Part shown: in pieces, positions 1-32,000 of the stretch
How the letters are laid out: every line of letters starts with the position of its first letter
Numbering within the stretch: position 1 is the first letter of the stretch
NCBI GenBank assembly: GCA_965250005.1
Contig: OZ252279.1
Span: forward strand, 1,560,001-1,592,000
Direction of reading: 5' to 3'
Length of the DNA stretch: 32,000 nucleotides
From: Demequinaceae bacterium
Lineage (GTDB): Bacteria; Actinomycetota; Actinomycetes; Actinomycetales; Demequinaceae
Position numbers and translations under genes: made by a program
The notes under the pieces: model-generated
Told to the model about the DNA's origin: nothing
Databases searched by the model: none
What the model saw: the letters and a program-made list of their open reading frames with translations, nothing else

Positions 1-355
1 CGGCAGTGCGGACGGCATCGAGCAATGTCTCAGGCGCTGCGGACTTGCGGATAAGTCCAAGTGCGCCCGAACGTGCGGCCTGTTGGATTAGCCGGCGATC
101 CTCCGCGCCGGTGTAAACGAGCACTTCCGCGCCGAGGGCGTGAATTGCCGCCACGTTCTCCTCGGGCGAGGACCCGTCGTTCAGGCGCAAATCGAGGACT
201 ACGAGGTCGAGTTTGTTTGCGAACGACGAGAGTTCCTCGACGGTCTCTGCCAATCTCGCCAAATCCAGGTCTGGCGCGGTGGCAATGAGGTCCTGAAACC
301 CGCGGGAGATCAGCGCGTGATCCTCTACCAGCGCGATCTTCTTGTGTTCGCCCAT
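1..355 (-). CDS. NarL/LuxR-family response regulator, receiver domain (partial; 3' end lies beyond the window start)
   Basis: Absent from the ORF track because it runs off the window. Own minus-strand translation from ATG 355..353: MGEHKKIALVEDHALISRGFQDLIATAPDLDLARLAETVEELSSFANKLDLVVLDLRLNDGSSPEENVAAIHALGAEVLVYTGAEDRRLIQQAARSGALGLIRKSAAPETLLDAVRTA. This is a CheY-like receiver with the VLDLRL phospho-acceptor context and a GALGxxxK motif. Confidence 0.8.
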   Translation of the reverse strand, partial: MGEHKKIALVEDHALISRGFQDLIATAPDLDLARLAETVEELSSFANKLDLVVLDLRLNDGSSPEENVAAIHALGAEVLVYTGAEDRRLIQQAARSGALGLIRKSAAPETLLDAVRTA

Positions 356-540
356 AGTCGTCCTCGATTCGTCCTTCTACACGCTACCGTTGGCGGTCGG
401 CAACCGCTCGGGTTTCGGCGCCCCTTTTTGTGGCGGTGGATGTGGGATTCGTCGCCGGTCGCCCCGCGGCGCGCGATATGTTCGCTTGGCGCTAGCCTGG
501 TGCCAAGGACTCTTCCCGACTAACTGCCCCGGAGATGCTC

Positions 541-987
541 ATGCGATTGCCCAAGCCCCTTGGTGGCGTGGTTGCCGGCGCGCTCGCCCTCGCTAGTTGC
601 GCGCCCCCACCCTCGGTGGACTTGCTGGTACCAGGTGACTGCTTTGACTACTCGGAACTCACCGAGGGGATCGTCGGGATTCCTCCCGTCGACTGTTCAG
701 TCCCGCACGAAGCCGAGGTCTACCTGATTTTTGACCTCGAGGGTGTCAGTGAGGCCGACTACCTTGACGAATACGACGAGGACGATATCAACAGGCTCTC
801 CCAGGACGCGTGCCTTGCCGCGTTCCCCGATTACGTCGGTATCGATTACTGGGAGTCTGAGTATTACTACCTGTGGTTGTCGCCCACGCCGGAGGGCTGG
901 GCGGAGGGAGAAAGGGAAGTAGTCTGCTTCCTCGTTCCCGAACTTGGAGTGATGCTTACGGAATCACTCCAAGGGGCAGCGGGCTAG
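541..987 (+). CDS. Secreted lipoprotein with a septum-formation-family-like 4-Cys domain
   Basis: ORF 535..987. ATG 541 is preferred (GGAG at 531-534, 6 nt spacing). Signal peptide with lipobox LASC. Motifs GDCF...VDCSVPHEAEVY and DACL...VVCFL match the pattern I recall for actinobacterial septum formation family proteins (PF13845); not searched. Confidence 0.65.
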   Translation: MRLPKPLGGVVAGALALASCAPPPSVDLLVPGDCFDYSELTEGIVGIPPVDCSVPHEAEVYLIFDLEGVSEADYLDEYDEDDINRLSQDACLAAFPDYVGIDYWESEYYYLWLSPTPEGWAEGEREVVCFLVPELGVMLTESLQGAAG

Positions 988-990
988 CGC

Positions 991-1602
991 CTAGTCCACG
1001 AACGTGACGGTGCCCGCAACAAATGAACCGACCATGCTGGCGTCGCGATAGACGACGCATACGCCTTCCATTTCACCGAAGTTCCACGAGCCCGCAGTAG
1101 GGACCCACGCAACCCAACGCACGCCGTTGTTCCAGTCGTTCGGCTGGAACATCGATTCGACGTCGAAGCCGGGCTGCACTACGCCGCCGCAGTACCCCAT
1201 GAGCTCAGTGGTGACTTGGTCCCGGCCCGGGAACGCGTCACCAGAGAATGAGTAGGACGCTACGACCTCGGCACGATGAGGCACGGAACACGGTAGGGCG
1301 TTGACCTGCGCAACGGAACCGTCTCCCGGAATGTTCTCGAGACACATTCCTGGGTCTGCCTGGATAGCGTTGATCAGCTCGCCGTTAGCGTCGGTAATGG
1401 TGAGGGTTGCCGTTCCCGTGGACCGGCCCCAACTGACTCCGACCACCCCGACGAGCATTAGCAGCAGGCTAACGGCACCGAGAGCGATCCAAACCTTGGA
1501 GTACGACGTGCGGGGCGGTGCGTCTGGCTGCCGTCCCGGAGCCCGGTAGGGCTCGGGATAGACGCTCTCGCGCGAAGGTGGGCTCTGGCCGTCGAAACTC
1601 AT
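991..1602 (-). CDS. Membrane-anchored septum-formation-family-like protein (Pro-rich N-terminus, one TM helix)
   Basis: 203-aa ORF. TM segment VWIALGAVSLLLMLVGVVGV. MCLENIPG...LPCSVPHRAEVVASY...YCGG...GVCVVY is the same 4-Cys / PH-x-AEV pattern as the convergent neighbour. Start ATG 1602..1600 overlaps the xthA stop (ATGA), implying translational coupling. Confidence 0.65.
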   Translation of the reverse strand: MSFDGQSPPSRESVYPEPYRAPGRQPDAPPRTSYSKVWIALGAVSLLLMLVGVVGVSWGRSTGTATLTITDANGELINAIQADPGMCLENIPGDGSVAQVNALPCSVPHRAEVVASYSFSGDAFPGRDQVTTELMGYCGGVVQPGFDVESMFQPNDWNNGVRWVAWVPTAGSWNFGEMEGVCVVYRDASMVGSFVAGTVTFVD

Positions 1603-2414
1603 GTCTCCACGGTACCGGTGCCGTCAGCGATGTCCACCACGACAGGTGCGTGATCCGAGGCGCCCTTTCCCTTTCGCTCGTCCCGGTCGATGGACGCCGC
1701 GATCGCACGGGGGGATAGAGCAGGGGAGGCGTACGCGAAATCGATACGCATCCCCTCTGCACGGGGAAAGCGGAGTTGCTTGTAGTCCCAGAACGTGTAC
1801 GTATGATCCTCGGGAAGGTAGCGGCGTGTGAGCTCCTCGAACCCCGCCTTCTCAAAGTCGTGGAACGCCGCGCGCGCCTCGGCGGTCACATGAGTCTGGG
1901 CTTCGGAGTCTTCAACGCTCCACATGTCCGCATCGCGCGGCGCCACATTCCAGTCGCCGACGAGCGCCACGGCCTCACCCGCGTCCGCCCACTCGCCAGC
2001 AGCCGCACGCAGGCGCCGAAGGAACTCCAGCTTGTAGGCGTAATGAGGGTCGGCTAGCCCGCGACCGTTGGGTACGTACAGGCTCCACACCCTCACCCCG
2101 CCGCAGGTCGCACCCATCGCGCGCGCCTCAATAACCTCTTCTTGGCCGGGCTTGCCGAATGACGGCTGGCCGGGAAAGTCGCGGACTACATGGTCCAAGC
2201 CCACTCGTGACGCGATCGCGACGCCGTTCCACTGATTGAGACCGTGGACCTCGACCTCGTAGCCAGCTAGTACGAACGGTTCGTACGGAAACTGATCTGG
2301 TTTGCACTTAATCTCCTGCATGGCCAGGACGTCGGTGTCACTCTTCTCGAGCCACGCGAGCACCCGCTCCTGGCGGGCGCGAATGGAGTTGACGTTCCAG
2401 GTGGCGAGGCGCAT
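1599..2414 (-). CDS. xthA: Exodeoxyribonuclease III (AP endonuclease)
   Basis: 271 aa. MRLATWNVNSIRARQERVLAWL...DVLAMQEIKC...SDHAPVVVD is the typical ExoIII/EEP fold signature. Confidence 0.9.
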   Translation of the reverse strand: MRLATWNVNSIRARQERVLAWLEKSDTDVLAMQEIKCKPDQFPYEPFVLAGYEVEVHGLNQWNGVAIASRVGLDHVVRDFPGQPSFGKPGQEEVIEARAMGATCGGVRVWSLYVPNGRGLADPHYAYKLEFLRRLRAAAGEWADAGEAVALVGDWNVAPRDADMWSVEDSEAQTHVTAEARAAFHDFEKAGFEELTRRYLPEDHTYTFWDYKQLRFPRAEGMRIDFAYASPALSPRAIAASIDRDERKGKGASDHAPVVVDIADGTGTVET

Positions 2415-2451
2415 TCCCCCACGCTACCCGCGGTGGTCGTAGCCTGGGTTC
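2415..2451. promoter_or_regulatory. 37-bp divergent intergenic region with two back-to-back -10 hexamers (leaderless xthA and SDR)
   Basis: Plus strand: TAGCCT 2440-2445, then 6 nt, then ATG 2452. Minus strand: TAGCGT (complement of 2421-2426), then 6 nt, then ATG 2414..2412. Confidence 0.5.
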
Positions 2452-3201
2452 ATGGCAACAGCACTGGTAACCGGAGCGAGCTCTGGCCTTGGGGCGGAAT
2501 TTGCTTGGCAACTTGGCAAGGCGGGTCACGACGTCGTTCTCGTCGCGCGCAATCACGCTCGGCTGGGAGAGGTGGCGGAAGAGGTGCGCAACGGCGCCGG
2601 CGTTCAGGCGGAAATCCTGGTGGCAGACCTCAGCGTTCGCAAAGATCTGGACGCCGTCGCCGCCCGACTTCGGGACGACAAGCGCCCCGTCGGGTTGTTG
2701 GTGAATAACGCCGGCTTTGGATTGGGTGAACCATTCGTCACCTCCGAGATTGCGCTGCAGGAAAACGCGCTCGATGTCATGGTCAAGGCAGTCATGGTGC
2801 TGTCCCACGCGGCCGCCGGCGCGATGGTCGCGCGGGGTCGAGGCGCCGTCCTCAACGTCTCGTCGATAGCATCGAGCATCGCGAGGGGGCCGTATTCGGC
2901 GCACAAGGCGTGGGTGGTGACCTTCACCGAAGCCCTTTCCACGGAACTCAAGGGGACCGGGGTCACGGCGACGGTCACTCGACCAGGGCTGGTGCGGACG
3001 GAATTCCAGGAGCGCGCGGGAATGGACCTATCTGCTCTTCCTGCGGCGGTGTGGATCGAAGCTGAGTCGGTTGTCGCCGCCTCGCTCGCGGCGGTTAGGC
3101 GCGGCCAGGTGGTGGTCACCCCGAGCGCGCGTTACGCCGTAGGTTCGAGCCTCGCAAAGGCCATTCCGCGTTCCCTGCTCCGCCGCATCACGTCCCGATA
3201 G
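2452..3201 (+). CDS. Short-chain dehydrogenase/reductase (SDR) family oxidoreductase
   Basis: 249 aa. N-terminal TGASSGLG Rossmann motif, NNAG, and a YSAHK catalytic Tyr-x3-Lys. Confidence 0.85.
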   Translation: MATALVTGASSGLGAEFAWQLGKAGHDVVLVARNHARLGEVAEEVRNGAGVQAEILVADLSVRKDLDAVAARLRDDKRPVGLLVNNAGFGLGEPFVTSEIALQENALDVMVKAVMVLSHAAAGAMVARGRGAVLNVSSIASSIARGPYSAHKAWVVTFTEALSTELKGTGVTATVTRPGLVRTEFQERAGMDLSALPAAVWIEAESVVAASLAAVRRGQVVVTPSARYAVGSSLAKAIPRSLLRRITSR

Positions 3202-3210
3202 GGTAGGCGC

Positions 3211-3777
3211 ATGACCGTCACCACCCCGCGTGAGCAGTTGCGTGATCTCATCAAGAAACGTGCCGTTGTGCATGGCCGCATCACGCTGTCGTCGGGCGAT
3301 CAAGCGGACTACTATGTTGATTTGCGGCGGATTACCCTCCACCACCGGGCAGGCCCGCTCGTGGGGCACGTCATGCTCGATGCGCTCGAAGAGGCGGGAT
3401 ACGGCCCGGCGGACGTGGATGCGATCGGTGGCTTGACCCTCGGCGCCGATCCTGTCGCAACCGCCGTGATGCATGCGGCTGCGTCACGCGGTCTCGATAT
3501 CGACGCATTCGTGGTGCGTAAAGAGGCCAAGGCTCATGGTTTGCAACGTCGTATCGAAGGCCCAGATGTCGAAGGCCGGCGCGTCGTCGCAGTAGAGGAC
3601 ACTTCGACAACGGGCGGCTCCGTCATGACCGCGGTCGACGCCTTGCGCGAGGCGGGTGCGAACGTGGTTGCCGTTGCGCAAATCGTGGATCGCGACACCG
3701 GTGCTCGGGAGAAGATCGAAGCCGCCGGCCTGCCCTACTTGTACCTGTTCGGGCTCGCGGATTTGGGACTCGAGTAG
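3211..3777 (+). CDS. pyrE: Orotate phosphoribosyltransferase
   Basis: 188 aa. ITLSSGDQADYYVDLR and the PRPP-binding loop VVAVEDTSTTGGS. Confidence 0.9.
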   Translation: MTVTTPREQLRDLIKKRAVVHGRITLSSGDQADYYVDLRRITLHHRAGPLVGHVMLDALEEAGYGPADVDAIGGLTLGADPVATAVMHAAASRGLDIDAFVVRKEAKAHGLQRRIEGPDVEGRRVVAVEDTSTTGGSVMTAVDALREAGANVVAVAQIVDRDTGAREKIEAAGLPYLYLFGLADLGLE

Positions 3778-3779
3778 CC

Positions 3780-4799
3780 ATGCACGTATTCAGTGCGCGA
3801 AACGTCATGGGCAGTGTCGTGGCCGTGTTTGGCGGGCTCGCGTGGTTTGCCTTCGAGTTCGACCTCTTCAGTTTCTTCGGCTTGTGGCCGTACATCATCA
3901 TTGGGGTGGGCCTCCTCGCGTTCGTCTCATGGTGGGGGTACGACGCTTACCGAGCCCGCAAACACCAGGTAGCAATGCGGGATTTCGCCCTGATGCACGG
4001 GTGGACCTACCAGAAGCGAAGTTCGGTCTGGGCCCGCAAGATGCGATCTTTTCCGTTTGGCCAGGGCACGCACCGGCGTGATCTTGCGGTATTGAGCGGC
4101 ACCTTTAACAAGATGCCATGTGCGACATTCGTTCACGAGTACGAAACGCGGACGGACGAACGTAAGTCGGCCACGCAAGTGTGGCAGGTCACCGCGATTT
4201 CGCTTCCTTTCCCACTCGCGACCGTTGACATCATTCCCGACGACATGGTTGCGAAGGTGGCCAAGTTGCTCGGCGGTCAAGACATTGACTTTGAGTCCGC
4301 GGAGTTCAACGCAAAGTGGCGAGTCAAGGCCGGAAACTCCAAGTACGCCCATGACATCGTGCACCCGCGAATGATGGAGCGCCTCAACAAGTACGACGCG
4401 CGGGGGCTGGCAATCCGGGTCGAGGGCGACGTCGTCCTCGCGTGGCAGGCGGGGCGTCAGCCGAACGACTCGCTCGCGCGCCGGCTGGGAGTGTTGACCT
4501 CGGTCGCGCGGCTCATACCTGAGTTCGTCTATCGTGAGTTCGCAGCGATTCACGTCCGGGCCGACGAGCGAATCTCCGAGGCGGAGTCAGATGCGCCAGA
4601 GTGGGCCCGCAGCACCACGGCGCTGGTTGACGGCAAGTACAACGCGGAGCTCGCTGATCCCAAGTATGACAAGAAGCTTGAGCCGCGAAACACGGCCGCC
4701 AAGCTGGATAAAGGATCTATGGTGAGCCTATTTCCCGAGGGGTTCTTTACGGGCGGCGTCGACGGCCTTGGCGGCATCGCCTCCGGCTGGGATAACTAG
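3780..4799 (+). CDS. LemA-associated membrane-anchored protein of unknown function, paralog 1 (possibly DUF3137-like)
   Basis: 339 aa, two N-terminal TM helices. Motifs HGWTY, FPFGQG, FNAKWRV, LAWQAG and IPEFVYRE are shared colinearly with ORFs 4968..5726 and 6393..7394. Starts 2 nt after the pyrE stop (an alternative ATG is at 3807). Confidence 0.7.
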   Translation: MHVFSARNVMGSVVAVFGGLAWFAFEFDLFSFFGLWPYIIIGVGLLAFVSWWGYDAYRARKHQVAMRDFALMHGWTYQKRSSVWARKMRSFPFGQGTHRRDLAVLSGTFNKMPCATFVHEYETRTDERKSATQVWQVTAISLPFPLATVDIIPDDMVAKVAKLLGGQDIDFESAEFNAKWRVKAGNSKYAHDIVHPRMMERLNKYDARGLAIRVEGDVVLAWQAGRQPNDSLARRLGVLTSVARLIPEFVYREFAAIHVRADERISEAESDAPEWARSTTALVDGKYNAELADPKYDKKLEPRNTAAKLDKGSMVSLFPEGFFTGGVDGLGGIASGWDN

Positions 4800-4967
4800 G
4801 GCCCGAGGACCATGAACCGCTTGCCTCTGAAGATCGTCACGTCGGTCCAGTCCATTGCACTCGTTCTCGACGCCTTCGCGCACAGGGTGAACGTTCCTGC
4901 GGGTGCGGCCCGGCTCAATCCCCATCACCTGTGGCGCCAATACGGCGCAGTGAGCAGGTAGCCGCAC

Positions 4968-5726
4968 ATGCGATTTCGAGTGAGCGGAATCAACGTTGCG
5001 TTGGCCGTTCTGACGGCTGCGGCGGGGATTGGCGTACTGGTGTTTTTTCCGGACGCCCCGAACGTCATGAAGGGATTGGCCATTGTCGGCGTCGCTGCCA
5101 TTGCGCTGGCGATCGCCCTCACTGTTCGGTACGCCCTTACGCGCGACTTCCAGCGCCTAGCCATGTGGGCTGGACTACGTGGCTGGACGTTCTCAGGTAG
5201 CGATGCAAGTCTTCGCGAACGCTTTCACGTGTACCCATTCGGGTCGGGGATTGGTGGCCGCGTAGATAACGTGTTGCGCGGCACGTATCGGTTCCATGAA
5301 TGTGTGACCTTCACCTACTCGACCGCCAAGCCCGCGCCGCAGTTCTACCAGGTGACCCTTGTCGAGCTCGATGCGGACATCCCCGCCTTCGAACTTCTGC
5401 CCGAAGACGCGATCGCTGCTGCCGCAAAGCTCGTGGGCGGACAGGACCTCAAGGTTGGAGACAAGACCTTTGACGACCGATGGCGGATCAGTGCGATGGA
5501 CCCAGACTTCGTCATGAAGATTCTGAACTCGCGGCTGCGGCATCGTCTCGATCGAAAGGACATCCACGGCATGCCCATCGCGGGAGACGGGCGCGCGATC
5601 CTCACCTGGCAGGCGGGACCAGCTGGGGTGCGACGGATGAGTCATCGACTCGACGTCCTGATCGCGGTTGCCGAAGCTATCCCTGACGAACTGTGGAAGG
5701 TTGTCGCTGCGCCGCGACGGTTCTGA
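4968..5726 (+). CDS. LemA-associated membrane-anchored protein of unknown function, paralog 2
   Basis: 252 aa, two N-terminal TM helices. Motifs RGWTF, YPFGSG, FDDRWRI, LTWQAG, IPDELWKV. Confidence 0.7.
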   Translation: MRFRVSGINVALAVLTAAAGIGVLVFFPDAPNVMKGLAIVGVAAIALAIALTVRYALTRDFQRLAMWAGLRGWTFSGSDASLRERFHVYPFGSGIGGRVDNVLRGTYRFHECVTFTYSTAKPAPQFYQVTLVELDADIPAFELLPEDAIAAAAKLVGGQDLKVGDKTFDDRWRISAMDPDFVMKILNSRLRHRLDRKDIHGMPIAGDGRAILTWQAGPAGVRRMSHRLDVLIAVAEAIPDELWKVVAAPRRF

Positions 5727-5801
5727 TCCGCGGTTGTAGTGGGCAAAATGCGCGAGTCCCGATAGCATCGGACCAGAAACCATCTCGAAGGAGTCTCAAC
5801 C

Positions 5802-6365
5802 ATGGATCCATTGACACTCGGCATCATTGCGTTCGTCGTGATCGCAGCCCTATGGGCGGTAGGCCAGTACAACGGCCTGGTTAAGCTCCGCAACCTGGTC
5901 CAGGAAGCATGGCGCCAGATCGACGTCGAACTCCAGCGACGCCACGACCTGATCCCCAACCTTGTCGAGACCGTCAAGGCATACGCCAAGCACGAGAAGT
6001 CCACGTTCGAGGCAGTGACCAAGGCACGGACCATGGCCGCCAAGCCTGGCTCCGGCCCCGCCGAGCAGGCTGGTCAAGAGAACATGCTTACCCAGGCACT
6101 CGGGAAGCTGTTCGCTGTAGCCGAGGATTACCCTGAGCTCAAGGCCGACAAGAACTTTCAACAGTTGCAGGCGGAGCTCACCAATACGGAAGACCGCATC
6201 GCCGCTGGCCGTCGCTTCTACAACGCGAACGTGCGCAGCATGAACACTAAGGTCGAGACCTTTCCGACGAACATCATCGCCAACATGTTTGGTTTCAAGC
6301 GCGAAGAGTACTTCGAGACCGAAGACCCGGCCGTCCGCAGCGTTCCCGACGTTTCGTTCGAGTAA
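5802..6365 (+). CDS. lemA: LemA family membrane protein
   Basis: 187 aa. N-terminal TM helix, then YNGLVKLRNLVQEAWRQIDVELQRRHDLIPNLVETVKAYAKHEK...RRFYNANV, the canonical LemA signature. AAGGAG lies 8 nt upstream of the ATG. Confidence 0.9.
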   Translation: MDPLTLGIIAFVVIAALWAVGQYNGLVKLRNLVQEAWRQIDVELQRRHDLIPNLVETVKAYAKHEKSTFEAVTKARTMAAKPGSGPAEQAGQENMLTQALGKLFAVAEDYPELKADKNFQQLQAELTNTEDRIAAGRRFYNANVRSMNTKVETFPTNIIANMFGFKREEYFETEDPAVRSVPDVSFE

Positions 6366-6392
6366 CTGCTCCGGTCCGAGAGGTCCGCAACA

Positions 6393-7394
6393 ATGACTGC
6401 CGGAACTGTCTTCCTGCTCGGGTTCGCGGGTTTTGCGGCGTTGCTCGTATGGCTGGGCGTGAAGTCTTCGAAGGCTTCGAAGGCGCGTCGCGCGACGAAC
6501 GAGAAAGTCCTCAAGGAACGTGGCTGGTCCCTGATTCCCACGGCTCCCGACCTGATCGACGAGGGCAACGCCCACCCGTTCCGCCAGGGCCGAGAGCGAA
6601 ATGCTACCAACGCCATTCGAAGCGGGCACCGCAAGTTCCCGTTCGTCTCATTTGAGTACGCATATGTTGCGGAGAGCAAGGACGACGACGGCAAGGTCCA
6701 CCGCAGCCATGGCAAGTACAACGTCACCTCGATCGAGCTCAAGGGCGCGATCGACCAGATCAAGTTCATGCCTGAGGGCATGTGGGACGGCAAATGGGAC
6801 CTCGATATGGAGTCCGACGACTTCAACAAGAAGTGGAAGGTCCTAGCGAAGGAGAAGCGGCTCGCGCACGCTATCCTCGCGCCCACAGTTATTGCGCTGA
6901 TGGTCGATCCCAAAACGCCCAAGATGCCAATCATCTTTGAGCCTGGACGCTTATGGACCTACCGCTCAGGTAGCCACGACCTGGGCAAACTTGATCGTGC
7001 GCTCGAAACTCTTGTGGGCATCGCAGAGCACATTCCGGCGTTCGTCTACAAGGAGGCCCGCAAGGGCTCCAAACTCGCGAAGTACGTCGAGCCTGCGGCC
7101 CTCGTGGACGATCCGCAGGCCGTCGTTCCGCCGGTCGCTCCGGTGCGCAAACCTGGCAGGGGCGTCGGTGGAACAAACCGGCGATCGGGCGGCGCATCTA
7201 CCGCCGCCGGGAAATCGAGCCGAAGCGTGGGCGGCACCAATCGATCGTTGTCGAACAAGAAGTCGTCCGCCAAACCTAAGGCGGCGTCGAAGGCCAAGCC
7301 GAGCGGCCGCGCTAGGGGCGGCTCGGGCCGGCCAGTTGCACCTAAGTCTGCTGCGCGCAGGTCACGCGGCGGGGCTGCGCCACCCAAGAAGTAG
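6393..7394 (+). CDS. LemA-associated membrane-anchored protein, paralog 3, with a Lys/Arg-rich low-complexity C-terminal tail
   Basis: 333 aa, one N-terminal TM helix. Motifs RGWSL, HPFRQG, FNKKWKV, LWTYRSG, IPAFVYKE. The last 83 residues hold 23 Lys/Arg and no Asp/Glu. Confidence 0.7.
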   Translation: MTAGTVFLLGFAGFAALLVWLGVKSSKASKARRATNEKVLKERGWSLIPTAPDLIDEGNAHPFRQGRERNATNAIRSGHRKFPFVSFEYAYVAESKDDDGKVHRSHGKYNVTSIELKGAIDQIKFMPEGMWDGKWDLDMESDDFNKKWKVLAKEKRLAHAILAPTVIALMVDPKTPKMPIIFEPGRLWTYRSGSHDLGKLDRALETLVGIAEHIPAFVYKEARKGSKLAKYVEPAALVDDPQAVVPPVAPVRKPGRGVGGTNRRSGGASTAAGKSSRSVGGTNRSLSNKKSSAKPKAASKAKPSGRARGGSGRPVAPKSAARRSRGGAAPPKK

Positions 7395-7403
7395 GCGGAT
7401 TGC

Positions 7404-8048
7404 CTAGGCATTGGTGGCCTGAAGGCGGTGGCGGATGAACTCGATGATGATGGGAAGTAGCGACACACCTATGACCGTGAAAACTGCGAGCTGGTAGTTG
7501 TCCTTGATGGCCTGAACATTGCCGAGCGAATAGCCGATGAGTGTGACTCCTACGCCCCACACGGCTGCGCCGATCGCATTGAACAGAGTGAAGCGCGGCC
7601 AGGGCATCTTTCCGACGCCAGCCGCGACCGGGATGTACGTGCGCACGAACGGCACGAACTGGCCCATGACGATGGCCCGCCCACCATATTTGTCGAAAAA
7701 TGCGTGGGTCTTGTCGATGTATGCCTTCTTGAAGAAACGCGAGTCTGGACGCTGGAAGATCTGCGGACCGACGATGCGACCTAGCCAATAGCCGATTTGC
7801 GGTCCGAGCAGTGCTGCAAGCCCGGTCACCGTGACAACAACACCGATTGAATAGGGAATGTCGCCGGTCGCGGTGAACACGCCAGCGGTGAAGAGTAGCG
7901 AGTCGCCTGGCAGGAACGGGAATAGCAGTCCGGTCTCGATGATGATGACGGCTGAGATTCCCCATAGGGCCCACGACCCGAACCAGGAGATGAGGTTTTC
8001 TGGGTCGAGCCACGACGGCCCGAACGCGGGAAGGGTGCTGTTGATCAT
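7404..8048 (-). CDS. dedA: DedA family (VTT domain) membrane protein
   Basis: 214 aa, multi-TM. ETGLLFPFLPGDSLLFTAG is the DedA motif. TAGGCT (complement of 8055-8060) lies 6 nt upstream of ATG 8048. Confidence 0.85.
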   Translation of the reverse strand: MINSTLPAFGPSWLDPENLISWFGSWALWGISAVIIIETGLLFPFLPGDSLLFTAGVFTATGDIPYSIGVVVTVTGLAALLGPQIGYWLGRIVGPQIFQRPDSRFFKKAYIDKTHAFFDKYGGRAIVMGQFVPFVRTYIPVAAGVGKMPWPRFTLFNAIGAAVWGVGVTLIGYSLGNVQAIKDNYQLAVFTVIGVSLLPIIIEFIRHRLQATNA

Positions 8049-8144
8049 CGAGCCAGCCTAGGGCCTGTCTTGGCAGTTGTGCGCATTGTGGTCCGATCGG
8101 CCAGGCAGGTGAGAGTGAACGGCAGGCGGCGATACGATCACGGT

Positions 8145-8954
8145 GTGGATGGCAACTTGGCCGCAGTAGCGACATTTGTGGCGCACACGCGCGCCTGGCG
8201 CGCACATAAAATCCGTCGCCCCAGTTTCGCCCCACTGAGCGCCTTTCGCTATGCGCGCGACCTGCACGTCGACATTCCGGTCGGGCTGCTGGTCATCCCG
8301 GGCCGCGAAAAGTACGCTCCGCGCGCCGCACGCGCGTGGCTCGACTGGTTTCCGCGGATTAGTGCGCGAGACCTTCGGGTTGGCGTGGTTGGCGGGGTCA
8401 TTCGCGACGAGACACTCGCAGAGAAAGCTCGAATGGCTACGTTTCTTCCATTCGAGTTCACCGCTGTGGACACCCGACGCAAGGGTGTGGCACGCGCTGC
8501 TGAGCGTGTCGTGACCCCGGACGACGGACCGGGTGGATTGTGGTCCGTGCGTTTCCGGCGAGTACCTGACACGGCGCTCGTCCCTGCTCCAGAGATCCCC
8601 GACGCGATGAGGAATCTTGTGCGCGCGCTCGAGAACGCCAATGCCGTGGCGATCACGGAGAAGTTATTGCAGCAATGGACGCCCTACCTTGATCAGGCTA
8701 TCGCCACGCTTAGGGGCCGTGGTGAGGCTGCCACCTCTGGTGACATTCTGCCTCGCCGGGGTTATTCGGCTGATGCGCACCGGCTGGTAACCGCTGCGAC
8801 CCAAGCTTGGGTGCTCGGCGGAATTATGTCCTGGAACGACCACGAGCCGCGCGGCAAGGAGATTGCCTCCATGTATTATGCCGCGACCGCCGACTTGTAC
8901 GGATGCCTCATCGAGGCCGTAGCCAGCGCCGTCAATAACGGCCTGGATAAGTGA
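8145..8954 (+). CDS. Conserved-looking hypothetical protein (start uncertain)
   Basis: ORF 8070..8954. The first ~25 codons are Arg-rich and look non-coding. GTG 8145 is in frame and preceded by TACGAT (8133-8138) plus 6 nt, matching the leaderless pattern seen elsewhere. The stop overlaps the GTG of the next gene (GTGA at 8951-8954). No family recognised. Confidence 0.5.
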   Translation: MDGNLAAVATFVAHTRAWRAHKIRRPSFAPLSAFRYARDLHVDIPVGLLVIPGREKYAPRAARAWLDWFPRISARDLRVGVVGGVIRDETLAEKARMATFLPFEFTAVDTRRKGVARAAERVVTPDDGPGGLWSVRFRRVPDTALVPAPEIPDAMRNLVRALENANAVAITEKLLQQWTPYLDQAIATLRGRGEAATSGDILPRRGYSADAHRLVTAATQAWVLGGIMSWNDHEPRGKEIASMYYAATADLYGCLIEAVASAVNNGLDK

Positions 8955-9613
8955 CGGGGCCAACGGAGCGTCCTGATCCGCCAATGGTGGGCGCTGAGGA
9001 GGTTGGCGTCGGGCCATGGGACGGGCCGCCTCGGATGGGTGACCACTGGGACACCGAGCTGCTGGCCGAGGGCGACCGGCGCAACGTCGCGGACAGGTAT
9101 CGCTACTGGCTCCACGACGCGATCGTCGCCGATCTCGACGAGCGGCGGCATCCGTTCCACATTGCGATCGAGAACTGGCAGCACGATTTCAACATTGGGT
9201 CAGTGGTCCGAACAGCGAACGCGTTCCTCGCTTGTGAGGTGCACATCATCGGTAACAGACGGTGGAACCGCCGCGGGGCGATGGTGACAGACCGCTATCA
9301 GCACATTCGCCATCATCCGACGGTCGAGGAGTTTGCCAGCTGGGCGGGGGAGGCCAAACTCGCGGTGATCGGGATCGATAACCTCCCGGGCAGCATGCCA
9401 CTCGAAACATTTGAGCTTCCACGTGCCAGCATATTGGTGTTCGGTCAGGAGAGCGTCGGCTTGAGCCTGGCCGTGCGCAACGCTGCCGCGGCGACGCTCG
9501 CCATAGGTCAGTACGGGTCCACTCGCAGTATCAACGCGGGAGCCGCAGCGGCAATCGCGATGCATACCTGGATCCGTCAGCATGGCGATGTCGACGCTGG
9601 TCATGCCGGTTAG
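8951..9613 (+). CDS. TrmH/SpoU family RNA 2'-O-methyltransferase
   Basis: 220 aa. NIGSVVRTANAF..., LVFGQESVGLS and STRSINAGAAAAIAMH are SPOUT methylase motifs. Confidence 0.8.
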   Translation: MTGPTERPDPPMVGAEEVGVGPWDGPPRMGDHWDTELLAEGDRRNVADRYRYWLHDAIVADLDERRHPFHIAIENWQHDFNIGSVVRTANAFLACEVHIIGNRRWNRRGAMVTDRYQHIRHHPTVEEFASWAGEAKLAVIGIDNLPGSMPLETFELPRASILVFGQESVGLSLAVRNAAAATLAIGQYGSTRSINAGAAAAIAMHTWIRQHGDVDAGHAG

Positions 9614-9736
9614 AGTAGCGGGTCAATCGCGCGAGCGGCGACGCTCGTCTCCCAGGGCTTAAGCCCTGCCCTTTGTGTCCTGGGAATCTGACAGAATAGA
9701 CGCTGGACAATCCCGAACCTAAAGCTGGAGTAACCC

Positions 9737-10756
9737 ATGGCGCTCGCCAACCCCGATTCATACAATGCGATGCTTGACGCGGCAAGGGCGGGCGCATACG
9801 CCTTCCCAGCGATCAACATCACATCCTCTTCGACAGTGACCGCAGCCATCCAGGGCTTCGCTGAAGCAGAATCCGACGGCATCATCCAGGTTTCCGTGGG
9901 TGGCGGCGCATACGCGTCCGGCACGACCATCAAAAACTCTGTCGCTGGCTCACTTGCGCTCGCGGCTTACGCCCGTGAGGTTGCAGACTCGTACGGCGTG
10001 ACCGTAGCTATGCACACGGATCACTGCGCGAAGGAATTCGTCGACTCGTGGATGAAGCCTCTCATCGCGGCTTCGACCGAACGCGTCAAGAACGGCCAGG
10101 AGCCCGTTTTCCAGTCACACATGTGGGACGGATCGGCTGTTCCGATGGCGGAGAACCTCGCGATCGCGCAAGAACTGCTCGAACTCTCGCAGGCCGCGAA
10201 GACCATCCTTGAGGTGGAGATCGGTGTTGTCGGCGGCGAAGAAGACGGCGTCGCTGTTGAAATCAATGATGCGCTTTACACCACGGTTGAGGACGGCCTC
10301 GCAACGGTTGAGGCGCTAGGCACTGGCGAAAAGGGCCGTTACCTGACAGCCCTCACGTTCGGAAATGTGCACGGCTCCTATAAGCCCGGGGCGGTCAAGC
10401 TGCGTCCCGAGATCCTCGGTGAGATTCAGGCTGAGGTCGGCAAGAAGGTCGGCAAAGACAAGCCTTTCGACCTCGTATTCCACGGCGGCTCCGGCTCAAC
10501 AGTTGAAGAGATTGCTGCTGCGGTGAGCCACGGTGTTATCAAGATGAATGTCGATACTGACACCCAGTACGCATACACGCGCCCAGTGGTCGAGCACATG
10601 CTGAAGAACTACGATGGTGTCCTCAAGGTTGATGGTGAGGTTGGAAATAAGAAGATGTACGACCCTCGCGCGTGGGGCAAGCTGGCCGAGGCCGGTATGG
10701 CTGCGCGTGTAGTCGAGGCCTGTCAGCAGCTTGGCAGCGCCGGCAAGAAGATTTAG
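9737..10756 (+). CDS. fba: Class II fructose-bisphosphate aldolase
   Basis: 339 aa. YAFPAINITSS..., HTDHC, FGNVHG and HGGSGS are Zn-dependent class II FBA motifs. GGAG is upstream. Confidence 0.95.
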   Translation: MALANPDSYNAMLDAARAGAYAFPAINITSSSTVTAAIQGFAEAESDGIIQVSVGGGAYASGTTIKNSVAGSLALAAYAREVADSYGVTVAMHTDHCAKEFVDSWMKPLIAASTERVKNGQEPVFQSHMWDGSAVPMAENLAIAQELLELSQAAKTILEVEIGVVGGEEDGVAVEINDALYTTVEDGLATVEALGTGEKGRYLTALTFGNVHGSYKPGAVKLRPEILGEIQAEVGKKVGKDKPFDLVFHGGSGSTVEEIAAAVSHGVIKMNVDTDTQYAYTRPVVEHMLKNYDGVLKVDGEVGNKKMYDPRAWGKLAEAGMAARVVEACQQLGSAGKKI

Positions 10757-10771
10757 GTTTCGAACCGTGAG

Positions 10772-10808
10772 GGAAGCCCCCGTGGTTCAACACCGCGGGG
10801 GCTTCCCC
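10772..10808 (+). terminator. Stem-loop terminator downstream of fba
   Basis: Perfect 12-bp inverted repeat, GGGAAGCCCCCG (10772-10783) and CGGGGGCTTCCC (10797-10808), 16 nt after the fba stop. Inner loop bases can extend the stem. No immediate U-tract (GGGGTTTTAG lies about 12 nt later). Confidence 0.6.
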
Positions 10809-10920
10809 ACGTTATCGGGGGTTTTAGTTGAGGCACGACCGCGAACCGCCGATGCAATAGAGGGGACCGAGCCGGTCCCGCCAAGCCCCGGGCTTAGTAC
10901 TCGGGTGAGGGGAGGGCAAA

Positions 10921-12210
10921 ATGCCCGCAGTAGTTCTTGTTGGCGCCCAGTGGGGCGATGAAGGAAAAGGCAAGGCCACGGATGTGCTCGGCTCGCGGGT
11001 CGACTACGTGGTCAAGTTCAACGGCGGAAACAACGCTGGCCACACGGTCGTAGTAGGTGACGAGAAGTACGCTCTGCACCTGCTCCCGTCCGGAATTCTG
11101 ACGCCGGGCGTAACTCCGGTGATCGGCAATGGTGTTGTGGTTGACATCTCGGTGCTTTTCGAGGAGCTCGACGCGCTGAACTCGCGCGGCGTGGATACGT
11201 CAGCGCTGCTTGTGTCGTCCGCCGCCCACATCATCGCGCCCTACTCGCGGACGCTCGACAACGTGACTGAACGCTTCCTCGGCAAGCGCAAGATCGGCAC
11301 GACTGGCCGCGGAATCGGCCCGGCGTACGCAGACAAAATCAACCGCGTTGGTATCCGCATCGGCGACCTGTTCGACGAGCAACTGCTACGCGACAAGGTT
11401 GAGGGCGCGCTTGAGGGTAAGAACCACCTGTTGGTGAAGGTCTACAACCGCCGCGCCATCACGGTGGACGAGACGGTGGAGGAGCTGCTCCAGTTCCGCG
11501 AGCGGCTCGCGCCGATGGTTGCGGACACCGCGCTCGTGCTCAACAAGGCGCTCGACGATGGCAAGACGGTGCTATTCGAGGGCGGTCAGGCCACCATGCT
11601 CGACGTGGACCACGGAACGTACCCGTTTGTGACGTCATCCAATGCGACGGCTGGCGGCGCGTGCACGGGGTCCGGCGTTGGCCCCACGCGCATCGACGGC
11701 GTGATCGGTGTGGTGAAGGCATACGCGACGCGCGTGGGCGAGGGACCCATGCCAACTGAACTTTTCGATGAGGACGGCGAGAAGTTGCAGAAGATCGGCC
11801 ACGAGGTTGGTGTGACTACCGGGCGTTCTCGCCGCTGTGGCTGGTACGACGCGGTCATTGCACGCTACTCAGCGCGCATCAATGGACTTACGGATTTCGT
11901 CCTCACCAAGCTTGACGTGCTGACCGGGTGGGAAAAGATACCTGTGTGCGTCGCGTACGACGTTGACGGCGTGCGTCACGAGGACCTGCCGCTGGACCAG
12001 GCTGCGTTCGCCGCTGCCACCCCCATCTACGAAGAACTCGACGGCTGGACCGAGGACGTCACCGGTGCTCGGACATTCGAGGACCTTCCAGAGAACGCGC
12101 AGAAGTACGTTCTCGCTCTGGAGGCGATGTCCGGTTGCCGCATGAGCGCGATTGGCGTTGGCCCTGACCGCGACCAGATCATCGTTCGCCACGACCTGCT
12201 GCCGGCGTAA
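10921..12210 (+). CDS. purA: Adenylosuccinate synthase
   Basis: 429 aa. [18 protein letters not shown]-loop, GGNNAGHT and [10 protein letters not shown]. Confidence 0.95.
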
Positions 12211-12279
12211 TCTGCAACGGACCGGCCGTGCAGAGGGAGTGCTTCGAGCGGCTTCGGTGTCCGGGATAGACTGACAGAC

Positions 12280-13548
12280 GTGAAGATTCTCGTAGTGGGC
12301 ACGGGAGCCCGCGAGCATGCGCTCGCCCGTTCCCTGCACCTTGACCTTGCGGTGTCAGAGGTCCATGTCGCCCCAGGCAATCCAGGCATAGGCCAGATCG
12401 CGACGCTTCACGCTGTAGACCAAATGGACCCCGGCGCAGTCGCAGAACTTGCGGCAAAACTCGACGTGGATCTTGTAGTCGTGGGTCCCGAAGCACCACT
12501 TGTTGCCGGTGTGGCGGACGCCGTTCGCGCGGCCGGGATCGCTTGCTTCGGTCCGTCGAAAGAGGCGGCGATGCTCGAGGGTTCCAAGACATTCGCCAAG
12601 GACGTCATGAATGCGGCGGGCGTTCCGACCGCTGGCGCGCGCGTGTGCGTCACGGGAGGCGAGGTCGCCGCCGCGCTCGACGAATTCGGTATCCCTCATG
12701 TAGTCAAGGACGACGGCTTGGCGGCAGGCAAGGGTGTTGTTGTCACGGTCGATAGGGAACAGGCGCTACTTCACGGCGACGCCATCCTCGCGGCCGGCGG
12801 GACGGTCGTGGTGGAGGAGTTCCTCGAAGGCCCTGAGGTCTCGCTGTTCTGTATCTGTGATGGCACATCGGTAGTCCCACTAGAGCCTGCCCAGGATTTC
12901 AAGCGCGCACATGATGGAGACGAGGGACTCAACACTGGCGGTATGGGCGCCTACAGCCCGCTGCCGTGGGCACCCTCCACGCTCGTGTCCGACGTGATGC
13001 GGCTCGTTGCCGAGCCAACTATTGCCCAGATGGCGAAGCGTGGCACGCCGTTCGCCGGCGTACTCTACTGCGGGCTGGTGCTGACGGACGCGGGGATCAA
13101 GGTCATCGAGTTCAACGCGCGCTTTGGCGACCCGGAGACGCAGTCGGTTCTCGCGCGGCTTGAGACACCGCTTGGCGGCGTGCTGCATGCCGCCGCAGAA
13201 GGCCGCCTCGCCGCCGAGCCCAAACTACGGTGGCGTACAGACGCGGCGGTGACCGTCGTGATCTCGGCCTATGGATACCCTACAAACGCGCGAACCGGCG
13301 ACGCAATTGTTGGAATCGACGAGGCGGAGGCAGATGCCTCGGTGCACGTTCTGCACGCGGGAACCGCCACCGCAGATGATGGATCGCTCGTGTCCGCTGG
13401 CGGCCGAGTGCTCTCGGTCGTTGCCGTGGGCCACGACCTCAAAGTGGCGCGCGATCGCGCCTACGTGGGAATCGACAAGATCGAGCTCGCCGACTCCCAT
13501 CACCGCATGGACATTGCGTTGGCTGCGGCCAACATGGCAACGAACTGA
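12280..13548 (+). CDS. purD: Phosphoribosylamine--glycine ligase
   Basis: 422 aa, GTG start. MKILVVGTGAREHALA, ATP-grasp core, EFNARFGDPETQ. Confidence 0.95.
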   Translation: MKILVVGTGAREHALARSLHLDLAVSEVHVAPGNPGIGQIATLHAVDQMDPGAVAELAAKLDVDLVVVGPEAPLVAGVADAVRAAGIACFGPSKEAAMLEGSKTFAKDVMNAAGVPTAGARVCVTGGEVAAALDEFGIPHVVKDDGLAAGKGVVVTVDREQALLHGDAILAAGGTVVVEEFLEGPEVSLFCICDGTSVVPLEPAQDFKRAHDGDEGLNTGGMGAYSPLPWAPSTLVSDVMRLVAEPTIAQMAKRGTPFAGVLYCGLVLTDAGIKVIEFNARFGDPETQSVLARLETPLGGVLHAAAEGRLAAEPKLRWRTDAAVTVVISAYGYPTNARTGDAIVGIDEAEADASVHVLHAGTATADDGSLVSAGGRVLSVVAVGHDLKVARDRAYVGIDKIELADSHHRMDIALAAANMATN

Positions 13549-13564
13549 CGGCAGCTCGCTGACC

Positions 13565-14458
13565 GTGGCCCCGATCTCGCTCCCTGATCCCATCAAAGTT
13601 CCTGGCTGGCGGCACATCTACTCTGGCAAGGTGCGGGACCTATACGAGCCCGTGGAGCCTCACCCACGCGGTGACGTCCTCCTGGTGGTCGCCTCCGACC
13701 GCGTCAGCGCCTACGACTACGTGCTCTCCACCGAGATCCCCGGCAAGGGCGAGGTTCTGACCGCGCTTACGCTTTGGTGGTTTGACCAAATCCGGGACAT
13801 CATCACCGACCACACCGTCGAGGCGCCCGTTCCCCTTGAGGTGGCCGGCCGGGCGATGGTCGTGAAGCGGCTGACCATGTTCCCAGTGGAGTGTGTGGCC
13901 CGCGGATACCTGGCGGGGTCCGGGCTCGCAGAGTATCGCGAGTCGGGCTCCGTCTGCGGGATCACACTGCCAGCGGGGCTTCTCGACGGATCACGTCTCG
14001 AGGTTCCAGTTTTCACGCCAACCACCAAAGCCGAGTTGGGTGACCACGATGAGGCGGTGACCTTCGATGCCGTGGTTCAGACGGTGGGCAAGGCCGACGC
14101 CGTCGAGCTTCGTGAGCTCACCCTTGCCGTGTACGCACGTGCGCACCAGGTTGCCGCGGGGCGCGGCATCATACTCGCGGACACCAAGTTTGAGTTCGGG
14201 CGTGACGACTCCGGCGCGATGGTGCTCGGCGATGAAGCACTCACCCCTGACTCGTCGCGCTTCTGGCCGGCGGACGGATGGGAGCCCGGGCACGCGCAGC
14301 CGTCGTTCGACAAGCAATTCGTTCGCGACTGGCTGGTCTCTCCCGCGGCGGGCTGGGACCGTGCCTCTGGCGAGCCGCCGCCGCCATTGCCCCAGGATGT
14401 CGTGGAGAAGACCCGCGCTCGCTACGTCGAGGCGTATGACCGGCTCACGCAGGGCTGA
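13565..14458 (+). CDS. purC: Phosphoribosylaminoimidazole-succinocarboxamide synthase (SAICAR synthase)
   Basis: ORF 13271..14458, but its first ~98 codons overlap purD in another frame. The first plausible start after the purD stop is GTG 13565 (giving 297 aa). YSGKVRDLY, VASDRVSAYD and ILADTKFEFG motifs. Start is uncertain by a few codons. Confidence 0.9.
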   Translation: MAPISLPDPIKVPGWRHIYSGKVRDLYEPVEPHPRGDVLLVVASDRVSAYDYVLSTEIPGKGEVLTALTLWWFDQIRDIITDHTVEAPVPLEVAGRAMVVKRLTMFPVECVARGYLAGSGLAEYRESGSVCGITLPAGLLDGSRLEVPVFTPTTKAELGDHDEAVTFDAVVQTVGKADAVELRELTLAVYARAHQVAAGRGIILADTKFEFGRDDSGAMVLGDEALTPDSSRFWPADGWEPGHAQPSFDKQFVRDWLVSPAAGWDRASGEPPPPLPQDVVEKTRARYVEAYDRLTQG

Positions 14459-14577
14459 TCTGACAGCATGCGCGGGCGCGCTCTACCAGCGGCACTTGCG
14501 CGCCTCGCCGGCGCTGTGGTTGCGGTTCGACGGCGAGGTTGCTGGAATCTGGCCCGCGTGAGGATTACCGTCAAGGC

Positions 14578-15315
14578 ATGATCACCGTTGGCGTCGACCT
14601 TGCGTCTCAGTCCGCAAATACTGCGCTCGCGGTGGTGGACTGGTCGCTCGCCGCGCCGCGGGCGGTGCGGGTCGAGGTAGGAGTGGACGACGAGCTAATC
14701 GTGGAATCCGCCCGCGAGGCAAACATGGTCGCGATTGCGTCGCCGTTCAGTTGGCCGGACGCGTTCTTCGAGTTCATCAAGGCGCACCGTGAGGGTCAGA
14801 TTGCCGACCCGCGCCAGGTCGCCACATCGAGCGGGCGCGACCACATCATGTACCGACTCACCGAGCGGCGGGTGCGCGAGTTCCTCGGCGTGAAGTTCAT
14901 CCCGGTCACCGCGAACATGCAGGCAGCGACGGCACTGCGCTGCGCCGGACTGCTCGCGCGGCTTCGCGAGGAACGGCACAACGTTGGTCGCGACGGCCTG
15001 GGCAATATCGTCGAGGTACACCCGCCGGCGAGTTTGCAATCGTGGGGTTTGGCCGAGACAGGCTACAAGACGAAGTCCGTGGCCCGCACCAAAATACTCG
15101 AGCAGATCGCGCGACGGGTCCCGCTGGATTTGGGTGAGTTCCGGTCTCTGTGTGCCGACAACGATGACGCGCTCGACGCGCTGGTCGCAGCGCTGACAGG
15201 CAGGGCAGTCGCCATGGGCAACTGGGTCAAACCCGGGACCGAAGAAGAAGTGGAGCACGCCCGCACCGAGGGCTGGATCTGCCTGCCGAGCGGCACTGTC
15301 GAAGTCCTGCGCTAG
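14578..15315 (+). CDS. DUF429-like protein (predicted RNase H-fold) inserted in the pur cluster
   Basis: ORF 14539..15315; ATG 14578 preferred (MITVGVDLAS...). N-terminal GVDLA, EVHPPASL...YK, and DDALDALVAALTG resemble what I recall of DUF429; not searched. Confidence 0.6.
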   Translation: MITVGVDLASQSANTALAVVDWSLAAPRAVRVEVGVDDELIVESAREANMVAIASPFSWPDAFFEFIKAHREGQIADPRQVATSSGRDHIMYRLTERRVREFLGVKFIPVTANMQAATALRCAGLLARLREERHNVGRDGLGNIVEVHPPASLQSWGLAETGYKTKSVARTKILEQIARRVPLDLGEFRSLCADNDDALDALVAALTGRAVAMGNWVKPGTEEEVEHARTEGWICLPSGTVEVLR

Positions 15316-15391
15316 GGCAGCATTCGCACGATCCCGGTGTCCCCGCGTGGGCCATCATTGGCTGCTCCTAGAGCACCGGTACACTTTTCGC

Positions 15392-15643
15392 ATGCCCAAG
15401 ATCGTCGTTCATGTCATGCCCAAGCCCGAGATCCTCGACCCGCAGGGCAAGGCGGTGGGAGCGGCGCTTCCCCGTCTCGGCTTCGACGGCTTCGCTGGAG
15501 CCCGCCAGGGTAAGCGCTTCGAGCTCACGGTGAACGGCGACGTCACCGACGAGGTTCTCGCCCAAGCGCGTGAGGCGGCCCAAACGCTGCTGAGCAACCC
15601 GGTGATCGAGGACGTCATCTCTGTTGAGGTGGAGGCGGAGTGA
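15392..15643 (+). CDS. purS: Phosphoribosylformylglycinamidine synthase subunit PurS
   Basis: ORF 15347..15643. ATG 15392 gives an 83-aa protein, [22 protein letters not shown]..., typical of PurS. TACACT (15380-15385) lies 6 nt upstream. Confidence 0.9.
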
Positions 15644-16347
15644 CCGCCCCTCGCATTGGAGTCGTCACGTTTCCGGGGACTCTAGACGACTTCGACGCGC
15701 TCAGGGCCGTCCGTCTTGCGGGCGCCGAGGGTGTCCCACTGTTTCACAGCGAGCCAGACCTCAAAGACGTGGATGCAGTGGTCCTTCCCGGCGGATTCAG
15801 CTACGGCGACTACCTGCGCGCGGGCGCCATCTCGCGCTTCGCGCCCATCATGGAAATGGTTGTGGACGCCGCCAAAGGCGGCATGCCGGTGCTGGGAATC
15901 TGCAACGGCTTCCAGGTTCTAACTGAGGTGCACCTGCTCCCCGGTTCCATGATCAAGAATGAGCACCTGCACTTCATCTGCCGCGACCAGACGCTCTCCG
16001 TCGAAAACGCGCAGACGGCGTGGACAGGGGACTACTCGCAGGGCGACCGCATTGTCGTCCCGCTGAAGAACCAAGACGGCCAGTACGTCGCGGACGCGAA
16101 GACGCTCGACGCTCTTGAGGCCGAGGGGCGCGTGGTGTTCAAATACCAAGGCTGGAACCCCAACGGGTCGCGCAGCGACATCGCGGGAATCACCAACGAG
16201 CGCGGCAACGTCGTTGGCCTCATGCCTCACCCCGAGCATGCGGTGGAGCCCGGCTTTGGCCCTGATTCGGCCGACGCCGGGCGCGCCGGTACCGATGGGC
16301 TGGGGTTCTTCACCTCGGTGATGGGGTCGCTACTCGCGCGGGCGTAG
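15640..16347 (+). CDS. purQ: Phosphoribosylformylglycinamidine synthase subunit PurQ (glutaminase)
   Basis: 235 aa. GTGA overlap with the purS stop. [10 protein letters not shown], the GICNGFQ nucleophile Cys, and MPHPE. Confidence 0.95.
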
Positions 16348-16349
16348 CC

Positions 16350-16481
16350 GTGACTGACATCGCGCCGCCGATCATCGCGAGTACACCCGGCTACATCTCG
16401 GACGAGTTGCGGCGCCTGCTGCCCCCGTTCTACGACCCGAAGCCCACCATGGAGCGCTACGAGCGCGCTTACCCCGCGTAG
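16350..16481 (+). CDS. Candidate small ORF (43 aa) immediately after purQ
   Basis: Own translation from GTG 16350: VTDIAPPIIASTPGYISDELRRLLPPFYDPKPTMERYERAYPA. It starts 2 nt after the purQ stop. Third-position G+C is very high (about 37 of 42 codons by hand count), as in genuine genes here. No homolog recognised. Confidence 0.3.
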   Translation: MTDIAPPIIASTPGYISDELRRLLPPFYDPKPTMERYERAYPA

Positions 16482-16495
16482 TACTGACGTGGCGG

Positions 16496-17539
16496 CTAGT
16501 CGCCGAGCGCAGGCTTGATGTCGCGTGCGATCGCCTCAAACGTGGTGCGGTTCACGTCGAGGCCGAGCTGACTGGGGATCGTCACAAGGACGGTGTCTGC
16601 TGCCATCACGCCCTCATCTTGGAGAAGCTCGGCAACAATCTTGTCCGGCTCACCAACGTATGTCTTGCCGAACGTCGCACGCGCGTTGTCGATGATGCCG
16701 ATCTGGTCTTGGTTGCCGCCTATCGCGTCCTGCGCAGCTACGCCGGAGAAGTAGGTCTTTGTGACATCGTCGACGATCGGCATGATGGAGCGTGAAATCG
16801 AGATCCGGGGCGTCCCTTCGTGGCCGGCTTCCTTCCAAGCGGCCCGGTAGTCCTCGAACTGTTGGGCCTGCACGGTGCCCAGCGGATCGCCGGTGGCGTC
16901 GAGGATGAGCGTCGAGGACATGAGGTTCATTCCGAGCGCTCCGACGATTTTGGCGCTGTCGATGCTCCCGGCGCCGTACCAGATTCGGTCGCTCAAGCCT
17001 GGAGAGTGCGGCTGGATGGGCAGGAGCCCATCTACCAGGTGGGGCATGTGCCCGTACGGGGCTTCGTGGGGCTCCGCGACGCCCTTGCCAGCGATCGCGT
17101 CACGGAAGATGGCGATGCGCTCGGCCGCGTCGATCACGGGCAGCTTGTCCTCAGGGAGCGGGTAGCCGAACGTGCCGGGGCCGTCGGCGACGACCTCGGG
17201 ACTGCCGCGGCTGACGCCTAGCTGTAGGCGCCCCTCAGAAACGAGGTCTGCGGTCGCGGCAAGCTCCGCCATGTAGAGCGGGTTTTCGTAACGCATGTTG
17301 ATGACGCCAGTGCCGAGCTCAATGCGCGACGTCGCCTGCCCCATCGCCGCGAGCAGCGCGAACGGGGAGCTGAGGTTCTGCTCAAAGTGGTGAACGCGAA
17401 TCCACGCGCCGTCTAGCCCGGACTCCTCCGCGGCTACGGCGAGGTCCACGTGACCGCGAATTGATTCGCCGGCGTCTCGGTGCTGCGAGCCCTGGCCCTT
17501 GCTCCAATGCCCAAAGGACAGAAATCCAAACTTCTTCAT
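16496..17539 (-). CDS. LLM-class (luciferase-like) flavin-dependent oxidoreductase
   Basis: 347 aa. MKKFGFLSFGHW...VHHF...RLQLGVSRGSP are typical luciferase-like monooxygenase family features. GAGGAG is upstream. Confidence 0.85.
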   Translation of the reverse strand: MKKFGFLSFGHWSKGQGSQHRDAGESIRGHVDLAVAAEESGLDGAWIRVHHFEQNLSSPFALLAAMGQATSRIELGTGVINMRYENPLYMAELAATADLVSEGRLQLGVSRGSPEVVADGPGTFGYPLPEDKLPVIDAAERIAIFRDAIAGKGVAEPHEAPYGHMPHLVDGLLPIQPHSPGLSDRIWYGAGSIDSAKIVGALGMNLMSSTLILDATGDPLGTVQAQQFEDYRAAWKEAGHEGTPRISISRSIMPIVDDVTKTYFSGVAAQDAIGGNQDQIGIIDNARATFGKTYVGEPDKIVAELLQDEGVMAADTVLVTIPSQLGLDVNRTTFEAIARDIKPALGD

Positions 17540-17660
17540 GACGCTCCTCGTGCGGTGAGGGGCCGCGCCGGGAGGCGGGCCCGCGCTGGCACTACTGACA
17601 ACGTACGCGCGTGGTCGCTACATTCCGCACAGGCGCACACGGCGGCGATAGCCTGGCGGC

Positions 17661-18641
17661 ATGATCACCGTTCGAGAAGTCCCCTTCGCCGACGCTACGG
17701 CGCGCGTCCTGTGGGACGCGCAACAGGCAGAGTTGCTCGCGCGCTACGGCGAGGAAGATGTGGATGCGGTGCTCGAGGACGACGGAATCATCGCTTCGCT
17801 TGTAGGCGAGAGCGACGGCGAGGTGATCGCGACGGGCCTGCTCCGTTGGTCGCCATACTCCACCGCCCCTGGCACGGCGGAAGCGAAGCGCCTTTACCTG
17901 GTGCCCGAACATCGCGGTCACGGCCACTCGCGGGTCATGATGGGTGCGGTCGAATCTGCCGCCCGCAAGGCGGGTGCCATACGCATCGTTGTGGAGACCG
18001 GCCTCAAGCAGCCGGAGGCGATCGGGCTGTACGAGTCGATCGGCTACTCGCGGATCGCCAATTACGGGACGTACGGGGACTTGCCCGATTCGGTGTGTCT
18101 TGGCAAAGAGTTGCCGACTCGGGTGCTGGTACTAAACGGGACCATGGGGGCCGGCAAGACTGCGATTGCGGGCGCGTGCTTCGGCCTCCTCGAACGCGAG
18201 GGCGCCCACGTTGCGCAAATCGACGCCGACTATCTCGCCCAGGCGCACCCATCGGCGCCGGGGGATCGATTCAACGAAGCGCTCATGTTTCGCAACCTCA
18301 CCGCGATCGCGCCGAACTATCGGGCGTACGGCATTGGGCTGGTCATCATCGCCCGGCCCATCGAGGATTCAGAGGGACCGCAGAGGTTCGCGATCGCCTT
18401 CGCATCCTCTGCGGCAGGAGCGGCGGAGGTCACGGTGGTGAGGCTCGACGCAAGCGAGGGGACGCGTCAAGAGCGTCTTCGTGAGCGCGAGCCTGCGGAC
18501 TTCTACGAGGGTTTTGCGAAGGAGCGCACGGTCGAGTTGCAGGCAGGAATCGTGGCCGCGGGTGTGGATGACGGCGTGGTCGAGAACGACGGTCGCGACG
18601 CGAACGACGTAGCGCGCGAGGTGCTCGCACTGCTCTCGTAG
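17661..18641 (+). CDS. Two-domain protein: N-terminal GNAT acetyltransferase fused to a C-terminal P-loop NTPase/kinase-like domain
   Basis: 326 aa. GNAT motif A in LYLVPEHRGHGHSRVMMGAVESAARKAG (aa 1 to about 153). A Walker A motif then appears in LVLNGTMGAGKTAIAG, followed by IDAD (aa about 155-326). TAGCCT (17649-17654) lies 6 nt upstream of the ATG. Confidence 0.75.
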   Translation: MITVREVPFADATARVLWDAQQAELLARYGEEDVDAVLEDDGIIASLVGESDGEVIATGLLRWSPYSTAPGTAEAKRLYLVPEHRGHGHSRVMMGAVESAARKAGAIRIVVETGLKQPEAIGLYESIGYSRIANYGTYGDLPDSVCLGKELPTRVLVLNGTMGAGKTAIAGACFGLLEREGAHVAQIDADYLAQAHPSAPGDRFNEALMFRNLTAIAPNYRAYGIGLVIIARPIEDSEGPQRFAIAFASSAAGAAEVTVVRLDASEGTRQERLREREPADFYEGFAKERTVELQAGIVAAGVDDGVVENDGRDANDVAREVLALLS

Positions 18642-18992
18642 TGGGCTTCGATGCGAGCGAATGCGACGGACGGCGGGGGTTTTGTGCTGCAGGCGGCTCG
18701 GCGTCTTCGCCAGACCGTTGCATCCTTGCGCGGGCGCCGGGCTGAGGTCGTACGACCTCAGCCACGGGTCAGCTGCGTGTATCTCGCCGAGGCGGTCACG
18801 CGCGCCGGTGTTGAGAAGGCGCTCGTACATGACTCAGGAGTGTGAGGTAATGCCGCCGATGAGGCCGAGCGGCAGTGGGCTAGATCGCATGATCTGAGGC
18901 TTTACACGCCGATCCGGGAGCACAGGATTCCGGGTGCTAGCCTTCAGCCATTGGCAGGCGATACCGGCCACCGGTGACGGAGGAGAAAGACC

Positions 18993-19763
18993 ATGGCGCT
19001 CGGAACGCGGGGACTCACAATAGGCGGTCTGGCACTTCTGGTTGCGGGCGGGCTCGGAGGTATGGCGCTCGCGTCCACGGGTGACGGCGATGCGGGCCCC
19101 TTCTTTGCGTGTACCGACGGCACTGTGACGGTACTTCACGTCTACGACGGTTCTGCGCCTGGGTGCGACGACGGCTTTGGACTGGCGGACGTGCTGGTCA
19201 CCGGGCCTGCTGGCGCGATTGGCCCTGACGGCCCCACCGGCGCTACGGGCGCTACGGGTACGAGTGGCAGTACCGGCAACCAGGGGTTGGCTGGCGTTGT
19301 GGGCGCAACTGGCGCCACGGGCTCGGTTGGGGCATTGGGTGCGACTGGACCCCAAGGCGTTCAAGGTACTCAGGGCCCGCAAGGTGGCGACGGCCCGCAG
19401 GGCCCTCAGGGGCCGCAGGGCGACCCCGGCGACGACGGGACCGATCTTGACGGGCTCGCCTGTACGGGCAGCGAACATGTGACTGGCGTTAGCGTGGGGG
19501 CTCTCGTGTGCGCCGCGGCGCCTGACCCGTCGCTGGTTCGTGTCGTCTCGTGGAGTGGAGTCCTGGCCGCTGAAGGCGCAGGCTACTCGAGCACCATCTC
19601 GTGCCCCGCCGGCTATGTCGCGGTCTCGCTTGGTTGGGACGGGGGCGCGGGATTCTCTGGATTGTCTGACTCGTATCCGACGAGCGCCACCACGTGGAGC
19701 TTCACTGTTCCTGATGCGCCGCCCTACGAGCTGTATCTCACGTGCATCAAAGTGACGCACTAA
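18993..19763 (+). CDS. Secreted collagen-like triple-helix repeat protein
   Basis: 256 aa. GGAGGAG SD. Signal peptide MALGTRGLTIGGLALLVAGGLGGMALAST. 27 uninterrupted G-X-Y triplets (aa 71-151). Cys-containing N- and C-terminal globular regions. Confidence 0.8.
   Translation: MALGTRGLTIGGLALLVAGGLGGMALASTGDGDAGPFFACTDGTVTVLHVYDGSAPGCDDGFGLADVLVTGPAGAIGPDGPTGATGATGTSGSTGNQGLAGVVGATGATGSVGALGATGPQGVQGTQGPQGGDGPQGPQGPQGDPGDDGTDLDGLACTGSEHVTGVSVGALVCAAAPDPSLVRVVSWSGVLAAEGAGYSSTISCPAGYVAVSLGWDGGAGFSGLSDSYPTSATTWSFTVPDAPPYELYLTCIKVTH
19203..19445 (+). repeat. Gly-X-Y collagen-like repeat tract (27 triplets)
   Basis: GPAGAIGPDGPTGATGATGTSGSTGNQGLAGVVGATGATGSVGALGATGPQGVQGTQGPQGGDGPQGPQGPQGDPGDDGTD, read directly from the translation. 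Confidence 0.9.
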
Positions 19764-19831
19764 GAGACTGGTAACACGGGCCGGGACCAAGGTTCTAGTC
19801 GGCTCGAAGGTTTGCGGCGTACTGTGAAGCC

Positions 19832-20299
19832 ATGAAGATAGGCGAACTCGCGGACCGCTCCGGCGTCACCGCCAAGACCATCCGCTACTACGAGAGCATC
19901 GGCCTGATGCCCGCTCCCGACAGAACCACGTCCAACTATCGCGACTACGGCGACGATGCCGAGGGCCGCCTGAGGTTCGTGCGCGACTCCCAGGCGGCGG
20001 GCCTGACGCTCGCTGAGGTGGCCAGCATCCTCGAGATGAAGGACGCCGGCGAGTCCACATGCGAACACACGCGTGACCTGGTGCAGCGTCACATCGACGA
20101 GATTGACCAGCAGATCGCGGCATTGCGTGAGAACCGCAAGGTGATGGTGGCGCTAGCCGATGCGGCGGGATCAATGGACCCCGGCACGTGTTCGGACCCG
20201 ACGCGCTGTCAGGTGATCTCGAGCCATCTGCACGCCTCTTCGGAGAGCGCCCACACGCCGGGCGGGCGCCGCCGGCTAGCTGTTCATTCGCACGCGTGA
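19832..20299 (+). CDS. MerR-family heavy-metal-responsive transcriptional regulator
   Basis: 155 aa. N-terminal HTH IGELADRSGVTAKTIRYYESIGL aligns without gaps to E. coli CueR numbering as I recall it. Cys77, Cys120 and Cys126, plus a His-rich tail. TACTGT (19820-19825) lies 6 nt upstream of the ATG. Confidence 0.85.
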   Translation: MKIGELADRSGVTAKTIRYYESIGLMPAPDRTTSNYRDYGDDAEGRLRFVRDSQAAGLTLAEVASILEMKDAGESTCEHTRDLVQRHIDEIDQQIAALRENRKVMVALADAAGSMDPGTCSDPTRCQVISSHLHASSESAHTPGGRRRLAVHSHA

Positions 20300-20319
20300 C
20301 GGGAATGAACGGTGTGGGC

Positions 20320-20351
20320 TTGACCTTCCAGTGGAGTGGAACTTCTACGGT
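20320..20351 (+). promoter_or_regulatory. MerR-type promoter with a long spacer and internal dyad, upstream of copZ-copA
   Basis: -35 TTGACC (20320-20325), 20-nt spacer, -10 TACGGT (20346-20351). The spacer holds the dyad TTCCA-N6-TGGAA (20326-20330 and 20337-20341). The left half, TTGACCTTCC, resembles the E. coli copA promoter as I recall it. Confidence 0.55.
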
Positions 20352-20357
20352 GAGCGT

Positions 20358-20618
20358 ATGAATACATCACAGACACGGGCCGCGGGCCCCGAGGAACTGA
20401 CGCTCGACGTGCTCGGGATGCACTGCAACGGCTGCGCCGGGACGGTGACGGACGCCGCGGCTGGCGTCGACGGCGTTGTGGATGCGCACGTTGACCTGTC
20501 TCAAGAGACGCTCGCCATCACGACGGATGGAACCGTACCCGTGCCCACGCTGCGCGAGGCGATCGCTGCCGCCGTCGGAGCGATAGGCTGCTCAATCGCC
20601 GAGGAAGACTTCTCGTGA
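20358..20618 (+). CDS. copZ: Heavy-metal-associated (HMA) copper chaperone
   Basis: ORF 20331..20618, but GTG 20331 lies inside the predicted promoter. ATG 20358 lies 6 nt after the -10 (leaderless). GMHCNGCAGTV metal-binding motif. GTGA overlap with copA. Confidence 0.8.
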   Translation: MNTSQTRAAGPEELTLDVLGMHCNGCAGTVTDAAAGVDGVVDAHVDLSQETLAITTDGTVPVPTLREAIAAAVGAIGCSIAEEDFS

Positions 20619-23017
20619 CGGCAACCGAAGCGTCCGCGCCCGCCCCGGAGGAACTCCGGATCTCCGTCGGCGGGATGACCTGCGCAGGATGCGCGGCGAC
20701 CCTATCGAACGGCATAGGCCAACTCGACGGCGTCGCATCCGCGGACGTCAACGTTGCGACGCGACGCGCGACCGTCAAATCGGATGGCACCATCGACGCT
20801 GACGACCTCGAGGTGGCGATCGAGGCTGCCATCAACGGGCTCGGCTACTCGGTCGTGAAGAAAGCCGCCCCCGCGGCTGGCCCCGATGGAAACGCGCAGC
20901 ACGGCGAGCACGCAGACCATGGGCACAGCTCGATGGATCAGGGCTCGATGGACCACGGCGACCACGCCGGCATGGACCTCGCCGACGAGCACCTGCGTGC
21001 GGACGCATCTCGGGTGGCGGACTATCGTCGCCGCTTCACCGTCGCCGCAATCCTTGCGGCGCCCCTGCTCGCCATCTCGATGGTGACCGCATGGCAGTTT
21101 GACGGCGGGGAGTGGCTTGCGTTGGCTCTCGCGACCCCCGTGATCTTCTGGAGCGCCTGGCCGTTCCACCGCTCGACCTTCATGACCGCGCGCCACGGCG
21201 CGACAACCATGGATACGCTCGTCACGCTCGGCACTCTCGCGGCGTGGACATGGTCCACGGTCGTGCTCGTGGGCGGCACGCTCGGAATCGGAACCCTCGC
21301 GAACGGTCACGTCTACTACGAGACCGGCGCCGTGATCGTCTCCCTGATTCTGCTTGGCAAGTGGCTCGAAGTCCGTTCGACCGCGAAAGCTGGGGACGCG
21401 ATTCGCGCCCTCAGCAAGATTCAAGCCAACACCGCGCAGCTCGAGGACGGTACAGAGATTCCGCTAGACCAGCTTGAGGTGGGCATGCGGTTTGTGACGC
21501 GCCCCGGAGAGACGATCGCAACTGACGGCTTGGTTGTCGATGGCTCGGCCGCTGTCGACGCGTCCATGGTGACCGGCGAATCCGTGCCCGTTCACGCAGG
21601 TGAGGGAGCAGAGGTGGTCGGAGGAACCATCGCCACAGACGGTGCACTCGTGATCGAGGCGACGCGCGTGGGCAGCGAAACCATGCTCGCCCAAATTGCT
21701 CGGATGGTAGACGACGCGCAGTCAGGCAAGGCCGACGTGCAGCGCCTCGCGGACCGCATCAGCGGCGTGTTCGTACCCGTGGTTATAGGGATGTCGCTCG
21801 CGACGCTAGCCACCTGGCTCTTGGTCACAGGCGATGTGGATGGCGCGTTCACGGCGGCTGTGGCGGTGCTGATCATCAGCTGCCCGTGCGCGCTGGGGCT
21901 CGCGACACCGCTCGCCATCATGGTGGGCACCGGCCGCGGCGCCCAGCTGGGCGTGCTGGTGCGCGGCCCGCAAGTGCTTGAGGACACGCGCCGGATTACC
22001 ACCATCGTGCTCGATAAGACCGGCACCATCACCACCGGAAAAATGACGGCGGGCGAGGTCATTGCGCCGGGGTTCGACGACGGCGCGAAGGCGCTGCTGA
22101 TCTCCGCGGCGGCTTCCGCAGAGAAGCGTTCGGAGCATCCGGTGGGCCAGGCCGTCGCCGCTCTTGTGGACGAGCACCGCGGCATCAAGGACTTCCGCAT
22201 CACGCCGGGTCAGGGCGTCACGGCCACGGTTCAGGGCGCGCCATCTACGATGACGCAGGCCCTCGGTTGCGCCGACGAGGCACCGGCTGACGTGCGCGTC
22301 GGCTCGCGCCGAATGTTCGACCACGTCCCTGACGAGCTTGAGCAGGCTGCTACCGACGCCGAGTGGCGCGGCTTCACAGCCGTGTTCGCAGGCCGTTCGC
22401 CCGTGATGGAGACCAAACCTGGCGCGATCATTTCGATCCGCACCCCCGTGGACGCGGAGGCAGTAATCCTCGTGAGCGACACGGTCAAACCCACGTCGCT
22501 CGAGGCGGCGGATACTTTCCGCGAACTCGGTCTCGACGTGATCCTGCTGACCGGAGACAACGAGCGCGCGGCGCGAGCCGTGGCCAATGAGGTGGGCATC
22601 GACCGCGTGATCGCTGAGGTGCTCCCCAGCGACAAGGCTGAGGTGGTGAAGGGCCTCCAGGAGGAGGGCCAGCGCGTCGCGATGGTGGGCGACGGCGTCA
22701 ACGATGCTCCTGCGCTCGCGCAGGCTGACCTGGGAATCGCGATTGGCACCGGCGCCGACGTTGCACGCGAAGCATCGGACCTGACAGCCGTGAGCGGCGA
22801 CCTGCTGGCGGTGGCGGACGCGATTCGCCTATCGCGGTGCACGCTGAGTGTGATCCGCGGCAACCTATTCTGGGCGTTCGCTTACAACGTCGCGGCCATT
22901 CCGCTCGCGGCGTTCGGGATTCTCAACCCGATGGTCGCATCGGCTGCGATGGGCGGGTCGAGCCTGTTCGTGGTGGGCAACTCTCTGCGGTTGCGAGGTT
23001 TCACGCCGCAACGGTAG
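20615..23017 (+). CDS. copA: Copper(I)-translocating P1B-type ATPase
   Basis: 800 aa. N-terminal HMA GMTCAGCA, TM6 SCPCALG, DKTGTIT, GDGVNDAP. TM7 N-x6-YN-x4-P (NLFWAFAYNVAAIP) and TM8 M-x2-SS-x5-N (MGGSSLFVVGN), the P1B-1 Cu/Ag signature. Confidence 0.95.
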   Translation: MTATEASAPAPEELRISVGGMTCAGCAATLSNGIGQLDGVASADVNVATRRATVKSDGTIDADDLEVAIEAAINGLGYSVVKKAAPAAGPDGNAQHGEHADHGHSSMDQGSMDHGDHAGMDLADEHLRADASRVADYRRRFTVAAILAAPLLAISMVTAWQFDGGEWLALALATPVIFWSAWPFHRSTFMTARHGATTMDTLVTLGTLAAWTWSTVVLVGGTLGIGTLANGHVYYETGAVIVSLILLGKWLEVRSTAKAGDAIRALSKIQANTAQLEDGTEIPLDQLEVGMRFVTRPGETIATDGLVVDGSAAVDASMVTGESVPVHAGEGAEVVGGTIATDGALVIEATRVGSETMLAQIARMVDDAQSGKADVQRLADRISGVFVPVVIGMSLATLATWLLVTGDVDGAFTAAVAVLIISCPCALGLATPLAIMVGTGRGAQLGVLVRGPQVLEDTRRITTIVLDKTGTITTGKMTAGEVIAPGFDDGAKALLISAAASAEKRSEHPVGQAVAALVDEHRGIKDFRITPGQGVTATVQGAPSTMTQALGCADEAPADVRVGSRRMFDHVPDELEQAATDAEWRGFTAVFAGRSPVMETKPGAIISIRTPVDAEAVILVSDTVKPTSLEAADTFRELGLDVILLTGDNERAARAVANEVGIDRVIAEVLPSDKAEVVKGLQEEGQRVAMVGDGVNDAPALAQADLGIAIGTGADVAREASDLTAVSGDLLAVADAIRLSRCTLSVIRGNLFWAFAYNVAAIPLAAFGILNPMVASAAMGGSSLFVVGNSLRLRGFTPQR

Positions 23018-23148
23018 TTCTCCACAGTTTCGTTCCCTGGAAGCAACCGCGCGCGCTCCGGTGGCGCGGTGGATCAATGTCACAGAGGTGAGATCGCGGC
23101 CCGCTCCACGTCTTCGTCGACGAATCCAAGCGAGGAGGAAACTTCGTC

Positions 23149-23625
23149 TTGGTCGCCGTTGTGCTCAGGGCAAATGAGGTAGGCAGGGCCCGACGCACGC
23201 TCGCAGGCATCCGAGGCGAACGGGGTCGCCTGCATTTCACATCCGCAAGCGCGAACAGGCGCGCAAGGCTGGTGGCAGCCTGCATCAGCCACGTAAATGA
23301 GATCTGGATGTACGACGCGCACGGGTCTTCGGAAGAGGTCGGAGCGAGACGTTGGTCAGTGGTCCTGTTGGTTGGAGATGCGCTTGCGGCGTCCGTTGGC
23401 AGGTTGGTCATCGAGCGGGATGAGACACGGGAGCGCGATGATCAAGCAACCATTCGAGCGACACTCAGAAGTCACAAGGCAGAGGACTTCTTTGCGTTCG
23501 AACATGCTTCAGTTAGCGAAGAGACCTTGCTTGCGCTCGCAGACACCGTGGCTTGGTGCTTGAGTCGCGATAGAAATTGGCGAGAGCGAATTGCGGCGAT
23601 CCCTACGGTGCTGAGGGAGTCCTAG
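23149..23625 (+). CDS. Hypothetical protein in a low-GC patch (uncertain; possibly acquired or decaying)
   Basis: 158-aa ORF with a TTG start 8 nt after a strong GAGGAGGAA (23132-23140). It uses AGG/AGA/TTG codons that I did not notice in the neighbouring housekeeping genes I read. The C-terminus FFAFEHASVSEETLLALADTVAWCLSR is vaguely DUF3800/RNase-H-like. It conflicts with an 80-aa minus-strand ORF at 23080..23322. Confidence 0.35.
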   Translation: MVAVVLRANEVGRARRTLAGIRGERGRLHFTSASANRRARLVAACISHVNEIWMYDAHGSSEEVGARRWSVVLLVGDALAASVGRLVIERDETRERDDQATIRATLRSHKAEDFFAFEHASVSEETLLALADTVAWCLSRDRNWRERIAAIPTVLRES

Positions 23626-23750
23626 AAAGCGCGAAACCCAGAAGACCGACCGTTGGGAAGGCTACTGGGCTCACTTCTCGGCGCTACGTGCGCCTCGCAA
23701 GGTCGATGCTACGCCTGGCGCGGGATTGCGGCAAGAGCTGTGGATTAGGC

Positions 23751-24974
23751 TCAGATCGCCGCGAGCGCCTTCGCGAGATCCTCGCGCAGGTCCTCGACGT
23801 CCTCGAGGCCACAGGACAGGCGCACGGTCGCATGCGACATGCCCACGGCGGCCTGGCCCTCGGGACCAAGCTTCGCGTGGGTCGTGGTCGACGGGTGGGT
23901 CGCAATCGACTTGGCGTCGCCAAAGTTGTTGCTCAACTCGAACAGCGTGAGCGCGTCTATGAAGCGGAACGCGATGTCCTTGGCCTCTTGCGAGAGCGGG
24001 TCCACGCCGTCGGGCAGCGCGAGGTCGACGGTCACCACGGTGCCGCCCATCGTCTGCTGCGTTTTGGCAAGTTCATGCTGCGGGTGGGACGGCAGGAACG
24101 GGTACAGAACACGCCCGATGCCCGGCTGGTCCTCGAGCCACTCAGCGATGTCTAGCGCCGACGCGCACTGGGCCCGCGTCCGCACGCCCAGCGTCTCGAG
24201 CCCCTTGAGCATGATCCACGCGTTGAACGGCGAGATAGTCGCGCCCATCTGACGCACCATCGTTTTGACGGGCCCGTTTACGTAGTCGTCAGTGCCGAGG
24301 ATCGCCCCACCCAGCACACGCCCCTGGCCGTCGATGTGCTTGGTCGCCGAGTAGACCACGGCGTCCGCGCCCAGGTCGAGCGGGCGCTGGCCAAGCGGCG
24401 TCGCGAACACGTTGTCGCAGATCACTATCGCGCCGGCCTTGTGCCCGAGAGCCGCAACGGCGGCCACGTCCACCACATCTTGCATGGGGTTGGTCGGGCT
24501 TTCGAAGAACACTGCCTTGGCGGGTGTCGCGAGCGCACGCTCCCAGTCCTCTAGGCGGTGGCCGTCGACTAGGTCGATTTCGATGCCCCACTTCTTGAAG
24601 AACGTGTCATAGACCTTGATCGTGGAGCCGAAGAGCGCGCGCGAAGAAACCAGGCGGTCCCCCTGGCCCAAGATGGACGCGAGGGACACAAACACGGCCG
24701 ACATGCCGGTAGAGGTGGCGAAGCAGGCCTCGGCGCCCTCGATGGCCGTGAGGCGGTCCTGAAAGGCCTCCACGGTCGGGTTGCCGTAGCGCGAGTACAT
24801 GAACACATCGATCTCGTCGGCAAAGGCAGCTTCGGCCTGTGCGGCGTTGTCGTAGACGTACCCCTGAGTGAGGTGGAGTGCCTCGCTCATCTCGTGGTGC
24901 TGAGAGCGCACGATGCCGCCCCGGATCGCTTTGGTGTCGGGGCGGAGGTGGCTCAGGTCGGGCTCGTCGGTCAT
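23751..24974 (-). CDS. metZ: O-succinylhomoserine sulfhydrylase (Cys/Met-metabolism PLP enzyme)
   Basis: 407 aa. YSRYGNPTVEAFQDRLTAIEGAE and the PLP-lysine motif YSATKHIDGQGR, typical of MetZ. TAGACT (complement of 24982-24987) lies 7 nt upstream of the ATG. Confidence 0.85.
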   Translation of the reverse strand: MTDEPDLSHLRPDTKAIRGGIVRSQHHEMSEALHLTQGYVYDNAAQAEAAFADEIDVFMYSRYGNPTVEAFQDRLTAIEGAEACFATSTGMSAVFVSLASILGQGDRLVSSRALFGSTIKVYDTFFKKWGIEIDLVDGHRLEDWERALATPAKAVFFESPTNPMQDVVDVAAVAALGHKAGAIVICDNVFATPLGQRPLDLGADAVVYSATKHIDGQGRVLGGAILGTDDYVNGPVKTMVRQMGATISPFNAWIMLKGLETLGVRTRAQCASALDIAEWLEDQPGIGRVLYPFLPSHPQHELAKTQQTMGGTVVTVDLALPDGVDPLSQEAKDIAFRFIDALTLFELSNNFGDAKSIATHPSTTTHAKLGPEGQAAVGMSHATVRLSCGLEDVEDLREDLAKALAAI

Positions 24975-25025
24975 GCGGCCAAGTCTAGGGGAGGCGCGTG
25001 GTGCTCGGTCTGATGGTCGCGCGCA

Positions 25026-25655
25026 CTACTTGACGAACATCGACGGGACCGTCACGCCGCCGACAATGGTCGCCGCGCCGTAATCGAACTGGATGTCGTA
25101 GTAGGCCTGCTCGTTCGCGCCGACGCCCGCAGGCAGGTTCGCTGCGCCCACCACAAGGAAGTTGCCCGCGAGCGGCGTCGCGGAGTTGCTTGCGCCAAAC
25201 TGGAAGTGCGTGCCAACGGGCACGTAGGCCTCGAAGATCACAAAGACGTCGCCGAGTAGAAACTCCTTGCACTCGTGGTAGCCGCTGCCTGAACGTGAAC
25301 AGAGAATGTGCGAGGCGGGATCCGACGCGTTGCCGAGCATCTCGGCGTAGACGGTCACGTAGACAAAGTCGCCCTGGTTGAAGATCTCTTCGAGCGTGTA
25401 CACGCCAGTGTGCATCGGCGCCGGGGGGTAGGGGTCGGCGTCCGGCGGCGGAGGTGGCGCTTCCGGCGAATTCCTCGCGGAGGGTGCGGTGGATTGGGCG
25501 GGCTCGGTCAGCGACGGGGACGCGCTCTGAGTGGTAGATACCATTGCCTGCGGCGGCGGCCCCGGGGCATCGGTGGAGGACGTACATCCAGCCAGACTCA
25601 GTCCGAGCGCACCAGCGACGAGAAGTCGCGCGACCGTGGTTGCTGGGCTAGCCAT
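25026..25655 (-). CDS. Putative lipoprotein with a Pro/Ser-rich linker, unknown function
   Basis: 209 aa. Signal peptide plus lipobox LAGC (MASPATTVARLLVAGALGLSLAGC), a Pro-rich spacer, and a beta-rich C-terminal domain. TACCGT (complement of 25662-25667) lies 6 nt upstream of the ATG. Confidence 0.7.
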   Translation of the reverse strand: MASPATTVARLLVAGALGLSLAGCTSSTDAPGPPPQAMVSTTQSASPSLTEPAQSTAPSARNSPEAPPPPPDADPYPPAPMHTGVYTLEEIFNQGDFVYVTVYAEMLGNASDPASHILCSRSGSGYHECKEFLLGDVFVIFEAYVPVGTHFQFGASNSATPLAGNFLVVGAANLPAGVGANEQAYYDIQFDYGAATIVGGVTVPSMFVK

Positions 25656-25706
25656 ACGCCCACGGTAGCCGGGGACGGACAGTCGCGCACCCGGGCACGT
25701 AGTCTG

Positions 25707-26129
25707 CTAGGACTGCCGCCAGGGCAGGCCCGCGGAGCGCCAGCCGGAACCGCCGCGGTGGCCGTCGTCGTCCGTCGCGCCTTCGAAACCGTCGAGCACG
25801 TTGAACGACGGGCTGAGACCAGCGTCCGTCGCGGCAACAGCAGCGCCGATGGAGCGCTGGCCTGAGCGGCACAGGAATATGATCGGCGACTCAGAGCCGG
25901 GCTCGAGACCGTGTTCCTTGAGCTGAGCTGCGAACTGGTGGTTGCGCTCGCCCTCGGGGTAGCTGACCCACTCGATGAAGAGCACGTCGCGGCCAAGCTC
26001 GTCCGTCTCGGGAACGCCGACGAAGCGCCACTCCGCCTCGGTGCGAACGTCGACGAGGATCGCGTGTTCATCGGCTTTCAGCATGTCCCATGCCACCTGG
26101 GGTGTGATGTCGCCCGCGTAGTTGCTCAA
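25707..26129 (-). CDS. Single-domain rhodanese-like sulfurtransferase
   Basis: 140 aa. Active-site loop FLCRSGQRS. The TTG start overlaps the stop of the upstream small gene (TTGA). Confidence 0.85.
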   Translation of the reverse strand: MSNYAGDITPQVAWDMLKADEHAILVDVRTEAEWRFVGVPETDELGRDVLFIEWVSYPEGERNHQFAAQLKEHGLEPGSESPIIFLCRSGQRSIGAAVAATDAGLSPSFNVLDGFEGATDDDGHRGGSGWRSAGLPWRQS

Positions 26130-26377
26130 CTGTTCGCCTTTGCAGCTGCCTCAGCGGATGTCGGTCCGTCGAGCTTGGACTGAAAGTGCGCCTTGTCGTG
26201 GTCGTGGCCGTTCGGGCCGTGGGAATGCTCGCCGTGCGAGTGGCCCTCGCCGTGGCTGTGCCCGTGGCCGCCCTCGCCGTGCCCACCGCAACCGCATGCG
26301 CCGCCACAGCCGCAGCCGCCGGTGGCCTTGCCGATGTCCATCAGGTTCGGACGTTTGCCCGCTGCTGCCTCGTTCAT
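26126..26377 (-). CDS. Small Cys-Gly / His-rich putative metal-binding protein
   Basis: ORF 26126..26404. ATG 26377 is preferred (GGAG, the complement of 26383-26386, 5 nt upstream). The 83-aa product is MNEAAAGKRPNLMDIGKATGGCGCGGACGCGGHGEGGHGHSHGEGHSHGEHSHGPNGHDHDKAHFQSKLDGPTSAEAAAKANS, with 4 Cys and 11 His between residues 22 and 64. Confidence 0.65.
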   Translation of the reverse strand: MNEAAAGKRPNLMDIGKATGGCGCGGACGCGGHGEGGHGHSHGEGHSHGEHSHGPNGHDHDKAHFQSKLDGPTSAEAAAKANS

Positions 26378-26485
26378 GGCTGCTCCATTCGCTCGCGCGG
26401 CCATCCGCCGCGACTGGTGTAAGTCTATGGGAGCGGTCGCGAGCTAATCACGGTGGCCTGTGCGCGCCGGGCCGCCGGGCCTGAG

Positions 26486-28558
26486 TCAGCGGGCGGCTGC
26501 CGCTGCGTCAACAAGGGGCTCGAGCGCGCGGTGACTAGCCATCACGACGAGTCCGACGACCGCCACGACAACGAGTCCGATACCGGCGATGATGCCAATC
26601 GCTGTCAGCGAGTCCACAAAGCTTGCGGATGACAAGTCGAGGCCGTCGTTTTCCCATCGCCGGAGCGGATCCACTGCGGCGACCCCCACGCTCGCCACAG
26701 CTCCGAACCCAACGCCAACCAGTTGCGGGACGACCTGTTTGATGAACGCGCTATAGCGTCGGCTACGGTCGTTCAACCCAAGTGCGCGCTGTGTGGCGTC
26801 CTCGAGCGCGGAGATTCGCGCACTGTTGGCGCCGATAGCAACCGCCACCAGCTGCGCGACGCCCAAGGTTATGATCGTCAGCGTCACGACCCAAGGCACG
26901 TCCATGCGGACCGCATACACGAACTCGCCGAAATCCCAATCGATTGTGGGTTCGACGACTACGGCCCAGAATGTTGGCCGCGCGAAGTTGGTCGCACCGA
27001 AGATTGCTGCCGTGATTACCGCTCCCGCAGAGATGAAAGCTGGCGTCGCGAATTGGCGCGGCCGTGCCTCGATGGCGGCGCCTGCCGAAATCGCGGCCGG
27101 AACTCTCATACGGCTTAGTGCCCTGCCCAACGCGGCGGTTGCGACGCGTGTCGCCTCGAGCAGGAGGAAGTACGCAGGAACGGCCGTGATAGCCGCTCCG
27201 AAGGTTCTAACGTCCGAATCCTGGGCTCCCCAGGCCGACCCAGACGCGAACACCGCGGAGCCGAGCGCAAGCGGGATCGTCAGCCACCATACAGATACTC
27301 GGCGTGAGACTTCCGATTCGGAGATGTCGTTCACGGGCTTGAGCGCCGCGACGGGACCTTCGCGACCCGACCAAAAGGCGGGCACCGCGGCAATGACGAT
27401 TGCCACGCTGATCACGCCCACCACGATTAGGCTCCACAAGGCGGCGGAGGTCCCGATTCCATATGGAGCAATACCACCGGGAGTGGTCGCGTTGCTAATC
27501 GCGACCGTCGCGACGTTGCCGAGTGCCGCGAGCGCGACGCCGCCAACTAAAGCGATGCCCGCGAGAATGAGCGCTTCAAGGCCAGCGAGGGACCGCATGG
27601 TGGAGGCGCTCGCACCCAACGTCCGTGCGGTCGCTACCCACTGGAGGCGCCGCTGCGCCTGCGCCCGCCCCATGGCAAATGCCATGAGGATCACAGCAGC
27701 CAGCATGGCGATGGCAACCATCAATGCGACCCGGGAGGTATGGGAACCGGCTGCTTCGCTGTGCGGGAGGATGCCGTTGTCAACCAGCAATCCGTCGAGC
27801 TCGGGGTTGCCGCCTTCCCAAGAGATGTGAACGAATGCTGTCTGTAGGCCACCTTGTGTGGTCTCCGATTGCGACCAGCGCAAGGTGAAGACGGAAGTCT
27901 CCCCGAACGAGTCCTCCCACGAGAGGACGGCCTGCGGCGCTAGTCCCCATTTGGGCCACGAAGTGACGGTCGCAAGTTCGCCGACGATCGTGACCATCAA
28001 CTCGGTCCCCGGGTTGGCCGTGGTCGTTGCGTGACGGATGTTGTAATCGTCATCAAGGTGTGTTGCCGGCGCCACGAGCGTGATGGTGTCGCCCACCTTC
28101 ACTCCAAGCTCCGCCATCACCGCGCCGTTGAGGTACGTCGTGCCGGGAGTGGGTGCTTCAGAAACGCCGAAGACGTCGAGCCTGTGGTCTCCGCGCGTTG
28201 CAACCACCACCAGTTGCTCTTCCGTTGATGCGATCAGTGGCACTGCGAATCTGGTCGCGACGACCCGGGGGTCGTTGGCGAGCGCCGCGGAGACGAGGAC
28301 GTTGACCTCCTCTCCACTGAGCTGCGTCCCTTCGTAACTGGCAATGGGATCGGCGCTTGGGAGACGCACGTCGATGAACCCGTTTCGCGCGTGTACGAAT
28401 CCCGCGAGCAGGTTGGACTGCTCCAGTGACTTCAGTCCGGTGTTGTGCTGGAATGCCGCCAGCGAAGACGCAGCGACGAACAGCGCGAGCATCGCCGCGG
28501 CCCAACCGACGTAGCGACGGTTGTGCCGGGCGTGCTGCGCCGCGAGTTGCCAAATCAT
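26486..28558 (-). CDS. ABC transporter permease with two FtsX domains and a MacB-like extracytoplasmic domain (paralog B)
   Basis: ORF 26486..28996, but codons upstream of ATG 28558 overlap the preceding gene and are Arg/Gly junk. ATG 28558..28556 overlaps the upstream stop (ATGA). 690 aa. Shares MGRAQAQRRLQWVATARTLGAS and VPAFWSGREGPVAALKP with paralog A. Confidence 0.8.
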   Translation of the reverse strand: MIWQLAAQHARHNRRYVGWAAAMLALFVAASSLAAFQHNTGLKSLEQSNLLAGFVHARNGFIDVRLPSADPIASYEGTQLSGEEVNVLVSAALANDPRVVATRFAVPLIASTEEQLVVVATRGDHRLDVFGVSEAPTPGTTYLNGAVMAELGVKVGDTITLVAPATHLDDDYNIRHATTTANPGTELMVTIVGELATVTSWPKWGLAPQAVLSWEDSFGETSVFTLRWSQSETTQGGLQTAFVHISWEGGNPELDGLLVDNGILPHSEAAGSHTSRVALMVAIAMLAAVILMAFAMGRAQAQRRLQWVATARTLGASASTMRSLAGLEALILAGIALVGGVALAALGNVATVAISNATTPGGIAPYGIGTSAALWSLIVVGVISVAIVIAAVPAFWSGREGPVAALKPVNDISESEVSRRVSVWWLTIPLALGSAVFASGSAWGAQDSDVRTFGAAITAVPAYFLLLEATRVATAALGRALSRMRVPAAISAGAAIEARPRQFATPAFISAGAVITAAIFGATNFARPTFWAVVVEPTIDWDFGEFVYAVRMDVPWVVTLTIITLGVAQLVAVAIGANSARISALEDATQRALGLNDRSRRYSAFIKQVVPQLVGVGFGAVASVGVAAVDPLRRWENDGLDLSSASFVDSLTAIGIIAGIGLVVVAVVGLVVMASHRALEPLVDAAAAAR

Positions 28559-30645
28559 GCGGACACCTTCTGTGCTGCCTCGACGGGTAACGACAGAGAC
28601 GCTCGCCGCGTTGCGAGGAACGCTACGCAGGCCGCTATCGCGAGGGCGTACGCCGCAATAAGCAGCGTTCCAAGCAGCCCTGCGAGGGCACCAGCCGCGA
28701 CGCCAATCAAGCGAGTACGGCCCTGCGAATCCCATCCCACGATTCCGCCCGCAGTGACCAGCACGGTTCCCACTGCGGAGCCGAGGACCGCGCCGACGGC
28801 CTGCGGTACCCACAGTTGAATCCACGATGCGAATTGGTCCTGGCGCTGCGAAAGACCCATTGCCCGAGCCGCTGCGACTTCGCGCCCGGTGGCCGCGCGC
28901 TGGCCGGCGAAGATGGCCATTGCCACCACTTGCATCGCGAGGAACGCGACTAACGCCGCTGGAATCGCAGAGCCCCCGATGATCGATGACCACCAAAGAG
29001 AGATGTCGTCACTCACGTCCGCGCGCACAAACTGAAGGTGAGTCCACAGGTATTCTGACGCCCTGCCCGTCGCTTGCGACGTGGCTTTGGCGCTGGCGAG
29101 GGCCGCTGCCAGCGCCCAGAGCATCGCGAGCGCGACCCCTTGTCGGGGCCGGGCAATCATGCCCCCGCCTGCCGAAAGCAAACCGGGCCGCCGCGACCTC
29201 GACATTCGGCGCCCCAGGGCTGGAATAGCCCGTCGCAATCGTTCGAGCATCAGCGCGACGGTGGCGGCGAGCATCGCAAGCCCTCCGCCAAGAATGAGTT
29301 GATTTGACATCCCCCAGGAGAACCGGCCGCCGATGAGGATGAGGAACGCTCCGCTTGCGAGCACCCACCACATCGACTTCACCGGCACTCGGCTTGGCAG
29401 GTCGCCCTCGGTCGCATCGCGCACAGGCTTGAGGGCGGCGGCGGGCGAGACCCGTGATGCCCAATAGGCAGGGACGCCAGCGACAATGACCGATACGATC
29501 GCCGCGGCAGAGACGAGGATCGCGGCCGACCACCACGGGAACGTAACGAGTGCGGGTCCCGCGGGGTACGGCACCGACGCGCGCGCAATTGCGAGCTGCA
29601 CGGCGGCCACCCCGACGCCGAGCCCCGTGCCAGCAAGCAGCGCCGCCGCCGCAACGAGCCCCCCTTCGATAAGCGTTGCGCTCGCGATCTGTCCTCGCGT
29701 TGCGCCTAGTAATCGTGCGGTCGCGACCCACTTGGTGCGAGCGGCGGCTTGGCTGCGGCCGAAAGCGAATCCCATGATGATCATTGCCGCGAACAATGCG
29801 GCGCCCGCTCCCACCCACAGGGCCGCCGAGTTGGGCAGGGAGAACGGCGACCGGGACATCTCATAGGGACCCCAGGCATTGAGTGGGGCGAGGGCAGAGT
29901 GCTCCGCATTCCATGACACGCGAGCCTCGAGCTCGCCCGACGGACCGTTGGACGCGGGATTCCACACGTAGTGCAAAGCGAGGCCGTTGGGCGTCGTGGC
30001 TTCCGACCAATGGAGCAGCATGGTGGTGCCGTACACATCGAATGGCGCCAAAGTAGATGCGCGAGTGAGCCCGACTGCGGTCACGGTCTTCGATTGAGGG
30101 GACTGACCCTCGTCTCCGTAGACCTGGTTCGCTAGAACTGCGACTTCGGATCCGACGCTGAGCCCCAGACTCTCGGCAACGTCAGCCGCGAGCACCACTT
30201 CTCCCGCCCGCGCTGGAGCCCGGCCTGCGGCGAGGACATCGTCCCACGGAAAGCTGCCGTACACGGCTAGCGCGTCGACCGATTCGAACCTCTCCCACCC
30301 GGGTTGGCTCGGGTCGCCCTGGATGCCGATCGTTCTGTACGCGACTGCGACGGCTTCGGCACCGTCAGCGTTTGCCGCGTCGACGAGCACCCGGAGGTCG
30401 CGGATTTCCATAGAGTGCTCGGTTCGCTGTAGCGAGACAGGTACTTGCGCGTCCGCAATGAGCCACGCGGAGTAGGCTCTGTCGTTTGCCTCGGCGCGAT
30501 CGAGATCCAGTCTGATGGAGGCGCGCGTCGCCCCCACAGTGAGAACGAATGCGAGCAAAGCGAGAAGCAGCGTCATCGTGAACGCGGTCCACCGCGTGAA
30601 TACAGAGTTTGCGCGCAGTTGTTCCAGAGCGAGGGTCCAGGTCAT
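28555..30645 (-). CDS. ABC transporter permease with two FtsX domains and a MacB-like extracytoplasmic domain (paralog A)
   Basis: 696 aa. TM1, then a ~250-aa extracytoplasmic region (VVLAADVAESLGLSVGSEVAVL), then FGRSQAAARTKWVATARLLGAT and VPAYWASRVSPAAALKP, then a second FtsX-like TM bundle at the C-terminus. Confidence 0.8.
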   Translation of the reverse strand: MTWTLALEQLRANSVFTRWTAFTMTLLLALLAFVLTVGATRASIRLDLDRAEANDRAYSAWLIADAQVPVSLQRTEHSMEIRDLRVLVDAANADGAEAVAVAYRTIGIQGDPSQPGWERFESVDALAVYGSFPWDDVLAAGRAPARAGEVVLAADVAESLGLSVGSEVAVLANQVYGDEGQSPQSKTVTAVGLTRASTLAPFDVYGTTMLLHWSEATTPNGLALHYVWNPASNGPSGELEARVSWNAEHSALAPLNAWGPYEMSRSPFSLPNSAALWVGAGAALFAAMIIMGFAFGRSQAAARTKWVATARLLGATRGQIASATLIEGGLVAAAALLAGTGLGVGVAAVQLAIARASVPYPAGPALVTFPWWSAAILVSAAAIVSVIVAGVPAYWASRVSPAAALKPVRDATEGDLPSRVPVKSMWWVLASGAFLILIGGRFSWGMSNQLILGGGLAMLAATVALMLERLRRAIPALGRRMSRSRRPGLLSAGGGMIARPRQGVALAMLWALAAALASAKATSQATGRASEYLWTHLQFVRADVSDDISLWWSSIIGGSAIPAALVAFLAMQVVAMAIFAGQRAATGREVAAARAMGLSQRQDQFASWIQLWVPQAVGAVLGSAVGTVLVTAGGIVGWDSQGRTRLIGVAAGALAGLLGTLLIAAYALAIAACVAFLATRRASLSLPVEAAQKVSA

Positions 30646-30727
30646 CGCATTCCCCCAGGGCGGGTTGGCATCAGGTTCTGGAGGGCCGTCTTCGAGATTC
30701 CGCCCGCCGTCAAATGTGCGAGCCGCC

Positions 30728-31504
30728 TCATCGCTCGACCCCCGCTAGCGCGTCGAGCCCGGCAAGCACCGACGCAGGCGTTGGGTTGTCTATGTGCCCG
30801 GCTATGCGCCCGTCGGCCAGCAGCAAGACGTTCCCTGCGTACGACGCCGCGGTGGGGTCGTGCGTCACCATAACAACCGATTGTCCAAGCTCCCTGCATG
30901 CCTGCCGCAAGTGCGACAGAATCTCGGCGCTGGCGTGGGTGTCTAGGTTCCCTGTGGGTTCGTCGGCAAACACGACGTGCGGGCGTGTGATGAGTGCCCT
31001 TGCGATCGCGACGCGTTGCTGCTGGCCGCCGGACATTTCGTAGGGCTTGCGGGAGAGCTCCTTGCCGATGCCGAGCAGCGCGACAAGCTCGTCCAGCCAG
31101 GCCTCGTCCGCGTCTAGTCCGTTGAGCCTGCGTGGCAGCACGATGTTGTCGTGGGCAGACATGGTCTGGAGAAGGTTGAAGCCCTGGAATACGAAGCCGA
31201 TTGCGGTGCCATGTACCTTCGCTGCCTCCTTGTCCTTGAGCGCACTCAGGTGCGCGTCGCGGATCCACACGTCGCCCGAGTCGGCGTTGTCGAGCCCCGC
31301 AAGCAGGTGAACGAGCGTCGTCTTGCCGGACCCTGACGGGCCCATGACCGCGGTGAGTGTCCCCACGGTGACGTCGATGTCGACGTGATCCACTGCGGTG
31401 ACCGCGGCATCGCCGGATCCGTAGGTTTTGGTCAGACCGCGGGCCTTGACTGCGGGGTTCTTGGGCGACTTCTTCGCCTTTGGGTTGGATTTCTTTCTTT
31501 CCAT
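30728..31504 (-). CDS. ABC transporter ATP-binding protein (MacB/LolD-like)
   Basis: 258 aa. Walker A GPSGSGKTT, signature MSGGQQQRVAIARAL, Walker B VVFADEPT, H-loop VTHD. Lys-rich N-terminal extension MERKKSNPKAKKSPKNPAVKA. TAGCGT (complement of 31512-31517) lies 7 nt upstream of the ATG. Confidence 0.9.
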   Translation of the reverse strand: MERKKSNPKAKKSPKNPAVKARGLTKTYGSGDAAVTAVDHVDIDVTVGTLTAVMGPSGSGKTTLVHLLAGLDNADSGDVWIRDAHLSALKDKEAAKVHGTAIGFVFQGFNLLQTMSAHDNIVLPRRLNGLDADEAWLDELVALLGIGKELSRKPYEMSGGQQQRVAIARALITRPHVVFADEPTGNLDTHASAEILSHLRQACRELGQSVVMVTHDPTAASYAGNVLLLADGRIAGHIDNPTPASVLAGLDALAGVER

Positions 31505-31609
31505 ACCGCCGACGCTATGGCGAGTAGTGCGCCGAGCGCATCGGACCGTGGCATGGAGATGGGCGATACCTGGGTATGACCAGCTCTGCGCGGGCGCGGG
31601 CGCTGACGG

Positions 31610-32000
31610 CTACGCGCTTGGGCGGACCAGCCCGGTCTCGTAGGCAATGACCACAATTTGCGCACGGTCGCGTGCGCCCAGCTTGGCGAGAATCTTGCCG
31701 ATGTGAGTCTTCACGGTGGGCTCGGCGAGGAACAGCTCCCCGCAGATTTCCGCGTTGGACAGCCCGCGCGCGATCAGGGTCAGCACCTCGCGCTCGCGGT
31801 CGGTGAGGTCCTCAAGGCTCGCGCCGTCGACCGGGCTCGGTAGGGTGCGAGAGAGCGTGTCGAGCAGGCGGCGTGTGGCCGACGGTGCGATCACCGCGTC
31901 CCCGGCGTGCACGGCGCGGACCGCCGCGAGCAGGTCCTCGGGCAGAGCGTCCTTGAGCAGGAATCCGCTCGCGCCCGCGCGGATGGCTGCCACCACGTAC
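31610..32000 (-). CDS. NarL/LuxR-family response regulator (partial; 5' end beyond the window end)
   Basis: The reading frame is open to the window edge. It shows the end of a receiver domain (AIRAGASGFLLKD) and a LuxR HTH (LTDREREVLTLIARGLSNAEICGELFLAEPTVKTHIGKILAKLG). Confidence 0.85.
   Translation of the reverse strand, partial: YVVAAIRAGASGFLLKDALPEDLLAAVRAVHAGDAVIAPSATRRLLDTLSRTLPSPVDGASLEDLTDREREVLTLIARGLSNAEICGELFLAEPTVKTHIGKILAKLGARDRAQIVVIAYETGLVRPSA

What the first reader, a model, noticed from the sequence alone, without database searches (positions are those of the whole stretch)
3780..7394. LemA embedded among three divergent paralogs of an uncharacterised membrane-anchored family, between pyrE and dedA
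Seen: ORFs 3780-4799, 4968-5726 and 6393-7394 share one architecture, 1-2 N-terminal TM helices followed by a ~200-aa soluble domain. They also share five colinear motifs: HGWTY/RGWTF/RGWSL; FPFGQG/YPFGSG/HPFRQG; FNAKWRV/FDDRWRI/FNKKWKV; LAWQAG/LTWQAG/LWTYRSG; IPEFVYRE/IPDELWKV/IPAFVYKE. Outside these motifs they are strongly diverged and differ in their C-terminal extensions. All three are on the + strand around a canonical LemA gene (5802-6365), and the first starts 2 nt after the pyrE stop. Knowledge: LemA has no established biochemical function and usually occurs in small modules with other unknown membrane-associated proteins. Inference: one LemA with three specialised partners suggests a multi-component envelope module. 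Its position between pyrE and the dedA-trmH-fba-purA block suggests an accessory insertion into a conserved backbone.
Basis: partly seen in the sequence, partly recalled or inferred. Interest (0 to 1): 0.7.

Follow-up and report, generated by a model that had tools for sequence, protein, structure and literature searches.

The report
TtfA-like paralogs paired with LemA
The three membrane-anchored paralogs around LemA are real; they are distant relatives of TtfA, the essential helper of the mycobacterial mycolic-acid exporter MmpL3, and across many bacteria this family sits almost always directly upstream of a LemA gene, which gives two poorly understood protein families a testable functional link.

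Summary
ORFs 3780-4799 (A), 4968-5726 (B) and 6393-7394 (C) are paralogs (BLASTP E 2e-33, 7e-19, 1e-11). They flank a full-length LemA gene (5802-6365), and all five motifs are present.

They are peripheral DUF3137 members. AlphaFold models of A and B each have one strong PDB match, the crystal structure of TtfA (6T84). TM-trimmed profile-profile comparison with a diverse TtfA family gives 96.6% probability (E 5.6e-10) over 167 columns, against a maximum score of 34 in shuffled controls.

The gene pair 'D then LemA' is close to universal. It occurs in 74 of 79 actinobacterial genome loci and in 60 of 65 informative metagenome loci.

pyrE-D-LemA is a conserved arrangement in Demequina, Cellulomonas, Actinotalea, Kribbella and Nocardioidaceae, so it is not an insertion. 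Copy number (1 to 4) varies through lineage-specific tandem duplication.

TtfA genes lie in the same SDR/pyrE/SpoU neighbourhood but have no LemA next to them.

Best reading: these are membrane-tethered, cytoplasm-facing TtfA-like adaptors that work with LemA. The client machinery is unknown, and D-LemA binding is inferred, not shown. I found no paper that links TtfA or DUF3137 with LemA.

The parts
2452..3201 (+). Short-chain dehydrogenase (SDR), a syntenic anchor upstream of pyrE
   Evidence: PF00106 adh_short, E 2e-38. Orthologs at 42-49% identity lie directly downstream of ttfA in all six TtfA loci examined.
3211..3777 (+). pyrE (orotate phosphoribosyltransferase-type gene); gene A follows 2 nt later
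   Evidence: PF00156, E 1e-8. A pyrE homolog lies directly upstream of the first D copy in at least 65 of 79 related genome loci.
3780..4799 (+). Paralog A: two TM segments, a TtfA-like / DUF3137-like cytoplasmic domain (about residues 62-262), a conserved C-terminal helix extension and an acidic tail. It is the ortholog of the single pyrE-adjacent copy of Demequina species.
   Evidence: AF2 pLDDT 84; 6T84 E 3.4e-6, TMt 0.72.
4878..4943 (+). Possible decayed remnant of the C-terminus (motif 5 region) of a further D copy, in the 169-nt A-B spacer
   Evidence: tblastn with the second D copy of the relative L001 gives 9/22 identities, E 9e-5 against this 300-nt target only. This is weak.
4968..5726 (+). 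Paralog B: two TM segments and a TtfA-like domain, with no tail. It is a younger paralog confined to the window's Demequinaceae subclade.
   Evidence: AF2 pLDDT 87.6; 6T84 E 4.1e-7, TMt 0.68.
5802..6365 (+). LemA: one N-terminal TM helix plus a full-length LemA domain
   Evidence: PF04011, 204.6 bits, model positions 1-149 of 149. Three K/R residues follow the TM segment.
6393..7394 (+). Paralog C: one TM segment, a TtfA-like domain, and a 108-aa basic G/S/A/K/R-rich tail. It belongs to a Demequinaceae-wide clade of copies placed downstream of LemA.

Best explanation
A, B and C are tandem paralogs of a widespread bacterial family, the DUF3137 superfamily, here called D. The cytoplasmic alpha/beta domain of D is homologous to that of mycobacterial TtfA.

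Each D protein is tethered to the cytoplasmic membrane by one or two N-terminal TM helices, and its domain faces the cytoplasm. D genes are co-expressed with LemA, and in Actinomycetota with pyrE. LemA is a single-pass protein with a helical-bundle domain predicted on the same face.

I propose that D and LemA assemble into a membrane-face scaffold or adaptor that docks onto an integral-membrane client and controls it. TtfA does this for the lipid exporter MmpL3. The three paralogs would be alternative adaptor subunits that share one LemA and differ in their tails: acidic and Trp-terminated in A, absent in B, basic and disordered in C.

Shown here: paralogy, the fold match and profile homology to TtfA, the near-universal D-then-LemA gene order with short or overlapping junctions, conserved synteny with pyrE, and recurrent duplication.

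Inferred: topology, physical D-LemA contact, the adaptor role and the nature of the client.

My confidence is about 0.9 for the homology and linkage statements and about 0.35 for the adaptor mechanism. The overall figure is a blend of the two.
For: Paralogy.

DUF3137 relationship.

Fold: both independent AF2 models have TtfA 6T84 as the only hit at E <= 0.001. Probability is 1.00 and TM normalised to the target is 0.72 and 0.68.

Sequence homology:
- The A1 profile finds 6t84_A in register at E 0.29, one of only two hits in the whole PDB.
- hhalign of A1 against 18 mycolicibacterial TtfA sequences gives 74% probability and E 2.7e-5.
- The TM-trimmed D profile against 87 diverse TtfA-family sequences gives 96.6% probability, E 5.6e-10 and 167 aligned columns.
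- Controls score far lower than the real 67.9: reversed 12.5, column-shuffled at most 19.2, block-shuffled at most 33.9.
- The TM-free D HMM hits 32 of 147 TtfA representatives.

Shared architecture with TtfA: an N-terminal TM segment, an essential domain of about 180-200 aa, a disordered C-terminal tail, and a C-terminus shown to be cytoplasmic by a mCitrine fusion (PMC6593404). The D proteins have K/R-rich segments after the last TM.

Linkage with LemA:
- 74 of 79 actinobacterial loci.
- 60 of 65 informative metagenome loci have LemA directly downstream.
- Distant members P0054 and P0058 overlap LemA by 4 nt.
- The median D-LemA gap is 54 nt; 70 of 77 gaps are <= 100 nt, and 10 are overlaps of 4 or 1 nt.

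Synteny: ttfA lies beside the same SDR, pyrE and SpoU genes.

LemA-like domains have been proposed as cytoplasmic-face scaffolds. One example is ML0451c with PimA and EphE (bioRxiv 10.64898/2026.07.15.738315).
Against: - Identity to TtfA is only about 12-14%. NCBI's curated models gave no TtfA hit for A, B or C.
- The Pfam TtfA model PF28092 is absent from the local library, so it could not be tested.
- None of the six TtfA loci carries LemA, so TtfA biology may not transfer to LemA-linked D proteins.
- The host lineage (Demequinaceae, Micrococcales) makes no mycolic acids (my own knowledge). No MmpL gene is present in the 32-kb window.
- Nothing here shows that D and LemA touch each other.
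- LemA topology is disputed in the literature. PMC3905215 places the LemA C-terminal domain outside the cytoplasm. If that is right, contact could occur only through the TM helices.
- The near-invariant polar residues of LemA-linked D proteins (D168, E172, S173, R197, E200 in A) are not conserved in TtfA. They could mark an active site rather than an interface.
Confidence: 0.55

Rival explanations
1. D is an enzyme, for example one acting on a membrane lipid or a lipid-linked substrate. LemA would be its membrane partner or regulator, and TtfA would be a derived pseudo-enzyme that lost the catalytic residues.
For: A block of polar residues is invariant or nearly so from Actinomycetota to distant phyla: D..x..ES..F followed by HPRMME (D168, E172, S173, F176, P196, R197, E200 in A). 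In the hhalign alignment this block faces a non-conserved stretch of TtfA. The TtfA crystal structure reportedly shows no lipid-binding pocket (review PMC7458404).
Against: No fold or profile similarity to any known enzyme was found. Every PDB hit other than TtfA has E > 1e-3, and there is no Pfam or NCBIfam enzyme family hit. Conserved polar patches are just as typical of obligate protein interfaces, and the residues are lost exactly in the lineage that also lost LemA adjacency.
Confidence: 0.2
2. D-LemA is a module for membrane-protein biogenesis or quality control. It would be a chaperone or adaptor for multipass membrane proteins, or a regulator of an HtpX-type M48 protease, rather than a factor dedicated to lipid transport.
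For: One distant locus reads LemA, M48 peptidase, D, LemA (L009). The model of B has as its second PDB hit human CCDC47, the TM-anchored cytosolic subunit of the PAT/TMCO1 translocon that chaperones multipass proteins. That hit has E 2.8e-3, probability 1.0 and 215 aligned columns; the chain identity was confirmed. TtfA itself acts through TM-helix contacts with a multipass protein (bioRxiv 10.1101/2025.11.14.688347).
Against: The CCDC47 match has low TM-scores (0.36-0.40). It was not found with the model of A and has no profile support (probability < 1%). No protease gene lies next to D-LemA in this window or in the actinobacterial loci.
Confidence: 0.15
3. The block is a recently acquired accessory or mobile insertion between pyrE and dedA, possibly a defence or stress island.
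For: GC content is slightly lower (0.59-0.62) than in flanking regions (0.63-0.65). Copy number varies between relatives.
Against: The pyrE-D-LemA order is conserved over several actinobacterial families. There were no PADLOC hits. No mobile-element genes were seen in the called genes of related loci or among the window ORFs I scanned, and Rfam found nothing, tRNA families included, in 2000-9000. The NJ tree of D copies groups them largely by taxon.
Confidence: 0.03

Closest known systems
TtfA (TMM transport factor A; MSMEG_0736 / Rv0383c; PDB 6T84; Pfam PF28092 Treh_trans_TtfA)
   Same: Both have an N-terminal TM anchor, a cytoplasmic alpha/beta domain of about 180-200 aa with the same fold (Foldseek probability 1.0 for two models), and profile-profile homology across the whole domain. 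Both have a variable disordered C-terminal tail. Both genes lie in the SDR/pyrE/SpoU neighbourhood.
   Different: Identity is only 12-14%, and the curated NCBIfam models do not hit. D proteins carry the invariant DIDFES...HPRMME block, which TtfA lacks. D is encoded after pyrE and directly before LemA, whereas ttfA lies before the SDR and has no LemA next to it. A and B have two TM segments instead of one. The host makes no mycolic acids, so the TMM/MmpL3 role cannot be the same. TtfA was described as restricted to mycolate producers and without homologs of known function (PMC6593404).
DUF3137 (Pfam PF11335)
   Same: The conserved core motif region matches model positions 20-80. 35 of 38 relatives match at E <= 0.01, and some close homologs are named 'DUF3137 domain-containing protein' by NCBI.
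   Different: A (25.2 bits), C (14.6 bits) and B (no hit) all fall below the gathering score of 26.1. The Pfam model covers only about a third of the domain. The family has no described function, and I found no published link to LemA or TtfA.
LemA family (PF04011), including MamQ and the LemA-like domain of ML0451c/Rv2609c
   Same: The window's LemA is a canonical full-length member with one N-terminal TM helix. LemA-like domains have been proposed as membrane-associated scaffolds or membrane-remodelling factors.
   Different: It is not MamQ (113 bits against a cut-off of 250). It has no NUDIX fusion. Here it is the fixed partner of D genes, an association I did not find described.
CCDC47 (PAT complex / TMCO1 translocon, PDB 6W6L chain 7)
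   Same: It is a TM-anchored protein with a cytosolic globular domain and was the second Foldseek hit for the model of B (E 2.8e-3).
   Different: TM-scores are low. The hit was not reproduced with the model of A, and there is no sequence-profile signal. It is a lead only.

Membership tests
DUF3137 (PF11335) | Pfam HMM score at or above the gathering threshold (26.1 bits) | tested here: not met
   A scores 25.2 bits, C scores 14.6 bits and B has no hit.
DUF3137 (PF11335) | Significant homology to proteins that pass the threshold (membership at superfamily level) | tested here: met
   P0055 scores 31.9 bits on PF11335 and is an E 1e-17 homolog of A. 35 of 38 aligned relatives match at E <= 0.01.
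TtfA family (PF28092 / NCBI 'trehalose monomycolate transport factor TtfA') | Match to the family's curated sequence model | tested here: not met
   The NCBIfam scan of A, B and C at E <= 1 gave no TtfA model. PF28092 is not in the local Pfam copy, because a bona fide TtfA (P0182) gets no Pfam hit. The Pfam part is therefore untestable.
TtfA family (PF28092 / NCBI 'trehalose monomycolate transport factor TtfA') | Same three-dimensional fold as the TtfA crystal structure 6T84 | tested here: met
   Foldseek: model A gives E 3.4e-6, probability 1.0, TMt 0.72. Model B gives E 4.1e-7, probability 1.0, TMt 0.68. In both cases this is the only hit at E <= 0.001. The queries are predicted models, not experimental structures.
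TtfA family (PF28092 / NCBI 'trehalose monomycolate transport factor TtfA') | Remote sequence homology across the soluble domain | tested here: met
   hhalign gives 96.6% probability, E 5.6e-10 and 167 columns. Shuffled controls reach a score of at most 34, against 67.9 for the real alignment.
TtfA family (PF28092 / NCBI 'trehalose monomycolate transport factor TtfA') | Architecture: N-terminal TM anchor, cytoplasmic domain, disordered C-terminal tail | tested here: met
   Hydrophobic segments and K/R flanks. Low pLDDT in the tail of A. The TtfA features come from PMC6593404. The topology here is a prediction only.
TtfA family (PF28092 / NCBI 'trehalose monomycolate transport factor TtfA') | Function: complex with MmpL3 and requirement for trehalose monomycolate export | not testable with these tools
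   This needs experiments. The host lineage is not a mycolate producer (my own knowledge), so functional membership is unlikely.
LemA (PF04011) | Full-length match to the LemA HMM above threshold, plus an N-terminal TM helix | tested here: met
   204.6 bits against a cut-off of 26.2, model positions 1-149 of 149. A hydrophobic segment spans residues 1-27.
MamQ (NCBIfam NF040966) | Score at or above the equivalog cut-off of 250 bits | tested here: not met
   113.3 bits.
Known anti-phage defence systems (PADLOC) | Any component matching a PADLOC model | tested here: not met
   No hit for A, B, LemA or C at E <= 0.1.

The most novel reading that the evidence does not exclude
D-LemA is the ancestral, pan-bacterial form of the TtfA system. 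[quoted passage not shown] In this reading mycobacterial TtfA is a derived D protein that lost its adjacent LemA. It may still work with a LemA-like protein such as Rv2609c/ML0451c. The invariant DIDFES/HPRMME patch would be the LemA-binding or substrate-sensing site. This would assign a first mechanistic role to both LemA and DUF3137, and it would give TtfA studies a tractable non-mycobacterial model.
Probability: 0.3. Interest if true: 0.8.

Novelty: new variant of a known kind. Interest (0 to 1): 0.6.

Why it matters
TtfA is essential in M. tuberculosis and belongs to the MmpL3 drug-target machinery. Its molecular role is unknown, and it was reported to have no homologs outside mycolate producers and an atypical fold. 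LemA is a very widespread bacterial family with no established function.

Three results give both fields concrete experiments:
- The TtfA fold belongs to the large DUF3137 superfamily.
- That superfamily is almost always encoded directly upstream of LemA.
- In Actinomycetota the pair sits in the same pyrE neighbourhood as ttfA.

The experiments that follow are D-LemA complex modelling and pull-downs, cross-complementation of ttfA depletion, and a search for a LemA-type partner of TtfA. The results also improve the annotation of hundreds of 'hypothetical' genes. The three-paralog arrangement is a lineage-specific elaboration and matters less on its own.

Tried and rejected
- PADLOC scan: no defence-system match.
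- Rfam scan of 2000-9000: nothing.
- Promoter/terminator scan: no promoter-like site, and terminator-like sites were not above shuffled expectation. It therefore says nothing about operon structure.
The Demequinaceae assignment rests on the names of the nearest homologs.
- The first TtfA retrieval, using a 55-aa fragment, returned only truncated proteins. I rebuilt a full-length TtfA from frameshifted contigs and searched again.
- Test for natural LemA-TtfA fusions: the long TtfA-like proteins (380-660 aa) have no Pfam domain in their N-terminal regions. The two I read (P0258, P0266) have long low-complexity, likely disordered N-terminal regions.
- Search for a recurrent third gene next to D-LemA in metagenome contigs: my simple gene caller was swamped by antisense shadow ORFs in high-GC DNA, so I abandoned it.
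- The 294-aa ORF 8070-8954 against the 296-aa gene in the same slot of M. fortuitum: no tblastn match.
- CCDC47 similarity: profile comparison was negative. I keep it only as a lead.
- A LemA-C read-through pseudo-fusion for complex prediction: I considered it and did not run it. The tool folds single chains, refuses foreign sequences, and a single-sequence result would be unreliable.


Full report
**1. The observation**

The ORF list confirms four co-directional ORFs at the reported coordinates:
- A: 3780-4799, 339 aa
- B: 4968-5726, 252 aa
- LemA: 5802-6365, 187 aa
- C: 6393-7394, 333 aa

pyrE lies upstream (3211-3777) and a convergent DedA/VTT gene lies downstream (7404-8048, minus strand). 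LemA matches PF04011 end to end (204.6 bits).

A, B and C are clearly paralogs. A and B have two N-terminal hydrophobic segments and C has one. In all three, and in LemA, the segment after the last TM helix is rich in K/R. By the positive-inside rule this places the soluble domains in the cytoplasm (inference).

The tails differ. A's is acidic, B has none, and C has a 108-aa basic low-complexity tail.

**2. Family assignment**

A just misses the DUF3137 gathering score (25.2 against 26.1 bits). C is weaker and B has no hit. However, 35 of 38 aligned relatives match PF11335 at E <= 0.01, and NCBI names some homologs at 48-50% identity 'DUF3137 domain-containing protein [Demequinaceae]'. The three proteins are therefore peripheral members of the DUF3137 superfamily. 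The nearest relatives are from Demequinaceae (Micrococcales).

**3. Relationship to TtfA**

An AF2 model of A (pLDDT 84) searched against the PDB has a single hit at E <= 0.001. It is 6T84, the crystal structure of mycobacterial TtfA (E 3.4e-6, probability 1.00, TM 0.72 normalised to the target). An independent model of B (pLDDT 87.6) gives the same top hit (E 4.1e-7, TM 0.68).

At the sequence level:
- The D-family profile finds 6t84_A in register, as one of only two PDB hits at E <= 10 (E 0.29).
- I rebuilt a TtfA sequence from frameshifted contigs, collected TtfA homologs and 147 diverse cluster representatives, and removed the TM segments from both families.
- hhalign then gives 96.6% probability, E 5.6e-10 and 167 aligned columns covering essentially the whole domain.
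- Reversed, column-shuffled and block-shuffled controls reach scores of 12.5, at most 19.2 and at most 33.9, against 67.9 for the real alignment.

The architecture is also the same. According to Fay et al., TtfA has an N-terminal TM helix, an essential region of residues 1-205, a cytoplasmic C-terminus and a disordered 73-aa tail. [quoted passage not shown]

I conclude that D proteins and TtfA are remote homologs. D proteins are not TtfA orthologs in function:
- The curated NCBI models do not hit.
- Identity is about 12-14%.
- The invariant D-family block DIDFES...HPRMME faces a non-conserved TtfA stretch.
- Demequinaceae make no mycolic acids (my own knowledge).

**4. Linkage with LemA**

A scan of one genome per species found 345 relatives. 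The 79 loci kept come from Demequina, Cellulomonas, Actinotalea, Kribbella, Nocardioidaceae and related MAGs. HMM mapping shows LemA next to D in 74 of the 79. The architectures, counted over those 79 genome loci (the window is not among them), are:

| Architecture | Loci |
|---|---|
| 1 D, LemA | 44 |
| 2 D, LemA | 12 |
| 1 D, LemA, 1 D | 12 |
| 2 D, LemA, 1 D (the window's own arrangement) | 2 |
| 4 D, LemA | 2 |
| 3 D, LemA, 1 D | 1 |
| 3 D, LemA | 1 |

An independent scan of metagenome contigs was seeded with distant DUF3137-like proteins (alignment A3). It gave 80 loci. Of the 65 with room downstream, 60 have LemA directly downstream and 1 has it directly upstream.

Two distant homologs, in genomes that look like other phyla from their neighbouring genes (not identified), overlap LemA by 4 nt. 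Over 77 junctions the median D-LemA gap is 54 nt, 70 gaps are <= 100 nt, and 10 are overlaps of 4 or 1 nt.

This is the signature of an obligate two-gene unit. I found no paper that mentions DUF3137 or TtfA together with LemA. That search covers open-access full text only.

**5. Not an insertion**

pyrE lies directly upstream of the first D copy in at least 65 of the 79 loci, often 2 nt away or overlapping. The pyrE-D-LemA order is therefore an old actinobacterial arrangement.

The NJ tree of D domains (approximate) shows:
- A is orthologous to the single pyrE-adjacent copy of Demequina species.
- C belongs to a Demequinaceae-wide clade of copies placed after LemA.
- B is a younger duplicate confined to the window's subclade.
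- Cellulomonas and Actinotalea lineages duplicated D independently.

A close relative, L001, has a further copy between A and B. The window's 169-nt A-B spacer holds a weak remnant of such a copy's C-terminus (4878-4943).

**6. Shared neighbourhood with ttfA**

In all six TtfA loci examined, ttfA is followed by an SDR that is 42-49% identical to window ORF 2452-3201. One locus reads TtfA-like, SDR, pyrE, SpoU. M. fortuitum reads ttfA, SDR, a 296-aa gene, SpoU. None has LemA. The window reads SDR, pyrE, A, B, LemA, C, dedA (reverse strand), a 294-aa gene, SpoU. The two families therefore occupy different slots of the same conserved block. This fits descent from a common ancestral gene in that block (inference).

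**7. Mechanism**

Shown:
- homology to TtfA
- the D-LemA gene pairing, with junctions that allow translational coupling
- recurrent duplication with diversified tails

Inferred: D and LemA form a complex on the cytoplasmic face that docks onto an integral-membrane client. The analogies are:
- TtfA, which reaches MmpL3 through TM-helix contacts mediated by MSMEG_0834 (bioRxiv 10.1101/2025.11.14.688347)
- the proposed scaffold role of the LemA-like domain of ML0451c for PimA and EphE (bioRxiv 10.64898/2026.07.15.738315)

The paralogs would be alternative adaptor subunits. A-type tails end in an acidic stretch with a conserved Trp across Demequinaceae. C's basic tail is recent and is shared only with one relative.

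The client is unknown. No MmpL gene lies in the window.

Rival readings are:
- a catalytic role for the invariant polar block
- a role in membrane-protein biogenesis or quality control, suggested by a LemA-M48-D-LemA locus and by a weak, unreplicated Foldseek hit of model B to CCDC47 of the PAT/TMCO1 translocon
- a mobile insertion, which the synteny data reject

LemA topology is disputed in the literature, and this is a real uncertainty for any model that relies on domain-domain contact.

**8. Verdict**

The locus itself is a lineage-specific elaboration (2 D, LemA, 1 D) of a widespread D-LemA unit. The value lies in the connection it exposes: DUF3137, TtfA and LemA.

I rate it a new variant of a known kind, with interest 0.6. 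The main caveats are:
- The fold evidence rests on predicted models.
- The curated TtfA Pfam model and its clan assignment could not be checked.
- No physical interaction has been shown.

Noticed in passing
window 4878-4943 (A-B spacer 4800-4967): The unusually long 169-nt spacer translates in one frame to AHRVNVPAGAARLNPHHLWRQY. This aligns (9/22) with the motif-5 end of the extra D copy that the relative L001 carries between A and B. It may be a relic of a lost fourth paralog.
   Followed up: partly
window 7170-7391 (C tail); L012 ortholog: C ends in a basic G/S/A/K/R-rich low-complexity tail with an internal repeat (GRGVGGTNRRSGG / SRSVGGTNRSLS). Only the closest relative shares such a tail; the other C-type copies stop right after the domain. 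TtfA tails are also basic (P/R-rich) and disordered.
   Followed up: partly
window 4550-4796 and A-type copies in L012-L035, L073: The pyrE-adjacent D copies across Demequinaceae carry a conserved C-terminal helix extension and then an acidic tail with a conserved Trp near the end (EDW, DRAW; GWDN in the window). It looks like a short docking motif.
   Followed up: partly
model of B (window 4968-5726) against PDB 6W6L chain 7: The second Foldseek hit is human CCDC47, the TM-anchored cytosolic subunit of the multipass-protein translocon (E 2.8e-3, probability 1.0, TM 0.36-0.40). It was not seen with the model of A, and a profile comparison was negative.
   Followed up: partly
window 2452-3201; L091-L096: The SDR upstream of pyrE has orthologs (42-49% identity) immediately downstream of ttfA in every mycobacterial or TtfA-like locus examined. 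The SDR may belong functionally to the D/TtfA neighbourhood.
   Followed up: partly
window 7394/7404; L001 12260-12263: C and the convergent DedA/VTT gene end 9 nt apart, and in L001 they overlap by 4 nt. A dedA homolog lies downstream of LemA on the opposite strand in about 53 of the 91 sequences scanned in that run (90 loci L001-L090 plus the window). DedA proteins are linked to lipid or lipid-carrier flipping (my own knowledge).
   Followed up: no
window 8070-8954: A 294-aa ORF with no Pfam hit overlaps the SpoU methylase gene by 4 nt (its end at 8954, the SpoU start at 8951). Homologs were detected in only 10 loci (the Demequinaceae set and the window). There is no tblastn match to the 296-aa gene in the same slot in M. 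fortuitum.
   Followed up: partly
L009 4419-7274; L160; L168; protein P0059: Unusual arrangements occur elsewhere. L009 reads LemA, M48 peptidase, D, LemA. L160 reads D, D, LemA, LemA. L168 has four D copies with no LemA in view. P0059 is a 404-aa protein with two D domains in one chain.
   Followed up: no
proteins P0258, P0266 (TtfA-family representatives): Some TtfA-like proteins have a very long disordered acidic region. In P0266 about 290 aa lie between the TM helix and the conserved domain. In P0258 about 190 aa precede the domain and no N-terminal TM helix is evident. They carry no recognisable extra Pfam domain.
   Followed up: no
window 535-987 and 991-1602: A Septum_form (PF13845) protein and a divergent neighbour lie upstream of the Exo_endo_phos and SDR genes. 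The same pair is conserved in the relatives L001 and L003.
   Followed up: no

Follow-up and report, generated by a model that had tools for sequence, protein, structure and literature searches.

A conserved Gly/Cys-rich small protein encoded beside an Rv0390-type rhodanese in Demequina-related actinobacteria

OSHase-associated rhodaneses form large clusters in sequence networks, 2FSX included, and it has been proposed that these enzymes make H2S for OSHase from thiosulfate when a reductant is present (PMC10925157). The locus described here combines such a rhodanese with a small protein rich in cysteine, glycine, and histidine, whose gene directly precedes that of the enzyme. It is similar to the pair of GlpE and thioredoxin in that a single-Cys rhodanese can discharge its persulfide only with the help of a thiol- or dithiol-bearing partner. 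Unlike thioredoxin, however, the small protein does not have the thioredoxin fold, carries CxC rather than CxxC, and is predicted to be disordered.

In SoxY, a cysteine arm with the sequence GGCGG brings sulfur intermediates into the active sites of enzymes (PMC6067878, PMC5336275). Gly-flanked cysteines on a peptide predicted to be flexible are also present in the small protein, with GGCGCGG and CGCGG in the protein studied, exactly GGCGG in the homologue P0005, and GGGCGGGG in the one at L017, although the analogy is one of function only. SoxY itself is periplasmic, has an Ig-like fold, works in sulfur oxidation with SoxZ as its partner, and carries one Cys at the extreme C-terminus, whereas the small protein is cytoplasmic, predicted to be disordered, with 3-4 Cys in the middle of the chain, and shares no sequence homology with SoxY. 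It gave no match to the SoxY family of Pfam, and there are no sox genes nearby.

Mycobacteria have leaderless polycysteine sORFs that act as attenuators, Ms5788A and Rv0815A, of about 30 codons, in which consecutive Cys codons at the 3'-end pair with the downstream Shine-Dalgarno sequence and little is conserved besides Cys (10.1101/834739). The likeness is that of a small, unannotated, Cys-rich first ORF of a rhodanese operon. However, the ORF studied here has its Cys codons interleaved with Gly codons, is 53-83 codons in length among its homologues, and is conserved outside the cysteines.

The small protein also resembles, in composition, the N-terminal CxxCGC site of HypB, which has a high affinity for Ni, and the metallothioneins MymT and SmtA, since CGC or CxC motifs are followed by His-rich runs. 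The motifs of HypB and of metallothioneins, and His runs, bind Ni, Zn, or Cu. In contrast to HypB, the small protein has no GTPase domain, its Cys motif begins at residue 22, and no homology is detectable; the gene that accompanies it encodes a rhodanese, and not a hydrogenase, a urease, or a metal-resistance protein. The comparison with bacterial metallothioneins likewise gave no sequence match, at 3-4 Cys for each member of the family. Finally, in Cellulomonas and Pengzhenrongella an ORF of about 92 aa occupies the same position, with a 4-nt overlap with an orthologous rhodanese gene that is followed by metZ. Its product, a DUF1737 protein (PF08410), is unrelated in sequence to the small protein; it has one Cys and a folded domain, and a SAM-I riboswitch lies upstream.

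The small gene and its protein family

The window, the whole stretch of DNA that was analysed, comprises 32,000 nucleotides from a Demequinaceae bacterium. The minus-strand ORF from ATG 26377 to TGA 26126 encodes MNEAAAGKRPNLMDIGKATGGCGCGGACGCGGHGEGGHGHSHGEGHSHGEHSHGPNGHDHDKAHFQSKLDGPTSAEAAAKANS, and the reading 26404/26377..26126 (minus strand) includes the stretch GGCGCGGACGCGGHGEGGHGHSHGEGHSHGEHSHGPNGHDHDKAH. The features of the gene and its product are as follows.

26126..26377, minus strand: small protein gene, 83 aa plus stop, Cys/Gly/His-rich (homologues, dN/dS)
26383..26386, minus strand: Shine-Dalgarno sequence GGAG, 6 nt 5' of ATG 26377
26327..26353, minus strand: N-terminal motif R9-P-N-L-M-D-I-G-K17, with R, N, and L invariant (alignments)
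26276..26320, minus strand: Gly-flanked cysteine core G20-G-C-G-C-G-G-A-C-G-C-G-G-H-G34, with C28, C30, G31, and H33 invariant
26186..26281, minus strand: His-rich tract H33..H64, 11 His, length lineage-specific (alignment)
26135..26194, minus strand: predicted C-terminal helix, residues 62-81 (AF2 DSSP, low to moderate confidence)

An earlier note on this DNA had described a small ORF with a GGAG sequence for ATG 26377, and the homologues bear this out, as the same (A/G)GGAG-N6-ATG is present in L001, L086, L087, and L092. An alternative ATG is present in frame at 26404, but the 92-aa start there was rejected, as it is inside a hairpin of the 5'-UTR and no more than about 11 nt away from the putative transcription start. 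The start is thus ATG 26377, because the homologues share both the N-terminal length and the GGAG-N6-ATG layout. The GC contents of the three codon positions, 0.69/0.56/0.79, fit the frame and agree with those of the neighbouring genes. For the three closest pairs of homologues, dN/dS is 0.21-0.32, with dS near 0.8-1.2. The third positions of the Gly and Cys codons vary between loci, which means that it is the encoded residues, and not the DNA, that are under selection. The public record of the genome lists the rhodanese and metZ but has no call for the small ORF, and an IMG copy of P0001 carries the label 'hypothetical protein'.

The GC-rich, repetitive DNA might have opened a spurious ORF, as several overlapping ORFs are found in other frames and this one was passed over in the public record. 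That reading is effectively refuted by the conservation of the protein in eight loci, dN/dS values well below 1, and the conserved Shine-Dalgarno sequence and promoter. The 83-aa ORF is a genuine protein-coding gene, given its conservation in eight loci, the dN/dS, and the frame-consistent GC3.

The homology search with the 83-aa sequence that the earlier note had called for found homologues in seven other loci: the proteins P0001, P0002, P0004, P0005, and P0006, together with ORFs in L017 and L092 that had not been called. P0001 and P0002 came from a word-indexed search against 5.8 billion proteins. When 1.8 billion cluster representatives were searched exhaustively with an HMM, five matches were obtained, with P0004, P0005, and P0006 as the new ones, and no further credible match. 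The small ORF in L017 was found by scanning the regions upstream of 80 orthologous rhodanese loci, and L092 was added by a metagenome scan with an alignment of three sequences. When the Cys/His core alone was the query in the word-indexed search, only the two known homologues were returned, and neither HypB-like proteins nor any other annotated protein with the motif. The Pfam-A and NCBIfam profiles gave zero families at E <= 1 with the small protein, and the best E in a PDB profile search was 0.84, which is noise. Thus, by Pfam, NCBIfam, PDB, and HMM searches, the small protein belongs to no described family, in line with the earlier note, which did not recognise it as a member of one.

The alignment shows M1, R9, N11, L12, several Gly, C28, C30, G31, and H33 to be invariant, and the core pattern is R-x-N-L-[ML]-x-[IL]-... 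G-C-G-C-G-G-x-C-x-C-G-[GS]-H. C22 and C24 are found in most members, but not all, and conservation is poor in the C-terminal half. Within a stretch of 45 residues, the window protein contains 4 Cys and 11 His; these counts are as given before, when they were placed within 43. Its His tract is the longest, with shorter ones in P0001, P0002, P0004, and L092. The tract is absent in three of the eight members (P0005, P0006, and L017), which keep 3-4 Cys and 1-3 His. The His-rich tract, to which the earlier note had drawn attention, is therefore not what defines the family; the conserved feature is the Gly-flanked cysteines together with one His.

AlphaFold2, with an alignment of six sequences, gave a largely disordered model of the small protein (pLDDT 57.7, pTM 0.21). 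The DNA for residues 62-81, where the C-terminal helix is predicted, also holds the Shine-Dalgarno region of the rhodanese. The protein has no hydrophobic segment and is mildly acidic, with a pI of 5.1-6.6.

These properties bear on the possibility that the small protein is a metallothionein-like or metallochaperone-like binder of Zn(II), Ni(II), or Cu(I), with CxC pairs and His as ligands, which does not exchange sulfur with the rhodanese. Such a co-expressed protein would buffer metal, or would shield the thiol or persulfide of the rhodanese from thiophilic metals. CxC clusters and tails rich in His are well known as ligands of metals, in metallothioneins, the N-terminal CxxCGC of HypB, Hpn, SlyD, and the tails of GroEL1. 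The density of Cys and His in the window protein and the His tracts of four other members are consistent with this, as is a compositionally similar Cys/His tail, GCGCGGHGEGHGH, on the PurS protein P0003 (L005), which has a non-sulfur context. However, the similarity of the PurS tail is not significant by BLASTP and is a compositional lead only, and the members that lack the His tract have few ligands for a metallothionein. There is, furthermore, no detectable homology to metallothionein, HypB, or a solved structure. Linkage to the rhodanese in 8/8 loci, as opposed to linkage to metal transporters or regulators, also argues against a metal binder, since cop genes are near the small ORF only in the window. 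We regard metal binding as the main function as a serious possibility and as the leading rival to a role in sulfur transfer, though a doubtful one.

The rhodanese partner and the neighbouring genes

The genes downstream of the small ORF are on the same strand.

25707..26129, minus strand: Rv0390/2FSX-type single-domain rhodanese, 140 aa, TTG start (PF00581, PDB 2FSX)
25026..25655, minus strand: predicted lipoprotein ORF (signal peptide and LAGC lipobox) between rhodanese and metZ, no Pfam family
23751..24974, minus strand: metZ, O-succinylhomoserine sulfhydrylase (NCBIfam NF005870, TIGR01325)

The rhodanese scores 30.8 bits with PF00581, against a cut-off of 22.2, and matches PDB 2FSX (M. tuberculosis Rv0390) with E = 1.1e-51 over residues 3-139. 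Its sole Cys, Cys87 (codon 25869-25871), lies in the active-site loop CRSGQR; C87-R-S-G-Q-R is invariant in the rhodanese alignment and matches CRSGNR of 2FSX. Because this one Cys is the catalytic residue, the rhodanese needs an external thiol acceptor.

The stop codon of the small ORF, TGA (26128-26126), overlaps the TTG of the rhodanese (26129-26127) to give TTGA, an overlap that the earlier note had seen and that can be read directly at 26126-26129. In all eight loci, the small ORF lies directly 5' of the gene for the same rhodanese (140 aa), and the two share 4 nt (TTGA, ATGA, or GTGA). This overlap is in part automatic, because a start of NTG-AGC or NTG-ACC (Met-Ser or Met-Thr) holds a TGA in the -1 frame. 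The rhodanese start codon itself (TTG, GTG, or ATG) does not discriminate between coupled and uncoupled orthologues. The adjacency of the small ORF and the rhodanese is invariant, while all of the other neighbouring genes differ between loci. Hence, the rhodanese partner proposed before was found in every case, and the 8/8 adjacency supports the view that the small protein is a dedicated companion of the rhodanese.

The dependence does not appear to be mutual. Co-occurrence of the two genes, as raised earlier, is complete when seen from the small protein, which is always with the rhodanese (8/8), but not when seen from the rhodanese, which mostly occurs without the small ORF. The 80 genome loci with an orthologous rhodanese (GTDB), which include Demequina, Cellulomonas, Rhodococcus, Nocardia, Mycobacterium, and others, yielded the small ORF only once, in L017. 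As the other 79 orthologues do without it, the rhodanese works without the small protein. A neighbour-joining tree of the rhodaneses places each of the eight loci with the small ORF in a single clade, which also holds cultured Demequina species that do not have the small ORF. From this distribution, the family is limited to a Demequina-related actinobacterial clade, is patchy within it, and is evidently dispensable for the rhodanese as such.

The linkage of a rhodanese with metZ that the earlier note gave for other actinobacteria is published (PMC10925157), and metZ follows the rhodanese in four of the eight small-ORF loci: the window, L087, L089/L090, and L092, directly 3' in all but the window. 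It is also downstream of the rhodanese in L042. L001, L003, L017, and L086 have unrelated convergent genes downstream instead of metZ. The lipoprotein gene, which has a homologue of 56% identity near the L003 locus, is absent between rhodanese and metZ in L087, L089, and L092, and is outside the conserved pair. Upstream of the small ORF in the window, there are two genes for FtsX-type permeases and an ABC ATPase gene on the same strand. FtsX permeases are also upstream in L001 and L017; in L086, there is a Sm_multidrug_ex protein with PurL further upstream, and the remaining loci have unknown genes.

The cop operon had been offered as a meaningful part of the neighbourhood. At 19832-23017, the MerR, CopZ, and CopA genes run on the opposite strand, convergently to metZ, and none of the other small-ORF loci has them. 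As the link to cop is not shared by those loci, this context was rejected as coincidental.

The neighbourhood also bears on whether the small protein could be the precursor of a RiPP, for example, a thiazole- or thioamide-containing metallophore. A Gly/Cys-rich core after a conserved, 'leader-like' N-terminal motif (RPNLMxIGK) might suggest this. However, the rhodanese is the only conserved neighbour of the small ORF, and genes for a cyclodehydratase, a radical-SAM enzyme, a protease, or an exporter are not among its constant neighbours. The core is, furthermore, in the middle of the protein with a variable C-terminal tail, and the RiPP models of NCBIfam gave no match. We therefore consider a RiPP precursor to be very improbable.

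Promoter, leader, and the case for a leader peptide

Two further features lie upstream of the small ORF.

26422..26427, minus strand: -10-like hexamer TAGACT, about 44 nt 5' of the small-ORF start (consensus-level assignment)
26395..26414, minus strand: GC-rich 5'-UTR hairpin, 6-7 bp stem, 5-nt loop, contains ATG 26404 (RNAfold)

All eight loci have a box like TAGACT (TAAACT in L001) 5' of the small ORF. In seven, 34-57 nt separate it from the ATG; in L003, which is leaderless-like, the distance is 6 nt. A generic scan for sigma-70 promoters and terminators found nothing useful, so the -10 box is a consensus-level inference. From its presence at 8/8 loci, the small ORF and the rhodanese are apparently transcribed as a pair from a promoter of their own, the small ORF being the first cistron. 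The leader of the window gene folds with -15.3 kcal/mol (RNAfold), and comparable hairpins of different sequence were found in 6/8 loci.

Some orthologues of the rhodanese are under riboswitch control. In Nocardia, Aldersonia, and Skermania, SAM-IV riboswitches (Rfam) are directly 5' of the rhodanese, and SAM-I riboswitches (Rfam) precede the operon of DUF1737 ORF, rhodanese, and metZ in Pengzhenrongella and Cellulomonas. Thus, the rhodanese belongs to the methionine/SAM regulon. The Rfam search of the window and the small-ORF loci gave no riboswitch or RNA family, and a known riboswitch hidden in the ORF region was rejected for that reason.

This position, the first ORF past a promoter where relatives have SAM riboswitches, is one at which a cis-acting leader peptide could be expected. 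The small ORF would then be a cysteine-sensing attenuator of the rhodanese (and metZ), possibly in a dual role with its protein product. With Cys-tRNA scarce, ribosomes would pause at the four clustered Cys codons and thus alter the mRNA structure or the coupling to the rhodanese. The 3-4 clustered Cys codons, the translational coupling, the leaderless-like L003, and the weak conservation of the C-terminal half are all consistent with this, and there is a precedent upstream of another rhodanese operon, that of cysA2 (bioRxiv 10.1101/834739). However, the Cys codons alternate with conserved Gly codons (CGCGGxCGC) and none are consecutive. Residues other than Cys are also invariant (R9, N11, L12, Gly, and H33), and their codons vary synonymously. 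The length of the ORF, 53-83 codons, is considerable for a leader, and the distance from the Cys codons to the stop varies, at about 30-55 codons. In MFE folds of seven loci, the partners of the Shine-Dalgarno sequence of the rhodanese differ; it does pair with the Cys/Gly-coding region in 2-3 of them, but no consistent pairing with the Cys region was found. The expansions of the His tract, finally, make no sense for an attenuator. A leader peptide is accordingly quite improbable in our view.

A putative thiol arm for the rhodanese

What could such a protein do for the rhodanese? Judged from sequence and gene order, the small protein is most likely a thiol or metal-binding helper of the enzyme. 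Among the possible forms of help, we tentatively favour, at somewhat short of an even chance, a flexible thiol arm that would accept or reduce the rhodanese persulfide and so feed MetZ, a proposal that draws on the gene linkage.

The operon would be read from its promoter in the order small protein, Rv0390-type rhodanese, (lipoprotein and) metZ, and coupled translation would give the small protein and the rhodanese in fixed proportion. The single-Cys rhodanese would take up sulfane sulfur, for example, from thiosulfate, as the Cys87 persulfide. The poly-thiol arm of the small protein would then enter the active site of the rhodanese and either accept the sulfur in the form of a persulfide or polysulfide on the arm itself, or reduce the persulfide with the formation of a CxC disulfide. 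The resulting sulfide or protein-bound sulfur would go to MetZ for the synthesis of homocysteine. The His tract is a lineage-specific addition, outside the conserved mechanism, and probably binds metal (Zn, Ni, or Cu).

The strict 8/8 linkage to a single-Cys rhodanese of the methionine sulfur supply argues for a thiol arm, as do the predicted disorder of the small protein and the conservation of its Gly-flanked cysteines and one His instead of the His tract. The SoxY arm and the dependence of single-domain rhodaneses on thiol acceptors are precedents for it. On the other side, most orthologous rhodaneses have no small ORF (79/80 GTDB loci), those of Demequina in the same clade included, and metZ is not nearby in half of the small-ORF loci. 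The His-rich tract of five members and the similar tail of PurS point to generic metal binding, and CxC clusters are typical of metallothioneins too.

A bolder form of the thiol arm proposal is that the small protein represents a class of cytoplasmic sulfur carrier, a disordered 'poly-GCG' arm that would be loaded by the rhodanese and would hand sulfane sulfur directly to MetZ. We consider this form unlikely. If it is true, homocysteine synthesis in these actinobacteria would run on protein-bound persulfide and not on free sulfide. The thiocarboxylate carriers of the CysO and HcyS type are a precedent, but the carrier chemistry and the architecture of the small protein are completely different.

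Rhodaneses of the Rv0390 type are widespread beside metZ in actinobacteria, including M. tuberculosis. The general impact of the present family is moderate, because it is small (about eight sequence clusters) and limited to one clade. It is a conserved family of microproteins that has escaped both gene callers and family databases. Should the small protein bind metal instead, it would represent a minimal module of a new kind, with CxC and His as metal ligands, linked to sulfur metabolism. As a co-translated, thiol-rich partner in one clade, it may offer a handle on how sulfane sulfur is discharged from single-Cys enzymes to homocysteine synthesis.

Gene neighbourhood in the window

The genes around the small ORF, which encodes the 83-aa Cys/Gly/His-rich protein directly upstream of the rhodanese, include the following.

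Features of the window
18834-19790, opposite strand to and overlapping 18993-19763: ORF with no family
18993-19763 (+): collagen-like ORF with a signal-like N-terminus
19832-23017 (+): copper-type resistance unit of three genes
19832-20299 (+): MerR-family regulator
20331-20618 (+): CopZ-like protein with an HMA domain
20615-23017 (+): P1B-type ATPase whose N-terminal linker is His-rich
25026-25655 (-): predicted lipoprotein ORF with a signal peptide, LAGC lipobox, and Pro-rich linker
26395-26414 (-): short GC-rich hairpin in the 5′-UTR of the small-ORF operon
26486-28996 (-): large FtsX-type permease gene upstream of the small ORF, on the same strand
28555-30645 (-): large FtsX-type permease gene, consecutive with the 26486-28996 gene
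30728-31504 (-): ABC ATPase upstream of the small ORF, on the same strand

Because the 836-aa FtsX ORF, as listed, shares about 440 nt with the gene before it, its translation probably begins at an internal start near 28550. The order FtsX to rhodanese is also found in L001 and L017, two of the compared loci with the small ORF, and in Demequina loci that do not have it. The predicted lipoprotein, for which no Pfam family was found, is located between the rhodanese and metZ only in the window; a homologue with 56% identity is present in L003 (2459-2851), close to the rhodanese and not adjoining it. The copper-type resistance unit, which is convergent with metZ in the window, is not kept near the small ORF in the other loci. 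The collagen-like ORF contains a long Gly-X-Y repeat, GPTGATGATGTSGSTGNQGLAGVVGATG...GPQGPQGPQGDPGDDG.

Predicted 5′ ends of the transcripts

A GC-rich hairpin is seen immediately 3′ of the predicted transcription start in six of the eight small-ORF loci (window, L001, L086, L087, L089, and L092), and its sequence differs from locus to locus. Its role may be to stabilise the mRNA at the 5′ end or to bind a regulator. At L003 (about 754-768), the ATG of the small ORF follows the -10-like hexamer TAGACT by only 6-7 nt, and in L009 (Demequina sp. NBRC 110056, about 2981-3003), a locus without the small ORF, the same spacing from TAGACT is found at the ATG of the rhodanese itself. This short distance suggests, from the sequence, leaderless transcripts for the small ORF in L003 and the rhodanese in L009.

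Purine genes and the PurS tail

P0003, a metagenomic PurS protein (L005, 3044-3445), has a C-terminal tail, GQGCGCGGHGEGHGHNHGDHSHGDHKHGDGHGHDHGEHPLAKF..., similar to the small protein's core and His tract. The HMMER E-value for this pair is 1.4e-3 and the BLASTP comparison is not significant, and homology of the tail to the small protein is uncertain. The PurS of the window (15347-15643, +) does not have this Cys/His tail. The window genes purC, purS, and purQ (13271-16347) are about 10 kb from the rhodanese, and L086 has a PurL gene in the neighbourhood of the small ORF. In mycobacteria (e.g. L044, L046, L064, and L085), the ORF ending at the rhodanese start, upstream of 3001, looks like the C-terminal end of PurT, an assignment that follows the order of genes in M. 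tuberculosis, purT(Rv0389)-Rv0390.

Riboswitches and a second small protein at rhodanese loci

Riboswitches were found at the following loci; neither the window nor any of the other small-ORF loci gave one.

Riboswitches and associated genes
L029 2832-2946 (+): SAM-IV riboswitch immediately 5′ of the Rv0390-type rhodanese orthologue
L043 2867-2983 (+): SAM-IV riboswitch, same position
L014 2832-2944 (+): SAM-IV riboswitch, same position
L035 2837-2953 (+): SAM-IV riboswitch, same position
L042 2621-2721: SAM-I riboswitch upstream of the DUF1737 ORF
L042 2726-3004: DUF1737 ORF, 92 aa (PF08410, E = 4.5e-21)
L042 3001-3420: rhodanese, downstream of the DUF1737 ORF
L042 about 3500-4700: metZ, after the rhodanese

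L062 has an arrangement similar to that of L042. In these Pengzhenrongella and Cellulomonas loci, the DUF1737 protein sits where the small-ORF loci have the Cys/Gly/His protein, and its ORF shares 4 nt with the start of the rhodanese gene. By position, it is an equivalent, non-homologous small partner. The SAM-IV riboswitches, with scores of 100-110 bits (Nocardia, Aldersonia, and Skermania), are directly 5′ of the orthologous rhodanese, a position that assigns the rhodanese to the SAM/methionine regulon.
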